Part shown: positions 1-64,000 of the stretch, in pieces
How positions within the stretch are numbered: position 1 is the stretch's first letter
Layout of the letters: each line of letters starts with the position of its first letter
Origin: an uncultured Chitinophaga sp.
GTDB taxonomy: Bacteria; Bacteroidota; Bacteroidia; Chitinophagales; Chitinophagaceae
Assembly: GCA_964443345.1 (NCBI GenBank)
Contig: CAYUCU010000003.1
Span: 5,413-69,412, forward strand
Reading direction: 5' to 3'
Length of the DNA stretch: 64,000 bases
Notes under the pieces: model-generated
What the model was told of the DNA's origin: nothing
What the model saw: only the letters and a program-made list of their open reading frames with translations
The model's database searches: none
Program-made: the position numbers and the translations under genes

Positions 1-608
1 GGCATATCATAATAAGCAGCTTTGCTTTCATCCTGCGGAGCAGAGGGGATCATTGTTCCATATGACAGTATCTTAAGGAGGTTGGCCGCAGGTTTTGCCG
101 CAAGATGGGCCAGCTTACCCTGCAGCACTCCGTATGTATCCGTTTCATTGATGGTCATTTTTTCCTGCATGATTATTTCACCCGTATCAATTCCTCCATC
201 TACTTTATGTAATGTTACTCCGGCTTCGGCATCATTGTTCAGCAGATGACGGAGGATCGGTTGCGGGCCCCGGCATTGTGGCAATAGACCATAGTGAAAG
301 TTGATGAAGCCTTTTGCGGGCAGCTCCCATATTTCTTTGGGCAATACAAATGGAAAGGTCATCATCAGGCCAGTGTTGATACCGTATTGAGTTATGGCTG
401 TAGTTAGTTTGTCAACGTAATCATTCCGGGTTACAATGATAAGAGGTACCCCCGTATCCTGGATAAGGCTGCCAATGATCTGTTGCATTTCCTTATTCTT
501 TTTTGTTACCGCTATGGCCCCTACTTTTCCGTAAAACAAAAATTCTTTAATGCCGGGTACGGCAACAGGATTATTGCAAAGTATCAGCGTTTTTATTTCG
601 TTACTCAT
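1..608 (-). CDS. Formyltransferase family protein (Fmt/PurN-like), partial, runs off the left edge
   Basis: Manual translation from ATG at 608: MSNEIKTLILCNNP...GFINFHYGLLPQCRGPQP...GVTLHKVDGGIDTGEII. The N-x-H and D(TG) catalytic motifs of formyl_trans_N are present. Absent from the ORF track because it is truncated. Confidence 0.85.
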   Translation of the reverse strand, partial: MSNEIKTLILCNNPVAVPGIKEFLFYGKVGAIAVTKKNKEMQQIIGSLIQDTGVPLIIVTRNDYVDKLTTAITQYGINTGLMMTFPFVLPKEIWELPAKGFINFHYGLLPQCRGPQPILRHLLNNDAEAGVTLHKVDGGIDTGEIIMQEKMTINETDTYGVLQGKLAHLAAKPAANLLKILSYGTMIPSAPQDESKAAYYDM

Positions 609-614
609 AAAAAA

Positions 615-1772
615 TTATATGCAGAGATAGGTATTCCTCCAGCTGGAGCTTTCGCCGGACGGAAATAATTCATTCGTAAAATCATTCCATTCTTTATCGA
701 TATCGGGATTATCTTCTACCAGCTTTAGTTCCATTAAGTTGCTGCAGCTCAAAAGCCAGGAAGGTCCGTAAGTGTGATTGGTTCCCGCATCGAGTTTTAG
801 CCATCCTCTCGGGCTATCAAAAGAAGCATTACCCAATGCCAAAAGTATTTTGGCGGAATCAGTAGCCCCTGATTTAAATTGTTGCAACACTTCTTTCAGC
901 AACAAACCGGTATCCCAACCTAACAATGCAAAAAGATTAGCTTTTTTATTACAGCTCCTTTGATAGGAATTTGTAAAGGTGTGGTTATGCTCATTTTCCA
1001 GGAAAGAAACCCAGGGAGAGTAACCTCTTGCATTTTGTACTGCAAAAGTATCTCCGGGCAAACCGGCAAGTCCTTCATCCAGCATCATAGGAGATACATA
1101 CAGGCTAAGGTCATACTGACGCTGTAGCGGAATAACTTCACGATAAAACCTTGCAGCCATATCTCCGCTAAACAGGCACAGCAATGATCTTACTTCCGGC
1201 CGTTGTTTTAAAAACTCATCCAGCGGCGCAAGTGTAAATTCTTCTTCTTTAAAGTGTGTGACATGTGTATAGCAGGGGATCCCACCATTTTGCTGATGAC
1301 TGTTTAAAAAAGAATAGCACTGCCTGTATCCGCCATCATAATAGGAAGTAACATAGGCTGCGTGCTTATCAGCTGCTGTAGCAGCCAGTTTTCCGGAAAG
1401 CCTTGTGTGCAGGCAGAAGTTTAAAGAATGAACGATAGTTGTAGAAGCAGCATTCCAGGAGTCCGGAAAGTTAGCCCCCATATTTACCAGCATCATTATT
1501 TTATTGGTCGCGGTAAATAAGGGCTCCAGCATTTCGCCAATACGGTTTTCTGCAATGACAATAACGATAGCGGCATCATCCTGCAACAGTAATTTTTCTG
1601 CCTTTGTATATATTTCTGCTTCATCGGTCCCAAACCCGATATTATCTGTTAGCAGTTTAAACTCCTCATTTATTTTATAGTGAGCAAGGCATGCCTTTAT
1701 GCCATTCAAAATATCCAGGCCCAATGAGGGAAACAAGGTGGAGCGGGGTAATAAGACGCCTATACAAAGCAT
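615..1772 (-). CDS. ABC-type substrate-binding-fold protein (type 1 periplasmic binding protein, LivJ-like) without signal peptide
   Basis: 385 aa. Begins directly with IGVLLPRS beta-strand. C-terminal half has ALLGWDTG and FDSPRGWLKLD, typical of the branched-chain amino acid binding fold. Confidence 0.75.
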   Translation of the reverse strand: MLCIGVLLPRSTLFPSLGLDILNGIKACLAHYKINEEFKLLTDNIGFGTDEAEIYTKAEKLLLQDDAAIVIVIAENRIGEMLEPLFTATNKIMMLVNMGANFPDSWNAASTTIVHSLNFCLHTRLSGKLAATAADKHAAYVTSYYDGGYRQCYSFLNSHQQNGGIPCYTHVTHFKEEEFTLAPLDEFLKQRPEVRSLLCLFSGDMAARFYREVIPLQRQYDLSLYVSPMMLDEGLAGLPGDTFAVQNARGYSPWVSFLENEHNHTFTNSYQRSCNKKANLFALLGWDTGLLLKEVLQQFKSGATDSAKILLALGNASFDSPRGWLKLDAGTNHTYGPSWLLSCSNLMELKLVEDNPDIDKEWNDFTNELFPSGESSSWRNTYLCI

Positions 1773-1804
1773 TGTGTCAGTAGTTGGTAAAGGAGCACAA
1801 ATAT

Positions 1805-1839
1805 AATCCCCCTTCTTCTTTAACAGGAGAAGGGGGATT
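1805..1839 (-). terminator. Hairpin / probable terminator after the tail-collar genes
   Basis: 12-bp inverted repeat AATCCCCCTTCT (1805-1816) / AGAAGGGGGATT (1828-1839), 25 bp past the stop at 1865. U-tract is weak. Confidence 0.55.
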
Positions 1840-1864
1840 GATTTAATAAGATACGTTCAAAAAA

Positions 1865-2404
1865 TCAGTTTCTGCTGGGGAAGATCCCCTCAATACAAAT
1901 AATATAGTTCATCCCTAAGTAAGGGGGCATATTGCTGAAGGGTTGGTTGCCACCTGTTAACCCAATTGTTACTGTCCCTCCCAATGGGGCCATGTTTATC
2001 AGGTCATCTGCGGCGGCACTGTAAAAAGTACCGGGGCCCATGCGTCTTCCTGTTGGGTCTGATCCTAATGTGCCATCACCTGCTGCCTGTACTACTAAGG
2101 TATTGGTAACGGCATGCGTATGTGAAGGCAGATTAGTGCTTAAAAGTGTGGTGCTTGGTGTACCGGACATTTCACCCAGGTCCACACTTGGTAAACCAGG
2201 GCCCTGACCTGTACCGAGAGCTACTCTGCCCCTGAAGTCGGGTACACCAAAAGTAGTTTGACCATTTCCGCCGTAGGTAGTTCCCACAAGTGCGAAAAAG
2301 GCCGTGTTTTGAGCAATAGACATTATCTGACCCTGGCAAAAAAGCCATGATCTGGGTGCAAAATTGCCCGCAAACATGCGGATCTCTGCAATTGTTCCTT
2401 CCAT
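1865..2404 (-). CDS. Phage tail-collar domain protein (microcystin-dependent protein MdpB-like), copy 2
   Basis: Start reset to MEGTIAEIRMFAGNFAP (ATG 2404), 179 aa. Collar motifs GTTYGGNGQTTF, PDFRGR and C-terminal MPPYLGMNYIIC..GIFPSRN. Confidence 0.9.
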   Translation of the reverse strand: MEGTIAEIRMFAGNFAPRSWLFCQGQIMSIAQNTAFFALVGTTYGGNGQTTFGVPDFRGRVALGTGQGPGLPSVDLGEMSGTPSTTLLSTNLPSHTHAVTNTLVVQAAGDGTLGSDPTGRRMGPGTFYSAAADDLINMAPLGGTVTIGLTGGNQPFSNMPPYLGMNYIICIEGIFPSRN

Positions 2405-2445
2405 ATAAAATAGTTTTAAGTAATAAAAAGAATGTGTTACTGGTA

Positions 2446-2985
2446 TTAGTTTCTCGATGGGAAAATACCAAACATGCAAATGATATAATTCATACCAAGA
2501 TAAGGAGGCATGATGCTGAACGGCTGACTACCTCCTGTATTTCCAATGGCAATGGTACCTCCCAGGGGGGCCATGTTTATCAGATCGTCTGCAGCGGCGC
2601 TATAAAAAGTACCGGGGCCCAGGCGTCTTCCGCTGGGATCTGACCCTAATGTGCCATCGCCTGCTGCCTGTACTACTAAGGTATTGGTAACGGCATGCGT
2701 ATGTGAAGGCATCGTGTTTTGAGTAAGCGTTACTGTTGGTGTTCCCGCAAGCTCACCAAGAACAATGTTTGGTAAACCAGGCCCTTGTCCGGTACCTACA
2801 GCTACCCGGCTTCTGAAATCTGGTAATGCAAAAGTGGTTTGCCCGTTTCCACCATAAGTGGTGCCTAATAAAGAGAATAGAGCGGTGTTTTGCGCAATAG
2901 GTAAAATTTGCGCAGCACAGAATGCCCAGTTGCGTGGAGCAAATGTTCCGGCAAACATCCTTATTTCGGCGATGGTTCCTTCCAT
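2446..2985 (-). CDS. Phage tail-collar domain protein (MdpB-like), copy 1
   Basis: 179 aa with the same motifs. Tandem paralog offset 581 bp from copy 2. Confidence 0.9.
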   Translation of the reverse strand: MEGTIAEIRMFAGTFAPRNWAFCAAQILPIAQNTALFSLLGTTYGGNGQTTFALPDFRSRVAVGTGQGPGLPNIVLGELAGTPTVTLTQNTMPSHTHAVTNTLVVQAAGDGTLGSDPSGRRLGPGTFYSAAADDLINMAPLGGTIAIGNTGGSQPFSIMPPYLGMNYIICMFGIFPSRN

Positions 2986-3204
2986 AAAAAAGTGTTTAAA
3001 GGTTTGTGAGAATTGGTTAATGCACTGAAGTTAATATAAATCAGGTTATTGCCAATATTATTTTAGACAAAAGAAGCGGGCTGTTTTTTGCAACTACCAA
3101 CAGGCAAACTAATCAAGTCTTTTTATTTTTATCGGACAGGATCAGGAGTAAGGGGAACTACTTATTGCAAATACAGATCTTCCTGGTTTTGAAGAAAAAG
3201 CCAG

Positions 3205-3705
3205 CTAGTGTCTGAGCCAGCAGATCATTGCAGGATAGGGGCTGATATTGAGTTCACGGGCCTTGCGTTTTTCTGCCGCCATACCCACCCACTCCAGCAT
3301 TGGCACTCCAACATACCTTCCTTCCTTAAAATCATCTGCAATATTCTTTCCACCGCCATTATACCCGCTTTCATGAAATACAAAGTATGGGTCGATGTTT
3401 AAAAAATGGCAGACCGCATAACTCCAGGCTATTGCCATCATCTCTTCTGCACCCTTATCAGCACGCATGCCAATTTCATTTCCGTTCAGTGTTGCTCTTT
3501 CAGCAGCAGGTACCACCGCCAGATGAGCCGCTTCATGTACTATGTCACCGGGGTATTTGAGTTTTGCATGATCAATGATAACGGCTCCTTTTTCTATTAA
3601 AAGCCCCGGAAGAAAACATTCGGCATCGATATCCCTGAATATAACTTTAAGACCTACCTCTTCCAGGAAAAAGATGATCTTGTCGATTATAGCGCCTTCG
3701 TTCAT
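3205..3705 (-). CDS. Hypothetical protein with HExxH metal-binding motif
   Basis: 166 aa. HEAAH followed by a downstream EE (GAEEMMA). Start overlaps the stop of the upstream hydroxylase by 4 bp. Confidence 0.75.
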   Translation of the reverse strand: MNEGAIIDKIIFFLEEVGLKVIFRDIDAECFLPGLLIEKGAVIIDHAKLKYPGDIVHEAAHLAVVPAAERATLNGNEIGMRADKGAEEMMAIAWSYAVCHFLNIDPYFVFHESGYNGGGKNIADDFKEGRYVGVPMLEWVGMAAEKRKARELNISPYPAMICWLRH

Positions 3706-4412
3706 TCCTTGTCCAATTCAATTTTATCTGCCAGTTCGTTTGCTGTGGTTGTATTCATCTGCCGCAGGTGTTCCACTATCCTTGTTTTTTCTTCGGCGCT
3801 GTACTTTGGCCGTAACTCTTCTTCACTGATCTCTTTTTGCAAAGTTGCATTTTCAATAAACATTTTCTTTAGCCAATCATTCACCCGGCAATCTATCACA
3901 AGGTGTACCCGGTCTTCAGTTCCTAAATTACTTACCCGGTGTTTTAAAGACAGATTCAGGTACCAGCATTCCCCTTCCTGCATCGGAACTCTTTCATCCT
4001 GAAGATAAAATTCCACCTTGTCATTCGTTTGAACAGGAATGTGGAATCTCGCTTCTCCTTCTTCAAAGCTCATTTCATAATCGGTATGCTCTTTTATAAT
4101 GGCCCCTGCTTCCAGTTTCATCAGCCGCACAGTTGTTTTTTCACATTCAAAAAAATCAAGAACGGATTTGATATATGGACATCCATCCATCAGCGGTGTA
4201 TCCTTATAGGTGCGCATGGTATCAGAGGAGGAGTGAATGGAGTAATGATTTTCAGGGTCGCCACCAACAGACCGGAGGGGTAAAACACTCCAGCCTCCTT
4301 CGTAATGTTTTTTATTATAATGTTCTTTCCACCAACTGGTTGCCAGGCGATTTGTTTCTGCCTTTAGTTGTGCCACATCAAAGTTTCGTTTCAGTTGCAG
4401 GTATTTTATCAT
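3702..4412 (-). CDS. Aspartyl/asparaginyl beta-hydroxylase family 2OG-Fe(II) dioxygenase
   Basis: HTD (HxD) motif, distal His in LKHRVSN, Arg in DRVHLVID, and RLMKLEAGAIIKEH cupin pattern. Confidence 0.85.
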   Translation of the reverse strand: MIKYLQLKRNFDVAQLKAETNRLATSWWKEHYNKKHYEGGWSVLPLRSVGGDPENHYSIHSSSDTMRTYKDTPLMDGCPYIKSVLDFFECEKTTVRLMKLEAGAIIKEHTDYEMSFEEGEARFHIPVQTNDKVEFYLQDERVPMQEGECWYLNLSLKHRVSNLGTEDRVHLVIDCRVNDWLKKMFIENATLQKEISEEELRPKYSAEEKTRIVEHLRQMNTTTANELADKIELDKE

Positions 4413-4417
4413 CCCTT

Positions 4418-6838
4418 TTACTTATCTCCAATAATTTTTTCAATATGCAATAATTTTCCTGCTGCATCAAATCCTTCTACGATTATTTTAAACCGTTTGC
4501 TTACATCATTATTATAAAAATTCAATTTTACCATCTTTGTCTCCCCATCCGTAAAGATATCGGGATTCCAGTATAATGTTGTCCGCTTGTCTGTTTGCGG
4601 ATGACGGATATTCGTATTGCTGTAATCGGGACTGTAAAATTCTTTCCGGATTGTGTATCCGTTATATTCAACAAACTCCAGTTTATCCGGTTTCTGCTCT
4701 TCTGCAAATTTTTCTTTTGTGTAAACAGAGATAGCGCCTCCGGGATAGGTACTGCCCACGCCAACAAATCCAGCATCAAAATATTTTACCAGTGCTATAT
4801 CAGTAGCCCTTAATGTTCGTAACATAAACACATCGGTAAGCTGCTCATTTAAAAATATACCCACTGCCCATTTTTGTCCTGACATCAAGCTGAAATTCTT
4901 ACGGCTTACAAAACCGCCGCCATTAAACTCTACCTGCTGCACCCTGTTTTTGATCAGGTCAATTGCGTTTAATGATTTATCAGTAATAGGGTCATTTATA
5001 TTATCAATCACTTCTTTTGCCTGTCCTTTGAAAGCTCCGGTAGTATATTTTTCATTTACTTCATCAATTGGTTTTTTATTGCCAATAGCGTTTACGTTTA
5101 CATTCTCCAATTCTTTTACGTCATCCAGTCTTGCCTGCACCTGCTGATGACGAAGATTGACCTCATCCTTATTCTGCAATTGCGCCGGGTTTCTTATCCC
5201 GGCAGTTGTTGAAAAATTTTCCGGTATCAGTACGATCTGTTTTTCCATAGCATTTTCATCCAGCACGACCATAGCCGGTTGTGCTTTTTGATTCTTATCT
5301 GAATAGGCATAGTAGAAGTTTGTTTTACCAAAAAAAACGATTGAGTCAAGCCTGAATCGTCCGTCAGCACCGATAACAGCCTCAATGGTTTGTGAGGAGG
5401 AATCTTCTCCTTCCACTATAAAGCCTGCTTTACCAAAAGCCAATGGCTCTTTGGTCCTGGGATTTAATACGATCCCGGAAATGGAGATCAGTCCTTTATC
5501 TCTGAACCTGTTTGGCTCTACTCCATTTGAAAGTACTTTGGTCCAGTTGAAGCGGCTCCATCCATGTGTAAGCATAAGGTTATCGAGAGCCAGCTTTGTA
5601 GTATCATTCTGATTTTCAAAATACCAGGCCGGGTTATGTATGTATCCTTTCAGGTCGCTTGTCAGTAAAAAACGGGACCAGATATTATCATTGTCGCTGA
5701 ACGTTTTTCCGGGAAGATCAATTACCGCTACGGAACAACTTCTTTGTATCGCTTCCGGAAATACAATTTCCAGGATATTCTCCGCTCTCCTTTCTGTTCC
5801 TTGTTTTATAACAGCAATATCTGCTGCTCCTTTATATTCGCCATTATCTAAAAAACAGATCCGCTCTGCCAGGGGCTTTTTGTCTTTGTTAAAGACCGTA
5901 AAATGCAGAATACCGGAAGGAAGGCTATCTGTTAACAGGTGACCAATAATGGAAGGATAATCTTCAAACTCTATTTCCGTTTCAAACACTACATGATTAT
6001 TGATCTGTACTGCCAGCCACAGGTTCGCAAACTGGTCCTTATCTTTTTCTGCTCTGGAAAGCTGGAATTTTTTTCCTCCTTTTTCATCTTGTACCCGGAG
6101 ATTGATGCCTGAAGATTGAACTTCCGGCAACTGGTAGATTCGTTTTCCGGAAACTGTTTCCACTTCTGCCTGGTATTTTTTTCCAGCCTGCGGCTTAAAC
6201 TGTATTTTTCCTATTCCATCATGAAAACTTCGGAAGGAGGCTACGGTTATGCCGTCATCTGTTTTCAGAACTCCTTCTACATCCGAAGGGGTGCCCCACT
6301 GATCAACCGCTTTAAAACCAACAACAGACAATATCCCGTCCACCAGGTGGCCGCTTTCCGGAAAAAACTGAAGAGAGATGGTCGGGGATGTTGTTGCCGC
6401 AGTTGCGGAAGTGTTGGGTTTGAAAATAAATATGTTGTGGCGGTACACAAATCCTTCATCGTAATTCAGCATATGAGGGGTTATGGCCCTTATGTAATAG
6501 TTTCCCTGCGGGAGTGAATCGGGGATAGCAATATTTCCCTTAATTACGGCACCCATCACCGGGTATTTTTGGTTGCGAATAATATTCCCTTTGCTATCCG
6601 TCATTTGCAGGTAAAAATTACTGCTCAGATCACTCGGTTTCCCGTCACTATACAGGTATGCTTTAAACCAGATCGTCTCCCCGGTTACATAATATTCCTT
6701 ATCATAGTGTATATAAATTTTTTCTGAGGGATGTTCTGTCAGCAAGACGTTCAAAGCCGAATCAATCTTTTGAGCAGAGAGGATGGTGCAGGAGAGCAAT
6801 GCAAAAGCTATTGCACAATACTTAATATTACTTTTCAT
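4418..6838 (-). CDS. Secreted MG2-domain / TonB-plug-like Bacteroidota protein, paralog B
   Basis: Signal peptide, EKIYIHYDKEYYVTGETIWFKAYL, FFPESG, LDNLMLTHGW, C-terminal EFYSPDY and RTTLYWNP. Confidence 0.75.
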   Translation of the reverse strand: MKSNIKYCAIAFALLSCTILSAQKIDSALNVLLTEHPSEKIYIHYDKEYYVTGETIWFKAYLYSDGKPSDLSSNFYLQMTDSKGNIIRNQKYPVMGAVIKGNIAIPDSLPQGNYYIRAITPHMLNYDEGFVYRHNIFIFKPNTSATAATTSPTISLQFFPESGHLVDGILSVVGFKAVDQWGTPSDVEGVLKTDDGITVASFRSFHDGIGKIQFKPQAGKKYQAEVETVSGKRIYQLPEVQSSGINLRVQDEKGGKKFQLSRAEKDKDQFANLWLAVQINNHVVFETEIEFEDYPSIIGHLLTDSLPSGILHFTVFNKDKKPLAERICFLDNGEYKGAADIAVIKQGTERRAENILEIVFPEAIQRSCSVAVIDLPGKTFSDNDNIWSRFLLTSDLKGYIHNPAWYFENQNDTTKLALDNLMLTHGWSRFNWTKVLSNGVEPNRFRDKGLISISGIVLNPRTKEPLAFGKAGFIVEGEDSSSQTIEAVIGADGRFRLDSIVFFGKTNFYYAYSDKNQKAQPAMVVLDENAMEKQIVLIPENFSTTAGIRNPAQLQNKDEVNLRHQQVQARLDDVKELENVNVNAIGNKKPIDEVNEKYTTGAFKGQAKEVIDNINDPITDKSLNAIDLIKNRVQQVEFNGGGFVSRKNFSLMSGQKWAVGIFLNEQLTDVFMLRTLRATDIALVKYFDAGFVGVGSTYPGGAISVYTKEKFAEEQKPDKLEFVEYNGYTIRKEFYSPDYSNTNIRHPQTDKRTTLYWNPDIFTDGETKMVKLNFYNNDVSKRFKIIVEGFDAAGKLLHIEKIIGDK

Positions 6839-6926
6839 TTACCAGGTTATATTAGCTCAAATTAAAGAAATAGAAACAACCTGATCTGGCTGTTTATATA
6901 AACGGCAACCAGGATCATGTTTCTTA

Positions 6927-9485
6927 CTAGTTTTCAATCACCCGTTCGATATGAATTAGCTTACCATAGCTGTCGAACCCCTCTATGATCACTTTGAATT
7001 TATTGCTAACGTCATTATTAAAGAATCTCAGTCTTACGGTATTTTGATCACCCGTTGTATATACATCAGGATTCCACAAAAGAGTTGTCCGTGTATCTGC
7101 GGCAGTATGCAGGGGATCCGATATTGAATAATCCGGGCTATAGAATTCTTTTGTTATTGAATAACCCTCATACCTGATCTCATCAAGCTTCTCTATTCTT
7201 TCGTTGTTGTTTGAATGAAGCTCTTTTGTATAAATACTCAACGCCCCTCCCGGACCTCCGGTACCAGCACCTATAAAGCCCGGCTCATAAAATTTTATCA
7301 GCGCCACTTCATCCATACGTATTGTTTTTAAAAAACTGATATCTGTAAGGGATTCATTTAAAAAAACAGCGATCGGAAAGTATTCTCCCTTTTCCCTTAT
7401 TCCCAGGTCAATAAACCGCACACTGCCCGGCGCCGCACCTCCTGCTGCATCCATCGTCGAATCAAGTGTTTTTTGCTTTTGTTCATACCACTCTTCTGAG
7501 CTGGCTTTGAAAAGGCTGAAATTCTTTGTGTTGACAAAATTACCTCCCTGTTCTGCAAGCTGCTTAACGGATCTTCTGACAAAATCATATACACTTAGTG
7601 ACCGGTTATTCTCCGGTTGATTGATATTATCAAAATTCACCCTTCCCATTTGTGTGAAAACACCTTTGGTATATTTTTCATTCACCTGCTCTATTGGCCG
7701 CTTATTACTGTTGGATTCAATCACTACCGGTGCCAGGTCCTTCGTTTTAGAAAGTATAGAGTTGCCTGACCGGTACCTGTTACTTACTGCTTCACCACTA
7801 ATTGCCATATCTGTCTCTGAAGGTATATATCCGCCTTCACCCGGTACCATACCCAGGTTTGTTACAGCAGCATCTTCCTTAGCCCTGTCCAGCGTAATAT
7901 CTACTGTCTTTTCTCTTCCCTGTACTGTTTTGTATCCATAAAACAATTTTGATTGGCCCCAAAACAACAGGGAGTCAACCACAAACTGACCTTCTGATCC
8001 AACAGGTACTTCAAAACTCTGATTTACTGAATCTTCCGACTCAAGGAAAACAGAAAGCATTCCTCCACTTACTGGTTGTCCGGTCTTGCTGTCTTTCAGG
8101 CTGCCGGAAAGGGTGATCAGGTAGTTGTCTTTATATGTCGGTACCGGCAATTCATTGTCCATGATCTTCTTCCATGAAAATCTTCTCCAGCCATGAGTAA
8201 GCATCAGGTTATCCATTCCCTGCTGTGCAGAATCATTTTGCGTTAGAAAATACCAGCCGGGGTTATTAATATTGCCCCGCAAATCACTCGTCAATAACAA
8301 AGAAGATATTATATCGTCTTTTTGTCTGGCGCCTGAAATTGAGAGATCTGTTACTGAAACAGAAAGACTTCTTTGTACAGGATCAGGGAAATTAATAGCA
8401 AAAATATTTTCCTGTCGTGCACCGGTGCCCTGTTTTATCAGTTCAACGCTACCATTTGACCGATACTCTTTATTATCTACAAAGGTCAGCCGTTCTGCCA
8501 GCGGCATACCATCTGAATTGAATATGGTAAAATGTAAAATACCTGAAGGCATACTGTCTGTAAGCAAATGACCTTTTACAGAATAAAAATCATCAAATGC
8601 CACTTCGTTATCAAACACTATCTTGTTATTCTGTTGTGCCACCACTCTCAGCTGAGAGTACAGTTCTTTTTCTTTTCTGCTTCGGCTTATTACAAACAGC
8701 TTTCCTCCTTTTTCATTTTCAATCTTCAGATTAATGCCTGAAGATTGTGCTTCTGGTAATGGGTAGAAGACCGTTTGCCCCTGAAAAGCAATTGCCGCTA
8801 CATATTTTTTACCGGCCTTAGGCTTGAATTGAAATTTTCCAATGCCATCATGATAACTTTTAAAAGAAGCGATCACAACCGTATCATCTGATCTGATAAT
8901 TCCGTTTATTTCTACCGGCTTGCCCGATGCATCAGTTGCTTTAAAAGCCACTACGGCCAACAGGTCGTCCACCATGTTACCTCCTTCTGGAAAAAAGCGG
9001 ACCGATAAAGGCAAAACAGGCACAGGCCGGCTGCTTTCTTTTGCAGATGGGTTAAAAACAAATAGATTCTTTAGATACAGAAAATCGGGATTACTGTTCA
9101 GCATTGCAGGTGTTGCCGCTCTTACAATATAATTACCCTGTGGAAGTGAATCGGGAATGTTTATGCTGCCAGATACAGTAGCTCCCTTAACCGGGTACTT
9201 TTGGGTAATGATAATTTCACCTTTGCTGTCCAGCAGTTGCAGGTAAAAGTTATAGCTAAGATCACTCGGTGCATTGTTGTTGTACAAATAGGCTTTAAAC
9301 CAGGCGGTCTCGCCGGCAACATAATAGGTCTTGTCGTAATGAATGTACACTTTCTCTCCCGGAGGTTGGGAGGTAAGCCTGTTGAGCGCTGAATCGATCT
9401 TTTTTTGTGCTGCCGCACTTATTGAGAATAAAAGCAGGGTTAATGGCACAAGAATTAGCTTGTTCATAAAAGAAGCATTTAGCAA
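6927..9485 (-). CDS. Secreted MG2-domain / TonB-plug-like Bacteroidota protein, paralog A
   Basis: Same motif series (EKVYIHYDKTYY, FFPEGG, MDNLMLTHGW, RTTLLWNP). The start may be the second Met (MNKL). Confidence 0.75.
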   Translation of the reverse strand: MLNASFMNKLILVPLTLLLFSISAAAQKKIDSALNRLTSQPPGEKVYIHYDKTYYVAGETAWFKAYLYNNNAPSDLSYNFYLQLLDSKGEIIITQKYPVKGATVSGSINIPDSLPQGNYIVRAATPAMLNSNPDFLYLKNLFVFNPSAKESSRPVPVLPLSVRFFPEGGNMVDDLLAVVAFKATDASGKPVEINGIIRSDDTVVIASFKSYHDGIGKFQFKPKAGKKYVAAIAFQGQTVFYPLPEAQSSGINLKIENEKGGKLFVISRSRKEKELYSQLRVVAQQNNKIVFDNEVAFDDFYSVKGHLLTDSMPSGILHFTIFNSDGMPLAERLTFVDNKEYRSNGSVELIKQGTGARQENIFAINFPDPVQRSLSVSVTDLSISGARQKDDIISSLLLTSDLRGNINNPGWYFLTQNDSAQQGMDNLMLTHGWRRFSWKKIMDNELPVPTYKDNYLITLSGSLKDSKTGQPVSGGMLSVFLESEDSVNQSFEVPVGSEGQFVVDSLLFWGQSKLFYGYKTVQGREKTVDITLDRAKEDAAVTNLGMVPGEGGYIPSETDMAISGEAVSNRYRSGNSILSKTKDLAPVVIESNSNKRPIEQVNEKYTKGVFTQMGRVNFDNINQPENNRSLSVYDFVRRSVKQLAEQGGNFVNTKNFSLFKASSEEWYEQKQKTLDSTMDAAGGAAPGSVRFIDLGIREKGEYFPIAVFLNESLTDISFLKTIRMDEVALIKFYEPGFIGAGTGGPGGALSIYTKELHSNNNERIEKLDEIRYEGYSITKEFYSPDYSISDPLHTAADTRTTLLWNPDVYTTGDQNTVRLRFFNNDVSNKFKVIIEGFDSYGKLIHIERVIEN

Positions 9486-9654
9486 AAGAAAATTAACAGC
9501 CTGCCAGTATGTTCAAATTTACTTAATAATTACCTACAAAAACCCTTTTTACCCCGGTTATTCCTTCGCAAAAAATACTATTTTAAGACAGGTCCCCGCC
9601 TTTCATCATAAGCGCTATCTCATCGCCGGGGTTTCATTAAATTGCATCCTCTTT

Positions 9655-11694
9655 ATGCCATTCAAACTTCAAGCACCCTTTCCTCCCGCCGGTGATCAGC
9701 CGGATGCCATCCGCCAATTGACGGAAGGGCTGGAGAATGATGAAAAATACCAGACACTGCTGGGGGTGACCGGTAGTGGCAAAACATTTACCATTGCCAA
9801 TGTGATTCAAAATGTACAGCGGCCTACATTAGTGCTCACACACAATAAAACACTGGTGGCCCAGCTGTATGGAGAATTCCGGCAGTTCTTCCCGGATAAT
9901 GCCGTGGAGTATTTTGTTTCGTATTATGATTACTATCAGCCGGAAGCATATATGCCCGTGAGTGATGTATATATTGAAAAAGACCTGAGCATTAATGATG
10001 AGCTGGATAAACTTCGCCTGAGGGCCACCTCCAGCTTACTAAGCGGGCGCCGTGATATTATCGTGGTGGCATCCGTGAGCTGCATTTACGGTATGGGTAA
10101 TCCTACCGACTATGAGAACGGTATCATCCGTATCACTAAAGGACAAACCATTTCCCGCCAGGCCTTTCTTCATTCACTGGTCAATTCTTTATACAACCGT
10201 ACAACTATTGAATTCAACCGGGGCAGCTTTCGGGTAAAAGGGGATACGGTGGACATCAACCTCCCGTATGTGGACTATGGCTACCGTATTACTTTTTTTG
10301 GTGATGAAATAGAAGAGATAGAAAGTATTGATGTGGTGAACAGCAAACGGATCGCAAAGATGGAAGATGCAGCCATTTTCCCGGCTAACCTTTATGTAGC
10401 TCCCAAAGACATCCTGCAACAGGTATTATATGAAATACAGGATGAAGTAGCTGCACAGGCGGACTATTTTAAACGGGAAGGAAAATACATTGAAGCACAG
10501 CGGCTGACAGAACGGGTGAACTATGATGTGGAAATGATACGGGAACTGGGCTATTGTAATGGCATTGAAAACTATTCCCGCTTTTTTGACAGAAGGCGGC
10601 CGGGCACACGGCCTTTCTGTTTACTGGATTATTTCCCCAAAGATTATTTAACGGTGATCGACGAAAGCCATCAAACTATTCCGCAGGTAAGTGGTATGTA
10701 TGGTGGTGACCGGAGCCGGAAATTGATCCTCGTTGATTATGGGTTTCGTTTGCCATCCGCACTGGACAACCGGCCGTTGAATTTTCATGAGTTTGAATCA
10801 ATGACCAATCAAACGATTTTCGTTTCTGCCACACCCGATGATTATGAGCTGGAAAAATGCGGGGGCATTGTGGTGGAACAGGTGGTACGGCCTACCGGTT
10901 TGTTAGACCCACCCATCGAGATCCGGCCCAGTGTGAACCAGATTGATGACCTGCTGGAAGAAATAGATAAAAGAATAACCAAAGGAGACAGGGTGCTGGT
11001 AACCACACTTACCAAACGTATGGCCGAAGAAATGGATAAATACCTGCACCGCATTAATATCAAATCCAAATACATTCACAGTGAGGTGGACACATTGGAA
11101 CGGGTGGAAATTCTTCGTGAGTTACGATTAGGAGTGATTGATGTATTAGTAGGAGTGAACCTGCTGCGGGAAGGATTGGACCTGCCGGAAGTATCCTTAG
11201 TTGCTATCCTCGATGCAGACAAAGAAGGCTTTTTGCGAAATGAAAAATCGCTGACACAAACAGCCGGCCGTGCTGCCCGAAATGCAGATGGCCTGGTTAT
11301 CTTTTATGCAGACAAGATGACTGAGAGCATGCAAAAGACCATAGATGAAACAACCCGGCGCCGGGAAAAACAGGTGGCCTGGAATATTAAATATGGCATT
11401 ACCCCAGCCACCATCATTAAATCCACCAAAGATGTATTTGCACAAACATCGGTATTGGATATAAAAGGCTTTGATGAAAAGAATCCATATGCCATTGCCA
11501 ACGAACAGGGCATTGTAACCCTGGCAGCAGAAGACCAGGAAGAATATAAAACCATTCCCCAGGTGGAAAAGGCCCTTTCTAAAATAAAAAAGGAGATGGA
11601 GAAAGCGGCAAGGGACCTCGACTTTATGGAAGCGGCAAGGCTGAGAGATGAGATGTTTATCCTGCAGAAACAGCTGGAGGAAATGAAGAAATAA
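9655..11694 (+). CDS. uvrB: Excinuclease ABC subunit B
   Basis: Start reset to MPFKLQAPF (ATG 9655). Walker A GVTGSGKT, YYDYYQPEAY beta-hairpin, DESH, C-terminal UVR domain (LDFMEAARLRD). Confidence 0.98.
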   Translation: MPFKLQAPFPPAGDQPDAIRQLTEGLENDEKYQTLLGVTGSGKTFTIANVIQNVQRPTLVLTHNKTLVAQLYGEFRQFFPDNAVEYFVSYYDYYQPEAYMPVSDVYIEKDLSINDELDKLRLRATSSLLSGRRDIIVVASVSCIYGMGNPTDYENGIIRITKGQTISRQAFLHSLVNSLYNRTTIEFNRGSFRVKGDTVDINLPYVDYGYRITFFGDEIEEIESIDVVNSKRIAKMEDAAIFPANLYVAPKDILQQVLYEIQDEVAAQADYFKREGKYIEAQRLTERVNYDVEMIRELGYCNGIENYSRFFDRRRPGTRPFCLLDYFPKDYLTVIDESHQTIPQVSGMYGGDRSRKLILVDYGFRLPSALDNRPLNFHEFESMTNQTIFVSATPDDYELEKCGGIVVEQVVRPTGLLDPPIEIRPSVNQIDDLLEEIDKRITKGDRVLVTTLTKRMAEEMDKYLHRINIKSKYIHSEVDTLERVEILRELRLGVIDVLVGVNLLREGLDLPEVSLVAILDADKEGFLRNEKSLTQTAGRAARNADGLVIFYADKMTESMQKTIDETTRRREKQVAWNIKYGITPATIIKSTKDVFAQTSVLDIKGFDEKNPYAIANEQGIVTLAAEDQEEYKTIPQVEKALSKIKKEMEKAARDLDFMEAARLRDEMFILQKQLEEMKK

Positions 11695-11860
11695 GTGCGG
11701 AATCCCTCTTTGTCGTAATTCTACGATTCCCGGTAAAGTATTTGTTCCTGACTTTTTCAAATAGACTCATCTGGCCTTGCAGGGCGGAACAGACGGTTAT
11801 ATCTTAGCTGTGAAAACCGAGAGTAATCCAATATTTGTAAAACCACAAAATCCAGTAAGT

Positions 11861-12109
11861 ATGAAAAGACGTGTCCGTAAAATCGCAAACTTCTTTGCGT
11901 TCAACCTGCTGTTCTTCGCTTTATACCTGAACTTTATTCACAAAGACAAAACAGCTATTATAATTCCATCTGCCCAGCAAACAACTGAAGCCTTTAGTGG
12001 TACGGTATTGGTGGATAATAATGGACAGGCCGACAAAAAAGAAGCAACTGTGGTAGCTACTCAGCCTGCTGCTGAAAAAAGCGCCCCATTAAGATTGTCT
12101 ATTAACTAA
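11861..12109 (+). CDS. Small membrane-anchored hypothetical protein
   Basis: ATG 11861, MKRRVRKIANFFAFNLLFFALYLNF (basic N-terminus plus one TM helix), followed by a terminator. Confidence 0.65.
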   Translation: MKRRVRKIANFFAFNLLFFALYLNFIHKDKTAIIIPSAQQTTEAFSGTVLVDNNGQADKKEATVVATQPAAEKSAPLRLSIN

Positions 12110-12137
12110 TTGAGCAAAGCAGCGTTAATAAAACAGC

Positions 12138-12178
12138 ACCCCGTTTTACCTTCAGGTGAAACGGGGTTTTCTGTGTTT
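12138..12178 (+). terminator. Rho-independent terminator
   Basis: ACCCCGTTTTACC-TTCA-GGTGAAACGGGGT followed by TTTCTGTGTTT. Confidence 0.8.
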
Positions 12179-12279
12179 ATAGATTGAACCGAAAATCCTT
12201 TTTTTCACCCTTTATCATTGAAAATCATTGCTTGCAAAAGCAACAATCGAAGTTCGGGCAGGCTTCTTACCTTAGAGGC

Positions 12280-15153
12280 ATGGAAAAAAAAGTCTTTCTT
12301 CTTGATGCCTTTGCCCTCGTTTTCAGGGCCTATTATGCCCTTATCCGCAGTCCCAGGATCACTTCTAAAGGGAAAAATACCAATGCCCAGTTTGGCTTTA
12401 CTAATGCCCTGGTGGAACTGATCACCAAACAAAAGCCCTCTCACATGGCGGTTTGTTTTGACACCTCGGCCCCTACGGAAAGACATACAGATTTTGCCGA
12501 CTATAAAGCCAACCGGCAGGAAACACCTGAAGACATCAGCGCCGCAGTTCCTGATATCAAAAAGATCATTGAGGCTTTTAATATTCCAGTGATCGCTATA
12601 GATGGTTATGAGGCGGATGATGTGATCGGTACGCTGAGTAAGCTGGGTGAAAAAGCCGGCTATGAAGTATACATGGTCACCCCGGATAAAGATTACGGTC
12701 AGCTGGTTTCAAAAAAAATTAAAATTTACAAACCTGCCTACCAGGGCAATGAGGTGGAAATAATGGGCCCGGAAGAAGTATGTGCCAAATGGAATATCAA
12801 AAATGTAAGCCAGGTAGTGGATATGCTGGGCATGATGGGTGATGCAGTGGACAATATTCCCGGCATACCGGGGGTGGGTGAAAAAACTGCTGCTAAGTTC
12901 CTGGCGGAATACGGATCATTGGAAAACACACTGGCCAATGCCGATAAGATAAAAGGCGCCATGGGAGAGAAAGTGAAGAAAGGTAAAGAAATGGCGATCC
13001 TTTCTAAAAAATTAGCTACCATCATCACCGATGTGCCGGTGGAATTTCATGAAGAAGATTTTAAACTGAAAGAATGGAATAAAGAAAAACTGAAAGAGAT
13101 TTTTGCTGAACTGGAATTCAGAACGCTTGGCAAACGGTTATTGGGTGAAGATTTTTCCGTAACCACTTCATCCAAAGGAGTAGTGGAAAAAGAGATCCCG
13201 CAGGGTGTGCAGACGGACCTGTTTGGTAATATCATAGAAAGTACGAAGTCAGAAGCCGGAAATCAGAAAGAAGACTCCGAAAGTTCAGCGTTTTCAGAGG
13301 GAAGCAAGGTCGATAAAAACATCAACAACACTCCTCACAAGTATGAAGCAATAGAAGGAGATGCCGCTATAAAAAAACTGGTAACTGAATTAAAGAAACA
13401 TACTGAAATCTGTTTTGATACCGAGACAACCGGTATTGATGCCAATGATGCCGAACTGGTAGGGTTAAGTTTTGCCGTAAAACCCGGTGAAGCCTGGTAT
13501 GTTCCGTGCCCGGCTGATCAGAAAAGGACCAAAGAAATTCTGGCACATTTTGACCCCCTGTTTTCCGATAAAAAGAAAACATGGATCGGACAAAATACCA
13601 AGTACGACCTGCTGGTACTGAAATGGTATGGTGTGGAGCTGGCTGGAAAATTATTTGATACCATGCTGGCGCACTATGTTATTGAACCCGACGGAAAAAG
13701 AAGCATGGATATATTAAGTGAACGGTTCCTTGGGTATGAACCTGTACATATTGAAGAACTGATAGGAAAAAAAGGAGCTCGGGGTGCCGGTGCTAAGGCA
13801 CAGGGAAGTATGAGAGACGTGGAAATAGAAAAAATAAAAGAATATGCCGGTGAAGATGCGGATATTACTTTACAGCTGAAAAATATATTTGCACCCCAGC
13901 TAAAAGAAAAAGAAGTAGAAAGGGTTTTTAATGAAGTGGAAACACCCCTGGTGAAAGTGCTGGTGGACATGGAGTTTGAAGGAATAAAGATTGATGTTGA
14001 TTTTTTAGCCGACTATTCCAAACAATTAGAGAAGGATGCAAAGAAAGCAGAAGAAAGTGTGTACAAACAAGCGGGTGTTCGATTCAACCTCGCCTCACCC
14101 AAGCAATTAGGAGAAGTATTGTTTGATAAATTAAAACTGGACCCTTCCGCCAAAAAAACAAAAACAGGGCAATATCAAACGGGCGAAGATGTGTTGCTGA
14201 AACTGGCAGTAAAAGGGCATCAGATAGTGGATGATATCCTGGCCTTCCGGGAGCTGACCAAATTAAAATCCACCTATGTTGATTCGCTGCCATTGCTTAT
14301 CAATAAAAAAACAGGACGGGTACATACCACCTACGGACAAGCAGTAGCCGTAACAGGCCGGCTGGCGAGTAATAATCCTAACCTGCAAAACATACCTGTA
14401 CGAACAGAAAGAGGTAAAGAGATCCGGAAAGCATTTATACCAAGAGACAATAAGCATATTTTACTATCTGCCGACTATTCCCAGATCGAATTAAGAATTG
14501 TGGCAGCCATCAGCGGCGATAAAAACATGTGCAAAGCCTTCCGGGATGGTACAGATATTCATACAGCTACTGCAGCAAGGGTATATAATATCTCCGAAAA
14601 AGATGTTACCAAAGAAATGCGCTATAAAGCCAAGAGTGTGAATTTTGGTATCATCTACGGGCAGGGTGCTTTTGGCCTGGCAGATAACCTGGGCATCAGC
14701 AGAACAGAAGCCAAAGAGATCATTGATAATTATAAAAAAGAGTTTCCCGGCATCCAGCAATATATGGATGGCACCATCAACTTTGCCAGGGAAAACGGCT
14801 ATGTGGAGACGCTGATGGGCAGAAAACGCTGGTTGCGGGATATCAACTCCGCCAACTTTACCGTTCGTGGTTTTGCTGAGCGAAACGCTATCAACTCACC
14901 CATACAGGGAACGGCTGCTGATATGATCAAACTGGCGATGGAGAAAGTACAGACCGCTATGAAAAAAGAAAAGATGCAAAGCAAAATGATACTGCAGGTA
15001 CATGATGAACTGGTGTTTGATGCAGTAAAAACAGAAGTGAAAGAACTAAAGCCATTGATATTGGAAAACATGCAGAAGGCCATGCTGCTTCCGCACAAAG
15101 TACCGGTAGTGGCAGAATGCGGCGAAGGTAAAAACTGGCTCGAAGCACACTAA
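12280..15153 (+). CDS. polA: DNA polymerase I
   Basis: Start reset to MEKKVFLLDA (ATG 12280). 5'-3' exonuclease (YEADD), 3'-5' exonuclease (FDTET), polymerase motifs A (ADYSQIELR), B (KSVNFGIIYG), C (QVHDEL). Confidence 0.98.
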   Translation: MEKKVFLLDAFALVFRAYYALIRSPRITSKGKNTNAQFGFTNALVELITKQKPSHMAVCFDTSAPTERHTDFADYKANRQETPEDISAAVPDIKKIIEAFNIPVIAIDGYEADDVIGTLSKLGEKAGYEVYMVTPDKDYGQLVSKKIKIYKPAYQGNEVEIMGPEEVCAKWNIKNVSQVVDMLGMMGDAVDNIPGIPGVGEKTAAKFLAEYGSLENTLANADKIKGAMGEKVKKGKEMAILSKKLATIITDVPVEFHEEDFKLKEWNKEKLKEIFAELEFRTLGKRLLGEDFSVTTSSKGVVEKEIPQGVQTDLFGNIIESTKSEAGNQKEDSESSAFSEGSKVDKNINNTPHKYEAIEGDAAIKKLVTELKKHTEICFDTETTGIDANDAELVGLSFAVKPGEAWYVPCPADQKRTKEILAHFDPLFSDKKKTWIGQNTKYDLLVLKWYGVELAGKLFDTMLAHYVIEPDGKRSMDILSERFLGYEPVHIEELIGKKGARGAGAKAQGSMRDVEIEKIKEYAGEDADITLQLKNIFAPQLKEKEVERVFNEVETPLVKVLVDMEFEGIKIDVDFLADYSKQLEKDAKKAEESVYKQAGVRFNLASPKQLGEVLFDKLKLDPSAKKTKTGQYQTGEDVLLKLAVKGHQIVDDILAFRELTKLKSTYVDSLPLLINKKTGRVHTTYGQAVAVTGRLASNNPNLQNIPVRTERGKEIRKAFIPRDNKHILLSADYSQIELRIVAAISGDKNMCKAFRDGTDIHTATAARVYNISEKDVTKEMRYKAKSVNFGIIYGQGAFGLADNLGISRTEAKEIIDNYKKEFPGIQQYMDGTINFARENGYVETLMGRKRWLRDINSANFTVRGFAERNAINSPIQGTAADMIKLAMEKVQTAMKKEKMQSKMILQVHDELVFDAVKTEVKELKPLILENMQKAMLLPHKVPVVAECGEGKNWLEAH

Positions 15154-15155
15154 CT

Positions 15156-15911
15156 ATGAATTGGAATTTTTATTTTGACGATGTGCTCCTGATCGGAAGC
15201 CGCTATTTGATCATAGCAAGCATTGCTTTTATTATATGGTATGTATTACTACGCCGGATGATGGCTTCCAAAAAAATCCAGGAACGATATCCTAAGTTTG
15301 GCGACTATGCCAGGGAGATCGGCTTCTCTATAACCACGGTCTTTATCATGTCTTTTATTCCAGCATTAGTTTTTGGTAGTCCGGAATTATCCGGTCATAC
15401 AAAATTTTACAGGGACATCAATCAGCACTCCCTGCTGTATTTTGTTCTGGCTTTTCCGCTGATGGCCCTTATGCACGACACTTATTTTTACTGGATGCAC
15501 CGGCTTATGCATCATCCGTCCGTATTTAAACTGGTACACCTCATTCACCACAAATCAACCAACCCAAGTCCCTTTGCAGCCTATGCCTTTCATCCGCTGG
15601 AAGCGATCGTTGAAGCCGGCATATTCCTGGTATTTGTTTTCACTATCCCGGTTCACCTGTTTCATTTGTTATTCTTCTTTTTGTTCATGATCGTTTACAA
15701 TGTGTATGGCCATCTTGGCTGGGAATTGTATCCCAAAGGTTTCAGCAGGCACTGGCTGGGCAAATGGATCAACACCTCCGTTAATCACAATCAGCATCAC
15801 CAGTATTTTAAAGGCAATTATGGATTGTACTTTTTGTTCTGGGACAGGATGATGGGCACCATCCGGAAAGATTACGAGGAAAGATTTGAAGAGGTGAAAA
15901 GCAAAAAATAA
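15156..15911 (+). CDS. Sterol desaturase / fatty acid hydroxylase family protein
   Basis: His boxes HDTYFYWMHRLMH, HLIHH, HNQHH with hydrophobic segments. Confidence 0.9.
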   Translation: MNWNFYFDDVLLIGSRYLIIASIAFIIWYVLLRRMMASKKIQERYPKFGDYAREIGFSITTVFIMSFIPALVFGSPELSGHTKFYRDINQHSLLYFVLAFPLMALMHDTYFYWMHRLMHHPSVFKLVHLIHHKSTNPSPFAAYAFHPLEAIVEAGIFLVFVFTIPVHLFHLLFFFLFMIVYNVYGHLGWELYPKGFSRHWLGKWINTSVNHNQHHQYFKGNYGLYFLFWDRMMGTIRKDYEERFEEVKSKK

Positions 15912-15999
15912 TTATTACCCGGCCTACCTGAATACTAAATCTCCGGTAGCACCCGCTATTATTTTTCCAAAGTCATAATCTTTTACAGGTACAAGGGAG

Positions 16000-16007
16000 T
16001 AAGTTTG
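16000..16007 (+). promoter_or_regulatory. Bacteroidota -7 promoter element
   Basis: TAAGTTTG (consensus TAnnTTTG) 7 nt upstream of the DsbA-family ATG. Confidence 0.6.
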
Positions 16008-16014
16008 CATCCTT

Positions 16015-16674
16015 ATGCAACCCGTTATTTATTATTGTTATGATGCTTACTGCGGCTGGTGCTATGGTTTCAGTCCTGTTATTAAAAAATTGGCGGAAAC
16101 ATACAAAGGCAAGATCACTTTTGAAGTATTATCCGGCGGCATGATACCGGCAGAAAATGCACAACCGATCGCTGCTACAGCCGGGTATATCAGCAGCGCT
16201 TACAAACGGGTGGAAGAGCTGACTGGAATACAATTCGGTCCCGATTATCTCTGGCATATTTTTAATCCCGGAGAAAGCGACTGGTTCCCTCATTCAGAAA
16301 AAGCGGCCATTGCTCTGTGCATCTTTAAGGAGTTGTACCCAGAACAACAGATATTTTTCGCTGCAGACCTTCAGTATTCATTACACTATGAAGGTAGAGA
16401 CCTCACTGATGATGAAGCCTACCGCCACCTGCTGGAAAAATACAGTATCAACCCGGCAGATTTTTATAAAAAATTATATGCGGAGGAATACAAAGACAAA
16501 GCCCGCCAGGAATTTGCGCTGTGCAAACAATTGCAGGTAACAGGCTTTCCGCAGGTGTTGATCCAGGTATCAGATAAAAAATTTTATTTACTTTCAAAAG
16601 GATATGCGGATTTTGAAACGGTAAACAGCAGGCTTGAATCTGTATTTACAGAATTGAAAACCACGACTTCCTGA
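16015..16674 (+). CDS. DsbA family protein (thioredoxin fold)
   Basis: YDAYCGWCYGF CxxC motif and cis-Pro loop VTGFP. Confidence 0.9.
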   Translation: MQPVIYYCYDAYCGWCYGFSPVIKKLAETYKGKITFEVLSGGMIPAENAQPIAATAGYISSAYKRVEELTGIQFGPDYLWHIFNPGESDWFPHSEKAAIALCIFKELYPEQQIFFAADLQYSLHYEGRDLTDDEAYRHLLEKYSINPADFYKKLYAEEYKDKARQEFALCKQLQVTGFPQVLIQVSDKKFYLLSKGYADFETVNSRLESVFTELKTTTS

Positions 16675-16690
16675 TATTAATAAGTATCAC

Positions 16691-17611
16691 ATGATCCTCA
16701 CCATTACATTGAACCCCTGTATTGATAAAAGTTCAAGGGTTGAAAAAATGAAACCCGAAAGTAAGTTGCGCTGTACAGAAGTGGTAAACGAACCCGGTGG
16801 CGGTGGCATCAATGTAAGCAAGGCGTTAAAGAAATTGGACACTCCGTCAGTAGCTTTATTTCCCGCCGGAGGGCACAATGGAAATATGTTGTGCTCCTTA
16901 CTAAAAGAGGAAGGCATATTATTCCATGCAGTTGACACCAAAACAGAAACAAGGGAAAACTGGATCGTACTGGAAACATCCACAAATGATCAATACCGGT
17001 TTACTTTTCCCGGAAGAGAAGTACAGGAAGAAACCATCAAAACATTGGTAGACCAGATCCGTTCATTTACCCCCGCCTATGTAGTGGCCAGCGGCAGTTT
17101 GCCTCCCGGATTACCTGATTATTTCTATGGGCTGATAGTAAAAAATGCAGCGGCAGTTGGTGCCAAATGTATAATAGATACCAGTGGTCCCGCATTACAA
17201 GCATTAAAAGGAAAACATGCTTACCTGATAAAACCTAATATTGGTGAGTTGTGTAAAATGCTTAATGTGGAATGGCTGGATAAAAAAGAAGTACCCGATG
17301 CTGCACAGCAGGCTATTGCTGACGGATTTGCAGAGATCATCGTTATTTCAATGGGAGCTGAAGGAGCCTGGCTGGTAAGCAGTGATCAACGGTACTTTGT
17401 GGCTGCTCCGGCGGTAGAGAAAAAAAGTACGGTTGGCGCCGGTGACAGTATGGTGGCTGGTATTACTTATTTCCTGCAAAAGAGTAAACCATTAAAGGAG
17501 GCTATTCGCTTTGGTGTGGCCTGCGGAAGCGCTGCTACGATGAATGATGGTACCCAGCTATTCAATATGGAAGATGCAGAAAGATTATTTAATGAGATCA
17601 ACCAGCAATAA
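16691..17611 (+). CDS. 1-phosphofructokinase family hexose kinase (PfkB)
   Basis: TITLNPCID, PGGGGINV, IKPNIGE, STVGAGDSMVAG PfkB signatures. Confidence 0.92.
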   Translation: MILTITLNPCIDKSSRVEKMKPESKLRCTEVVNEPGGGGINVSKALKKLDTPSVALFPAGGHNGNMLCSLLKEEGILFHAVDTKTETRENWIVLETSTNDQYRFTFPGREVQEETIKTLVDQIRSFTPAYVVASGSLPPGLPDYFYGLIVKNAAAVGAKCIIDTSGPALQALKGKHAYLIKPNIGELCKMLNVEWLDKKEVPDAAQQAIADGFAEIIVISMGAEGAWLVSSDQRYFVAAPAVEKKSTVGAGDSMVAGITYFLQKSKPLKEAIRFGVACGSAATMNDGTQLFNMEDAERLFNEINQQ

Positions 17612-17615
17612 GTAC

Positions 17616-17993
17616 ATGAAAGAAGATATAAAGAAAAGGGAAGATATTTTATTGCTGATGACGAAGTTTTATGAAAAACTATTGTCTGATGATTCTATCA
17701 GTTACCTGTTTACTGCAATTGCAAAGATCGATCTGCCACATCACCTGCCCGTGCTCGTAGATTTCTGGGATTCCATTTTATTTCAATCAGATACGTATCA
17801 AAAGAATGCGATGCAACCGCATTTGTTATTGCACCAGCGGTCGCCTTTACAAAAACATCATTTTGAAACCTGGCTTCGCTATTTTAAGGAAACGGTTGAC
17901 GAATTGTTTGAAGGCGAAAAGGCCTTTATTGCAAAAGAACGGGCCACCAGCATTGCCACAGTCATGCAGATAAAGGTCAGCCAGTTAGGTTAA
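17616..17993 (+). CDS. Group III truncated hemoglobin
   Basis: Start reset to MKEDIKKREDI (ATG 17616). HLPVLVDFW, AMQPH, HFETWLRYF pattern. Confidence 0.85.
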   Translation: MKEDIKKREDILLLMTKFYEKLLSDDSISYLFTAIAKIDLPHHLPVLVDFWDSILFQSDTYQKNAMQPHLLLHQRSPLQKHHFETWLRYFKETVDELFEGEKAFIAKERATSIATVMQIKVSQLG

Positions 17994-18088
17994 GCGGCGG
18001 CATTTCATCCCCCTATTTTCCGTTTTTGTCTTTTATTTTTTGCTTTCTCAAAAAGTACTTTGTACCTTATATGCCTAAAAAACTTTTT

Positions 18089-18748
18089 ATGAAAAAACGA
18101 TTACTTACTGTATGTGCGGCGGCGCTGTTATTTGCTGCCTGCAGCAATGAGAAAAAAACCGATGACAAAAAAACTACTGATGCTGTTAAAGAAACCAACA
18201 GCGAAAGCAAGATGGAGGCAAAAGCCTGGGTCCCTATTGATTCAGTTATGATGGACAAAGCATGGAAAGAAAACATGACTATCAGCGATCAGCACAAAAT
18301 GCTGGCAAAGTCAAACGGCACATGGACAGGTGAAGTAACTATGTGGATGGCTGATGGTGCCCCTCCTATGAAGTCGGCTTCCACCAGTGTTACCAAATCG
18401 GTCTATGGCGGTCTTTACCAGCAAACAAACCATAGCGGTGATATGATGGGAATGCCATTTGAAGGAACGAGCATTATGGGCTATGATAATTTGAAAAAAG
18501 AATTCTTTTCAACCTGGATTGATAATATGGGAAGCGGAATCATGGTTATGACCGGACAATGGGATGCTGCCAGTAAAAAAATGAATCTCTCCGGCAATAT
18601 GAGATGCATGAATGGTCAGGATGCTGGTATGCGTGAAGTTTTTACCATGGTTGATGACAATAACCAAATGCTGGAAATGTATGGTCCCGATCCGGCAACA
18701 GGAAAAGAGTACAAAAACATGGAAATAAAATACACCCGTAAAAAATAA
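18089..18748 (+). CDS. DUF1579-family lipoprotein
   Basis: Start MKKRLL (ATG 18089), lipobox FAAC. GTWTG, GYDN, STWIDNMGSG motifs. Confidence 0.8.
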   Translation: MKKRLLTVCAAALLFAACSNEKKTDDKKTTDAVKETNSESKMEAKAWVPIDSVMMDKAWKENMTISDQHKMLAKSNGTWTGEVTMWMADGAPPMKSASTSVTKSVYGGLYQQTNHSGDMMGMPFEGTSIMGYDNLKKEFFSTWIDNMGSGIMVMTGQWDAASKKMNLSGNMRCMNGQDAGMREVFTMVDDNNQMLEMYGPDPATGKEYKNMEIKYTRKK

Positions 18749-18763
18749 TTTTTATTCTCACTA

Positions 18764-18798
18764 ATTAAAAAGCCCCGGAAATTCCGGGGCTTTTTAAT
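18764..18798. terminator. Bidirectional terminator
   Basis: Perfect inverted repeat ATTAAAAAGCCCCGGAA-A-TTCCGGGGCTTTTTAAT between convergent genes. Confidence 0.88.
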
Positions 18799-18832
18799 AT
18801 TACAGATTGAAGTCAGTAAAATTCTCCTTCTG

Positions 18833-19402
18833 TCATCCTGCCTGCTCATACGCCTTCTTTATCCAGTTGATCAGGTCTTTGTTGATTGCTTTCTCCTCTT
18901 CCACCCTGATCCGGTGCGTACACATCGCATTCCACTTACTTCCTTCTTCTGCATTGCCCGATGGTGCAACGCCTTTAATATTTAATCCCACATCCAGCCG
19001 GTCTTTAGTAGATGGCTGAATAAGCGCAAACTGCTTTTTTCGTCTCAGGCTTACGTAGGCTTTCTTGGGGGCCAGTTCCACATCTTTCCCAAATTTGGTT
19101 ATCTCTGCCATTATTTTGTCGTACCAGGGTTTCAGGTTCTCTTTGCCCTTGTATTGTTCCGTTATCCAGTCAGTATCGTTTTCGGGAGCCCCTGCATGAC
19201 TTTGTTTGGCAAAATGCACGATCGTATTGGCATTGCCATGGGTGAAGCCATGTTTTTCTTTTAAGAAGCTGACCAATTCCCCGTGTTTAGTAAAGCCGCT
19301 CTTATTTACTACCGCTATCCAGTCGGCCAGTTTTTTGCCGGTATTTTTTTCAATATTGCTTATCTGTGTTTGGATGGCCTTGTCAATGTTGTCATTGCTC
19401 AT
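18833..19402 (-). CDS. DUF4287/DUF5655 domain protein
   Basis: NIEKNTGKKLADW...EKHGFTHGNAN (DUF4287-like) plus PKKAYVSLRRKKQFA (DUF5655-like). Confidence 0.8.
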   Translation of the reverse strand: MSNDNIDKAIQTQISNIEKNTGKKLADWIAVVNKSGFTKHGELVSFLKEKHGFTHGNANTIVHFAKQSHAGAPENDTDWITEQYKGKENLKPWYDKIMAEITKFGKDVELAPKKAYVSLRRKKQFALIQPSTKDRLDVGLNIKGVAPSGNAEEGSKWNAMCTHRIRVEEEKAINKDLINWIKKAYEQAG

Positions 19403-19622
19403 ATAAATGTGTTTAGGTAAACCAATTATACGAAATGATTTCTTTAAAAGAAAGCTTCAGAATATAAAGGAGGAATAATGGGGGATGAAATGGAACTTAA
19501 AGCAGACTAATCAGTGGAAAAAACATAATCTTACTTTCCATATCTACTATTCTTACACCTTCAATACTGCCAGAGAGCTGATAAATATCCTTCAACAGGC
19601 GTGAGTCAGTTCGGGCTTATAA

Positions 19623-20078
19623 TTACCGCTTGATATTCTTTTCATACACAGCGATCCATTCATCGGGAGTGACTTTTGAAGCCAGCTCACCAATAAGTTC
19701 ATAAGGGATATCTTCCGCTTTTTTATACCGGATACAGCTTTTTCCCATATCTAATCTTTTGGGTGAAGCTTTTGCATGTGCATCAGTAAACCATTTCAGT
19801 AATTTAGGATCTGCATAAATGCCCATATGATACACCGCTGTAAAATTCTTCTGTGAGGCTACACTCATAAATGGCAGCGGCATTTTAGGATCACAATGAT
19901 AACCGGCCGGGTACTTTGAGTGGGGAATAACATACCCTATCGCTCCATAATTCATTTGTTCTTTAAATCCCTTTGGCAGATTCTTCTTAATTACTTTTCG
20001 TAATTGAACAATTGCTTTTTTCCTGTCTTCCGGCAGCTCAGCAAGGTATTGTTCCGCCGTTATTGCTTTTGACTGCAT
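19623..20078 (-). CDS. DUF1801 domain protein
   Basis: YLAELPEDRKKAI, SQKNFTAVY, DMGKSCIR. Confidence 0.85.
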   Translation of the reverse strand: MQSKAITAEQYLAELPEDRKKAIVQLRKVIKKNLPKGFKEQMNYGAIGYVIPHSKYPAGYHCDPKMPLPFMSVASQKNFTAVYHMGIYADPKLLKWFTDAHAKASPKRLDMGKSCIRYKKAEDIPYELIGELASKVTPDEWIAVYEKNIKR

Positions 20079-20087
20079 CGCATTTTT

Positions 20088-20612
20088 TTAGAAATTCAAA
20101 ATACGGAAAAACTCCGGCCACGGGCCCATCTCTTCTTTATACTGTTTGGCCATCACCCGGGTAACCTGGGCAATATGGGTCAGATCATGCACCACCCAGG
20201 TAGAAAGCAGGTTTCTTAAGGTGATGGCTCCAAGCACCGGGTGTATTCCTTTTTTCTCCAGGTCAGCTTCTGATATGTTTGTTGACCTGAACCAGGCCAT
20301 GTTCTCTTTTCTGACAGCTTCAAACTCATCCAGTAATTGCTGAAGGGTTTTGCCTTTGCTTGCTTCGTATTGTGCAAACCGGTCCCAGGGAGTAAAGGGT
20401 TTTGAAACACCAAACTCCAGGATGATTTTTGCCCTGGGTACCCAGTCCGTTTTTTCGCCATGTATCAAATGGCCCACCACATCATAAGGAGAAAAAGTAT
20501 CCGGCCCTTCGTTGCTCATTACCCAACCGTTATCAATATTTCGCAGGAGTGTGTTAAGAACAGCCGGAGTTCTTTCAAGTATCTCTGCTGCTCCTTCAAA
20601 GCTGTATTTCAT
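20088..20612 (-). CDS. DinB family protein
   Basis: VVGHLIHGE and HDLTHIAQ His triad of the DinB/YfiT fold. Confidence 0.85.
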   Translation of the reverse strand: MKYSFEGAAEILERTPAVLNTLLRNIDNGWVMSNEGPDTFSPYDVVGHLIHGEKTDWVPRAKIILEFGVSKPFTPWDRFAQYEASKGKTLQQLLDEFEAVRKENMAWFRSTNISEADLEKKGIHPVLGAITLRNLLSTWVVHDLTHIAQVTRVMAKQYKEEMGPWPEFFRILNF

Positions 20613-20968
20613 TTCTTTTTCTTTACCGGTTTTTTCTTGCTTGCCTTTGCCATTTTATTATACTCCAGCGCCAGGTTCATCCAATACTCCAGTTTCTTTT
20701 TTGTATTTAATACATCAATATCCACAAACACAAACCCTTTCATCACCTTCCCGGTAAAGTCCATCGGCTTACATCCTTCTTTCTCCATCACTTCTTCATA
20801 CCGGGCCGGATCCAGCCGCACCATCAACCGTTCTTTTTCCACTCCCACACACATCTTATCATTTACCATAAAACATAACCCTCCGAACATAGCCTTCTCC
20901 ACCACATTCTTATGAGACAATGAAATAATTTCTCTTACACGGTCTGCCAATTGTTCATTGTAAGCCAT
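20609..20968 (-). CDS. TfoX/Sxy family protein
   Basis: MAYNEQLADRVR, KAMFGGLCFMVNDKM, MDFTGKVMKGF. Confidence 0.85.
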   Translation of the reverse strand: MAYNEQLADRVREIISLSHKNVVEKAMFGGLCFMVNDKMCVGVEKERLMVRLDPARYEEVMEKEGCKPMDFTGKVMKGFVFVDIDVLNTKKKLEYWMNLALEYNKMAKASKKKPVKKKK

Positions 20969-21009
20969 TGATCATGCTTTAGCGTTACCAATATATGTAT
21001 TGCTGCCGG

Positions 21010-21408
21010 TTACCCCTTTAAATATTTCTCCGGTACAGAATGCAGGGCAATGCGATTGCCTTCTGTGTCTAAGAATATCGCCATAAAGCCATATTCCGGG
21101 CCGATCTCCCGTTTTGGCACCACGATCTTTCCTCCTGCGGCTTCCACCCTGTCCAGTGTTATTTGCACATCCGGGTTGCCATTCAGGTAGATCAATGGCC
21201 CATCGGTAGCAGACGGTTTATGAAAACCACCCGTGTCAATGATTGTTCCACCAATGCCTTTCATCGGATCATCAATAGGAAACATTCGCATTTTTACTTC
21301 CCCAAAATCCATCGGCTGCATTTTAATTTGAAAAATGGCCTCATAAAATTGTTGCGCCCTTTCAATGTCGGTAGCCGGTATTTCAAACCAGCTGATAGCG
21401 TTGTCCAT
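21010..21408 (-). CDS. VOC family protein (glyoxalase/bleomycin resistance fold)
   Basis: ISWFEIPATDIERAQQFY, VEAAGGKI, FLDTEGNRIALH. Confidence 0.9.
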   Translation of the reverse strand: MDNAISWFEIPATDIERAQQFYEAIFQIKMQPMDFGEVKMRMFPIDDPMKGIGGTIIDTGGFHKPSATDGPLIYLNGNPDVQITLDRVEAAGGKIVVPKREIGPEYGFMAIFLDTEGNRIALHSVPEKYLKG

Positions 21409-21423
21409 GTTGATTTTTTTTTA

Positions 21424-22524
21424 TTATTGATTAATGTCTTTTCCTTCCTTCAGTTTTATAATAAATCCTTCAATTTGTTTTTTGGTTGCATCATTGGGCG
21501 CTTGTGCCAATGCTTTGCCGGCATACTCCTGTGCTTTGGTAAAATCACCTTTAGCAGAATAGTAAGACATGAACCCGGCATTTACCGCATACACATCACC
21601 ATTCTTTTTCTGGCTGGCATTAAATATTTCGAGGGCCCTCTCCAGTCTTTTTGCAGTGAGCATTGAGCGTCCCGAGCCCATGTACTGATTAGGATTTGCA
21701 AAAACCAGCGCTTCATTCATAGCAGAATCTGCCAGTGGCAGGCGGTTCAGTTTTGCATAGTTATTGGAAAGATTGTTTAGGGTGGCATACGTTTTTGTAA
21801 GTGCCGCTCTTTTACTCCACTCCAGCGCTTCTTCCAGGTTTATATTCTTATTTACGCAATACTGTGCAGCAGCCAGCATATTAAAAGCATTGAATCCTTT
21901 TTGGCTGGTAACCTCATCCCGAAGTTTGGCAATGACGATATTTTCCACGTCGATCTCTATTTTGAATGGCACCGATAATTTTTCCCACTGCATGGCTATC
22001 ACACAATACTTTTCCTTATGCTCAATGAATTCGTACTTCAGGTATTCCACACTTCTGTCAAGCGTCACTGGTTTTACCGTTACCCGCAGCGCATCATATT
22101 TCTCGTCATAATAAAAACTGCCCCATGAACCAGATTGGTTGGAGAAGATCAGTTGCACACTATCCGGCCACACTGCCATATGCAGGCCGTAGGTACCGGC
22201 TTTAATGTTTTTGCCTTCCACTTTCACATCATGCTCAAATGTGATAATGGTATTTTCATTGGCACCGGCCCGCCAGGGTTGGGTGTTTTTATTGGTAACC
22301 AGGTTGGTGGATGTAAATCCATATGTTACCAGGTTTCCATCGCCCCATATTTTCCCTTCCCGTTTGTTCACATCAGGTCTGGAATATTTTATGGTAATGC
22401 TGGTGATGCCCACTTCTTCAGAAATGGTAGCCCTCGGATTTCCGCCACTTGGTGGCAGGTCCATTTGAGCGAACAGGCTTATTGAAAAAAGAAAGATGGC
22501 GGAAAGCAGCGTTATCCGTTTCAT
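21424..22524 (-). CDS. DUF2911 domain protein with C-terminal TPR repeats
   Basis: Signal peptide, ITIKYSRPDV..R.GKIWG, PWRAGANENT, helical TPR-like tail. Confidence 0.85.
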   Translation of the reverse strand: MKRITLLSAIFLFSISLFAQMDLPPSGGNPRATISEEVGITSITIKYSRPDVNKREGKIWGDGNLVTYGFTSTNLVTNKNTQPWRAGANENTIITFEHDVKVEGKNIKAGTYGLHMAVWPDSVQLIFSNQSGSWGSFYYDEKYDALRVTVKPVTLDRSVEYLKYEFIEHKEKYCVIAMQWEKLSVPFKIEIDVENIVIAKLRDEVTSQKGFNAFNMLAAAQYCVNKNINLEEALEWSKRAALTKTYATLNNLSNNYAKLNRLPLADSAMNEALVFANPNQYMGSGRSMLTAKRLERALEIFNASQKKNGDVYAVNAGFMSYYSAKGDFTKAQEYAGKALAQAPNDATKKQIEGFIIKLKEGKDINQ

Positions 22525-22601
22525 GTTGCGGTTGTTTGGTGTAAGTAAATTTTAAATCTGACTAAAGTTCCTGAAAAAACACTTTACTCCCGCTCCGCTC
22601 A

Positions 22602-23123
22602 TCATTTCTTCCGGCGGTATTCCAGATCATACTCTGTTGACCAGGACACTCCGTTATCTTTTGATATCTCACCGTGCTGCCGCAGCTTTACCGGGCTTAG
22701 GTTGGTAAACGTCATCTTACGAATGGCCATGGTATCTTTTGCTATCGGAAACGGTTTGGAAGAGAAGATGATCTGGTTGTTTTCAAACTTACCTTGCAGG
22801 TATTCGTTGGTGCCGCCTGCATTATCCACCCAGGTTTGTTGCCATTGCCGGGTAGCTGCATTATACGTGTTGAAACTTTTTCCGGCGTACCGCAACCCCT
22901 GTGTTACGGAAGCGCTGGTCCATTCTTCGAGAATGATACAGCTATCCAGAATAAGGCTGATCTTGCTATCACCGGCCTTTTGTCCATTTTTGCCAAAGGC
23001 TTCCCATTCACCGATCCAGAAATCAAACTGGCGGTATTCGGGGCGGCTGCAAGGTAATTGCTGAGAAAAACAAGGGGGGTACAATGTTATTAAAAGAGCT
23101 GCAGTAGCAATTAGTTTCTTCAT
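22602..23123 (-). CDS. Secreted hypothetical protein (DUF1579-like beta-barrel)
   Basis: Signal peptide, QFDFWIGEW, WQQTWVDNAG. Confidence 0.7.
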   Translation of the reverse strand: MKKLIATAALLITLYPPCFSQQLPCSRPEYRQFDFWIGEWEAFGKNGQKAGDSKISLILDSCIILEEWTSASVTQGLRYAGKSFNTYNAATRQWQQTWVDNAGGTNEYLQGKFENNQIIFSSKPFPIAKDTMAIRKMTFTNLSPVKLRQHGEISKDNGVSWSTEYDLEYRRKK

Positions 23124-23179
23124 GATCGTTTATTTAAAGACACCTGTATCACCAAAATAGCTGAGGCGTTTATCCCTGA

Positions 23180-23617
23180 TTATCGCCACACACCAATAAT
23201 GGCCCCCATAAGAATAAGCGCCACAATGCTGTAGCCTCCGTTTATAAGAATAAGGCGCCACGGTTTTTGTTCAAATAAGCTATGGATGGCTATCGCACAA
23301 AACGTCCAGATACCCGCCAAAAACCCGCCTATTGCTCCCCAGGAGATATCTGTTTTTTGGGCACAGTTACCTGTACATTCCGGTGGTGTATCCGCCAGGA
23401 ACATTCCCAAATTAGCCGCCATCAGGACAGAGAAAACAAAGGTCCATCCAAATATCTTTCCTTTATTGCCACCTTTTTTAATCTGCTCTTCCGTAAAGTT
23501 GTTGTCCGCCATCCAGGCTTTGCCAAACAATCCCGGTGAATACCAGATACCTCCTACTACAAAAGCAGAGATACCAGCTACTAATACAGCCAGCCAGTTA
23601 ATTGAAGACATATCCAT
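23180..23617 (-). CDS. DUF1761 domain membrane protein
   Basis: INWLAVLVA, GGIWYSPGLFGKAW, LILINGGY. Confidence 0.85.
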   Translation of the reverse strand: MDMSSINWLAVLVAGISAFVVGGIWYSPGLFGKAWMADNNFTEEQIKKGGNKGKIFGWTFVFSVLMAANLGMFLADTPPECTGNCAQKTDISWGAIGGFLAGIWTFCAIAIHSLFEQKPWRLILINGGYSIVALILMGAIIGVWR

Positions 23618-23708
23618 ACAAATTGGTTTTGGTTAATAAAAATGTTGCTCTTCTAAACTAATTTCTAAACTTTACATAGAAAATAGTTTGCGATTGAAGC
23701 AGTAAAAA

Positions 23709-24779
23709 ATGGCGACAAAGCAGCAATTCATAGCGACAAAACTGTTTGGGCAACGGGATAAGATCAATGATATTGGTATCCGTGTTGTGTTAGTCCCGCT
23801 ATTTGGCATCAGCATTCCGCTGATCACCAAAATGGTTCCGCATGAGGAGTTCAGCAACTGGCAGGTAAAGTTCAGCTACCTGTACACCATCGGTATCGCT
23901 TTTATTATTTATGAAGGAACACGGTTTCTTCATTTTACGCTGCGCTCTTATTTCGACTGGTTCAATAAGCCGGCCCGGAAGATCATTGCACTTATAGTAA
24001 CCATCCCCTTTTACTGTGTGCCGGTAAGTGTGTTGCTGCTGGTGGGCTGGTACAATATGTTTATGAATGGTGTTGTTAACTGGGAAGTAGTACGCCTTAC
24101 CACGATAGTGATATTGGTAGCCGTGTTTTTCCTGGTGAATTTATATGAAACCGTTTTCCTCGTCAGGGATGTAGCCAATGACCGGGTAAAAAATGAACAA
24201 CTGGAAAGAGCAAAGGCGGAAGCAGAGCTGGAGGCTTTAAAAAACCAGGTAGATCCACATTTTATTTTTAATTCGCTCAACACCCTGTCACACCTGATAG
24301 AAGAAAAACCCAAAAAAGCACAATTATTCAACGACTGCCTTGCCGATGTGTACCGCTATATTCTGCACAACAAAGCAAGGGACCTTGTATTTATTAAAGA
24401 AGAACTGGGTTTTATCAACGATTATTTTTCTTTACTTAAAATAAGATTTGAAGGGGCGGTGCAGCTAAACATCAACATTGAAGATGATTGGCTGAACCAC
24501 TACCTGCTGCCTCCCATCTCATTGCAAATACTTATAGAAAATGCGGTAAAGCATAATGAGTTCAGTGATGCACATCCGCTTACCATTAGCATTTCCGCTG
24601 CCGGTGAACTGATAACCGTGCGCAATGATGTCCGGAAAAAGATACTTAGAAAACCTTCTGGTAAGATTGGACTGCAAAACCTCCGGGAACGCTACCGCCT
24701 TATAACCGGAAAAGAAATAATCATTGAAGACAGCGGAACAGCTTTTACTGTTAAACTACCCGTTTTAAAAATCAGTTGA
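23709..24779 (+). CDS. LytS-family sensor histidine kinase
   Basis: Four N-terminal TM segments, LKNQVDPHFIFNSLN, LIENAVKHN, IGLQNLRER. Confidence 0.92.
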   Translation: MATKQQFIATKLFGQRDKINDIGIRVVLVPLFGISIPLITKMVPHEEFSNWQVKFSYLYTIGIAFIIYEGTRFLHFTLRSYFDWFNKPARKIIALIVTIPFYCVPVSVLLLVGWYNMFMNGVVNWEVVRLTTIVILVAVFFLVNLYETVFLVRDVANDRVKNEQLERAKAEAELEALKNQVDPHFIFNSLNTLSHLIEEKPKKAQLFNDCLADVYRYILHNKARDLVFIKEELGFINDYFSLLKIRFEGAVQLNINIEDDWLNHYLLPPISLQILIENAVKHNEFSDAHPLTISISAAGELITVRNDVRKKILRKPSGKIGLQNLRERYRLITGKEIIIEDSGTAFTVKLPVLKIS

Positions 24780-25531
24780 TGAAAGTAATTATCATAGAAG
24801 ACGAAAAACCAGCAGCAGAGAAACTGCAAAAAGCGATTCAAAAAGCGGATCCGCTTATAGAAGTGATCGCTGTACTGAACAGTATAGAGTCTTCCATACA
24901 ATGGCTGCAGCAACATCCTATGCCGGAACTTATCTTTATGGATATTGAACTGACGGACGGCCTTTCTTTTAAGATCTTTGAAAAAATAAACATCACTTCT
25001 CCTGTCATCTTTTGTACCGCCTATGATGAATACTGGCAGGAAGCTTTTGAACACAGTGGCATTGACTATTTATTAAAACCCGTAAAACAACAGAAGCTGG
25101 AATCAGCCCTGAACAAATATGATAAACTGAAACAATATTTCACCAGCAATTTTCAGCAATTACTTCAATCACAGCAGCCCGGTAATGGTAGTTATAAGAA
25201 AAGATTCCTGGTTAAAAGAGGAACGGACTATGTCAGTATCAAAACAGAAGAGATTGCGTACTTCTATGCCGCCCATAAATTGGTTTGCCTGGTAGACACC
25301 AAAAAACAGAAATTCATTTTGGACCAGTCGTTGTCCGATATTGAAAAACAACTGGACCCTTCCCAATTTTACCGGGTAAACAGAAAGTACCTGGTGCAGC
25401 TGACTGCCATTAAAAAGATCAGTACCTATCCTAAAAGCAAGCTGCAACTGGAGCTGGAACCATCAATAAATGATGATGTTATCATCAGCCAGGAAAATGC
25501 TTCCGCCTTTAAAGAGTGGATGGGAAACTGA
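24776..25531 (+). CDS. LytTR family response regulator
   Basis: IIEDE, FMDIEL, FCTAY, YLLKP receiver domain. FYRVNRKYLV LytTR domain. 4-bp overlap with the kinase. Confidence 0.95.
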   Translation: MMKVIIIEDEKPAAEKLQKAIQKADPLIEVIAVLNSIESSIQWLQQHPMPELIFMDIELTDGLSFKIFEKINITSPVIFCTAYDEYWQEAFEHSGIDYLLKPVKQQKLESALNKYDKLKQYFTSNFQQLLQSQQPGNGSYKKRFLVKRGTDYVSIKTEEIAYFYAAHKLVCLVDTKKQKFILDQSLSDIEKQLDPSQFYRVNRKYLVQLTAIKKISTYPKSKLQLELEPSINDDVIISQENASAFKEWMGN

Positions 25532-25651
25532 TAAAGAAGCAACCCTGTCCATATTCCATATTGAAAAGGCGAAAAAATATTTTTCCGGATTTTTTCCCCA
25601 ATACCCTGTGTAATCCCTCCGGAGGGAACATCCATAGTCCAAAGTATTCCC

Positions 25652-27997
25652 ATGCAACAGCGGACCTTCTCCCTTGACCCCCGGTATTTCCAGGTCATCT
25701 TCCAGGCCATCTTTTTAAGTTATGGCCTTTTTTATCTTCATTGGTCAGCAGACTGGATGCACTACATCATCAGCATTGGCGGGTGTTTGTTATTCCAGTA
25801 CTCGGCTGATTCCATTAAAGCAAAGCGTTTTTTAAAACCCGGTGAATTCAATCGCTGGGGTTTCAGTGTGCTCATCAGTGCTATGAGCCTTTGCCTCTTG
25901 TTAAAGGTCAATCACTGGTCGGTCAGTTTGCTGGCTGCATTCATTACTGTTGCTTCAAAGTATATTTTCCGTTTCAATCACAAACATATTTTCAATCCCT
26001 CCGCTATCGGCATTGTAGCAGCCATTTATCTTACTAATAATGCCTGGCTTAGTCCCGGTCAATGGGGGAGCAATACGGTAATTCTGTTTGGCGTCATCAC
26101 ACTGGGCACTATCGTGGTAACAAGAGTGCAAAAGCTGGATGTGTCCTTAGCCTTCTTATTCACTTTTGTTGGTTTATTGTATTGGCGCCAGGTATATGTA
26201 CTCGGCTGGCCGATGGATCATTTTATGCACTCTGTAAGTACGGGCAGCCTGCTGCTGTTTACATTTTTTATGATCAGCGACCCGAGAACATCTCCCAATC
26301 ACCCTGTGGCACGAATGATCTGGGCCGTGGGCATCGCTGCTGTTGCGTTTTATTTAGGTGCCTTTAAATGGAAATACAATACACCTGTCTGGGTACTGGT
26401 AGGCGCAGCGCCATTGGTACCACTGTTAGATAAAATATTCAAGGCAAAAGATTTTACCTGGAGATCTTCTATTCTTCGTTTTAATATTATTTCAAAACTT
26501 AAACAACTAGTCATGAAACCAATGATGAAAAAAGGAGCTGCTGTACTGATCCTGGCAGCAATGTTGGGCCACGAAGCGGCAGCCTTCTGCGGCTTTTATG
26601 TGAGCAAAGCAGATGGTACGCTTAGAAACAAAACCTCACAGGTGATCATCGTAAGAGATGGCAACCGGAATGTGATCACCATGTTCAATGATTTTAAGGG
26701 CAACCTGAAAGACTTTGCCATGGTGGTACCGGTACCGGTAGTATTAAATAAGTCAGACATCAAGGTGGTGGACCAGCAGATATTTACTACACTGAATGAT
26801 TATAGTAAGCCCCGGCTGGTGGAATACTATGATCAGAATCCGTGCAATCCGTACGGGATGGAAGATAAATTGAGCGGGAAAGTTTCCGGACTGCAAATAA
26901 GGGGCAATGCCACATTCAGCGAAGCAGCGAAATCAAAAGACCTTGGAGTAAAAATAGAGGCCAAATACCTCGTAGGTGAGTACGATATCCTCATCCTCTC
27001 TGCCAAAGAATCATCCGGGCTTAAAACCTGGCTGGATGAAAACGGGTATAAAATTCCTGCCGGGGCAGATGAAGTGCTGGCACCTTATATCAAAAGCAAC
27101 CTGAAATTTTTTGTGGTCAAAGTAAATGAGAATGAAAAGAAAAAACTGCCCGGCAATTTTTTACGTCCGCTGCAGATCAGTTTCACTTCCCCCAAATTCA
27201 TGCTTCCTATCCGGTTGGGTATGGCCAATGCCGATGGCGACCAGGATATGATCGTGTATGCATTTACTAAAAAAGGAAGAATTGAGTGTACCAATTACCG
27301 CACACAGTCTTTGCCTACCGGCAACAGGGTCCCCTTATTTGTAAAAAACAATTTTGGTAATTTCTATGCCAATCTTTTCCAAAATCAATGGAGTAAAGAA
27401 GGTAAAGCCATCACCATGCTGGAATATGCGTGGGATGTAAGTCCGAAGAACTATGTAAAATGTGATCCCTGCGTGGCCACGGCTCCTTCCACACAAGACC
27501 TGGTGCAGGCCGGTGTGTGGTGGATCAACCGCGACTGGAATGATTATGGTGATGTGGACGGTGATGAAGAAGGTTACTCTGACAATGTTTACTTCACCCG
27601 TTTGCATGTCCGTTATAACAGGGATAAATTTCCACAGGACCTGATGTTCCAGGTAACGCCCAATACAGAAAGCTACCAGGCCCGTTATGTGATCACTCAT
27701 CCTGCCACCGGAGATTTTAGTTGTGAAGCAGGAAAGAAATACCTGAAAGAATTGAAGGAACGCCGGGCAGATGAAATGGAAATGCTTACGTACCTGACAG
27801 GTAAAGGCTACAGCGACTGGGATGTGGTGCTGGAAGAACCTGAAGAAAAATTCATTCCTGCTGAAGCCTCTTATGCATCCATTGCGCCTAACGTAAACAA
27901 AGGGCCCAAAAGAGACAACGGGATATTATTTGCCACGATAGGAGTAGTAGGGCTGGTTTCGCTGGCCGGATTCACAAACAAAAAGAAGCCTTCATAA
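25652..27997 (+). CDS. RnfD/NqrB-like membrane domain fused to DUF2330 domain, with C-terminal TM anchor
   Basis: N-terminal ~280 aa: KHIFNPSA, FFMISDPRTSP. From ATG 26513: signal-like helix, AFCGFYV, and DUF2330 motifs (FAMVVPVP, GEYDILILSA, MLPIRLG). Ends in a TM helix plus NKKKPS. Confidence 0.8.
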   Translation: MQQRTFSLDPRYFQVIFQAIFLSYGLFYLHWSADWMHYIISIGGCLLFQYSADSIKAKRFLKPGEFNRWGFSVLISAMSLCLLLKVNHWSVSLLAAFITVASKYIFRFNHKHIFNPSAIGIVAAIYLTNNAWLSPGQWGSNTVILFGVITLGTIVVTRVQKLDVSLAFLFTFVGLLYWRQVYVLGWPMDHFMHSVSTGSLLLFTFFMISDPRTSPNHPVARMIWAVGIAAVAFYLGAFKWKYNTPVWVLVGAAPLVPLLDKIFKAKDFTWRSSILRFNIISKLKQLVMKPMMKKGAAVLILAAMLGHEAAAFCGFYVSKADGTLRNKTSQVIIVRDGNRNVITMFNDFKGNLKDFAMVVPVPVVLNKSDIKVVDQQIFTTLNDYSKPRLVEYYDQNPCNPYGMEDKLSGKVSGLQIRGNATFSEAAKSKDLGVKIEAKYLVGEYDILILSAKESSGLKTWLDENGYKIPAGADEVLAPYIKSNLKFFVVKVNENEKKKLPGNFLRPLQISFTSPKFMLPIRLGMANADGDQDMIVYAFTKKGRIECTNYRTQSLPTGNRVPLFVKNNFGNFYANLFQNQWSKEGKAITMLEYAWDVSPKNYVKCDPCVATAPSTQDLVQAGVWWINRDWNDYGDVDGDEEGYSDNVYFTRLHVRYNRDKFPQDLMFQVTPNTESYQARYVITHPATGDFSCEAGKKYLKELKERRADEMEMLTYLTGKGYSDWDVVLEEPEEKFIPAEASYASIAPNVNKGPKRDNGILFATIGVVGLVSLAGFTNKKKPS

Positions 27998-28038
27998 AAC
28001 ACTGAGCAAAATTAAGGATGGTTTTACAGGCCCATAAC

Positions 28039-28070
28039 AAAACAGGCACCACGAGGTGCCTGTTTTCTTT
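28039..28070. terminator. Bidirectional terminator
   Basis: AAAACAGGCACC-ACGA-GGTGCCTGTTTT between convergent genes. Confidence 0.88.
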
Positions 28071-28085
28071 AGTAACTAATTTCTT

Positions 28086-28496
28086 TTATTGATTTCCACC
28101 AGATCCGCCGGGCATTCCGCCACCGCCTTGTGGACGCTGTGGCCGCATAGAGGGCTGAATTTTTTCTTTCCAGATGTCAAACTGTTCTTTGGTGAGTACT
28201 GCTTTCAATATCTCATCCTGTGCATCTGTATATTTCTTCATTTCTGCCATAAAGGTCTCCCGGTCGGGCATGCCACCAGCCATTAATTCTTGTCTTTTAG
28301 CATCTTGTGCTTTGTAAAGTGCCGTCAGGGCTGTATCCAGGGTGGTCAGTTTGGCAGGCTCCAGTTTAAAGGCACTGTCCAGTTTTTGATGGATCCGGGC
28401 CATCCTTTCTTCGGGGGTCATCCGGTTACCCGGTTGGGCGTATGTAATAAGGGCAAAGGCAAAAAAAGCGGCAAACAATAATGAGATCTTTTTCAT
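28086..28496 (-). CDS. Secreted helical hypothetical protein (Spy/CpxP-like)
   Basis: Signal peptide, MTPEERM, VLTKEQFDIW, Gly/Pro-rich tail. Confidence 0.7.
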   Translation of the reverse strand: MKKISLLFAAFFAFALITYAQPGNRMTPEERMARIHQKLDSAFKLEPAKLTTLDTALTALYKAQDAKRQELMAGGMPDRETFMAEMKKYTDAQDEILKAVLTKEQFDIWKEKIQPSMRPQRPQGGGGMPGGSGGNQ

Positions 28497-28645
28497 GTAG
28501 GAGTTTTTTTAGATAAAATAGGTAAGAACCGGTAAATAGGACGGTGTTTGGCCAAAAACCGTTCGGATGGGGGGAAACTTATTTCAAAACCACTCATTTG
28601 GCAGAACTCAAGTATCTTGCACGTCCTTAATTATCAATAAAACGT

Positions 28646-29188
28646 ATGGAATACAGTAAACTAGTTGCCGTTACCGGGTTGCCGGGCTTATTTGAGCTGA
28701 TCAACAGTAAAACCGACGGGGCCATCGTCCGCTCCCTCGACGATAAAAGTACCCGGTTTGTGTCCAGCCGGATCCACAATTTTTCGCACCTGGAAAGCAT
28801 TGAGGTTTATACTGTCCGGGACAATGTGAACCTGGTGGATGTGCTGAACGCTATGGAAGCCGCCGGGGGAAAATTGCCCGATGAAAAGGATGCCGCTGCG
28901 GTCAAAAAATATTTTGAAAAAGTATATCCCGACATGGATTTTGAAAGGGTATATGCCAGCGATATGAAAAAGATGGTGAAATGGTTTGAGGTGCTGAAAA
29001 AGAATAATGTAGAGATAAAACTGAGCGAAATACCTGAAGAGGAAGAAGAGCCGGTAGTGGAAGAAGTAAAAGCCGCACCCGTAGCAGAAGCTAAGCCTGC
29101 TAAAAAAACTGCCGCTAAAAAGAAAGAAGCTGCACCAGAAGAAAAAGCCGCAGCCCCTAAGAAGGCGGCGAAAAAAAAGAAAGCTTAA
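28646..29188 (+). CDS. DUF5606 domain protein with Ala/Lys-rich tail
   Basis: VAVTGLPGLFELI, VYASDMKKMVKW, C-terminal PAKK repeats. Confidence 0.85.
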   Translation: MEYSKLVAVTGLPGLFELINSKTDGAIVRSLDDKSTRFVSSRIHNFSHLESIEVYTVRDNVNLVDVLNAMEAAGGKLPDEKDAAAVKKYFEKVYPDMDFERVYASDMKKMVKWFEVLKKNNVEIKLSEIPEEEEEPVVEEVKAAPVAEAKPAKKTAAKKKEAAPEEKAAAPKKAAKKKKA

Positions 29189-29190
29189 TA

Positions 29191-29295
29191 AATTTGAAAA
29201 TCAGCAAATGTGGAGATGTGAAAATGAATCCGTTCATTAACATATCTGCACATTTTTGATTTTCACTCATTTCCAAATTCCCACATTTTCAAATT
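29191..29295. repeat. Degenerate palindromic intergenic element (ATTTGAAAAT family)
   Basis: AATTTGAAAAT (29191-29201) / ATTTTCAAATT (29285-29295), with short periodic variants between. Confidence 0.5.
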
Positions 29296-29303
29296 ATCAA
29301 ATT

Positions 29304-31022
29304 ATGCCTTACAGTGCTGATATAAAAAAACTGCCCCGTCATTTTTTACCTGCCGGTTTTTCGATCAAAGACTGGGAAAGCCTCGAACCATATTTTAAAG
29401 ACCTGGATGAAAGAAGTATTACTTCTATCACTGTTCTGGAACAATGGTTGAAAGATGCCAGCGAACTGGAGTCGGTGATCAGCGAAGATGCCTGCTGGCG
29501 ACAGATAAAAATGACCTGCGATACAGAGAATAAAGAACTGGAAGAATCCTTTACTTTCTTTATGATGGAGATCCAGCCAAAGATCCAACCCTACTCCGAC
29601 AAGTTGAATAAAAAACTGGTTGACTGTCCCTTTACCAAAGACCTTGACCAGGATAAATATTTTACCTACCTGCGAAATGTAAAAAAGAATATCGAACTGT
29701 TCCGGGAGATCAACATTCCCATCAATGCAGAGCTGAGTGTGATGCAACAGCAGTTTGGTATTATTTCCGGAAAGATGACAGTGGAAGTAAATGGCCAGGA
29801 ATATACTTTACAACAGGCAGCCAAATTTTTGGAAGACCCCGACCGCAACATCAGGGAAGAAGTTTATCATAAGATCAATAAAAGAAGATTGCAGGATAAA
29901 AAAGAATTGAACGATCTCTTTTCTTCCTTAATACAAAAACGTCACCAGGTAGCCATTAATACCGGCTTTGAAAACTACCGGGATTTCCGGTTTGCAGAAC
30001 TGGGCCGCTTCGATTATACCAAAGAAGATTGTTACCAGTTTCATGAAGCAGTAAAACTGCATGTAATGCCATTGGTAAACCAGATCTACGAGGTCAAAAA
30101 GAAAAAACTGGGATTAGAGACGCTGCGCCCCTGGGATGTGGAAGCGGAACCGGCAGGTATTCAACCGCTTCGTCCTTTTAAAACAGGAGAAGAGCTGACA
30201 GCCAAAACAATTGAATGCTTCAATAAACTCCGGCCATTTTTTGGCGACTGCCTGAAAAAAATGAAAGAGATGGGCCACCTGGACCTGGAAAGCCGGAAAG
30301 GCAAAGCCCCCGGTGGATACAATTGCCCGCTGGCTGAAAGCGGTGCCCCTTTCATTTTTATGAATGCGGCAGGACAACTGGATGATGTGACCACTATGGT
30401 ACATGAAGGAGGACATGCTGTTCATTCCTTCCTGGCACACGGGCTGGAGCTGAATGGCTTCAAAGAATATCCAACCGAAATAGCGGAGGTGGCCAGCATG
30501 AGCATGGAGCTTTTCAGCATGAATCACTGGGAGGTATTTTTCGACAGCAAAGAAGAGCTGAAAAGAGCGAAAGAGCAGCAACTGGAAAGAGTGATCACCA
30601 TTTTTCCCTGGATAGCCACTATCGATAAATTTCAGCATTGGGTATATGAAAACCCGGTGCATACTGTGGAAGCAAGAGCTGCTGAATGGATAACTATTTT
30701 AAACGAATTTTCTTCACCCGTTATTGATTTCTCAGGTCTTGAAGAATACCGCCAGTTCGGCTGGCAGAGACAGTTACACCTGTTTGAAGTGCCTTTTTAT
30801 TATATAGAATATGGAATTGCACAGTTAGGCGCAATTGGCCTCTGGCAGCAGTATAAAGAGAATCCGGACGCAGCGCTTACTAATTATATAACGGCGCTGG
30901 AACTGGGCGGTATGAAGACCCTGCCCGCATTATTTGAGGCGGCCGGCCTCCGGTTCGACCTTTCTCCCGCCTGCATCAGCCAGCTGATGCAGTTTGTAAA
31001 GAAGGAAATGGATAACCTGTAA
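29304..31022 (+). CDS. M3 family oligoendopeptidase (PepF-like)
   Basis: Start reset to MPYSADIK (ATG 29304). HEGGH zinc motif, AEVASMSME, YYIEYG. Confidence 0.93.
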   Translation: MPYSADIKKLPRHFLPAGFSIKDWESLEPYFKDLDERSITSITVLEQWLKDASELESVISEDACWRQIKMTCDTENKELEESFTFFMMEIQPKIQPYSDKLNKKLVDCPFTKDLDQDKYFTYLRNVKKNIELFREINIPINAELSVMQQQFGIISGKMTVEVNGQEYTLQQAAKFLEDPDRNIREEVYHKINKRRLQDKKELNDLFSSLIQKRHQVAINTGFENYRDFRFAELGRFDYTKEDCYQFHEAVKLHVMPLVNQIYEVKKKKLGLETLRPWDVEAEPAGIQPLRPFKTGEELTAKTIECFNKLRPFFGDCLKKMKEMGHLDLESRKGKAPGGYNCPLAESGAPFIFMNAAGQLDDVTTMVHEGGHAVHSFLAHGLELNGFKEYPTEIAEVASMSMELFSMNHWEVFFDSKEELKRAKEQQLERVITIFPWIATIDKFQHWVYENPVHTVEARAAEWITILNEFSSPVIDFSGLEEYRQFGWQRQLHLFEVPFYYIEYGIAQLGAIGLWQQYKENPDAALTNYITALELGGMKTLPALFEAAGLRFDLSPACISQLMQFVKKEMDNL

Positions 31023-31044
31023 AAAATACCACATTTGTGGTATG

Positions 31045-31182
31045 CATTAAATTCGGAAATCTGGTTATCACCGCCTATTTTTGGTTTCGAATCCTGATGC
31101 CATTCCAGGCATTTTAAAATAGCTACTAATCAGAGCCTTAACCAAAAAGTCCCGATGTTTCTACACCGGGGCTTTGTTTTTT
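31045..31182 (+). ncRNA. Candidate structured small RNA
   Basis: Nested stems 31060-67/31127-34, 31075-81/31116-22 and 31097-101/31108-12, followed by a terminator. No ORF. Confidence 0.4.
31146..31182 (+). terminator. Rho-independent terminator
   Basis: AAAGTCCCGATG-TTTCTA-CACCGGGGCTTT then GTTTTTT. Confidence 0.7.
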
Positions 31183-31226
31183 ATCCTGTCCCCCGTCGCG
31201 GCGGGGAACTTAGGTCATAGCTTCAC

Positions 31227-31673
31227 TTAGTTTTTTTTGCAATTCTTACAAATCCCTTCCACCACTACTTCCACATGACCGGCGGTATATCCTTTGGGTA
31301 ATTTTATTTCCGGCGTCACCACATCATCCAGGCAATACGTGTTGCCACAATTGTTACAAACAAAATGTATATGATGATCATGATGGTGGCCTTCTGAACA
31401 CTCGTCTTTACATAAAGCATAGCGAATGGAATTATCTGCAGTAGGAATGGTATGAATGATCCCTTTGTCCACAAAAGTTTGCAGGGTGCGGTACACTGTT
31501 ACCCGGTCAAATTTTTCTCCGGCCCTTTTTTCAATATCCCCATGTGCCAGCGCACCCGTTTGTTCCAGGAAAAGCTGCAATATTCTCTTCCGGCTGTCGG
31601 TAATACTCATGTTATTACGTTTCAGAAGGGCCTCTATCTGGTCTGATACCGGTATGGCGTTCTTTGTCTGCAT
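31227..31673 (-). CDS. Fur family transcriptional regulator (Zur-like)
   Basis: DRVTVYRTL, HHHDHHIHFVCNNCG, CKNC. A -7 box TAAATTTG at 31682-31689 (minus) favours the MQTK start. Confidence 0.9.
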   Translation of the reverse strand: MQTKNAIPVSDQIEALLKRNNMSITDSRKRILQLFLEQTGALAHGDIEKRAGEKFDRVTVYRTLQTFVDKGIIHTIPTADNSIRYALCKDECSEGHHHDHHIHFVCNNCGNTYCLDDVVTPEIKLPKGYTAGHVEVVVEGICKNCKKN

Positions 31674-31712
31674 GTACACTGCAAATTTATTGTTTTTTTG
31701 ATGCTGCTGCTG

Positions 31713-32321
31713 TCATTCCTTTAGCAGCCGTTTGGCATCTTTTATCAGGTCCCTCACTTCCGTTTCTTTTATGCCATCATATATTTTCCGTACATCGCCG
31801 TTCTTATCCACCAATGCCCAAAACTGTGTATGCAAAAAATCGTCTTCAGTGTTTTTGAGGTTATTCGCCGGATCATCTATTGTATAGCTTATCCTTGCCA
31901 TATTATAGAGGCTGTCTTTTCTTCCTGTAAGAAACATCCAATTGCTGCTATTCACCCCCAGCGAATCGGCATATCTTTTAAGCTGTGCTACCGTGTCGAT
32001 CCGGGGATCACAAGTGTGAGAAAGAATGAGAAAGTTCTTTTCATTTTTGAATTCTTCATGCACCAGCTTCATGTAATTATTCATGATAGGGCAGATGGTC
32101 TTACAGGTGGTGAAGAAATACTCCGCCACAAATACTTTTCCGGCCACGTCCTTTTCTGTTATCATTTTACCATCCTGGTTGGTAAAGGCAAAAGGCCGTA
32201 TAAAACTGATGGGTGCCACTTTTCGTTTGGCATAATCAGGGATCAACAGGGTAAGGGCATAATAAAAACCAACCGCCAATACCACAAAAAAACTGAGATA
32301 AAACAACTTCTTTTTCGACAT
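31713..32321 (-). CDS. SCO family protein (Cu chaperone / thioredoxin fold)
   Basis: Start MSKKK (ATG 32321). N-terminal TM, FFTTCKTICP (CxxxC), FLHT. -7 box TAACTTTG at 32339-32346 (minus). Confidence 0.9.
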   Translation of the reverse strand: MSKKKLFYLSFFVVLAVGFYYALTLLIPDYAKRKVAPISFIRPFAFTNQDGKMITEKDVAGKVFVAEYFFTTCKTICPIMNNYMKLVHEEFKNEKNFLILSHTCDPRIDTVAQLKRYADSLGVNSSNWMFLTGRKDSLYNMARISYTIDDPANNLKNTEDDFLHTQFWALVDKNGDVRKIYDGIKETEVRDLIKDAKRLLKE

Positions 32322-32384
32322 GCTGTTCAATTGAACGGCAAAGTTACGCCTCAATCAGTCTCGCTTAGTAAAAGGAAACAAGAT

Positions 32385-32415
32385 TTTGCAACTGTGTTGC
32401 TTTTCTGTACCTTTG
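32385..32415 (+). promoter_or_regulatory. Bacteroidota promoter (-33/-7) overlapped by palindromic operator GCAAC-N3-GTTGC
   Basis: TTTG 32385-88, 19-nt spacer, TACCTTTG 32408-15. Palindrome at 32388-32400. Confidence 0.65.
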
Positions 32416-32423
32416 TCAGCTTC

Positions 32424-32816
32424 ATGAAACTGAAAATAAACTGGGATGCATTAGGGATCGGGGCCTCTCTGGCCTGTGCCATACACTGTGCCCTGCTTCC
32501 GCTGTTTCTCAGCAGCCTGCCCCTGTTTGGTATAAACATTATTCACAATACCGCTTTTGAGATCGGGATGATCCTGCTTGCTCTTTGCATTGGTTCCTAT
32601 TCCCTTTATCATGGTTATAAAAAACACCACCACAGCCTGCTGCCCCTTACCCTTTTCTTTGGTGGTTTTATTTTTTTGGTGCTGAAACAATTTTTTATTG
32701 ATTACGAACCCTGGCTGTTGGTTCCTGCTGTTGCCCTGATCATTACCGCCCACCTTATCAACTATAAATCCTGCCGGGTGCATAATCATGCACATGCTGA
32801 TGATTGTAATCACTAA
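32424..32816 (+). CDS. MerC domain membrane protein with His-rich tail
   Basis: MKLKINWDALGIGASLACAIHCALLP, 4 TM segments, tail HNHAHADDCNH. It is the C-terminal part of the spurious 328-aa ORF. Confidence 0.85.
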   Translation: MKLKINWDALGIGASLACAIHCALLPLFLSSLPLFGINIIHNTAFEIGMILLALCIGSYSLYHGYKKHHHSLLPLTLFFGGFIFLVLKQFFIDYEPWLLVPAVALIITAHLINYKSCRVHNHAHADDCNH

Positions 32817-32912
32817 GTCCCTGTCTCCAAAGGGAAACGCAGGCCTGGCCCTCTTTATATTTCCCGATACTTAAAAAAACAAGTCGTAAATTTTCATTAT
32901 TAAACAGTTCTG

Positions 32913-33338
32913 ATGAAAAAAATTATTATCCTTTCGATACTCTTGGCTGCCACTGAAGTGGTGTCTGCACAATCAAAAGATGAAACGGCCATTCGCCAAT
33001 TGCTGGATCAGCAAACCGCTGCCTGGAACCGGGGCGATGTACTAAACTTTATGAATGGCTATTGGGAAAACGACTCGCTGATGTTTATTGGTAAAAGCGG
33101 GGTGACCTATGGCTGGACCAACACCTTAAACAACTATAAAAAAGGATACCCGGACACTGCGGCTATGGGCAAGCTTATATTTACACTGATACAGGTAAAA
33201 AAACTTTCTAAAAAATATTACCATGTTACCGGTAAATGGTTTTTGAAAAGAAGCATTGGAGATGTAAGCGGGCATTATACCCTGTTGTTTCAAAAGATCA
33301 ATGGCCGCTGGGTGATCATTTCTGATCACAGCAGTTAG
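32913..33338 (+). CDS. NTF2-like / DUF4440 secreted protein
   Basis: Signal peptide, QTAAWNRGD...FMNGYW, WVIISDHSS. Confidence 0.85.
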   Translation: MKKIIILSILLAATEVVSAQSKDETAIRQLLDQQTAAWNRGDVLNFMNGYWENDSLMFIGKSGVTYGWTNTLNNYKKGYPDTAAMGKLIFTLIQVKKLSKKYYHVTGKWFLKRSIGDVSGHYTLLFQKINGRWVIISDHSS

Positions 33339-33410
33339 TTTACCATAGTTTTTCTTTTTGAAAATAAATTCCAGTCCTTGATTTTAGCTTCCCGGGATAG
33401 TGGGTAAAAA

Positions 33411-33483
33411 CATTTCGCTCCTACGGAGCTCTGGTATCGCTAACGCTGTATACTATCTACTATCATTTCGGCCCGATGGGCCT
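33411..33483 (+). repeat. Pair of REP-like hairpins
   Basis: CATTTC-GCTCC-TAC-GGAGC-T (33411-33430) and CATTTC-GGCCC-GAT-GGGCC-T (33464-33483). Confidence 0.55.
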
Positions 33484-33561
33484 TTGGGGTAGTGGGTCCG
33501 TTTGTAAATTTGTCGTCTTAAAACGCCTTTGAGCCTAACCCACTACTGCCTTTGGAAACCT

Positions 33562-33789
33562 TCACTCTTTATTCCATTTTTTGTATAAATACCATATCAG
33601 CCACACCAGGCTGCCAATAGCGCAAACATAAAAAATGATAGTGTAGATCAGTGGCTTGCCATTGGTGTATCCCAATTCAAAATAGAGCCCCGCAGTGGCA
33701 CAGGCTATCATCCACATCAGCCCGAGGGCAATAGAGTTGATGATCTTTACAAAAAAACTTTTTACATCATCATCCCAGCCGCTTGCCAT
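33562..33789 (-). CDS. Small two-TM membrane protein
   Basis: Start MASGWDDDVK (ATG 33789), two hydrophobic helices, basic tail. Confidence 0.7.
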   Translation of the reverse strand: MASGWDDDVKSFFVKIINSIALGLMWMIACATAGLYFELGYTNGKPLIYTIIFYVCAIGSLVWLIWYLYKKWNKE

Positions 33790-33845
33790 GGTACAATATT
33801 TCAGATAGAAAAGTACAACATTTGAGCAGCAATTGCAGCAACTGT

Positions 33846-34619
33846 TCAATCAATAAGAATTTTTTTGAACTCGGTGGAGTCTCCGTTGAATACATTGAAA
33901 TCCACTTTGGAAACAATTCCATTCACCCTTCCTTCATCACTGTGCTGCCAGAAGGTCCAGCTTCTGCCAATACGGGGTTGGTCGGGCCGGTAATAATGGG
34001 CGGCCCACAACGGGTACTTGTCAAACTCATCCCCCAGGTTACGGTTATAAAAATCCACATTGGTATAAATGATCGGCTTTACCCCATAATGCACTTCCAC
34101 AAGCTGCAGCCATTTTCGCACTTCATTTTTCAATTGGGCCACAGAGGTGCCATTCAGTTGTTCCACATCTAATACAGGCGGCAGGTCGCAGCTTTCCAGC
34201 TTTACGTTGTCAATAAAATTTTCCGCCTGCTGTTTTCCATCTTTGGAAGCAATAAAAAAATGATACGCCCCGCGGGGAAGCCCGGCTTCTTTTGCTCTTT
34301 TCCAGTTTCGTTTGAATTGCGGATCGGAGGAAGACGTTCCTTGTGTGGCTTTTATAAAAGCGAATCCCATCTGGATCTGCTGCACTTTCATTTTCTTCAC
34401 CTCGTCCCAGGCGATAACCGATTGGTATTTTGAAACATCAATGCCATGTATATCATACCCACCGGGAATGGATATGCCAAACTCTTCGTAGCGGGTATAT
34501 TTTGCTTTACGGTAAGTAAGCCATTGAAAGATGATCAGGGCGGCCACGCAGAACAACGCTGTGCCAAACACTATAAAGACGAATCGCTGAATACGCTTTT
34601 TTTGCTTGCGTGAAAACAT
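33846..34619 (-). CDS. GH25 lysozyme/muramidase, membrane anchored
   Basis: GIDVSKYQ, IKATQG, GAYHFF, PPVLDVE, WQHS, VDFNVF. N-terminal TM. Confidence 0.92.
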   Translation of the reverse strand: MFSRKQKKRIQRFVFIVFGTALFCVAALIIFQWLTYRKAKYTRYEEFGISIPGGYDIHGIDVSKYQSVIAWDEVKKMKVQQIQMGFAFIKATQGTSSSDPQFKRNWKRAKEAGLPRGAYHFFIASKDGKQQAENFIDNVKLESCDLPPVLDVEQLNGTSVAQLKNEVRKWLQLVEVHYGVKPIIYTNVDFYNRNLGDEFDKYPLWAAHYYRPDQPRIGRSWTFWQHSDEGRVNGIVSKVDFNVFNGDSTEFKKILID

Positions 34620-34734
34620 TGGGTGGCGGGTGGTTTTGCTTTGTTACTGATCCCTTTACACAGCGGTGAAGATAAAGTGCAGGCTGAAAACAGGATGTGA
34701 AAAGTTGGGGCTTTTTCTGCTAAAGGCAGGGCGG

Positions 34735-35055
34735 ACCTGTTAAAAGGATAGGCACCGCCTAATAAACAGTTAGGCGTGCCTATTAAAAGGTTAGGTACCC
34801 CCTAATAGATTATTAGGCGGACCTATTAAAAGGTTAGGTACTACCTAATAGATTATTAGGTCGACCTATTAAAACGCTAGGTACTACCTAATAGATTATT
34901 AGGTCGACCTATTAAAAGGTTAGGTACCACCTAATAGATTATTAGGTCGACCTATTAACAGGTTAGGTACTACCTAATAGATTATTAGGTCAACCTATTA
35001 AAACGCTAGGTACCACCTAATAAATAATTAGGTCGGCCTATTAAAATGATAGGTC
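34735..35055. repeat. Non-coding tandem array, ~7.5 x 43 bp, each unit made of two ACCTA-N9-TAGGT palindromes
   Basis: Units start at 34735, 34778, 34821, 34864, 34907, 34950, 34993 and 35036 (partial). Consensus ACCTATTAAAAGGTTAGGTACTACCTAATAGATTATTAGGTCG. Confidence 0.95.
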
Positions 35056-35329
35056 AGCCCATTGATAATGATACATTTAGTCTTTTTGGGCCAGGAAAAA
35101 GTGGCGGATAACCTATTGACGGAGAGACCAAGTCGGGACAGTTGCGAAAATTGATAGGGGTCGATAAGGCGGTTCAAAGAAAGGAAGGCGACAGTCATAA
35201 AAGGTGCCTTTAAAAAAGAATCGCAGGTATTAATGGCAAAGATCTGTCATCATTTACTGCTCTTTTTCTTCAAAAGGGCCGGTTTTTCTATCACCTGTTA
35301 GTGGTATTGCTTTGCGTTTGCCCTGCGGC

Positions 35330-35337
35330 TACCTTTG
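35330..35337 (+). promoter_or_regulatory. Bacteroidota -7 promoter element
   Basis: TACCTTTG 80 nt upstream of ATG 35418. Confidence 0.55.
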
Positions 35338-35417
35338 CCCTCTGCATTTATTAATGAGATACCAGTTGTAGTAAACAAAGGCAGTTCTCAATTAACCATT
35401 AAACCAAACCACATTTT

Positions 35418-37856
35418 ATGTTACGATCTTTATCAACGGCCTTTGCCGCAGTTCTCCTCTGCACCGGGGCCTTTTCACAAAACAAAAGCGAAGTAAAAAA
35501 TTATCCCCGCAATCACACTGCAGGTGAAGTAGCCCTGCTGCAACAATGGACCGAAAGCGATGGTACCCGTTCGTTTACCGCTTACACCATTGATGTGCCG
35601 GTGGCAGGTACTTATTCCATTGCAGTGGTGTCCAACCTGCAAAGTGGGGCGTCGCTTCCTGTTATTGTTGATGACCGGTCTTCTTCATTCCGCATCAATG
35701 CGGCTGAAAGCGGCTGGCAAAAAACAACTGTTTCAGCTTTGACAAAAAATGATGCTGCCGGTTTGTATCTTACTGCAGGCCGTCATACCATTAAACTAAG
35801 CTTAGCCGGTAATATACCGCCACTGGTGGACCAGGTCAGTTTCAGTCGCAGTGGTTCTCATGCTGAATTAGATGCTAACTGGCAGCAGTTTTCCTCACGC
35901 CTGGCACAATGGAAGCAGGAGCAACCTGTTTCCATCGCTCCCGCAGCCGATAAGTACCAGCCTTCATTTGATAAAGTGCTGAGCAATCCTGAAGGCAATT
36001 ACGACCATGCCATTGATACCGGCTTTACCTATTCCACTTTTCAATGGGTGTACTTAACAGCCGGCACTACTTATACCTTCGCCACCAACAACTCTACCAA
36101 AGACCCGGTACTGCATCTTTTTGATCCCGCTAATATAGATACACGTTCCTGGTATGATGATGATTATAACGGTACCTGGGAAAGTAACCTGGTAGTGAAC
36201 ATTACCGTTAGCGGCAGCTATGCCCTGTTGTTACGTCCTTATTATGCTTCGCAAAGCGGTACTACCAATGTTACACAAAACGGCGTACCAATTATTAGCA
36301 ATACACCAATCGGCGGGCAACGGTTTGCCACAACACTCAGAACAGGTAACCTTAATTATTTTACTGCCAAACTCAGCGGCGTAAATCCCGATACACGCAT
36401 TTTTACATTATTGACTTCAGGCAGCTCCGTTACCGGGTATAATGATGATTATTATAATGCCAGCGGTGGCACCTGGAACTGGTCATTGTGCTCCCGCATC
36501 AAAAAGAACTATGCCGCTGCCAGCAGCTATGTATATGTGTGTGCTTACAATACTTCTAAAACAGGCAATTGTGATGTGTATATGGGAAATATAGCGGCCA
36601 CGCTGCCAACCTCTGGTGAAGCAGGCAACTTCCCCTTGCTGAAAGGCGAAGATGCGATACAGACTGCACCCAGCACTGGTACTTATAACTGTATTGCCTG
36701 GAGCGGTGGTATCACCACTTCATGGGAATGGCCCCCAAGCAATTGGTCTACCTGGTATGTGGCAGGAAATCCGTTGGCTGGTTTTGATAAATATTATTCC
36801 AATACCCCGGCCCGTTTCCCCGGTGCCTGGAATTATACCCGCACAGGAGCTACTGTTTCCAATTCAGTGGTGGACCTGTGGAAGACAGCCAGTGATTATA
36901 CACATGCTTCGGTAACAAAGCCCGGCAATAATAACCCGCATGGGTATGATTGGGAAAGCAAGCCCGGCGGTTTCGACCGGACCCTGCATCCCCGCAATGC
37001 ACTGCAGAATGCCAACTGGTACGGATCGGTATCTAATTATTATAAACCTACCGGTACGTATGCACGCCTGCCCATTGCTGCAGGTACATTTGAAACAGAT
37101 ATGGATGCGGTGAACGCCGGTGTGGCTGTTATTGACAGAGCAAGCCTAACTAATGGTGCACAGGAGAAACTACGTTCCATGTTATCAAGAACAGATGCTT
37201 CATTTATAAATAAGTTCAACGAGCTGTATGCTGCCTGGGATAAAACGAAAGCAAAGAATGCTTCGCTTAGCGATCCTTCGATGTATTGCAGGAATACCGA
37301 GTTTGAAAACCTGGCGGCATTCAGCCAAAAAAATACTACTGCTGCCATGCTGTTGTCGTTTGACAAATTTGTGAACAATGGTGATCATTATATTGGGGAA
37401 CTGGTATTGTTGCTCACAACAAATCAGTATGGCCGTTTATTGACCGAGGTAAGAACAGAACGGTTAGAAAATCCAAATGATGCACAGGGCCGGTATAAGA
37501 TTCATGGTGATCATGATAACGGAGTGCTGTATGTAGAAAAGATACTGAAGCAGCTGGATGAAAAAGCGTTCATAAGCCCGGTGGAAGAAGCTATTATCGT
37601 AACCATTTCACCCAACCCGGTGAAAGATCAGTTTACCGTACAGGTAAATCTGAAAACAGCAGGTCGTGTTAGTGTACAGGCCGTATCTGCACAAAGCCGT
37701 GTTTCAAGAGAGTTGCGTTCAGAGATCGAACTGCCGGCAGGTACCCACCGCTTTAGCGCCAATGCAAAAAACTTTGGTTCATCAGCCGGAGATATTATTG
37801 CTGTACAGGTGAGAGTAAATGGAGTATTGCATACTGCAAAAGTGCTGGTGCTCTAA
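35418..37856 (+). CDS. T9SS-secreted multidomain protein: CBM-like, two PPC-like domains, DUF7689-like Cys-His domain, type A CTD
   Basis: Signal peptide, YTIDVPVAGTY...LTAGRHTIKL, DPVLHLFD...DDDYNG, YNCIAWSGG...THAS...WESKPG, C-terminal ISPNPVKD...TAKVLVL. Confidence 0.8.
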   Translation: MLRSLSTAFAAVLLCTGAFSQNKSEVKNYPRNHTAGEVALLQQWTESDGTRSFTAYTIDVPVAGTYSIAVVSNLQSGASLPVIVDDRSSSFRINAAESGWQKTTVSALTKNDAAGLYLTAGRHTIKLSLAGNIPPLVDQVSFSRSGSHAELDANWQQFSSRLAQWKQEQPVSIAPAADKYQPSFDKVLSNPEGNYDHAIDTGFTYSTFQWVYLTAGTTYTFATNNSTKDPVLHLFDPANIDTRSWYDDDYNGTWESNLVVNITVSGSYALLLRPYYASQSGTTNVTQNGVPIISNTPIGGQRFATTLRTGNLNYFTAKLSGVNPDTRIFTLLTSGSSVTGYNDDYYNASGGTWNWSLCSRIKKNYAAASSYVYVCAYNTSKTGNCDVYMGNIAATLPTSGEAGNFPLLKGEDAIQTAPSTGTYNCIAWSGGITTSWEWPPSNWSTWYVAGNPLAGFDKYYSNTPARFPGAWNYTRTGATVSNSVVDLWKTASDYTHASVTKPGNNNPHGYDWESKPGGFDRTLHPRNALQNANWYGSVSNYYKPTGTYARLPIAAGTFETDMDAVNAGVAVIDRASLTNGAQEKLRSMLSRTDASFINKFNELYAAWDKTKAKNASLSDPSMYCRNTEFENLAAFSQKNTTAAMLLSFDKFVNNGDHYIGELVLLLTTNQYGRLLTEVRTERLENPNDAQGRYKIHGDHDNGVLYVEKILKQLDEKAFISPVEEAIIVTISPNPVKDQFTVQVNLKTAGRVSVQAVSAQSRVSRELRSEIELPAGTHRFSANAKNFGSSAGDIIAVQVRVNGVLHTAKVLVL

Positions 37857-37876
37857 TATTATTTGAGTTAAAAAAG

Positions 37877-37915
37877 AAAAGAGTTGACATCTTTTAAAGG
37901 TGTCAACTCTTTTTT
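37877..37915 (+). terminator. Rho-independent terminator
   Basis: AAAAGAGTTGACATCTT / AAGGTGTCAACTCTTTT followed by T tract. Confidence 0.85.
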
Positions 37916-37931
37916 ATGTAAATCAATACAG

Positions 37932-38123
37932 GCACACGGATGACACGGGTTGGACAGATGAACACGGATCAATCCTGCTTCGCAGCATTTACGGATAGGT
38001 TCAATCGCCTCTTTGCGGATTTTGCACTTAGACTATCCTATTTATAGTGCTACGCACTATAAAAAATCTGTGTTCATCCCTGTCTGCCGACAGGCAGGCG
38101 TCCAACCCGTGTCATCCGTGTGC
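37932..38123. repeat. MITE/REP-like element with long terminal inverted repeats and a nested 20-bp REP
   Basis: Perfect 24-bp arms at 37932-37955 / 38100-38123. CCTGTCTGCCGACAGGCAGG at 38079-38098. Internal hairpin TTTATAGTGC-TAC-GCACTATAAA at 38041-38063. Confidence 0.8.
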
Positions 38124-38215
38124 TAAAAAATTAAATAACCAAGAGATGTGTACACCTATCAGGATAAATAGACCAGGCTATCCACACATAGCCCTGACTG
38201 ATTGAAATAGTGTCT

Positions 38216-40636
38216 TTATTCAATGATCCGCAGCTTCGCATAGTTCAGCATGATCTTCTTTTCACCGTTGTGCTCAAACTTTACTGTGGCAATTGGATTG
38301 TGTGCGGCGCCTTCCATTTTTAATACTTCGCCAAAACCAAATTTCTGGTGCTCCACTTTTTGTCCTTCTTTTAAACTGGATGTGTCGCTGGCCTCAAAGT
38401 CAGCCGAAGGCACATGCTCTTTTATTTTTCCGGGTACGCCTTTCGGTGGCAGGTAAGAGGGTGTGGATGATTTAGCAGCCGGCGGACCGGAGTTATAATA
38501 AGTGCCGGATTGTTGCCGTGCAGAACCAGACTCTCCATCATCTACATTTTTTGCCCGCATCCGTTCAAAAGCAGAGCCTTTGCTCCACTTGCTGCCGCCC
38601 ACCTGGTTCTTGGCACCACCACCGGCAAAGCTTCTGTCCATGTGTTGCTCCGGAATTTCTTCTATAAACCGGCTGGGTTCATTTTGCACCAGCTGGCCAA
38701 AGCGGTACCGTGTATTGGCATAAGTGATCCAGAGCCGTTGCTTGGCCCGGGTGATCACCACATAAAACAAGCGGCGCTCTTCTTCCAGTTCTTCCCTTGT
38801 ATTGATTGACATTGCGTTGGGAAAAAGCATTTCTTCAAGGCCTGCTGCAAACACACAACTAAACTCCAGGCCCTTGGCCGCATGTATCGTCATCAGTTTT
38901 ACAGTATCTGCATCGGGATCTTTTTCATCTGCATCCGTTAGTAAGGTGATCTGTTGTAAATAGGAAGCAAGACCCGGCCCCCCACCTCCCGAAGGAGGAG
39001 TATCAGAACCCTCAACCACTACTCCGTCTTCATCAATCAAAGAACGGTTTGCAGTATCATCCACCCATTCTTTTATTGAGTTGAGTAATTCCTGTATGTT
39101 CTCATAGCGCTGCACCCCTTCGGTGCTTTTATCATTGAACAGTTCTTTTACCAGGTTCGTTTGTTTACCCACATGAAAGGCCACTTCGTAGGCATTCTGT
39201 TTGGTAAGCATGCTGGAAAAACTTTTTATCATTGTTACAAAGTCTTCCAGTGCGGTGAAGGTGCCCGCCCGGAAACCAAACTCATTGGCTTTTTCCAGAA
39301 CCTCCCACATGCTGATATTGTTTGTGTTGGCAGACAACACCAGCTTATCGATCGTTGTTTTGCCAATTCCTCTTGCGGGATAATTGATAATGCGCTTTAA
39401 CGCTTCTTCATCATTGGGGTTGACGATCAGCCGCAGGTAGGCTACAATATCTTTGATCTCCTTTCTTTGATAAAAACTGATGCCGCCGTAGATAGTATAA
39501 GCAATACCCATTTTGCGCATCGCTTCCTCAAAGGCACGGCTTTGTGCATTGGTGCGGTAAAGGATAGCAAAATCCCTGTTGCTGTAATGGTTGCGTAGTT
39601 TTTGTTCCTGTATGCTGTCGGCCACAAATTTTCCTTCTTCGTTGTCCGTCATCGTCCGCACCAGCTTTATCTTTTCGCCTTCGTCATTTTCTGTAAACAA
39701 CACTTTCTCTATCTGGCCTTTATTGTTTTTTATCACTTCATTGGCCACATTCAAAATGCTTTTGGTGCTGCGGTAGTTCTGTTCCAGCTTCACCAGCTTT
39801 ACATCATCATAATCTTTCTGGAATTGCAGTATATTTTCAATCGTAGCCCCGCGGAAACTGTAAATGCTCTGTGCATCATCTCCCACCACGCATACATTCT
39901 CATGCATGGCGCCCAGCAGTTTGATGATCTCGTACTGTGCCGGGTTAGTATCCTGGTACTCGTCTATTAAAATGTATTTGAATTTGCGCTGGTATTTGGC
40001 CAGTGCTTCGGGAATATTTTTAAGCAGCTCATAGAATTTCAGCAACAGGTCATCAAAATCCATAGCGCCGTTCTTAAAACATCTTTTTACATACGCTTCA
40101 TATATCTGGCCGATAGCAGGCCGGTTGCTCCGCATATCTTCCTGTTGCAGTCCGTAGTCATTCTTATATTCCGCAGGGCCAACTAATGCATTTTTTGCAG
40201 AAGATATCCGGTTGTAAACAATATTGGGTTTGTAATGTTTGTCATCCAGGTCCATTTCGTTGATGACGGTCTTTACCACACTCTTGGCATCATCCGTATC
40301 ATAAATAGTGAAGCTTTTGGGATAGCCGATCTTATCTGCTTCAAAACGAAGTATCCGTGCAAACACAGAGTGAAAGGTGCCGATGTACAAATTCCGGGCT
40401 TCACCATTGCCCAATATCTTTTCCACCCGTTCCTTCATCTCTTTAGCGGCCTTGTTGGTAAATGTGAGTGCCAGTATATTAAAGGCATCCACGCCATTGG
40501 CCATCAGGTGGATGATACGGGTGGTGAGCACTTTTGTTTTTCCGCTGCCGGCCCCGGCCACTATCATTATCGGCCCGTCTTTATGTAGTACGGCTTCTTT
40601 CTGCCGCTCATTTAATCCCTGCAAATAGTCGATCAT
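38216..40636 (-). CDS. uvrD: ATP-dependent DNA helicase UvrD/PcrA
   Basis: AGAGSGKT, DEYQD, VGDDAQSIYSFRGA, NYRST, TIHAAKGLEF, EEERRLFYV, C-terminal Tudor-like domain. Confidence 0.95.
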   Translation of the reverse strand: MIDYLQGLNERQKEAVLHKDGPIMIVAGAGSGKTKVLTTRIIHLMANGVDAFNILALTFTNKAAKEMKERVEKILGNGEARNLYIGTFHSVFARILRFEADKIGYPKSFTIYDTDDAKSVVKTVINEMDLDDKHYKPNIVYNRISSAKNALVGPAEYKNDYGLQQEDMRSNRPAIGQIYEAYVKRCFKNGAMDFDDLLLKFYELLKNIPEALAKYQRKFKYILIDEYQDTNPAQYEIIKLLGAMHENVCVVGDDAQSIYSFRGATIENILQFQKDYDDVKLVKLEQNYRSTKSILNVANEVIKNNKGQIEKVLFTENDEGEKIKLVRTMTDNEEGKFVADSIQEQKLRNHYSNRDFAILYRTNAQSRAFEEAMRKMGIAYTIYGGISFYQRKEIKDIVAYLRLIVNPNDEEALKRIINYPARGIGKTTIDKLVLSANTNNISMWEVLEKANEFGFRAGTFTALEDFVTMIKSFSSMLTKQNAYEVAFHVGKQTNLVKELFNDKSTEGVQRYENIQELLNSIKEWVDDTANRSLIDEDGVVVEGSDTPPSGGGGPGLASYLQQITLLTDADEKDPDADTVKLMTIHAAKGLEFSCVFAAGLEEMLFPNAMSINTREELEEERRLFYVVITRAKQRLWITYANTRYRFGQLVQNEPSRFIEEIPEQHMDRSFAGGGAKNQVGGSKWSKGSAFERMRAKNVDDGESGSARQQSGTYYNSGPPAAKSSTPSYLPPKGVPGKIKEHVPSADFEASDTSSLKEGQKVEHQKFGFGEVLKMEGAAHNPIATVKFEHNGEKKIMLNYAKLRIIE

Positions 40637-40688
40637 GGCTGCAAGTTACGAAGGGCGCAGAGAAGAAAAATGTTTACTATTTAATGTA

Positions 40689-41852
40689 TCAAAAAGGTTT
40701 TCCGTGGGTCTTTCGAATCAGCCAATTAACCAGCCGCGGAAAAGGCCTGATGCAGGTAATAAACAAATTCGTCAGCAGGGGATTGCCAAATAAGCGTTGT
40801 ATCCTTCGTCCCATCTTTAAGCGGCCGGCAAATTTCCGTTGCCATTGAAGCGTATATCTTTTCTCCATTTTCTCCCGGGTTGTTTTTCCCTGCAAAAAAT
40901 GGTGGATATGCACAGCCGCCAGTTTGCTGCCATGCAGCGCCATGCTCATCCCGTTTCCGCATAGCGGCGTTATCATACCAGCTGCATCACCTATCATTAG
41001 CACATGGTTCTCTACCTGCGATTTTTTATCAAAGCTTATTTGTGAAATGGTAAGCGGCGCTGCCGGTTTGTTTGCTTCAGCAAAGATCTTTTTCAAATGA
41101 GGGTTACGGCTTAAGATGGTTTGTTCCATTATTGCAATATCACCATTGCTTTTCTGCAAGTTACCGGCGGTGGTTAAGTAACAAAGATTATACTCGTCGC
41201 CTTCTATTTTTACAATACCGCAATACCCGTCCTTAAAATTGTGCAATGCAATAGTGTCCGTTGCAAAAGCTCCTTTGATATGATACTTTACGCCAATATA
41301 GTTATTCAACTTGTTTTTGGCAGCCATACTGAATGGCCGTTTCCATTTTATATCAATATTGCTGCGCTTGCCATAGGTGCCGCATACCAGTTTGGCAGTG
41401 TATGCCTGTTCAGCCGTATCAATGGTGAATTCATCTGCTGAAAACCGTACATCATTCACTTTAGTATTCTCTTTCAATATCACTCCGGCCTCCCTCGCCA
41501 ATTGCGCCAATGTATCATCTAATTTATACCGGCTGATGCCAAAGCCTCCAAGCGGCATATGCTGCTGCAATAATTTGCCTTTCACTGATGATACCTCCAA
41601 TTGTGTAATGATCGGCACGTGCATTCCATCCAGGTCCACACCAAGATCATTTAGAAAATCCCATGCCTCCAGGCTGATGTATTCGCCACATACTTTATGA
41701 AATGGGTATTGCTCTTTTTCAAAAAGAATGATGCGGTGACCCAGTCTTGCTAACTGAACAGATAATGAAAGTCCTGCCAGGCCGCCACCCACAATGGCTA
41801 CATCATATTGTTTGTCCTTGTTCAACAAAAACTTATTAAATGCCCGAAGCAA
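40689..41852 (-). CDS. FAD-dependent oxidoreductase (geranylgeranyl reductase / halogenase-like)
   Basis: DVAIVGGGLAG, HKVCGEYIS, IGDAAGMITPLCGNGMSMA. Confidence 0.88.
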   Translation of the reverse strand: MLRAFNKFLLNKDKQYDVAIVGGGLAGLSLSVQLARLGHRIILFEKEQYPFHKVCGEYISLEAWDFLNDLGVDLDGMHVPIITQLEVSSVKGKLLQQHMPLGGFGISRYKLDDTLAQLAREAGVILKENTKVNDVRFSADEFTIDTAEQAYTAKLVCGTYGKRSNIDIKWKRPFSMAAKNKLNNYIGVKYHIKGAFATDTIALHNFKDGYCGIVKIEGDEYNLCYLTTAGNLQKSNGDIAIMEQTILSRNPHLKKIFAEANKPAAPLTISQISFDKKSQVENHVLMIGDAAGMITPLCGNGMSMALHGSKLAAVHIHHFLQGKTTREKMEKRYTLQWQRKFAGRLKMGRRIQRLFGNPLLTNLFITCIRPFPRLVNWLIRKTHGKPF

Positions 41853-42531
41853 CTAACCATCGGAAAGCCCATTTCCAGGTTATGCTATGTTTTTCAATGC
41901 CCGCCTGTGCCAATAGTTGCTGCCAGTCTTTCTTTTTAAAGCTTCTTGCCACAGAAAGGCAGGCATCATTTTTAACAAGGTAAGATTTACTGAAAAATTT
42001 CGTGATGTATTTTATAAGATAGTAAGCCAGCCAATGCCGGTGCAGGTCGTTGATAAAAAAACCCCTTCGGCTGTTTTGTTGCAGCCATTGCAGCATGGGC
42101 ACCAGTTGTTCATTGGTAAAATGATGGCAAAACAGGGAAGAGAAAATAATATCGGGTTGGCTTTCCCCAAATTGAACAACCGCATAATCACTGCATATCC
42201 ACTGGCAGGGAAGCTGCGGGTATTGCTGTTTGGCAAATGCGATACACTCCGCATTCATATCTATTCCGATAAAGCTAACGGGGATTTGATGCCTGGTGCA
42301 ATATTTATGAATAGCAAAAAGATTGTCGCCACCGCCGCAGCCGATCTCACAAACAGTGACCGGCTCTTTACTGATCAGTAATTGTTTCAGGCCTTTTATT
42401 GTAATGGCATGTCCCCCAAGCCTTGTGTTGATGATATTCAATTCCTTTAAGGTTTGCGCCATCGCATCAAACGAAATAGCATCTCCATCCATTAATTCTT
42501 TTTGGTAACTGCGGTGCAGGAGGTTTATCAT
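41836..42531 (-). CDS. Class I SAM-dependent methyltransferase
   Basis: CEIGCGGGD, FIGIDMN, FSSLFCHHF, FINDLHR. Confidence 0.88.
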   Translation of the reverse strand: MINLLHRSYQKELMDGDAISFDAMAQTLKELNIINTRLGGHAITIKGLKQLLISKEPVTVCEIGCGGGDNLFAIHKYCTRHQIPVSFIGIDMNAECIAFAKQQYPQLPCQWICSDYAVVQFGESQPDIIFSSLFCHHFTNEQLVPMLQWLQQNSRRGFFINDLHRHWLAYYLIKYITKFFSKSYLVKNDACLSVARSFKKKDWQQLLAQAGIEKHSITWKWAFRWLVASGI

Positions 42532-43610
42532 GAAGACAAAATAAGCGTTTCCATTGTTAATCCCGGGCCAAAAGCCGCCCCAAAGATCTTATTTGGCTGC
42601 TGGTTGTTCAAGTCCTTCATGATCTTCTCCAGCACAAATAATACGGTAGGTGAGGACATATTACCATATTCTTTCAGCACATCATAACAGGGCTGCAATT
42701 GTCCGTTGGTAAAGCCCAGGCTGCTGTGTACTGATTCCAGTATCTTTTTCCCCCCGGGATGTATGCACCAGTGGCTGATGTTTTCCTTACTAAGATTCGC
42801 TGCTGTTAATGCATTTTGTACCAGCTCTTCAAAATTCTCTTCTATCATTTCTGCTACATAGCTGCTGAGTGTCATCAAAAAACCGGTGGAAGAAAGTTCC
42901 CAGGCCATATCCGGTTTCCCTTTTAAAGCAACGGTGGAATAAAAATTATCAATTTGTAATCCCTGCTGCTCATTATCCCCGCTTACCAATACAGCCGCTG
43001 CCCCATCTGAAAATAGCATGCTGCTGGTGATATTGTCTGTGGTATTTTCTTTTTGAAAATGAAGGGTGCACAATTCTGTGCAAACGATCAGTACGTTAGC
43101 CTTTTTATCTGCTTTACAAAAAGCATCTGCTATTTTCAATGCATGAATAGCAGCATAGCAACCCATAAAGTTTACCGAGGTGCGAAATGTAGTGGCCGGC
43201 AATTGTAATAATTCGAGTAATTCTAAATCAAGGCCCGGTGCACTCATACCGGTGCAGCTTACGGTGATCAGGTGCGTAATCTCATTTTCGGGAAATTTTT
43301 CCACACATTTTTGGATGGCTTGCAGGGATAGTGGCGCTGCTTCTTTCTGAAACCATTTCATCCGTTGTTCCAGGTTGGGAAAAGGTTCCAGGTTTTCAGA
43401 GGGGCTGTAAAATTGCCATTCGCCGGCAAAGAGACTATAATCCGGGATCACCGAATAGCGGGTCTCAATGCCTCCCTGTTTATATAAGAATCTTAATTTT
43501 CTTTTATCTGCCTCATTTAGTGCATAGACCCGCTGCATAAAATCCAGGATATCTTCCTGTTTATGCTTGTAAGCCGGAACGGCAGTTCCTATTGATAGTA
43601 TTTTACTCAA
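42528..43610 (-). CDS. Type III polyketide synthase
   Basis: Cys-His-Asn triad in FMGCYAA, HPGG and GNMSS. AFGPGLT. TTG start overlaps the UbiA stop. Confidence 0.93.
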   Translation of the reverse strand: MSKILSIGTAVPAYKHKQEDILDFMQRVYALNEADKRKLRFLYKQGGIETRYSVIPDYSLFAGEWQFYSPSENLEPFPNLEQRMKWFQKEAAPLSLQAIQKCVEKFPENEITHLITVSCTGMSAPGLDLELLELLQLPATTFRTSVNFMGCYAAIHALKIADAFCKADKKANVLIVCTELCTLHFQKENTTDNITSSMLFSDGAAAVLVSGDNEQQGLQIDNFYSTVALKGKPDMAWELSSTGFLMTLSSYVAEMIEENFEELVQNALTAANLSKENISHWCIHPGGKKILESVHSSLGFTNGQLQPCYDVLKEYGNMSSPTVLFVLEKIMKDLNNQQPNKIFGAAFGPGLTMETLILSS

Positions 43611-44466
43611 AAAACCTCCAGGTTAATAAAATAATGAATGCGATGTTGGTACAGATAGCTGCCAGCCAGTTCATTTTCATGGTGTTCTTAAAATTGGCCT
43701 CCAGCACATCTTTTCTCACCTTCCAGAACCACTGTATGAAATAAACGATGATTGGCACGAAAAAGATGCTAACGACCAATAATTTACCCGTTTCACCCTT
43801 ATTGATAAAAAATTGTGCCATGAATACCCAGGCCAATGCATAAATGATTGCACAAAAAACAAACGTACCGGTATAGCCCAGTTTATAACTGATGGTCTTT
43901 ACGCCGTCGGCCAGGTCCTGCTGGTGCTGGTAGATCTGTGTAAGCGGGTAAAAGCCACCGATGAGTAAGGCACAGATCGCCATTCCCTGCCAGGGTATGA
44001 AAAAGCGGGTGTCTATATTACTTCCATAATACACCAGGCCGAATGTAAGTGCGCCCTGGAAAATAATTACGGTGAGGTAACCGATAACGGGGAATTTTTT
44101 TAACCTGATGCCCCTGTAACTATAGGCTTTGGAAGCGCCAATATATAACAGCATAAACACCGGTATGAACGGATGAATCAATGCACTCAGCAAGATCGCT
44201 GTAATATCCAATACAATTGTAAGCAAATAAAGTTGACGGGAGGGCGGTGGTGGTTGTTCAATGCCGCCGATGCTTTCCGTATCCCGGTCCATATAACTAT
44301 TGTATCCGTTACTGGCAGGATAAATTAAAAAATGAAGGATAACAAATAGCAGCGCTGCCTTCCACCAATTGATATTTGGCACTTGTGACAAAGCAAAAAA
44401 ATATAACGGAGATAAAAAGATCGAAAACGGTATCCGCAACAACTTAATGGTTGATGATGAAAGCAT
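43603..44466 (-). CDS. UbiA family prenyltransferase
   Basis: NGYNSYMDRDTE and QHQQDLADGVKT Asp-rich motifs, multiple TM helices. Confidence 0.88.
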   Translation of the reverse strand: MLSSSTIKLLRIPFSIFLSPLYFFALSQVPNINWWKAALLFVILHFLIYPASNGYNSYMDRDTESIGGIEQPPPPSRQLYLLTIVLDITAILLSALIHPFIPVFMLLYIGASKAYSYRGIRLKKFPVIGYLTVIIFQGALTFGLVYYGSNIDTRFFIPWQGMAICALLIGGFYPLTQIYQHQQDLADGVKTISYKLGYTGTFVFCAIIYALAWVFMAQFFINKGETGKLLVVSIFFVPIIVYFIQWFWKVRKDVLEANFKNTMKMNWLAAICTNIAFIILLTWRFFE

Positions 44467-44522
44467 ACTGGTCACAATGTTACTCTAAGGTAACACTACA
44501 TAGCAGTATTCCTGCCAAAGGC

Positions 44523-46580
44523 TTACCGGATGATCAGCGCTGCAGGATGATACACTCTCTTCGCTGTCCGCAGCACTTCTTTTTTATCCAGTGTCATCGG
44601 TTTGGTCTGCTGGTTTTGAAACAGTGTCAGCTGGTCTTTAAAGTGTGGTGATTTAGGATTCATAGAAGCCCCAAAAGTATTCACCGTTTCAATTACTGGT
44701 AAGCCGCCATTTTTGGGGTATCGTATAAAACAGATATAGGCATCACCACCCGTTACTTTCCGCATACCATTTATATAGGGCTCAGAAAAAGAAGGTGTCA
44801 GCACATCCGGAAAACCCCAGGCTGGCCGGACATCATCGCCCCGTACTAGTTTTTGTATATCGCCCAGCACCAGATCTGTTTTTCCAAAATGTTTCATCAT
44901 ATAGTCATACACATACTGGTAGGTTTCCACCGCTTCAGCCCTGGTAACTTGTCTCGTAGGAACGCCTTTGAGCTTGTCGGCGAGATAATAGTAAGTAAGC
45001 AAAAAAACGGCTGCGCCTTTACTGGAAGCAACTGATCTTTTATCCCAGTTTTGAAACACGGTGATCACTTCTTTCAAAGCGGGATAGTCCGCCGCATTTA
45101 AATGGAGCATACTGTCTATACCATAAGTATATTTCAGTTCTTTGGGCAGTTGCTGGTCAAACTTGATTCGTTTGAATGTGTTGTAATCCACTTTATCTCC
45201 ATTGATCAATTCAGTGACCCGCTGACTGCGGTTGTTATGATACGTTTCATACCCGTCATTCTTGTCAAACTTTGTTTTATCAAGATTGTACTTTACATCG
45301 GTGGCTAAAAAAGGGGAGTGGTTGGTATTGAACAAATATCCTGAGGGAGGATTGATGTATTGTGGCAATTCCCCCACTGGTTTGAATTCGGTCCACAAGG
45401 TGGCAGAGGTATTCCCTGGCAGGGTGCTTTTCCAGTTATACGTTGGGTCAGGGTTTCTTCTCGGCATTTTTCCATTGCTGATATAAAAGATCGTATCATA
45501 CCGGTCAGCATACGTAATGTTGAACATTGGAAGGCTTGTCATGCTAAGCGCTTTGTAAAACTCTGTAAAGTTCCTCGCCTTATTCATCCGGTACCATTGT
45601 TCCAGGGCTTTGATGTCCATTGTGGCTGGCACCCGTAAAGAAAAAACACCTTTGTCGGTTTTTACAGTAGCTCCGTATTTGCTCCACCATATTTTTTTAC
45701 CAATAGTGATCGGAATGCCTTTTACTTTCAGTTTTGCCTTGTCTTCTTCCAGGTCCACCCATTGCCCGTCAAATTTGTATTGATCCTTATTTGCCGGGTT
45801 CATTTCCAATTGATACACATCTACCTTGTCCTGGTAGTTTACTGTATGGGCCCAGCCCAGATTTTCATTGGTACCATGAAAGATGAGGCAGCCTCCGGGA
45901 AACAAACCGCCGAGCATATTCCAGCCCTGCTCGCTTTGCAAATGTGCTTCGTAAAAAGCTACCGGACCTGTATTCGGCTGATGCGCATTCACTGCCAGGA
46001 AGGATTCTCCCGTAGTTGTTTTTGCAGCGTTCATCGCAAATGCATTGGAGCCATTGGGGTTAAACCCGGGAATAGTAGCCACTTTACCACCTACTATTTG
46101 CGGCAGTACCTGGTCCACACCACAAAAAAGGGCGGTTGAAAAAACCACGGCTGTCATGTAGTCTTTTTCATCAAAGGGAAAAGCCTGTTTGTATTTTACA
46201 TCAGCAGGGTAAGCGGCTGCATATGCATTTAATCCGGCCACATAGCCTTTTATTAATTCAATAAAATCAGGACTGAGTGTATGCCACTGCTCCTCCACTG
46301 TTTTCCGGATGCGCAGCAATTTGATCACATAATCTCCTTCTGCACCTTTTTTACCAAGGCCTGTTCCCAGTTTGGCCTTGCCGCTAAGCACCACCAGTTG
46401 CAGTGTTTCAAAATCATCTTCTGCATGTGCCCATGCAATACCGTATGCCACTTCGGGATCGGTAGGTGCAAAGATGTGCGGAATGCCAAAGCTGTCACGG
46501 GCAATGGTAATATTGGAAGGATTGATCTGTGCTGAGGCGTTCAGGGAAATAATAAGCAGGAGTATGGCAATTTTTTTCAT
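44523..46580 (-). CDS. Penicillin acylase family Ntn-hydrolase (PvdQ/QuiP-like)
   Basis: Signal peptide, RDSFGIPHI, GSNAF (Ser nucleophile), NAHQP, GWAHTVN. Confidence 0.92.
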   Translation of the reverse strand: MKKIAILLLIISLNASAQINPSNITIARDSFGIPHIFAPTDPEVAYGIAWAHAEDDFETLQLVVLSGKAKLGTGLGKKGAEGDYVIKLLRIRKTVEEQWHTLSPDFIELIKGYVAGLNAYAAAYPADVKYKQAFPFDEKDYMTAVVFSTALFCGVDQVLPQIVGGKVATIPGFNPNGSNAFAMNAAKTTTGESFLAVNAHQPNTGPVAFYEAHLQSEQGWNMLGGLFPGGCLIFHGTNENLGWAHTVNYQDKVDVYQLEMNPANKDQYKFDGQWVDLEEDKAKLKVKGIPITIGKKIWWSKYGATVKTDKGVFSLRVPATMDIKALEQWYRMNKARNFTEFYKALSMTSLPMFNITYADRYDTIFYISNGKMPRRNPDPTYNWKSTLPGNTSATLWTEFKPVGELPQYINPPSGYLFNTNHSPFLATDVKYNLDKTKFDKNDGYETYHNNRSQRVTELINGDKVDYNTFKRIKFDQQLPKELKYTYGIDSMLHLNAADYPALKEVITVFQNWDKRSVASSKGAAVFLLTYYYLADKLKGVPTRQVTRAEAVETYQYVYDYMMKHFGKTDLVLGDIQKLVRGDDVRPAWGFPDVLTPSFSEPYINGMRKVTGGDAYICFIRYPKNGGLPVIETVNTFGASMNPKSPHFKDQLTLFQNQQTKPMTLDKKEVLRTAKRVYHPAALIIR

Positions 46581-46670
46581 TCTGAAATTTAAAGAAAAAT
46601 CAAATGCTTTAATTTGTTTATTTTGCCAAGCAGGTAATCCGTATTAACAGTACTACTAATAAACAACACT

Positions 46671-46964
46671 ATGGAAAAGCAAGATGCAATTAAAGTATTT
46701 GAGAATAAAAAAGTCAGAACCCTCTGGGATGAAGATCAGGAAAAATGGTATTTTTCAATTGTTGATGTAATTGAAGTACTCACAGAAAGTCCAAATGCCA
46801 GAAAGTATTGGAGTGTATTGAAAATGAGGTTAAAAAAGGAAGGAAGCCAGTTGGCTACAAATTGTAGTCAACTGAAAATGCAATCTGCTGATGGCAAATT
46901 TTATAAAACCGATGTTGCTGATACAGAGCAGCTTTTCCGCCTTATCCAATCACTCGCCGCCTAA
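46671..46964 (+). pseudogene. Truncated Bro-N domain (phage antirepressor-like) gene
   Basis: 97 aa, WYFSIVDVIEVLTES...YWSVLK.RLKKEG...DGKFYKTDVAD. Ends LIQSLAA* where I recall homologs continuing IQSIPSPKAEPFK. Confidence 0.7.
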
Positions 46965-46981
46965 GTCTAAACTATTTATCA

Positions 46982-48535
46982 TTACTTTCTCCGTTTACTC
47001 TTCAAATACTTTTCGTGTATCACCGAACTCATGGGTTTATTATACACTTTTCCTTCCACCCAGGAGATGATATCTATATAGGCAAACGAGCGGGTTTGAA
47101 AGCGGTCATTCTCCAGGTGTTTGATCGTATCCAGCAGTTTTTCAAATTCCGGTCGCAATTGCCGGGGTGATATTGGGATAGAGTGGCGCAGGAATTTAAA
47201 CATAGCCTCTTCCACCTTGGTCAGGTTCTTCATCCGCGCCATAAAGCGATAGACGGATTTACTAAGTGATTCCATCAGCATATCATTACCCAGTTCATAG
47301 TGTGCCATCAGGTGCACCACCCGTGCATAGCATTGCAGATCGTAGCGCAGGTTGGTTTTATCATTCATTATCAGCTGCAGGTAATCAATGCAACGGTTGT
47401 AATCACCGCTACCGAAGTATAACATGGCAAACTTATAATTGAACACCAGCACCCGGTGCGTGTCGAGAAACAGATCAAATTCTTTCAATTCTGTTTCTAT
47501 TCCGGCAATAATGCCAAGCCCTTCTTTAAAAGTGCCCCGCATAAAATGCTGGTTGATGCGGGCCTGGCTGATATATATGAATGCCTGCATTCGAAAATTA
47601 TCATGGTCTTTTACCCGGGCTGTTTGTGCTGCTTTTTCAAAATACTTCAGGGTCTTTTCAAATTCCCGGTGATTGCGCAAGTCGAAGTGTGCATTCTGGA
47701 GGTAATGAATGGATTTGATATAATGGCTTGTTTCCACCCGCTTCATAAGCGGGTGCTCTTCAAAAAGGTCCACCAGTTTTTGAGCATAGCGGTAATACTG
47801 TAAAAAATCCTGCCGGATAAAAGCATACCAGGTATAGCTCTGGTACAAATACATCCGTTCATAAAAACCTGTTTCTTTCCAGGCGCCGCTGGGCAGGTTT
47901 TGTGTCATGAATTTTCGAACGTCTTTTTCATCATACTCATCACGGGCATGGCCATGTTGTACAAACCAGCTGAATAGTTTCAATACCAGGTTCGAAAGCC
48001 TTGTTACTTTATCAATAAGTTCATTTACTTCATTGGCTTCTGCAGAAAGTGCTTCCGCCCGGTATTGTATGTTGCGTGTAATATGTATTCCTTCTATTCT
48101 TTTTTCCAGTGCGATCAGGTGTGGTAAGAAATTAAACTTTTGATTAGATCTTGCCAGTTCCTTTGCCCGGTCTATGATCCGCAGGCTTTGCATGAACAGT
48201 CCTTTTTTATAAAGGATATGGGCATAATCAAACTGTTCATTCAGTTGCAGGTCCATGCTATCAGTACTTTTCAGCAGACGGAGGCTGGCGAGCACCTGTT
48301 TATACAAATGGGTTTTCAGGTTGGCCAGTTGCGGTTTGGTCACATCATCCAGTTTTTTCAGCAGGGCCTTTTCATCGTAGTCCTTTAGCTTATCCAGGGC
48401 ATCAAAAAGACGGACGATCTTGAGGTCTTCATTGCCCGAACTTCGTTTTATATAGAGCTTAAAATGCCTTTTTTCGGCTTTTTCAAGCGACCGGATGAGC
48501 TGAAACAGTATGTCGGTTGGGCGGTTGGGCATCAT
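46982..48535 (-). CDS. Conserved Bacteroidota hypothetical protein (helical, TPR-like)
   Basis: 517 aa, N-terminal LFQLIRSLEKAEKRHFKLY, helical periodicity. No catalytic motif recognised. Confidence 0.8.
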   Translation of the reverse strand: MMPNRPTDILFQLIRSLEKAEKRHFKLYIKRSSGNEDLKIVRLFDALDKLKDYDEKALLKKLDDVTKPQLANLKTHLYKQVLASLRLLKSTDSMDLQLNEQFDYAHILYKKGLFMQSLRIIDRAKELARSNQKFNFLPHLIALEKRIEGIHITRNIQYRAEALSAEANEVNELIDKVTRLSNLVLKLFSWFVQHGHARDEYDEKDVRKFMTQNLPSGAWKETGFYERMYLYQSYTWYAFIRQDFLQYYRYAQKLVDLFEEHPLMKRVETSHYIKSIHYLQNAHFDLRNHREFEKTLKYFEKAAQTARVKDHDNFRMQAFIYISQARINQHFMRGTFKEGLGIIAGIETELKEFDLFLDTHRVLVFNYKFAMLYFGSGDYNRCIDYLQLIMNDKTNLRYDLQCYARVVHLMAHYELGNDMLMESLSKSVYRFMARMKNLTKVEEAMFKFLRHSIPISPRQLRPEFEKLLDTIKHLENDRFQTRSFAYIDIISWVEGKVYNKPMSSVIHEKYLKSKRRK

Positions 48536-48656
48536 AAAGAGTTTTTGCTGAAATCCACTGCCAGTAAGGGTTTTGCAAACGACTTGTCCGGTTAGGCATG
48601 CTGAAATGACGCCGTATTTGTTTTTAAGGACAGGGGCCTGCTCACTACTTTCGTGT

Positions 48657-48842
48657 CAGAAGATTAATCAAAGGCAAGCAATCGTTGAAATAGGCAAACG
48701 TCAGAGGTCAAAGTTAAAGCCAATAATCTTCAAAAGCTGATAATCGGCCACGAGAGTCAGCAATTAAACTCTACTCTTTAAGAATTTCATATGGCAAGCA
48801 ATCGTTAGAGGTCAGTCCGTTTCTACGGAAGGACCTTTTTTT
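48657..48842 (+). ncRNA. Candidate sRNA / micro-ORF transcript
   Basis: -7-like TACTTTCG at 48646-53. Duplicated GGCAAGCAATCGTT at 48673 and 48793. Micro-ORF MASNR* at 48791-48808. Intrinsic terminator at 48809-48842. Confidence 0.4.
48809..48842 (+). terminator. Rho-independent terminator not preceded by an annotated plus-strand gene
   Basis: AGGTC-AG-TCCGT-TTCT-ACGGA-AG-GACCT followed by a T run. Confidence 0.75.
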
Positions 48843-49004
48843 GTGTAAGGCGCCGCTAAAGTAACAATTTATTAATCCCCACAAAAGTTCTTCGCTACTT
48901 TTTTCCTGATTTCTACCTAACGCCTGTTTTTGTTGAATAAAGTCAATTTTGGCCGCCCGCCATTAACCAGCTGATTCTATATCTTCATGCGGAAAAAGAA
49001 ACCT

Positions 49005-49493
49005 ATGGCTATCCGCATCTTTATTACCGGCGGCACCTTTGATAAAGAATACAACGAACTGAATGGGGAGCTGTATTTTAAAGACACACATATGTCCGAC
49101 CTGCTGGAAATGGGCCGCAGCCGTGCCGCTGTAGAAATAAGGACCCTGATGATGGTGGACAGCCTGGAAATGACGGACGAGGACCGGGAACTGATCGTGT
49201 ATCAGTGCAATAACTGTGATGAGAACCAGATCGTCATCACCCACGGTACGGATACGATGAGTGATACCGCCAAAGTGTTAGCCCAAAAGGTAAAAAATAA
49301 AACCATTGTACTCACCGGCGCCATGATACCGATCAAATTCGGTAGTTCTGATGGATTGTTCAACCTGGGAAGTGCCCTTGCATTTGCACAAACATTACCG
49401 CCGGGTGTATATGTAGCGATGAATGGCCGCTACTTCAATTGGGACAATGTGCGGAAGAATAAACAGACGGGTGTGTTTGAGGAAATAAAATAA
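49005..49493 (+). CDS. Short asparaginase-domain protein
   Basis: Start MAIRIF (ATG 49005). ITGGT, THGTDT, LTGAM, SSDGLFNL. 162 aa. Confidence 0.88.
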   Translation: MAIRIFITGGTFDKEYNELNGELYFKDTHMSDLLEMGRSRAAVEIRTLMMVDSLEMTDEDRELIVYQCNNCDENQIVITHGTDTMSDTAKVLAQKVKNKTIVLTGAMIPIKFGSSDGLFNLGSALAFAQTLPPGVYVAMNGRYFNWDNVRKNKQTGVFEEIK

Positions 49494-49590
49494 CTCCCCT
49501 TGCTTTTTCCTCCTTATGACAGCAGAAGCGATCAAAAAAAGCCGGCTTTTTTCAAGCCGGCCGTCGTGTTGATATTGGGTTCTAAGTATC

Positions 49591-50532
49591 TTATTTTTTT
49601 AAACTTAAGCTTCTGTTGATGGTGAATCCGAAAGCAAACTGACCGTCTTTGATCCAGCTGTTATTGCGGGCCAGGTGATCAATGTTGGATGCATCAGTGG
49701 TGTTGCCAACAAAAAACTGGAACAGGTGACCGCCGGTGTTGATCTCTAAACCTGCAGAAAGCATATCGGGGCTGTAGTTGATAATGGCGCCATTTTTAGT
49801 GACCAGGTTTTCATGCATATTCAATTGCCGGGCATATTCCAGTGTTAAATTTAACTTGGAGGTCAGCTTATATTTTCCTGCCATTCCTAATGACCATACC
49901 AGGTTACTGTTGTTGATGCCATAAGGGACAACATTAAAATGGATCAATGTAGGCATCAGTTGTAAGGAGAGCTTATTAGAAAATTTTCTGGCGATCAGTA
50001 ACTGGTGCATAAACGACCAGCGGTTATCAGTAAACTCATCGGCAGTGGAAAGTCCTGTATAAATATTGGCCACGGAGTACCAGCCTAATGTAACGGGAAT
50101 ATTCCGGGCGCCGGTTTGCTGCCTGAGGATCTTAAACTTGGCCCATCCTTCAAAAACAGCCCTTCCGCTTGCAGCAATACCTACATTAGCAAAGCTGGCT
50201 GGTGAGTAATCAAATGAAAGATAGGTATTAGCGATACCGGCATTAAGTCCGAAAAAATGAGCTGCATTCTGCTGAAACCGTTTACCGGAACCTGCAGGGG
50301 CCAGATCTTTATTCCAGAAATAGCCAAAGTGGTGATTGATCATAAACTGCAGGTTGCCTTTAGTTACGATCTCTACACTCTGCATGTTGATCACCTTGGT
50401 AGAGTTGAAGGTAGCTCTTGTAAACTTTTGTTTGGGGGCTTCTGGTGCTGCTGCAGTATCGGGAGCGTCCTGAGCAATAGAAAGGGTGCAAAGGCCCAGT
50501 ACAACGATCAGGAGCGATAAAATCTTTTTCAT
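49591..50532 (-). CDS. DUF5777-family outer-membrane beta-barrel protein
   Basis: Signal peptide, TFNSTKVINMQS, QLLIARKF, LQLMPT, INTGGHLFQFF, FGFTINR near the C-terminus. Confidence 0.8.
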   Translation of the reverse strand: MKKILSLLIVVLGLCTLSIAQDAPDTAAAPEAPKQKFTRATFNSTKVINMQSVEIVTKGNLQFMINHHFGYFWNKDLAPAGSGKRFQQNAAHFFGLNAGIANTYLSFDYSPASFANVGIAASGRAVFEGWAKFKILRQQTGARNIPVTLGWYSVANIYTGLSTADEFTDNRWSFMHQLLIARKFSNKLSLQLMPTLIHFNVVPYGINNSNLVWSLGMAGKYKLTSKLNLTLEYARQLNMHENLVTKNGAIINYSPDMLSAGLEINTGGHLFQFFVGNTTDASNIDHLARNNSWIKDGQFAFGFTINRSLSLKK

Positions 50533-50578
50533 AATGCCTGTTTTTATTTTAAAAACAATGTTTAGTTTTTGTTGGTGT

Positions 50579-51199
50579 TTACTGTGGCTGTCCCTGTAAT
50601 ATCCATTCTTTGAATTTATTGATGGTACAAGTGGTAAGGCTTAAAGGACCGCCGGGGTGGCCCTGGCTGCCGCCGCTGTTCATAATAGCACTGATGGTAT
50701 TTTTTTCAGCCACCATCTTATTATAATCCAGGGTAATGGCTAAACCACCATGGCAGGTTGCTCCTTTGCAACCGCTGGTATAGATCGGTAAAATATCCAA
50801 AGTGTAGCGGATAGTTCCGGTTACAGTGCAGCCAGCTCCATCATCATAAGGATCGCCTTGTTCTATCCATCTTTTAATGATGTTTTTTTCATTGGCAGCA
50901 AATTCAATTCCGCCACCACCGGGGTGTTTACCCACGAGCCTTGACATAGAATCAAAATAGGCTCTCCGGGAAAGAATGGCATCATAAAACACTGTATCAA
51001 AATGAGAGAACTGCACAGCCCTTGTGCCAATTCCATTGTTATGGCAACCGCAGGGGCCGGCTGTTATGATCGGCACCACTTCACTTCTGAATGAAACCCT
51101 GGGAAGGGCAGTAATGTCTTCTTTATTTTTATAACAGGATGACAATGCATAGATAATCATGGTCGTCATCATTGCTGTTACTAATATTCTTGTTTTCAT
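50579..51199 (-). CDS. Diheme cytochrome c-like lipoprotein with atypical motifs (CXCH, CX4CH)
   Basis: Lipobox LSSC. Two repeats of [VSF/IRY]..[EV/DI].PI...C..CH...HPGG...WI.QG. Confidence 0.72.
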   Translation of the reverse strand: MKTRILVTAMMTTMIIYALSSCYKNKEDITALPRVSFRSEVVPIITAGPCGCHNNGIGTRAVQFSHFDTVFYDAILSRRAYFDSMSRLVGKHPGGGGIEFAANEKNIIKRWIEQGDPYDDGAGCTVTGTIRYTLDILPIYTSGCKGATCHGGLAITLDYNKMVAEKNTISAIMNSGGSQGHPGGPLSLTTCTINKFKEWILQGQPQ

Positions 51200-51229
51200 A
51201 TCCTGAAATTTTAGAATGATTTTATTGGA

Positions 51230-52420
51230 TTACCTCCTGATGATAGTTCCTGACTTCCTGTATTTGAATATGCCCACATTAGCCGTTCCGTATTTCCATA
51301 CATCTGGCACATTGGGATCAGCAAAGTACCATGCCTTGATCAGGGCTACTTCATTTGGTTTCAATCCGCCATCGCCATAGGCCATATCGCCCTGGTGAGA
51401 TGTTGCAAAGACATTAGTAAAGGGATTGGCCAATAACAAAGTAGAGTCACATCTTGAAACCATAGAGCTGCTTACATTCAGATAATTGCCTTTTGCATAA
51501 TACTGCACCAGTGTTACCGGGTCGGTATATTGCACACTGGAATTACTTCTGGCACTTTTTGGATACATAATATCCATCAGGATGTCGTCATAATTCTGCA
51601 GCGGGCCTCTTGTGCTAAGTGCAGATCTTGGGGTAGTAAATGTTTTCCATGGACGGAAGCTGGCATAAGCCACTGTATCAGAATAGAATTTTTTTACGCT
51701 GTCTTTATATGCTGTCCAAACCTGGTTGCGCAGTGTGGCATTGGAAAGCTGACAGTATACTGTTATTGCGCCTGTAACAGGGTTGATATAAGTGAACTGT
51801 GTGGTGTCTGCATTGGTCAATGTACCAAGCAATCCTTTGCGGGCCCATCCGCCAGTGGCCGTGGCCTGATTGTGACAGTTGGCAGAACCGCATCCATCTA
51901 CTATTAAGCGGATAGCAGCAGGCCTGAAATCTGAAAGATCAGGTCTTTCTTTTGCGCCATTTTTGATCCAGTTATAAATAAGGCCCTTGTCAGACGTATT
52001 CAGCTCATGACTTGAAGCCACAGGAGGCATCGCCTTATTGAAATCATTGGTGGTAATATATTCCCACAGCTTGCTTCCATTTGGATTGCCGGGTGTAACA
52101 AACTTCATGATCTCGGCATACGTATCAAATTTTGGGGCAATAGGCCCGCCATGACAATTGGAGGTGCCACAATACTCATGAATCACTGTTTGCACACCCC
52201 TGTACTTGATCTTGTCATTTATATCCGGGGTAGCATCAGAAGGCGTGATGGTGTTGCTTTCATAAAATGCAGCAAATACTGTGGAATCGGCCGCCCCGGT
52301 ATAGGATCTGTCCAGATCTTTTACAAGAACACCCTCCTTAGTACACTGAAAAACAGCAGTTGAAAGAAATACACCACAAAGAATTAAGACCGCTGTTTGG
52401 ATAGAAGAAACTTTTTTCAT
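51230..52420 (-). CDS. Cytochrome c-like lipoprotein with two CX4CH motifs
   Basis: Lipobox-like VFQC. CGTSNCH...AMPP...NWIKNGA (planctomycete cytochrome C-like) and CGSANCH. Confidence 0.72.
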   Translation of the reverse strand: MKKVSSIQTAVLILCGVFLSTAVFQCTKEGVLVKDLDRSYTGAADSTVFAAFYESNTITPSDATPDINDKIKYRGVQTVIHEYCGTSNCHGGPIAPKFDTYAEIMKFVTPGNPNGSKLWEYITTNDFNKAMPPVASSHELNTSDKGLIYNWIKNGAKERPDLSDFRPAAIRLIVDGCGSANCHNQATATGGWARKGLLGTLTNADTTQFTYINPVTGAITVYCQLSNATLRNQVWTAYKDSVKKFYSDTVAYASFRPWKTFTTPRSALSTRGPLQNYDDILMDIMYPKSARSNSSVQYTDPVTLVQYYAKGNYLNVSSSMVSRCDSTLLLANPFTNVFATSHQGDMAYGDGGLKPNEVALIKAWYFADPNVPDVWKYGTANVGIFKYRKSGTIIRR

Positions 52421-52537
52421 AAAAAGCCAGTTTAACTGATTGAAAATTGATACTGGTAAGAGCTATGCTTTAAAAACTAGTTTTCAAAAGTAGCCTGGGT
52501 CTCATTGACAGTTTTATGACAAGGGCCTGTGTTAAAC

Positions 52538-52652
52538 ATGACTTTTGTCACATTGGCTGCTAAGGGGTGTCAGTTTACACGCTTCTGTGACATTTCTCAC
52601 TTTGCTCCTTGACGTCTGTCATGAAACAGGCCATTCGCCATGAATAAGTTGC
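52538..52652. promoter_or_regulatory. Three Crp/Fnr-like TGA-N6-TCA boxes and a -7-like element in the divergent promoter region
   Basis: ATGACTTTTGTCAC at 52538-51, TGTGACATTTCTCAC at 52586-600, TTGACGTCTGTCAT at 52609-22, TAAGTTGC at 52645-52. Confidence 0.6.
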
Positions 52653-52686
52653 ATCACCTTTTTTTACTCTAAAACAAACCTCAACC

Positions 52687-52911
52687 ATGGGCAATACTAA
52701 AAAATCAACAGACCAGTCCCGCCGCGGTTTTTTCTCTCATTTCCTGTCAAAAAAAGAAACAAGCACCGAAAAAATAAAGATGCTTACTGCTGAAGGTAAA
52801 TTGGTGGAAGTGGATAAAGCCGTGTTTGATGCTGCCACTAAAAATCAAAAAGCAACCAATAAAGACATCTACACCTGGATGAACAATCCCTCTAAAGAAA
52901 CCAACGAATAA
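52687..52911 (+). CDS. Small protein resembling the Tat/N-terminal segment of the downstream Fe-S protein
   Basis: SRRGFF and TEKIKMLTAEGKLVEVD, versus SRRDFI and TEKIKLLSPDGEIVEID in 52937-53905. Confidence 0.75.
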   Translation: MGNTKKSTDQSRRGFFSHFLSKKETSTEKIKMLTAEGKLVEVDKAVFDAATKNQKATNKDIYTWMNNPSKETNE

Positions 52912-52936
52912 ATTCTACTCACTTATATATATACAA

Positions 52937-53905
52937 ATGAAACAGGAAGAAATAAATGACAAAAGCCGGCGGGATTTTATAAAAACCGCCGCCATTGCAA
53001 CGGTGGCAACTGCTGCCTGCGGAAGCCTCGTCTGTTCCTGCTCTTCTAAAAAAGCTGCAGTTACTGAAAAGATAAAACTCCTTTCCCCGGATGGAGAAAT
53101 TGTGGAGATCGACTCCGCTTATCTTAATCATCATGAAAATATGGCTGTGTTGTCCCAGCACGAACAAAGAATAGGAATAGCAGGAAAAAAATTTGTAATG
53201 GTAGTGGACCTGGCCCGCTGCAAAAATGCCCGGAAGTGCATTACCGCCTGCCAAAAACATCACTACCGCCCCGAGGAAACAGAATGGCTTACTATAAAAT
53301 TGATGAAGGATAGTGATAAAGGGGCCCCCTACTGGTTTCCAAAACAGTGCTTCCATTGCGACAACCCTCCTTGCGTAAAAGTGTGTCCCGTGGATGCTAC
53401 ATTCAAAAGACAGGATGGCCTGGTATTAATAGACAATGAACGTTGTATCGGTTGTAAGTTTTGCATGGCTGCCTGCCCTTACTCTACCCGTGTATTCAAC
53501 TGGAACGAACCCGAATTGCCGCTGGATATCAAAAACCTGCCCTACTCTGCCGAAACCGGTGTGCCTGCCCAGGTAGGTACCGTGGAGAAATGTGATTTCT
53601 GTCCCGACAGGGCAAGAGAAGGTTTGCTTCCTCCTTGTGTGGAGGCCTGCCCCAACGGAGTATTTTATTTTGGTGATGAAAATGAGGATACTGTTACCAA
53701 TGGTGACGAAACAGTCAGCTTCACTCAATTAATAAAAGACCGTGCCGGGTACCGGTATATGGAAGAACTGGGTACCAAACCAAGAGTGTATTACCTGCCA
53801 CCAAAAGACAGGCAGTTCCCGGTGGAAAGAGGCTATGAATCATTATCTGATGATCTGAAAGAACGGTACAAAGAGTATAAAGACGTATTGGGAGAAAAGA
53901 AATAG
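52937..53905 (+). CDS. Tat-exported 4Fe-4S dicluster protein (NrfC/DsrO/HmcB-like)
   Basis: SRRDFIK signal. Cys groups CKNARKCITAC, CFHCDNPPCVKVCP, CIGCKFCMAACP, CDFC...PPCVEACP. Confidence 0.9.
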   Translation: MKQEEINDKSRRDFIKTAAIATVATAACGSLVCSCSSKKAAVTEKIKLLSPDGEIVEIDSAYLNHHENMAVLSQHEQRIGIAGKKFVMVVDLARCKNARKCITACQKHHYRPEETEWLTIKLMKDSDKGAPYWFPKQCFHCDNPPCVKVCPVDATFKRQDGLVLIDNERCIGCKFCMAACPYSTRVFNWNEPELPLDIKNLPYSAETGVPAQVGTVEKCDFCPDRAREGLLPPCVEACPNGVFYFGDENEDTVTNGDETVSFTQLIKDRAGYRYMEELGTKPRVYYLPPKDRQFPVERGYESLSDDLKERYKEYKDVLGEKK

Positions 53906-53947
53906 TGTGGCCGGTATTTTTCAACTTACTCAATGAATTAATTAATT

Positions 53948-55318
53948 ATGGAACTTAATACTTATCAACAGGAAGCCTTCAATTACCAGCGGAAGAATAT
54001 TGAAAAGTTTGGCAAAAAGAACTGGGCCTGGACCATCTTCTTCCTTCTCTGGATCATCGTTGGCGGATATGCCTTGTATTTACAAATTGCAAAAGGCCAT
54101 GGGGTAACGGGTATGCGGGATAATGTGGTATGGGGCCTGTTCATCGTCAATTTTATATTCTTTATCGGTATCAGCTATGCCGGGGCGATCATTGCCGGGT
54201 TATTACACCTTTTTAAAGTGCCCTGGGGCAAACCCATCATCCGTATTGCACAGCTGATGACGATCGTATCAGTTATCGTAGGACCGATATTTATTTTGCT
54301 TTGTGTAGGCCGGTTCGACCGCCTGCATCACCTGTTCATTTATCCACGGCTGCAATCTCCCATGACATGGGATGTACTGGCCATCCTAACTTATTTTGTC
54401 GGCAGCGTTCTATTCCTGTATATGGCATTGATAAAAGATTTCGCTGTGTACCGCGATGCCAAACTGAACATTCCAAAATGGAAACAACGGATGTATAAGT
54501 TCCTGGCAATAGGATACCGTGGCGCTGCCAGTCAGAAAAGACACCTGCTCATTTCACAGAACCTGCTGGCCATCATCATGATCCCGCTTTCTATTATTGT
54601 AAGTTCTATCCTCTCCTGGATATTTGGTATGACGCTGCGGCCGGGATGGCACAGCACTATCTTCGGCCCCTACTTCGTATTGGGTGCATTGTATTCTGGT
54701 TGTGGTGTGCTGATAGTTGCCATGTGGGTGTACAGAAAGATGTATAAACTTGAAACCTATTTTACCGACCGGCATTTCATTTATCTCGGTTATATCATAA
54801 TGGTGCTGGCCGCCGGTTATGGATACTTTACTTTCTCCGAATACTTCACCAGTTGGTTTGGCTCGGAAAAATGGGACAATGAAGTGATCAATAAATTATT
54901 CAATCCCGCAGCGTATGGCTGGTGGACATTGTTTGCTAATACAGCTGGCATCCTTTTACCCATACTTATTGTAGCGATACCAAAAACAAGAAAGCCTAAC
55001 CTTATTACACTGGCTGCCTTCCTGATGGTGATCGCCCTGTGGGTAAAACGGTATCTCATCATTGTTCCTACTCTGGAAACTCCGCTGCTTCCCATACAGG
55101 ACACCAGGGCCGCTTATGTTAAATACTCAGCTACCTGGCCAGAATGGGCGTTGACCTTTGCCGGTATTGCATCCTTCCTGTTGTTCTTTACCATTATGTC
55201 AAAGTTTGTAACGATTGTTCCTGTGTCAGGGCTGGAAGACACACACAAACCTTATGAACATGCCCACACTGAACATAACCACATAGAAACAAAAAAAGAA
55301 GAAGTTCATCCTGCATAA
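53948..55318 (+). CDS. NrfD/PsrC family integral membrane protein (ActC-like)
   Basis: WGLFIVNFIFFIGISYAG, VGRF, SPMTWD, PGWHSTIFGPYF, ~10 TM helices. Confidence 0.9.
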   Translation: MELNTYQQEAFNYQRKNIEKFGKKNWAWTIFFLLWIIVGGYALYLQIAKGHGVTGMRDNVVWGLFIVNFIFFIGISYAGAIIAGLLHLFKVPWGKPIIRIAQLMTIVSVIVGPIFILLCVGRFDRLHHLFIYPRLQSPMTWDVLAILTYFVGSVLFLYMALIKDFAVYRDAKLNIPKWKQRMYKFLAIGYRGAASQKRHLLISQNLLAIIMIPLSIIVSSILSWIFGMTLRPGWHSTIFGPYFVLGALYSGCGVLIVAMWVYRKMYKLETYFTDRHFIYLGYIIMVLAAGYGYFTFSEYFTSWFGSEKWDNEVINKLFNPAAYGWWTLFANTAGILLPILIVAIPKTRKPNLITLAAFLMVIALWVKRYLIIVPTLETPLLPIQDTRAAYVKYSATWPEWALTFAGIASFLLFFTIMSKFVTIVPVSGLEDTHKPYEHAHTEHNHIETKKEEVHPA

Positions 55319-55328
55319 AATTATTTTT

Positions 55329-56291
55329 ATGAAACAAATTCTTATATCAGCTTCACTAAAAAAATCCCGGCGGTTTATCCTCTTTGCAGGATTGATGGTA
55401 CTGTTGCTTACACCAGCTGGTCTTTTTGCACAAACAGACACCACAAAAACAACAGCTACTGAAGAACCTGCTGCCGCAGAAGAATCATCATTGATCTCTC
55501 CGACCATTGAATTCATCAGCGTTCAAAAAAGCAATAACACCATTGATCTGAAAGCTTCGCTGAGAGCCAAGATAAAAGGTTCGCTGACAAAGCTCCATAG
55601 CCTGAAGGTGAGATTCTACCTGATGAATGATACAATGGAACAGGAACTCGGAGCAGTAAATGCCGACATGAAAGGCGTAGCGCTGCTGAATGTAAAAGCG
55701 GATGCCATTACTCCTGATAAAGAAGGCAAACTGCATTTCAAAGCAGTCGTAGCCGGTAATAAATCAATGGAAGGAGCAAATGAAGAACTAACCATTAAAA
55801 GGGCCATACTTACCATTACCCCTGTAAAAGAAGATTCGTTGCTAAGTGTTTCCGTTAAACTGGTGGATATGGTAAGCGGAGTGGAAACCCCCGTAAAAGA
55901 AGCAGTTATCGGAATATTTGTTACCCGCTTATTCAATCCCCTGAAAGTGGTAGAAGCCACCACAGATGAAAATGGTGAGGCTTCTGTTGAATTTCCGGCC
56001 AACCTCCCGGGAGATGCAAAAGGCAATTTAACCCTGCTGGCCAGACTGGATGAAAGTGAGGTTTATGGCAACCTGGAAGCTTCTTCAGAGCAAAAATGGG
56101 GAGTTCCTGTTTCTAACTTAAATGAAGAACAGCCAAGGGCTTTATGGAGTTCACATCCCCCGATGTGGATGCTTATAACCTTTATTGTACTGATGGTGAC
56201 TGTATGGGGGCATTACATTGTTATCATATATGAACTGTTCCGTTTAAGAAAAGAGCAACCTCATGCACCTGTTGATGCAACTAATCCTTAA
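55329..56291 (+). CDS. Exported Ig-like protein with C-terminal TM anchor
   Basis: Signal peptide, beta-rich body (ATTDENGEASVEF), C-terminal TM PPMWMLITFIVLMVTVWGHY. Confidence 0.75.
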   Translation: MKQILISASLKKSRRFILFAGLMVLLLTPAGLFAQTDTTKTTATEEPAAAEESSLISPTIEFISVQKSNNTIDLKASLRAKIKGSLTKLHSLKVRFYLMNDTMEQELGAVNADMKGVALLNVKADAITPDKEGKLHFKAVVAGNKSMEGANEELTIKRAILTITPVKEDSLLSVSVKLVDMVSGVETPVKEAVIGIFVTRLFNPLKVVEATTDENGEASVEFPANLPGDAKGNLTLLARLDESEVYGNLEASSEQKWGVPVSNLNEEQPRALWSSHPPMWMLITFIVLMVTVWGHYIVIIYELFRLRKEQPHAPVDATNP

Positions 56292-56322
56292 TAAAACAAT
56301 ATCTTTAAATAGTAAAAAAACA

Positions 56323-56733
56323 ATGAAAATGAAAAAAAATGTAACTGTACTGATGTCATGCCTCTTTGCTGTTGGCTTCCTGGCTTTTGTACCAAAAAAC
56401 AGCGTACAGGATCCCTGGCCTGTTCCTGATGCATATAAAAACAAGGTAAATCCGCTTAAAGGCAATGTCGAATCTATCGCTACAGGCAAGACCCTTTACA
56501 ACCAGCATTGCAAGTCCTGTCATGGAACAAAAGGAAAAGGTGACGGACCTAAAGCATCCCAGTTAGATACTGAATGCGGCGATTTTACTAAAGCCTCTTT
56601 CCATGCACAGACAGATGGTTCCTTGTTTTACAAAACATACCAGGGAAGAAAAGATATGCCCTCTTATAAAACCAAGATACCAGATGCTAATGATATCTGG
56701 GCTGTGGTTAATTATATGAGAACATTGAAATAA
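56323..56733 (+). CDS. Monoheme class I cytochrome c
   Basis: Start MKMKKN (ATG 56323). NP..GKTLYNQHCKSCHG and distal MP. Confidence 0.9.
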   Translation: MKMKKNVTVLMSCLFAVGFLAFVPKNSVQDPWPVPDAYKNKVNPLKGNVESIATGKTLYNQHCKSCHGTKGKGDGPKASQLDTECGDFTKASFHAQTDGSLFYKTYQGRKDMPSYKTKIPDANDIWAVVNYMRTLK

Positions 56734-56757
56734 TTCCTGTTTCTTTTATGAGGCAAG

Positions 56758-56785
56758 CAAAGACCGTTTTATTAAGCGGTCTTTG
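56758..56785 (+). terminator. Probable terminator ending the Fe-S/NrfD operon
   Basis: CAAAGACCGTTT-TATT-AAGCGGTCTTTG then TCATTTTT. Confidence 0.65.
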
Positions 56786-56864
56786 TCATTTTTATACCCT
56801 TGTATAATTTTTCTTAGCAAATGCAAAAATCCTACAACTTTGCAATTCAACATTCGCATCCGCT

Positions 56865-58091
56865 ATGGCCGCACCCCGCAAAGCAGCAGTTGGTTTTATA
56901 TTCATCACTCTTTTAATAGATGTGATGGGCTGGGGACTTATCATTCCCGTGATGCCCAAACTGATCTCTTCTTTAAAAGGCATATCAATCAATGAGGCCA
57001 GTTCTTATGGTGCCTGGCTGATCTCTGCTTATGCTATCACTCAATTCTTATTTGCCCCTGTTATCGGCAACCTGAGCGACCGGTATGGCCGCAGGCCCGT
57101 ATTATTGTTCTCTTTGCTGGGCTTTGGTATTGATTATCTTTTTTTGGCATTGGCCCCTGGTTATGAATGGTTATTTGTGGGCCGTGTCATCGCTGGTATC
57201 ACCGGTGCCAGTTTTACAACAGCGACAGCTTATATCGCCGATGTAAGTACTCCGGAAACCAGGGCAAAGAATTTTGGACTGATCGGTGCCGCATTCGGGC
57301 TGGGCTTTGTCATTGGTCCCGCATTAGGTGGCGCCCTCGCCGGATTGGGCGTCAGAGCTCCTTTTTATGCCGCAGCATTACTTTGTTTACTTAATACATT
57401 GTACGGTTACTTTGTTTTGCCGGAATCCTTAAGTAAAGAAAACCGCCGCCCGTTTGAATGGAGAAGGGCCAATCCTTTTGGTTCATTAAAATTCTTAAAA
57501 AATACGCCGGGTATTGGCGGATTAGCCTTTTCTTTCTTTTTAATATACCTGGCTGCACAAGCCGTGCAGGGCAACTGGAATTTTTTTACTATCTACCGGT
57601 TTCAATGGACAGAGGGAATGGTAGGAATTTCGCTGGCAGTAGTGGGATTATTAGTAGGTGCCGTACAAGCAGGATTAACAAGGGTCATCACACCCAAATT
57701 GGGAAACAACAGAAGTATTTATCTTGGTTTGTTTTTATATACGGCCGGGCTGGTATTGTTTGCATTTGCCACACAAGGATGGATGATGTTTGCATTCCTG
57801 GTACCGTACTGTCTTGGTGGTATTGCGGGACCTTCTTTACAGGCCACCCTTTCACAACATGTTCCCCCTTCGCAGCAGGGAGAATTGCAAGGCGCATTGA
57901 CCAGCCTGATGAGCCTCACCACAATCATTGGCCCGCTGGTGATGAATAACCTGTTTACTTATTTTACCAGTAAAAAAGCGCCATTCCTTTTTCCCGGTGT
58001 ATCTTTTTTATTGGGCGGTATCTTTATGCTGCTGAGCCTTCTTATTGCATGGCATGTTCTTAAAAACGAAAAAAAGCCCGTCATTGCATAA
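56865..58091 (+). CDS. TCR/Tet family MFS transporter
   Basis: Motif [14 protein letters not shown], motif [17 protein letters not shown], 12 TM helices. Confidence 0.92.
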
Positions 58092-58120
58092 CGGGCTTCT
58101 TCTTACAATTTTTTTTAGGT

Positions 58121-58669
58121 TCATTGTGGTTTGGAACTTGTCGGTGCCTTACCTCCTTCCGGAACAAATATCAATGCCAGTGAGTTGATGCAATAACGCT
58201 TTCCGGTAGGCTCAGGTCCATCATCAAAAACATGACCTAAATGGGAGCCGCTTTTACTATCCACCACTGCCCAGCGCACCATTCCGTAGCTTTCATCTTT
58301 TACCAGGCGCACCGCATCTGAAGTAATGGGGGCATAAAAACTGGGCCAGCCAGTACCGGAGTTAAATTTTGTTTCTGAACTAAACACCGGCTGCAAAGAT
58401 GCAGCAGAATAATATGTTCCTTTCTGATAAAATTTATCATACTTGCCCGTACCCGCCCGTTCGGTTCCTTCCTGCCGCAGGATATTATACTGCTCCGGGG
58501 TCAGCCGTTCTTTCCATTGGGCATCTGTAAATTTCATTGGGTAAACGGTATTGTGGGTGGCTTCAGGAGGGTCCTTATATTTAGTGGAGGCGTTTCCTGT
58601 TTGGCCCATGCCACAACTGGTCTGCAATAATGCAGTAACGATCAATGCTGAAAAAATGAACTGTTTCAT
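58121..58669 (-). CDS. msrB: Peptide-methionine (R)-S-oxide reductase, exported
   Basis: Lipoprotein-like signal, LRQEGTERA, GTGWPSF, HLGHVFDDGP, RYCINS. Confidence 0.93.
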   Translation of the reverse strand: MKQFIFSALIVTALLQTSCGMGQTGNASTKYKDPPEATHNTVYPMKFTDAQWKERLTPEQYNILRQEGTERAGTGKYDKFYQKGTYYSAASLQPVFSSETKFNSGTGWPSFYAPITSDAVRLVKDESYGMVRWAVVDSKSGSHLGHVFDDGPEPTGKRYCINSLALIFVPEGGKAPTSSKPQ

Positions 58670-58806
58670 GATTTAATTATTTACTTGTTATACTAACGAA
58701 ATCTGTTCTTGCCCGGTTTTTGAACCGGCTGCAAAATATTGCGGTGCCGGCGCTGCTTTTGTCTGCGGGGAGACAGTCTCTATGTATAAAGAGTGTTTTA
58801 ACATTT

Positions 58807-59160
58807 CTATTTTACAGCGCTTTTCAAAGCCGCAATATTCTTCTTTTCGCTTCCGACGAATATTTTATCCTTTATAATTACAACGGGCCTTTTCAAAAAG
58901 GTATATTCCTGCAATATAAAATCCCGGTAATCCTTTTCCTCCAGTTTCTTATCCTTTAGCCCCAGCTCCTTGTATTTTAATGCCCTTCGGCTGAAGAGGG
59001 CTTCATAACTTCCGGCCATTTTCTTCATTTCTTCCAGTTGTGCCGGTGTGATCTTTTCAAATTTGATATCCTGCATCTGGAATCCCTTCTGGTCGATTGC
59101 CGTTTCTTTAATAATGGCCTGGCAGGTGGTGCAGTTGCCGAGGTGATAGATTTTTTTCAT
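58807..59160 (-). CDS. ArsC/Spx family (arsenate reductase-like) protein
   Basis: NCTTC, LFSRR, LKRPV. Confidence 0.85.
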   Translation of the reverse strand: MKKIYHLGNCTTCQAIIKETAIDQKGFQMQDIKFEKITPAQLEEMKKMAGSYEALFSRRALKYKELGLKDKKLEEKDYRDFILQEYTFLKRPVVIIKDKIFVGSEKKNIAALKSAVK

Positions 59161-59237
59161 ATAAATAATACGTTACTGGTGGTTGTTTGGTTCGCTACAC
59201 TCCAAATTCCTTTACTTTGCAAGTATCAATTAAGCGT

Positions 59238-59966
59238 ATGAGCAAAGATGAAGTTTTCCGGGACGAAATAGAAAAAGCCAGTGATTTTAAATTTGGCGCC
59301 AATGTGGCCAAAGTGTTTGACGATATGGTGAACAGGTCTGTTCCTTTTTATGGAGAGATACAACGAATGATGGCAGAACTGGCAGCTGACCACGCAAAGG
59401 AGGGTTCAGATGTGTATGACCTGGGCTGCTCTACCGGCACCACAATGATCGGTATGGATACGATGGTGAACCAGGACATTCGTTTCATCGGTATTGACGA
59501 CTCGCAGGAAATGCTGGATAAATGTAAATCAAAGCTGATGGAACTGGGGTTTTCCCGTCCGTATGAATTACGTTGCTACGACCTCGGCCAGGGAGTTAAA
59601 ATTGAAAATGCCTCTGTTGTGGTATTGTGCCTTACCCTTCAGTTTGTACGGCCTATATACCGGGAACGTTTATTAAAAGATATATATGACGGGTTAAACC
59701 CTGGCGGCGTTTTAATACTCGTGGAAAAGATACTGGCAGAAGAAAGCAATTTCAACCGCGACTTCATCAATTATTACTACAACTATAAACGCCGCAACAA
59801 CTACAGCGAAATGGAGATCTCTCAAAAAAGAGAAGCCCTCGAAAATGTGCTGGTGCCTTATAAGTTAAGTGAGAACATTACATTATTGCGTGACAAAGGC
59901 TTCGATCATTGTGAGGTGTTTTTTAAGTGGTACAATTTTGCGGGGCTGGTGGCGGTGAAGAAATGA
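59238..59966 (+). CDS. cmoA: Carboxy-S-adenosyl-L-methionine synthase
   Basis: Start MSKDEVF (ATG 59238). FDDMVNRSVPFY, YDLGCSTG, TLQF, SQKREALENV (conserved Arg). Confidence 0.88.
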   Translation: MSKDEVFRDEIEKASDFKFGANVAKVFDDMVNRSVPFYGEIQRMMAELAADHAKEGSDVYDLGCSTGTTMIGMDTMVNQDIRFIGIDDSQEMLDKCKSKLMELGFSRPYELRCYDLGQGVKIENASVVVLCLTLQFVRPIYRERLLKDIYDGLNPGGVLILVEKILAEESNFNRDFINYYYNYKRRNNYSEMEISQKREALENVLVPYKLSENITLLRDKGFDHCEVFFKWYNFAGLVAVKK

Positions 59967-59991
59967 GTAATCCAAAAATCACAAAAAAAGA

Positions 59992-60038
59992 AAAATTCTA
60001 AATTCCACCAACAGACCCGGCCTGGAATTTGGAATTTT
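59992..60038. repeat. Short palindromic intergenic element (TTTGGAAT family)
   Basis: AAAATTCTAAATTCCA / TGGAATTTGGAATTTT, one mismatch. Confidence 0.45.
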
Positions 60039-60052
60039 AAAGTTTGGAATTT

Positions 60053-60775
60053 ATGATAAGTATCGGCAATTTCTTCTTCAAGTACCGCAATTGGATATTT
60101 ATTCTCTTCTACGGAGCCTTGTTCATTCCGTCGTGGCCGCTTTTTTCTCCAAAGCATTTTGGTAGCTGTTATTATATATGGCCGATAACCATCGGTTTGC
60201 TTATTACCTGTTTGGGTCAACTCATCCGTGGGCTCACCATCGGGCTGGCTTATATCGTTCGGGGTGGCAAAGAAGGCAAGCCTTATGCTGAAGGATTAGT
60301 AACAGAAGGTATTTTCAATCACTGCCGCAATCCTTTATATGTTGGAAATATTTTGATGCTGCTGGGTGTCGGTATTTTAGCCAACTCATTAGTATATGTG
60401 GCCATTGTTATCCCTGTTTTCTTATTCATTTACCAGGCCATTGTACTGGCGGAAGAAAATTTCCTTCGGGGAAAATTCGGGCCGGGCTTTGATGAGTATT
60501 GTAAAAAAGTAAACCGCTGGTTCCCCAACCTGAAAGGCCTTGGAAAAACCCTTGGCAGTATGCAATTCAACTGGAAGCGCTGGATATTAAAAGAACATAC
60601 CACCCAATTTATCTGGCTGATTGGTATTACCCTGCTTCTTTTACTAAACTATCCAGAATTGACCGGGCATGATGAAAAGCTCCGCAACATGCTGCTTGGA
60701 GTTGTACTTGGCATATTACTCCTTATTTATGTCCTCATCCGGTATCTGAAAAAGACGGGAAAATTTAAGGAGTAG
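60053..60775 (+). CDS. Isoprenylcysteine carboxylmethyltransferase (ICMT/PEMT) family membrane protein
   Basis: LVTEGIFNHCRNPLYVGN, EENFLRGKFG..FDEYCKKVNRW. Confidence 0.88.
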   Translation: MISIGNFFFKYRNWIFILFYGALFIPSWPLFSPKHFGSCYYIWPITIGLLITCLGQLIRGLTIGLAYIVRGGKEGKPYAEGLVTEGIFNHCRNPLYVGNILMLLGVGILANSLVYVAIVIPVFLFIYQAIVLAEENFLRGKFGPGFDEYCKKVNRWFPNLKGLGKTLGSMQFNWKRWILKEHTTQFIWLIGITLLLLLNYPELTGHDEKLRNMLLGVVLGILLLIYVLIRYLKKTGKFKE

Positions 60776-60777
60776 TC

Positions 60778-60891
60778 GGGAAGACCGTAAGACGGAAAGT
60801 CAGAAAGTATGTTTCCGATAATGGTAAGGTCTTACTGACTTCCCGTCTCCCCGACTTCCCGTCTTCCCTCTTCCCGTCTTACGGTCTTCCC
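60778..60891. repeat. Palindromic intergenic element (GGAAGAC family)
   Basis: Perfect 18-bp arms GGGAAGACCGTAAGACGG / CCGTCTTACGGTCTTCCC, with internal CTTCCCGT reiterations. Confidence 0.75.
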
Positions 60892-60979
60892 ATCTTCGTA
60901 AACAACAACCCGCTTTTGTTGTTATTTTTGTTTGTCCTCGGAAGCTTTAGCGAAGGAGGATCATTTAAAACAGTGAGCT

Positions 60980-61576
60980 ATGATCAAAACAGGAAACCCC
61001 ATTATCAGCATTTATACGGAAATGACCCCCAACCCGGAGACCATGAAGTTTGTGGCTAACAAGCTGTTATACCCCGGCAAGAGTATTGACTTCCCGGATG
61101 CTGAAAGCGCCAAGCCGTCTCCGCTGGCAACCGAACTATTTGGCTTCCCCTTCATTAAAGCCATTTTTATTGCCAGCAATTTTGTCACCATGACAAAAAC
61201 GGCCGAAACAGACTGGCAGGATGTAATTCCTTCCGTGCGCCAGTTTTTGAAGGAATACCTTGAAGAAGGTAAAGCAGTGATCAACGAAGAAGAGCTGGCG
61301 ACCGTAAAACAATCCAGCAGCAATGAGGTGGCGGCAGATGATGACGATGTGGTGAAACGAATCAAAGAGTTGTTAGATAATTATGTTCGCCCTGCTGTGG
61401 AAATGGATGGTGGCGCTATACAATTCAAAAGCTATGAATCGGGTACTGTAAACCTGGCCATGCAGGGAAGCTGCAGTGGCTGCCCTTCCTCCATGATCAC
61501 TTTAAAAGCCGGTATTGAAGGCATGATGAAGCGGATGATACCAGAAGTAAAAGAAGTGGTGGCAGAAGCGGAGTAA
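60980..61576 (+). CDS. nfuA: NifU/NfuA family Fe-S cluster carrier
   Basis: TPNPETMKF N-terminal domain, VRPAVEMDGG, GSCSGCPSS. -7 box TATTTTTG at 60923-30. Confidence 0.88.
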   Translation: MIKTGNPIISIYTEMTPNPETMKFVANKLLYPGKSIDFPDAESAKPSPLATELFGFPFIKAIFIASNFVTMTKTAETDWQDVIPSVRQFLKEYLEEGKAVINEEELATVKQSSSNEVAADDDDVVKRIKELLDNYVRPAVEMDGGAIQFKSYESGTVNLAMQGSCSGCPSSMITLKAGIEGMMKRMIPEVKEVVAEAE

Positions 61577-61582
61577 CCAGAA

Positions 61583-61602
61583 CCTGTCTGCCGACAGGCA
61601 GG
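61583..61602. repeat. 20-bp REP, identical to 38079-38098
   Basis: CCTGTCTGCCGACAGGCAGG. Confidence 0.8.
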
Positions 61603-61633
61603 CTGAGATTACAGAATATAAAAGATTAATATG

Positions 61634-61657
61634 AAAGCGGCTGATGGCCGCTTTTTT
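61634..61657 (+). terminator. Rho-independent terminator
   Basis: AAAGCGGC-TGATG-GCCGCTTTTTT. Confidence 0.8.
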
Positions 61658-61659
61658 GT

Positions 61660-61804
61660 TTAGCCACAGATTACACGGATTAACACAGATTAATACAAAT
61701 GGTCTCTCGCAAAGACGCAACGACGCAAACCTGTTGTGTCTTTTCCAGGCGCAGCTAATGGTGAAGCCATCCAATCTATGTTAATCCGTGTAATCTGTGG
61801 CTAA
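61660..61804. repeat. MITE-like element of the ACACGGAT family
   Basis: 32-bp arms at 61660-61691 / 61773-61804, one mismatch. Confidence 0.8.
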
Positions 61805-61817
61805 AATAATTTCGTGG

Positions 61818-62927
61818 CTACCCTTTCTTCCAGATCACCTTTCGTTCCTTTAAATAATTGATCACAAAGTCAAAACACTCTTTTCTGTTTCCAATCAGCT
61901 CTGGCGGAAATACCCCTTTCTCCGTAAACAGTCCGCTGGCAATTAAATTCACTGCAGCAGTGCAGGTATAGCCGGTTGTTCTTGCCATAGAAGATGTTTT
62001 CGTGATGGCATCATACCTGTCGAGCAAATTATACTCAATCGTTTTGCCTTCCCCTTTAATTATTACTTTCATCACGGTAAACTCTTCTTCTTCAGCGTCC
62101 AGCTTCCATTCATTCACCAGCAATTTTGAAGTAAAGTCCAGCGGTGAAATATCAACCTCTTTGATCCGCAATGGCGTTGTATCAAAAAAACCGGCCTGCT
62201 TTAATGCGATGATCAGTTCGATATGGCCGGGGTAGCGCAGTGTTTTTTCCTTCATATCCGGTATATGGTTCATCGTAAATAGCAATGACCGAAGCCCGTC
62301 TGTGTTGAACGCTTCCAGTTCACCCACCTCATCAAAGTTCATCCGCTCCCGTTCACTCAATGCCGGCCTGGTAACGATCGTTCCTTTTTCCACCAGCCTG
62401 GCAGGACGAATGTATTCCTGTATCACATCTACCGGCGAAAAGGGCGCTTTATACTCAAAAGGAGGTTTTCTTTCTTTTGGCAACCCGCCCACATAGCATT
62501 CAAAAGCATCCACTTTCATTTCCGCATTATAGCGGCCCAATATAAAATTGCTCATACCTGGGGCTACACCACAATCGGTTATCACCGTCACCCCTTTCTT
62601 TTTTGCGAGTGCATCCAACTCCAGTACATCTTCCGGAAAAAAAGAAATATCCACCACATTCACTCCTGCGTTGATCACGGCCTCCAGTGTTTTATAACCC
62701 ATAAAACCGGGCACCGCTGTCACTACAATATCAAAGGAAGAAAACCAGTTTGTGTATTCATCAAATTGAGAAAGATCGGCTGCCACTGTTTGCACCGCTT
62801 TATTCCTGTTTTTCAGGTCTTCCAGGTTGGTCGCATTCAGATCGAAAGATGTGACAGCATGATCATTTACAAGATCCAGCGCAATCGCTTTACCTACCAT
62901 ACCCGCACCTAATACAGCAATCGTCAT
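61818..62927 (-). CDS. Saccharopine dehydrogenase family protein
   Basis: VLGAGMVG, TAVPGFMG, DCGVAPG, YVGGLP, AFNTDGL, KTLRYPGH, MARTTGY. -7 box TAAATTTG at 62947-54 (minus). Confidence 0.9.
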   Translation of the reverse strand: MTIAVLGAGMVGKAIALDLVNDHAVTSFDLNATNLEDLKNRNKAVQTVAADLSQFDEYTNWFSSFDIVVTAVPGFMGYKTLEAVINAGVNVVDISFFPEDVLELDALAKKKGVTVITDCGVAPGMSNFILGRYNAEMKVDAFECYVGGLPKERKPPFEYKAPFSPVDVIQEYIRPARLVEKGTIVTRPALSERERMNFDEVGELEAFNTDGLRSLLFTMNHIPDMKEKTLRYPGHIELIIALKQAGFFDTTPLRIKEVDISPLDFTSKLLVNEWKLDAEEEEFTVMKVIIKGEGKTIEYNLLDRYDAITKTSSMARTTGYTCTAAVNLIASGLFTEKGVFPPELIGNRKECFDFVINYLKERKVIWKKG

Positions 62928-63024
62928 GTGAGAAGAATTTAGTTGGCAAATTTACACAATCAAAAGCTATGGGTTGTGAGTTTTGAGCCGCAAGCTCTTG
63001 AAGCCTGCTGCTAATAGCGCATAA

Positions 63025-64000
63025 CTATTTCTTCCCTCTTCGTCCCTGTAATATCTTATAAAAGGAGCGGCTGCGGATCTCTTCGATCGTTAAGCCAGTG
63101 GCAGTAGCTTCTTCTTCGCTGATGGCACCACAGTTCATTGCTTTTAAAAAGAAGTTCAATAATCCCTGTCCTGTTGCAGCATCATCAAAAATATCGCCGG
63201 TCAGTGTGGAGATGGCAGCCCTCTCTACAAATGTTTTCAACCGGTGGGTGGCGTCTTCAATGCTGCTTAGAAAGAAATTATAAGTGGCGGCATAGCGCAT
63301 GGGCAGTTGTGCCGGGTTCAGGTCCCATCCCTGGTAAAACCCATTGATCAGCGAATGTATGGTATGAGTATATCCTATTCTCCATGCATTATGAACTGAC
63401 TGCCGGTTTTCTTTCAGTTGCTTTGCTGTAAGATCATCACCCCGGTGCGGGGCCACCGGCATTACATTCGTTGCACCATCGGATAAAAATATTCCGGTGC
63501 TGCCTAATGCCACTTTGGTCATATGGTGTGCAAAGTCACAAACCGGGTGCGCCATCGTTTGATACTTAGCTGTAATACCGCAGGAGGCGGTGTAATCATA
63601 CGTACCGAAATGTGCGGCGATCAAACGGCCTTCACCAGCTCTTATGATTTTCATCAATGGATTTTTGCCTTCCTCATCCATGATGATCTGGGTAGCTTCC
63701 ACCATTGTCTCCATTTTTAATGTGCCGGGGCCCAGGTTGTTTTTCTTTTCGATGAGCTCAAATAAACGGATGAGTGTGGTAACCTGTTCTGTTATCGTCA
63801 CTTTGGGCAGCATTACGATAAAATTATCCGGCAGCTTGCCCCCGGTTTTCTCCAGCAAGGTGGTGAGGAAAATATCCAGTGTTCTTACGCCACGGTTTTT
63901 CAGATCCTCTGTAAATGGTTTAATGCGGATACCGATAAATGGAGAGATGGTTTTATCGTTCATTCCTATGGCCAGTTCATTTGCTGCATTTACTGCTGTA
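63025..64000 (-). CDS. HpcH/HpaI aldolase/citrate-lyase-like (DUF6986-type) protein, 5'-partial
   Basis: The frame stays open to the window edge (TAVNAANELAIGMNDKT). LPKV, METMVEAT, HFGTYDY, SDGATN, YQGWDLNPAQL. Confidence 0.7.
   Translation of the reverse strand, partial: TAVNAANELAIGMNDKTISPFIGIRIKPFTEDLKNRGVRTLDIFLTTLLEKTGGKLPDNFIVMLPKVTITEQVTTLIRLFELIEKKNNLGPGTLKMETMVEATQIIMDEEGKNPLMKIIRAGEGRLIAAHFGTYDYTASCGITAKYQTMAHPVCDFAHHMTKVALGSTGIFLSDGATNVMPVAPHRGDDLTAKQLKENRQSVHNAWRIGYTHTIHSLINGFYQGWDLNPAQLPMRYAATYNFFLSSIEDATHRLKTFVERAAISTLTGDIFDDAATGQGLLNFFLKAMNCGAISEEEATATGLTIEEIRSRSFYKILQGRRGKK

Follow-up and report, generated by a model that had tools for sequence, protein, structure and literature searches.

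Two adjoining lipoproteins with atypical heme motifs, predicted cytochromes c encoded with a DUF5777 outer-membrane barrel in Chitinophagaceae

Introduction

Can proteins that have no CxxCH motif be c-type cytochromes, and if so, what would they do in the envelope of Bacteroidota? The question is raised by two adjoining minus-strand genes in a stretch of 64,000 nucleotides from an uncultured Chitinophaga sp. (the window, in what follows). They code for lipoproteins of 206 and 396 amino acids (p206 and p396), in which four heme sites are predicted, all of them atypical: three are of the CX4CH type and one is a contracted CXCH.

The question is not restricted to this locus. Secreted cytochromes in MAGs from activated sludge, for instance, have been surveyed by screening for CxxCH only (PMC11495043). 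Surveys of this kind miss p206 and p396 wholly and under-count hemes across a widespread Bacteroidota family; the cytochromes that are missed affect the estimates of redox and extracellular electron transfer for wastewater, biofilter and freshwater communities.

The features of the locus are collected in Table 1.

Table 1. Coordinates of the two predicted cytochromes, of the neighbouring genes and of their functional motifs (positions in the window)
Feature	Position	Strand	Evidence or conservation
Intrinsic-terminator-like hairpin, 9-bp stem, 6 GC pairs, T-run	49540..49562	-	Just 3' of the DUF5777 stop codon
DUF5777 outer-membrane beta-barrel, third gene of the operon, 313 aa	49591..50532	-	PF19089 E 2.3e-61
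p206, 206-aa lipoprotein, two cytochrome c domains, predicted diheme and bis-His	50579..51199	-	ORF
H181-PGG (residues 181-184), predicted distal His of p206 heme 2	50648..50659	-	H181 invariant in the clade
CKGATCH, residues 144-150 (C144, H150), CX4CH motif, p206 domain 2	50750..50770	-	Homologues
H92-PGG (residues 92-95), predicted distal His of p206 heme 1	50915..50926	-	H92, P93, G94 invariant
CGCH, residues 50-53 (C50, H53), contracted CXCH motif, p206 domain 1	51041..51052	-	120/120 homologues, 19/19 clade representatives
Cys22 of p206, lipobox Cys (L-S-S-C), then YKNKED	51134..51136	-	L19, S21, C22, Y23, N25, D28 invariant
p396, 396-aa lipoprotein, two PSCyt1-like cytochrome c domains	51230..52420	-	ORF
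Met346 in 'GDMAYGDGG', predicted distal ligand, p396 heme 2	51383..51385	-	M346 invariant
CGSANCH, residues 177-183, CX4CH motif 2 of p396	51872..51892	-	120/120 homologues; C177, C182, H183 invariant
Met131 in 'AMPP', predicted distal ligand, p396 heme 1	52028..52030	-	M131-P132-P133 invariant
CGTSNCH, residues 84-90 (C84, His90), CX4CH motif 1 of p396, His90 predicted proximal ligand	52151..52171	-	Homologues
Cys26 of p396, predicted lipidated Cys after signal peptide ...AVFQ|C	52343..52345	-	Invariant Q25-C26; predicted from sequence
Divergent control region, TGAC-N4-GTCA palindromes at 52539-52550 and 52610-52621, further TGACA/TGTCA half-sites	52421..52686		
74-aa protein with SRRGFF twin-arginine-like motif	52687..52911	+	Synteny conserved
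Tat-exported protein, several 4Fe-4S cluster domains, NrfC/DsrO-like	52937..53905	+	Fer4_11 E 2e-25, Tat signal
NrfD/PsrC-family integral membrane subunit, quinol-interacting	53948..55318	+	PF03916 E 1.6e-30
320-aa protein, signal or anchor sequence, C-terminal transmembrane helix	55329..56291	+	Synteny conserved
Monoheme class-I cytochrome c, CKSCH at 56509-56523, Met in 'DMP'	56263..56733	+	PF00034 E 1.2e-12, PF13442 E 1.3e-11

Results

Reality and conservation of the four motifs

An earlier note, made from the letters of this DNA, had placed CGCH and CKGATCH in p206 and CGTSNCH and CGSANCH in p396. The positions and reading frames it gave are correct, a scan of both sequences finds no canonical CxxCH, and the repeats end as it described, in RWIEQG, EWILQG, NWIKNG and KAWYFA. 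A chance origin of the motifs is excluded, because the motif pair appears in 0 of 20,000 composition-preserving shuffles of p206 and in 1 of 20,000 of p396.

Sequencing error as the source of CGCH is ruled out: two independent public assemblies carry an identical stretch (0 differences, no indels), and the motifs are kept in the homologues. The conservation check that the note had proposed was run and gives 120/120 homologues of p206 and 120/120 of p396 with the motifs. They are also intact in 19/19 clade representatives (50% clustering), whose identity goes down to about 33–41%; the two Cys, the His and the distal His or Met are invariant although the remaining protein diverges to that level. 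In a diverged strain, no substitution among the differences listed alters a motif residue, and the only one of these that falls within a motif, at 52163, is in a third-codon position; there are 32 further differences beyond those listed.

A Bacteroidota family of class-I cytochromes

Comparison with hhalign shows homology of p206 and p396 alike to the PSCyt1-like class-I cytochrome c lipoproteins of one Bacteroidota family. The match of p206 to this diheme family spans both domains (99.8%, E 2e-29), and that of p396 is at 99.4% (E 1.4e-21). Family members match PSCyt1, Cytochrome_CBB3, Cytochrom_C and PccH, and the family profile matches the solved cytochromes FoxE (5MAB, E 2e-6), the heme domain of hydrazine synthase alpha, PccH and cytochrome c6. 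Judged from sequence, the heme motif (in variant form), the distal-ligand residue (His in place of Met in p206), the similarity to models (for p206, by way of the family) and the export signals of a class-I, PSCyt1-like cytochrome are all present in the two proteins; the export signals consist of a signal peptide and an invariant lipobox Cys (C22 in p206, C26 in p396). Homology and motif alignment thus bear out the proposal that these are cytochrome-c-type proteins that a CxxCH search cannot see. As for p206, it has no Pfam or NCBIfam match, matches no curated cytochrome model and is 'hypothetical' in every source.

The CX4CH motif is no oddity. It is the hallmark of one domain across this large family, where it stands in place of CxxCH: CX4CH, CxxCH and CXCH share one alignment position, and 150 family representatives contain 180 CX4CH versus 161 CxxCH. 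In 80 loci picked via the DUF5777 barrel gene there are 77 CX4CH. We found no literature on CX4CH together with Bacteroidetes.

The contracted motif and the distal histidines of p206

The CGCH of p206 aligns with the end (...SGCH) of the family's CA-SGCH, Cys50 takes the place of the family's Ser, and His follows the helix two residues sooner than it does in the family. At the position of CKGATCH, relatives have CxxCH. The earlier observation that both distal positions read HPGG in place of MP is borne out by the alignment, where each His coincides with the Met in the 'MP' loop of the family: the column of H92 contains 58 Met versus 20 His (alignment A3), that of H181 59 Met versus 18 His. On this alignment, the CGCH and both distal Met-to-His changes are specific to the 206-aa clade. 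Bis-His ligation of the predicted p206 hemes, unproven as it is, is plausible, because the HPGG histidines occupy the positions of the family's distal Met.

The AlphaFold model of p206 obtained with a deep alignment (pLDDT 82.6) has helices at 37-46 and 132-144, which precede the motifs, and a C-terminal helix in each domain, that is, a class-I-like helix order. An earlier model, based on a shallow alignment of close homologues, was poor (pLDDT 47). A Foldseek search of the PDB with the full-length two-domain model returned no meaningful match, and a sequence search of the PDB based on just the close p206 family yielded nothing beyond a marginal match to PccH (E 0.81).

The two domains of p396

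The first motif of p396 is C[GA]TSNCH or a close variant in 120/120 homologues and aligns with the family's CA-SGCH, while Met131 aligns with the MPP of PSCyt1, of FoxE and of the Bacteroidota diheme family. The protein matches PF07635 (PSCyt1) with E 5.7e-5 and 24.1 bits, above the gathering cut-off of 22. In domain 2, an insertion of about 150 aa separates the heme motif from the distal Met. Once the insertion is taken out, Met346 falls on the family's distal Met, and the domain matches the family's CX4CH domain (83%, E 8.8e-6).

The DUF5777 barrel and its linkage to the cytochromes

The p396, p206 and DUF5777 genes are separated by gaps of 30 and 46 nt, and the terminator-like hairpin downstream is predicted to be the end of the operon. 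The DUF5777 gene comes after p206 in essentially all related loci. Conversely, of 80 DUF5777 loci that were chosen independently, 77 have cytochrome genes upstream in the same orientation; the loci span Bacteroidales, Cytophagales, Chitinophagales, Saprospiraceae and Flavobacteriales. YceI genes are found in 65 and OB-fold genes in 60 of these 80 loci, and in 0 of 81 p206-type loci. By gene order, the pairing of the cytochromes with DUF5777 is near-obligate and defines a large unstudied gene module of Bacteroidota.

In the barrel protein, H67 and H269 are invariant, as are many further polar residues. A sequence search of the PDB finds no solved relatives, and we found no literature on DUF5777. 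A barrel of about 300 aa lacks the size to enclose a cytochrome in the manner of MtrB.

The divergent quinol operon

In the intergenic regions homologous to the control region of Table 1, the TGAC-N4-GTCA palindrome is enriched 55-fold (3.67/kb versus 0.066/kb), and 31 of 53 such regions contain at least one copy. No RNA-seq run was found to contain this stretch of DNA. The 74-aa protein encoded on the other side is paralogous to the N-terminus of the Fe–S subunit (BLASTP, 50% identity over 28 aa, E 2e-7). The 320-aa protein has no Pfam, NCBIfam or PDB match, and the true start of the monoheme cytochrome c is probably Met21, at about 56323.

This NrfC/NrfD–cytochrome c operon is present, in place of the YceI and OB-fold genes, in most p206-type loci that have enough upstream sequence. 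The synteny is seen only within Chitinophagaceae, where the flanking housekeeping genes are also syntenic, and in several loci other modules are inserted between the cytochrome and the quinol operons.

Maturation and surface export

Regarding maturation, the earlier note had proposed a system that is either permissive or dedicated. There is no WWD-type heme-handling ORF in the window nor in 166 related loci (1.8 Mb in total), and a heme lyase linked to the cluster is rejected; the surroundings of the genes thus lend a dedicated system no support. Because no heme-lyase gene lies near the related loci, maturation by a permissive, general System II is more likely than by a dedicated system.

The residues that follow the lipid-bearing Cys had also been taken as a hint of surface export. 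The optimum of the lipoprotein export signal, as tested, is C-X-K-(D/E)2-X, and position is critical (PMC5080379). The sequence of p206 is C-Y-K-N-K-E-D, in which the Lys at +3 is not conserved, the Asn at +4 is invariant and the acidic residues are at +6 and +7; that of p396 is C-T-K-E-G, with a single acidic residue. Both match the optimum only in part. A clear lipoprotein export signal is rejected, but the partial matches speak neither for nor against export to the surface.

Discussion

A predicted electron relay in the envelope

The explanation that we prefer, and hold to be fairly likely, is that of lipoprotein cytochromes with covalent heme which, together with the DUF5777 barrel, form an electron relay in the envelope. 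p396 and p206 would be Sec-exported, lipid-anchored c-type cytochromes, each made of two PSCyt1-like class-I domains. Heme would be covalently attached at all four atypical motifs, the His after the second Cys being the proximal ligand. Two His/Met hemes (M131 and M346) would be bound by p396 and two His/His hemes (H92 and H181) by p206, one of the latter on the contracted CGCH site. The two cytochromes and the barrel would be a variant of a cytochrome-plus-barrel module found throughout Bacteroidota, and the Chitinophagaceae variant would be paired, and probably co-regulated, with the divergent Fe–S/NrfD/cytochrome c operon. The most likely function would be to relay electrons across the periplasm, with the menaquinone pool at one end and, at the other, a redox process located at the outer membrane or outside it. 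Covalent heme, axial ligands, lipidation, electron path and ordinary System II maturation are what we infer for p206 and p396.

A point about the direction of transfer is worth making: from His/Met to bis-His hemes, electrons would go uphill, and the order of the carriers is therefore uncertain.

A broader reading, which we put forward tentatively, is that DUF5777 barrels and CX4CH-type cytochrome c lipoproteins could constitute an unrecognised outer-membrane electron-transfer system, present throughout the phylum Bacteroidota and fulfilling a porin-cytochrome or Cyc2-like function with different parts. Given its two invariant His and its numerous invariant polar residues, the barrel could be a binding site in its own right, for a cofactor or for a lipid-soluble carrier. 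Electrons would pass via the YceI/OB-fold proteins in the common form, or via the NrfC/NrfD–cytochrome c quinol module in the Chitinophagaceae form, whose diheme protein would be bis-His with a CXCH site.

A periplasmic enzyme rather than a conduit?

It may also be that the cytochromes belong to a periplasmic redox enzyme and not to a conduit to the exterior, a possibility that we consider unlikely. The insertion of about 150 aa in p396 would then be catalytic or substrate-binding, and DUF5777 would only admit the substrate, candidates for which are Fe(II), Mn(II), compounds of sulfur or of nitrogen, and lipid-soluble carriers; an Fe(II) oxidase like FoxE is one version. The conservation of p396 is indeed unusual, with a mean column identity of 85% (35 homologues, insertion included), the invariant polar residues of DUF5777 exceed what a passive porin needs, and in other modules the family cytochrome is paired with EB_dh, YceI or Rieske proteins. 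FoxE, the nearest relative with a solved structure, is an Fe(II) oxidase, and the organism is found in metagenomes from biofilters, drinking water and freshwater. However, the similarity to FoxE is confined to the common domain (family profile E 2e-6; p396 E 0.024), foxY and foxZ genes are absent among the neighbours, and profile and PDB sequence comparisons detect no relatives of known function for the insertion.

Is heme held by two thioethers at CGCH?

A second alternative concerns the contracted site. The CX4CH sites would bind heme normally, but CGCH would not form two thioethers: either heme would be attached to Cys52 alone, or domain 1 would be heme-free, with Cys50 acting as an axial or redox thiol or as a disulfide partner. 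Attachment through a single Cys exists in the mitochondrial cytochromes c of euglenozoans and, as far as we know, biochemical characterisation of CXCH sites is limited to one case. Compared with the family's C-A-x-S-G-C-H, CGCH has no Cys at the ancestral first position and has one where the family has Ser, and the geometry of the site differs for this reason. In addition, p206 has two more invariant Cys, C124 and C191. But the same Cys pair is kept family-wide (71/79 and 72/79 sequences), which suggests that C124 and C191 probably pair with each other and are unavailable to Cys50. The invariance of C50, G51, C52, H53 and H92 across the clade, down to about 33% identity, is that of a constrained four-residue site, and an invariant Gly between the two Cys is what is expected of a very tight turn. 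We judge it improbable that CGCH lacks the two thioethers.

Could the proteins be free of heme?

That both proteins are heme-free relics of cytochromes, whose Cys/His clusters bind Zn, Fe or Cu (Cys2His2-like in p206) or form structural disulfides, is very improbable: C50/C52/H53/H92 and C144/C149/H150/H181 are formally Cys2His2 sets, p206 matches no curated cytochrome model and the structure search gave no cytochrome, but a class-I fold has the heme cavity between the Cys pair and the distal ligand, which so make no single metal site, the equivalent positions in hundreds of relatives are canonical CxxCH and Met, the operon context consists of redox proteins throughout (Fe–S, NrfD, cytochrome c), and the conservation of the motifs is absolute, whereas the loss of a cofactor usually relaxes it.

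What the locus offers

If CGCH is shown to carry heme, as the preferred explanation predicts, the natural contracted motifs for which this is shown would, to our knowledge, number just two, and none before it would be from Bacteroidota or from a simple class-I-type domain. A clear evolutionary comparison is at hand, namely CX4CH in sister proteins and the replacement of the distal Met by His, which makes the CGCH site a convenient system for the spacing tolerance of System II heme lyases. The near-obligate pairing with the cytochromes is a first functional handle on DUF5777; it points, in a major bacterial phylum, to an envelope redox system that is as yet unstudied and for whose genetics cultured carriers exist. 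Chitinophagaceae bacterium LWZ2-11, which is cultured, encodes a homologue with CGCH, the cultured species Adhaeribacter terreus and Aquirufa rosea have the common form of the operon, and the cluster is also present in the complete genomes OZ251999.1 and OY970254.1.

Comparison with known systems

The closest curated model is PSCyt1 (PF07635, 'Planctomycete cytochrome C'). The two proteins share its unit of about 90 residues, with an N-terminal helix that ends in the heme motif, an 'MP' loop about 45 residues further on and a C-terminal helix W-I-x-x-G-A; p396 scores above the gathering threshold and relatives reach 40–150 bits. The Pfam match begins only at the '..CH' end of the motif (profile position 3), however, the motifs are CX4CH or CXCH and not CxxCH, and p206, in which His replaces the distal Met, is not detected by the model. 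Moreover, p206 and p396 are short lipoproteins of Bacteroidota, unlike the large multidomain proteins of planctomycetes.

Among solved proteins, the closest in sequence is FoxE of Rhodobacter ferrooxidans SW2 (PDB 5MAB), with E 2e-6 to 3e-6 for the family profile and 0.024 for that of p396, and its segment 'PGDPEASKVF...RMPPG...WIKQGAK' resembles domain 1 of p396. FoxE is a diheme cytochrome of the periplasm in which Met serves as distal ligand and a disulfide has a structural role (PMC10654088). It differs in having two CxxCH, no lipobox and another order of heme and ligand. Membership in a FoxEYZ system is rejected: p206 and p396 have no CxxCH, the similarity is to one domain only and no neighbouring gene is FoxY-like (PQQ protein) or FoxZ-like (transporter). 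The likeness to FoxE is a lead on function, not evidence of membership.

Regarding contracted motifs, the tetraheme cytochrome KsTH of Kuenenia stuttgartiensis, an organism that matures its cytochromes with System II, reportedly binds heme at a natural CKCH site (Ferousi et al. 2019, JBC 294:16953). KsTH and p206 thus both have a natural CX1CH site, which in p206 is CGCH, present and invariant, with heme predicted only. KsTH is a multiheme protein of another type and from another phylum, and no homology is expected; the site of p206 is in a class-I-type domain, with Gly as the middle residue and a His as predicted distal ligand.

CX4CH is among the known heme motifs (PMC11492766). It occurs in the tetraheme cytochrome c3 of Desulfovibrio, whose hemes are bis-His and low-potential, as bis-His ligation and a low potential are predicted for p206; cytochrome c3, however, has the multiheme fold of class III, depends on System I for its maturation and shares no homology with the domains of p206 and p396.

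The divergent operon resembles the NrfCD, DsrOP and ACIII modules in that it combines a Tat-exported subunit with several 4Fe–4S clusters and a membrane subunit of the NrfD family. It differs from them by having no catalytic subunit, no DsrMKJ and no pentaheme ActA, and by having instead the 74-aa protein with a Tat motif, the 320-aa protein and the monoheme cytochrome c. Membership in DsrMKJOP, NrfCD or Qrc is rejected on the scores and on the gene content: the Fe–S subunit reaches 187.6 bits with the NCBIfam DsrO model (cut-off 200) and the NrfD-type subunit 79 bits with DsrP (cut-off 350), QrcC and QrcD are far under their cut-offs, and there are no DsrMKJ, NrfA/B or QrcA/B genes.

Last, an MtrCAB-type conduit, in which a barrel of more than 20 strands surrounds a decaheme cytochrome, is rejected: MtrB has 26 strands and the DUF5777 protein only 313 aa, with no similarity to solved barrels, and the cytochromes of the window, with one or two predicted hemes, are not decahemes, nor are they fused to the barrel as in Cyc2. 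What the locus does share with MtrCAB, PioAB/MtoAB and Cyc2 is the arrangement of genes for a c-type cytochrome and an outer-membrane beta-barrel in one operon, with a quinol-linked module of the inner membrane adjoining.

Heme motifs of p206 and p396

Re-reading of the open reading frames of the neighbouring lipoproteins p206 (206 aa) and p396 (396 aa) confirms what the earlier note had read from the sequence alone: the four non-canonical heme motifs are at the positions it gave (listed in the table), neither protein contains a CxxCH, p206 has HPGG (at residues 92–95 and 181–184), and every repeat closes with W-I-x-x-G or A-W-Y. At its N-terminus each protein has a signal peptide, followed by an invariant lipobox cysteine (C22 in p206, C26 in p396).

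A chance origin of the motifs is ruled out by shuffling each protein 20,000 times, which gave two such motifs in none of the shuffled p206 sequences and in one of those of p396. A sequencing error is ruled out by two independent public assemblies (biofilter metagenomes), in which the stretch is identical, with no differences, and by the retention of the motifs in homologues: CGCH and CX4CH occur together in 120 of the 120 p206 homologues listed, and CX4CH occurs twice in 120 of the 120 listed for p396. In a diverged drinking-water strain, no motif residue is altered among the substitutions listed, to which 32 further differences add.

The only other long open reading frame of the window with a C-x4-C-H string encodes a MerC-family membrane protein (31830–32816, plus strand), whose CIAYPCH (31881–31901) is probably unrelated to heme.

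Features of the two divergent operons and of the region between them
Feature	Position	Strand	Remark
Terminator-like hairpin, strong	49540–49562		after DUF5777 gene
DUF5777 beta-barrel gene, 313 aa	49591–50532	-	46 nt beyond p206; E 2e-61
p206 gene	50579–51199	-	30 nt downstream of p396
CKGATCH (p206)	50750–50770	-	CX4CH motif
CGCH (p206)	51041–51052	-	CXCH motif
p396 gene	51230–52420	-	first of three tightly spaced genes
CGSANCH (p396)	51872–51892	-	CX4CH motif
CGTSNCH (p396)	52151–52171	-	CX4CH motif
Intergenic control region	52421–52686		between the two operons
TGAC-N4-GTCA palindromes	52539–52550, 52610–52621		further TGACA/TGTCA half-sites
74-aa protein	52687–52911	+	divergent gene 1; SRRGFF twin-arginine-like motif
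Tat-exported protein, several 4Fe–4S domains	52937–53905	+	DsrO/NrfC-like, under equivalog cut-offs
NrfD-family membrane protein		+	divergent gene 3
320-aa protein		+	divergent gene 4
Canonical monoheme cytochrome c	56263–56733	+	divergent gene 5

Relation to cytochromes c

Several sequence comparisons tie p206 and p396 to true cytochrome c domains. p396 clears the gathering score of Pfam PSCyt1; p206 is annotated "hypothetical" in every source and has no match in Pfam or NCBIfam. A profile of the p206 family, run against 1.84 billion representative proteins, retrieved 659 relatives. CGCH is a feature of the close p206 clade, and the distant relatives are proteins of 2–5 repeats of about 100 aa each, where CX4CH (typically C-A-x-S-G-C-H) or CxxCH is followed by "MP" some 45 residues on; 150 representatives contain 180 CX4CH, 161 CxxCH and 19 CXCH. 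Profile–profile comparison matches both p206 (99.8%, E 2e-29) and p396 (99.4%, E 1.4e-21) to this family, and domain 2 of p396 aligns to it once an insertion is removed, with M346 on the distal Met. Family members match PSCyt1, Cytochrome_CBB3, Cytochrom_C and PccH, and are called, where named, "c-type cytochrome domain-containing protein" or "mono/diheme cytochrome c family protein". The solved cytochromes found by the family profile are FoxE (5MAB, E ~2e-6), the C-terminal heme domain of hydrazine synthase alpha, PccH and cytochrome c6.

For p206, an AlphaFold model built on a deep alignment (pLDDT 82.6) predicts a helix that runs up to each motif and one C-terminal helix per domain, which is the class-I order. 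Support at the level of the fold is indirect, since Foldseek with the whole p206 model gave no match.

Still other spacings are found in some distant family members: CX3CH in P0358 (CTTSCH, with a distal "HGGG") and P0306 (CGGTCH), and one CX5CH. Motif spacing is therefore generally plastic in the family.

Distinctive features of the p206 clade

The second Cys and the His of the motif are invariant in all 79 sequences of a joint alignment. The clade has G-P-C-G-C-H where its relatives have C-A-x-S-G-C-H, which puts Cys50 on the Ser position of the family; the segment is two residues shorter and the ancestral first-Cys position is gone. Domain 2 has CX4CH in the clade versus CxxCH in the relatives, and both distal positions are His versus Met (18–20 His, 58–59 Met). 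The clade-specific motif and distal residues are invariant down to about 33–41% identity, a pattern that a remodelled, functional heme pocket would show, rather than a decaying one. Bis-His ligation in p206 can fairly be inferred from the alignment, and would lower the redox potential of its hemes. Two further invariant cysteines, C124 and C191, match a family-wide Cys pair and probably form a disulfide; FoxE likewise has a structural disulfide.

Gene neighbourhood and control region

Five genes run divergently from p396, and the resulting eight-gene layout is repeated in most of 80 Chitinophagaceae loci. The 74-aa protein, retained in synteny, is paralogous to the N-terminal part (~65 residues) of the neighbouring Fe–S protein (50% identity over 28 aa); its role may be that of a Tat chaperone or of a decoy. 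The cytochrome c reading frame, as listed, overlaps the end of the 320-aa gene; its real start is likely Met21 (~56323), so that the product would begin with MKMKKN... and may have a lipobox, L-M-S-C.

The TGAC-N4-GTCA palindrome is 55-fold enriched in 53 homologous intergenic regions drawn from the related loci L001–L080 (3.67/kb, versus 0.066/kb across loci overall). It is probably the operator site of a putative regulator, and its enrichment in the shared control region suggests co-regulation of both operons.

In a few loci the two operons are separated by other modules. Locus L011 (618–6521, minus strand) has two extra three-gene modules upstream of its p396 homologue. In both, a CX4CH lipoprotein and DUF5777 follow a first gene, which encodes an EB_dh (heme-b/DOMON-like) protein in one module (lipoprotein monoheme, 130 aa) and a YceI-like protein in the other (lipoprotein of 126 aa). 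The cytochrome–barrel pairing is modular, with a variable first gene.

Distant cytochrome relatives (Aquirufa, Chitinophagaceae, Bacteroidales) all adjoin a DUF5777 gene, and often YceI too. Conversely, when 80 loci were picked by their DUF5777 gene (PF19089) alone, across Bacteroidales, Cytophagales, Chitinophagales, Saprospiraceae and Flavobacteriales, family cytochrome genes were found upstream on the same strand in 77, the other three having too little upstream sequence to judge by. The common operon, as in the cultured Adhaeribacter terreus, encodes, in this order, a diheme lipoprotein (CX4CH and CxxCH), a ~125-aa monoheme protein, an OB-fold protein, YceI and DUF5777. YceI is present in 65 and the OB-fold protein in 60 of these 80 loci, versus none of 81 p206-type loci; several genomes contain both kinds of operon.

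In a broad alignment, DUF5777 retains at about 30% identity His67 (I-x-H-x-F-G), His269 (G-G-H-x-F-Q) and many polar residues (Lys, Arg, Gln, Asn), all invariant. Passive porins do not usually show such conservation, which suggests that the barrel binds a cofactor or has an active site.

Maturation and proposed function

The earlier note had proposed a permissive or dedicated maturation system. A regular-expression scan of the window and of 166 related loci (1.8 Mb, with 3.5–8 kb on each side) detected no WWD heme-handling reading frame (CcsA, CcmC or CcmF type), which lends no support to a dedicated system nearby. Ordinary cytochrome c maturation, which is System II in Bacteroidota, must handle CX4CH, since this motif occurs in nearly every family operon, phylum-wide. 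The residues that follow the lipid cysteine of p206 and p396 match a tested surface-export signal only in part.

It is established that the motifs are present and conserved, that the proteins are homologous to cytochrome c domains, and that the genes are linked. We propose that p206 and p396 are lipid-anchored and bind four covalent hemes, two His/Met in p396 and two His/His in p206. They would form a relay joining a menaquinol-interacting NrfD/Fe–S module and the monoheme cytochrome to an outer-membrane process that may involve the DUF5777 barrel. Fe(II) or Mn(II) chemistry is one candidate role, no more than a lead, suggested by the resemblance to FoxE and by the occurrence in biofilters.

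Other features of the window

A minus-strand cluster (40689–44475) of a UbiA prenyltransferase, a type III polyketide synthase, a methyltransferase and an FAD monooxygenase resembles alkylresorcinol/alkylquinone phenolic-lipid clusters, and a penicillin-amidase-family gene (44523–46580) adjoins it. A 781-aa reading frame (25652–27997, plus strand) is an unusual fusion of an NQR2/RnfD/RnfE-like membrane segment with DUF2330. At 1865–9485 (minus strand), two tandem phage-tail-collar-domain genes lie beside an Asp/Asn beta-hydroxylase-family gene, together with two large proteins (806 and 852 aa) that have weak MG2 (alpha-2-macroglobulin-like) domains.

Comparison with known systems

CX4CH is among the documented heme motifs, and CXCH was reportedly described as one by Ferousi et al. 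in 2019. PSCyt1-like domains also have a Pfam entry, so proteins of this kind are already known. We found no paper on DUF5777, nor any linking CX4CH with Bacteroidetes; secreted cytochromes of activated-sludge MAGs have been surveyed by a screen for CxxCH only. What appears to be new is the recognition of p206 as a probable cytochrome, CXCH with a distal His as a conserved trait of a Bacteroidota clade whose origin can be traced, and CX4CH as the norm of a family tied to DUF5777.

Follow-up and report, generated by a model that had tools for sequence, protein, structure and literature searches.

An unannotated small-protein family with a twin-arginine motif, homologous to the N-terminus of its Fe-S partner in a Bacteroidota redox operon

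The DNA analysed here, referred to as the window, is a stretch of 64,000 nucleotides from an uncultured Chitinophaga sp. Within it, a short gene running from ATG to TAA at 52687..52911 (+) encodes a protein of 74 aa. The next gene starts at 52937, 25 nt 3′ of this small ORF, and encodes a 322-aa Tat-targeted, probably lipidated 4Fe-4S subunit of the DsrO/NrfC/PsrB-like type (52937..53905, +; Fer4_11, 2e-25). Since the terminator search reported no candidate in the interval separating the two genes, the small ORF is regarded as opening an operon of five genes. The remaining members are an NrfD/DsrP-like quinone-interacting membrane subunit (53948..55318, +; PF03916, 1.6e-30), syntenic in related loci, a conserved 320-aa protein with a signal peptide and a C-terminal TM helix (55329..56291, +), and a mono-haem cytochrome c (56263..56733, +; PF00034, 1.2e-12) as the last gene, after which a strong intrinsic terminator with a 13-bp stem and a T-run closes the operon (56757..56786, +). 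Counted from its first ATG, the cytochrome c gene overlaps the end of the preceding gene by 29 nt (window 56263-56291), and its true start may be a later in-frame Met ahead of a signal-like stretch. The 320-aa protein matched nothing in Pfam or NCBIfam, and in the Atlas it falls only among Bacteroidota clusters named 'hypothetical protein'; weak leads in the same resource point to Ig-like, DUF4198 and CarboxypepD_reg folds. Upstream of the small gene and divergently oriented are genes for a DUF5777 barrel and for two haem proteins whose motifs are unusual. The 267-nt intergenic region that separates the two directions contains palindromes and a TAAGTTGC element (window 52538-52657), and the small-gene leader would be about 30 nt long if the start site placed in this region is right.

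The neighbours of the small gene belong with the DsrO/NrfC/PsrB/ArrB four-cluster ferredoxins and their NrfD-type partners, but differ from these systems in that no catalytic subunit is present in the operon. DsrO (NF045797) is the best NCBIfam model for the Fe-S protein, its 187.6 bits falling below the equivalog cut-off of 200; neither DsrM nor DsrK nor DsrJ was found near the gene, and the DsrMKJOP context of a true DsrO is thus missing. The NrfD complexes catalogued in PMC8076601 do not include this type of operon. Our literature search found nothing on it, and no paper mentioning DUF5777.

The Fe-S protein has an N-terminus in which the motif SRRDFIK, a hydrophobic stretch, the cysteines C28/C33/C35 and a segment common to the small protein follow one another. 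Its homologues carry a complete Tat signal in 71 of 71 cases, with R11 invariant and R12 conserved in at least 90%, and in 67/71 this signal ends in a lipobox-like Cys, so that the protein is probably a Tat-exported lipoprotein. As a lipoprotein, it would hold its hairpin EKIKLLSPDGEIVEID (residues 44-59; 53066..53113, +; delimited by BLASTP, hhalign and AF2 strands 45-49 and 55-59) just below the lipid anchor. The hairpin forms part of an N-terminal module that is paralogous to the small protein and spans residues 1-83 (52937-53185), conserved in the 71 homologues. The solved chains of ArrB (6cz7_B), PsrB (2vpw_B) and ActB align only from about position 87 of the Fe-S profile, and hence the N-terminal module is special to this Bacteroidota Fe-S family; unlike the solved members of the DsrO/NrfC/PsrB/ArrB group, the Fe-S protein of the window combines a Tat-lipoprotein signal of its own with this 80-aa module. 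The end of the Fe-S leader is a triple-Cys string, A-C-G-S-x-x-C-S-C-S-S (residues 28-36, window 53018-53044), which recurs in the operon clade whose small proteins have canonical or core-less signals (L021-L038, L045, L069 and others). The first of these Cys is in keeping with a lipobox; the remaining two may be extra ligands or serve in a disulfide or in acylation; in the clade with RK-type small proteins a single lipobox Cys is present (A-V-A-G-C).

The small protein itself contains three recognisable elements. The first is the twin-arginine motif S-R-R-G-F-F (residues 11-16; 52717..52734, +), in which S11-R12-R13-G-F-F agrees with the n-region Tat consensus S/T-R-R-x-F-L-K; in alignment A1, R12 and F15 are invariant and R13 is conserved in at least 90%, and the RR codons vary synonymously (CGC, CGG, CGT, AGA, AGG) while the residues stay constant. 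An earlier note, made from the letters of this DNA, had pointed out that the ORF keeps the motif of the Fe-S protein (SRRGFF against SRRDFI) and possesses neither a hydrophobic h-region nor a Cys-rich lipobox region nor Fe-S cysteines, and this description is accurate in each respect: only 8 uncharged residues separate the motif from K22-K23-E24, fewer than the roughly 12 or more after the motif by which an h-region was recognised here, and no Cys occurs among the 74 residues. The second element is the beta-hairpin EKIKMLTAEGKLVEVDK (residues 28-44; 52768..52818, +), common to the Fe-S protein according to BLASTP, hhalign and AF2, with K31, L33, T34, G37 and L39 invariant in A1. The third is a C-terminal helix and tail, K-A-T-N-K-D-I-Y-x-W-M-N-N-P-S-K (residues 55-70; 52849..52896, +), where N58, W64 and S69 are invariant in the same alignment. 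AF2 predicts strands at 29-33 and 39-43 (pLDDT about 75) and helices at 44-52 and 58-65, the models of the small protein and of the Fe-S protein both being single-chain predictions of middling confidence (mean pLDDT 65 and 64, respectively). Foldseek returned nothing below E 0.78 for the small-protein model against the PDB; its top rows (MEF2, Argonaute, exosome) were dismissed as noise, and AbrB/Phd-type hairpin dimerisers at E 2-4 were not counted. A scan against Pfam and NCBIfam, including the Tat-signal models TIGR01409 and PF10518, gave no match at E ≤ 0.01, and no curated family in these collections covers the mature part of the protein.

The resemblance between both N-termini is a matter of homology. 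With BLASTP, 14 of 28 residues are identical between aa 21-48 of the small protein and aa 37-64 of the Fe-S protein (E 2e-7), bearing out the common segment TEKIK.L...G..VE.D listed in the earlier note, and the comparison of family against family with hhalign reaches 98.8% probability (E 1e-16) over 75 columns. This alignment runs from the RR motif through the hairpin into the S-N-x-E stretch and ends just before the first ferredoxin strand; when the two families are compared, the small protein is matched over its entire length by residues 2-83 of the Fe-S protein, and the distance from the hairpin Asp to the conserved S-N-x-E is the same in the two proteins. The strongest part of the common segment sits behind the h-region and Cys of the Fe-S protein, that is, in its mature N-terminus. 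The earlier description of the ORF as a mimic of the Tat leader was therefore only partly right, since the best-conserved portion is mature sequence.

As regards the origin of the gene, in a tree of the hairpin-helix module (41 columns) a single branch (SH-aLRT 98) separates all small proteins from all Fe-S N-terminal modules; given the short alignment, only this split between small and Fe-S sequences is trusted. Such a split is consistent with a single ancient duplication affecting the 5′ part of the Fe-S gene, and at odds with repeated duplications or with gene conversion. The small gene would thus have been born once, by a duplication that took along the Tat signal, the beta-hairpin and the short helix. 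A search for natural proteins in which the small and Fe-S parts are fused found none, which is weak evidence. The differences between the hairpins of both partners were followed in about 75 pairs and track two operon clades, so that they amount to one event, and column covariation was dropped for this reason.

It could be argued that an ORF located directly 5′ of a gene whose own 5′ end resembles it is a decaying remnant of that duplication, or a regulatory uORF whose peptide sequence is irrelevant, the more so as the small gene evolves faster than the Fe-S gene (53-78% against 80-87% identity). Nevertheless, among 15 same-genus orthologues the median dN/dS is 0.17 for the small gene and 0.045 for the Fe-S gene, with dS near saturation; length differences are all in frame and confined to one linker, and invariant residues are spread along the full length. 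In addition, the C-terminus of the small protein bears a conserved motif for which the Fe-S protein has no equivalent. While a word-indexed search retrieved 130 clusters at 90% identity, an exhaustive profile search yielded 618 clusters at 50% identity (E ≤ 1e-3), 154 of them at E ≤ 1e-10, distributed across several orders but within Bacteroidota only; their source names are 'hypothetical protein' or generic mislabels, and the lengths range from 46 to 131 aa in the best 150 of the 618 clusters. Together with the single, ancient origin seen in the module tree, these observations make a remnant or uORF highly improbable and indicate that the 74-aa ORF is a genuine protein under purifying selection. 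In particular, the dN/dS value, the 618 clusters and the single old origin rule out a uORF and the strain-specific partial duplication with dN/dS near 1 against which the earlier note had cautioned.

The conservation survey proposed in that note also reveals how closely the gene keeps to its partner. A scan of one genome per species detected 199 loci, and the 80 that were retrieved are all from Bacteroidota (Saprospiraceae, Chitinophagaceae, Sphingobacteriaceae, Cyclobacteriaceae and Ohtaekwangia). The order small gene, Fe-S gene, NrfD gene, 320-aa gene is found in 67/80 of these loci, with a median gap of 23 nt between the first two; every related locus has a cytochrome c gene just 5′ or 3′ of the core, and the genes for DUF5777 and the haem proteins lie nearby. 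A family HMM recovers the small ORF in 80/80 loci and, in every locus whose contig extends as far as the Fe-S gene, the N-terminal module of the Fe-S protein as well. Of 61 genomes from the genus, 33 have the Fe-S gene, 35 the small gene and 26 neither, the two genomes with the small gene only being cases in which no Fe-S match was obtained at the threshold used; wherever the Fe-S gene was found, the small gene adjoins it. In an even sample of the phylum, the module is present in 13/401 genomes. On the other hand, Fe-S proteins with the hairpin occur without a small gene in the operons L016, L017 and L019 and as second copies in L021, L075, L082 and L096, which implies that the small subunit is not obligatory for this Fe-S family. 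The second copies are Fe-S and NrfD pairs bearing the hairpin module, with no small gene before them (L021:10803-12243, L075:10687-12198, L082:8285-10695 and L096:11296-12228), and further such pairs were noted at G005:C111:45306, G008:C129 and G011:C1:189920. Genome G022 of the genus, which has 6% contamination, contains two copies of a core-less small gene with its Fe-S gene (G022:C4:26833-28009 and G022:C18:330069-331241).

We define this unnamed family by a length of 65-90 aa, an RR or RK motif, a variable linker, the hairpin and a helix of the type K-A-S-N-x-E-I-x-x-W, all of which can be recognised in the small protein of the window (alignments A1 and A2); in genomic terms, its members directly precede a module-bearing Fe-S gene that is followed by the NrfD and 320-aa genes, as in the window, in 67/80 loci and in every genome of the genus in which the operon was found. 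The mature part is constant throughout (E-[KT]-V-K-M-L-T-x-D-G-K-L-V-E-V-D-K, a helix and K-A-S-N-x-E-I-x-x-W), and it is the N-terminus that comes in three variants. In the first, RR is followed by an uncharged stretch of 15-23 residues, constituting a canonical cleavable Tat signal with an A-x-A site in 20/28 cases. TIGR01409 matches 7/25 relatives with such a signal, P0149 scoring 17.5 bits against a cut-off of 16.7. In the second, S-R-K-K-F-L-L-W-G-A-A... precedes a run of Lys, and the operons form a clade with the cytochrome c gene upstream, to which locus L068 of the culturable Mucilaginibacter frigoritolerans ATCC BAA-1854 belongs; this N-terminus looks like an uncleaved membrane anchor. 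The third variant, to which the window protein belongs as a 'T3' member, reads S-R-R-x-F-[FL]-S-x-L followed by polar residues and lacks the h-region, the uncharged run being of only 7-11 residues (16 loci). Averaged over 12 residues, hydropathy lies between -0.2 and 0.6 in this h-less variant versus 1.5-2.4 in the other two.

Two of the variants can be compared with described proteins. The canonical-signal relatives recall TIGR02811 ('formate dehydrogenase region TAT target'), whose members likewise have about 65-80 aa, contain little beyond a Tat signal and a short tail, and lie beside a respiratory oxidoreductase; 6/25 of these relatives match the model weakly (best E 5e-4). However, the match concerns only the signal region (P0149: 16.2 bits, model positions 1-30 of 66), the mature hairpin-helix part is unrelated and the operon differs. 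Membership was rejected, as P0149 remains far below the 48.45-bit cut-off and the window protein gives no match. The RK-type relatives (SRKKFLLWGAA... plus Lys run), in turn, are reminiscent of the uncleaved Tat signal-anchors of Rieske/PetC-type Fe-S proteins, and PF10399 and PF25471 match weakly in 2/25 relatives. This comparison applies to the RK sister subtype and not to the window protein, which has no hydrophobic stretch, and the domain that the RK-type anchor would hold carries no cofactor, unlike that of Rieske proteins.

At 75 loci, RR is combined with an h-region in 28 and RK or KK in 30, while the h-less proteins have RR in 16 and RK or KK in 1. Among 150 representatives the corresponding figures are 60, 18, 58 and 4, with 10 that could not be classed and a handful in the h-less column that are misfiled interrupted h-regions. 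Thus, about 40% of the representatives are of the h-less type, and h-less forms keep RR more strictly than those with a hydrophobic core: RR is retained in 58/62 of the former, whereas RK or KK replaces it in 18/78 of the latter. R-K is usual (as S-R-K-K-F-L) in the anchor-like clade (L031, L040-L043, L047, L053-L067 and others), and RR was seen to be relaxed only in combination with high hydrophobicity. In a tree of the Fe-S core from which the N-terminus was left out, the window type forms a clade with a support of 99 nested in another with a support of 98, the rest of which have canonical signals; one more h-less locus, L070, is placed apart. Close relatives with the N-P-S-K tail, such as P0145, keep full signals, and an h-less group with SRRxFLxK... 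(P0168, P0171 and P0190) is found among the most distant representatives. Given the nesting among canonical signals and the existence of relatives like P0145, the h-less state is derived, and it is stable and common.

What does a protein of this kind do? About 60% of the members carry a full Tat signal or a membrane anchor on the same hairpin-helix domain, which argues that in relatives the domain works outside the cytoplasm. Since relatives export this very domain, we infer that the ancestral role was that of a periplasmic accessory subunit and not of a cytoplasmic decoy. The redox module would consist of the Fe-S lipoprotein, the NrfD-type quinone subunit, the 320-aa protein and the cytochrome c, adjoining an outer-membrane DUF5777 barrel and haem proteins, and the hairpin-helix domain would act on its periplasmic side. 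There, the hairpin probably pairs with the lipid-anchored N-terminal hairpin of the Fe-S protein, or else NrfD or the 320-aa protein may provide a docking site next to it. Among the suggestions made in the earlier note, the one most in accord with the evidence is a partner that dimerises via the common beta-hairpin.

In the clade of the window, the hydrophobic core of the signal was deleted while SRRxF was kept under selection. The most economical way to accommodate this is that the small protein would associate with the Fe-S precursor, once folded, while still in the cytoplasm and cross the membrane with it via Tat as a hitchhiker. The RR of the small protein might then offer the pair a second contact with TatC, which is encoded in the genome. 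This is the weakest step, because plain hitchhiking would let RR decay and the second contact has to be assumed in addition; the near invariance of RR in h-less forms (58/62), where a redundant signal should erode, speaks against co-export for the same reason. We give the whole chain, from periplasmic accessory subunit to hitchhiking and a second TatC contact, an even chance of being correct. Precedents for the transport step are the Tat hitchhiker pairs HybO/HybC, DmsA/DmsB and PsrA/PsrB, in which, as proposed here, a folded partner that lacks a functional signal travels with the subunit that bears one. Unlike in these pairs, the proposed passenger is a paralogue of the N-terminus of its carrier and still displays RR, and the carrier would be the Fe-S subunit itself, its closest solved relatives, ArrB and PsrB, being without the N-terminal module. 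According to PMC10924467, there are Tat substrates that are exported as heterodimers in which only one of the partners carries the signal.

The persistence of RR can be read in other ways. The h-less protein may stay in the cytoplasm and there escort or proofread the Fe-S subunit on its way to export by Tat, beta-pairing with the partner's N-terminal hairpin until the clusters are inserted, with its own RR docking on TatC or gating it. The missing h-region, with 7-11 uncharged residues after RR at 16 loci and no match to Tat-signal HMMs, is in keeping with such a factor, as is the fact that the h-less state is widespread and stable and does not look like recent decay. The strictness of RR in h-less forms, compared with its relaxation in those with an h-region, implies that the motif matters most where it is not part of an ordinary signal. 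Moreover, neither TorD/DmsD (PF02613) nor NapD (PF03927) was found in this 97.85%-complete genome. These REMPs perform the cytoplasmic proofreading of a Tat-exported cofactor protein that the earlier note had proposed for the small ORF; a REMP-type chaperone by homology was discarded, given that the ORF has no Pfam match and the two families were not found. Nonetheless, about 60% of the family, close relatives with the NPSK tail among them, have a cleavable Tat signal or a membrane anchor in front of this same domain, and it is less economical to suppose that the domain moved to another compartment without itself changing. The known Tat chaperones bind signal peptides but are not similar to them, and no natural RR decoy is known to us as a precedent. 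The proposal of a cytoplasmic decoy, chaperone or proofreading factor is hence weakened for the family at large and keeps some force for the h-less subtype, where RR retention and the missing TorD/DmsD and NapD favour it; we consider it rather unlikely even so.

In a related possibility, the h-less members would be an 'RR-only' Tat-targeting element acting in trans, which displays the twin arginine in the absence of any core able to insert into the membrane and so provides a second TatC contact or TatBC gating for the partner. To our knowledge, no split or bipartite element of this kind has been described, and we regard this function as doubtful; if true, it would amount to a split or bipartite Tat signal, or to a built-in proofreading device.

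Finally, RR and the approximately 8 uncharged, partly aromatic residues behind it could be a self-sufficient minimal Tat signal, with the protein being exported alone and probably uncleaved. The S-R-R-x-F-[LF] consensus is intact and selected, the residues that follow it are always hydrophobic or small (FFSxLL, FLSLLV), and small hydrophilic cargo can go through Tat. Yet Tat h-regions usually comprise roughly 12 or more residues, and here both the uncharged run (7-11) and the hydropathy (-0.2 to 0.6) fall short of those of the signal-bearing relatives (1.5-2.4 for hydropathy), with Tat-signal HMMs giving no score. Independent export of the window protein is therefore improbable, and co-export with the Fe-S subunit is the reading that we prefer.

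Small Tat-associated accessory subunits are known in kind. What is new here is a subunit that is a paralogue of the N-terminus of its own partner and that exists in a widespread RR-only form. The findings add a real, widespread and unannotated family of small proteins to a Bacteroidota respiratory module. A subunit that would have been born from the duplicated front end of its partner predicts a pseudo-symmetric pair of hairpins at the membrane surface. For Tat signals, the family represents a natural experiment in which one and the same 45-residue cargo is combined with a canonical signal, with an RK anchor or with RR alone. As RR is strictest where the core is missing, the function of a lone RR becomes testable, whether this function lies in TatC binding, in co-export or in proofreading.
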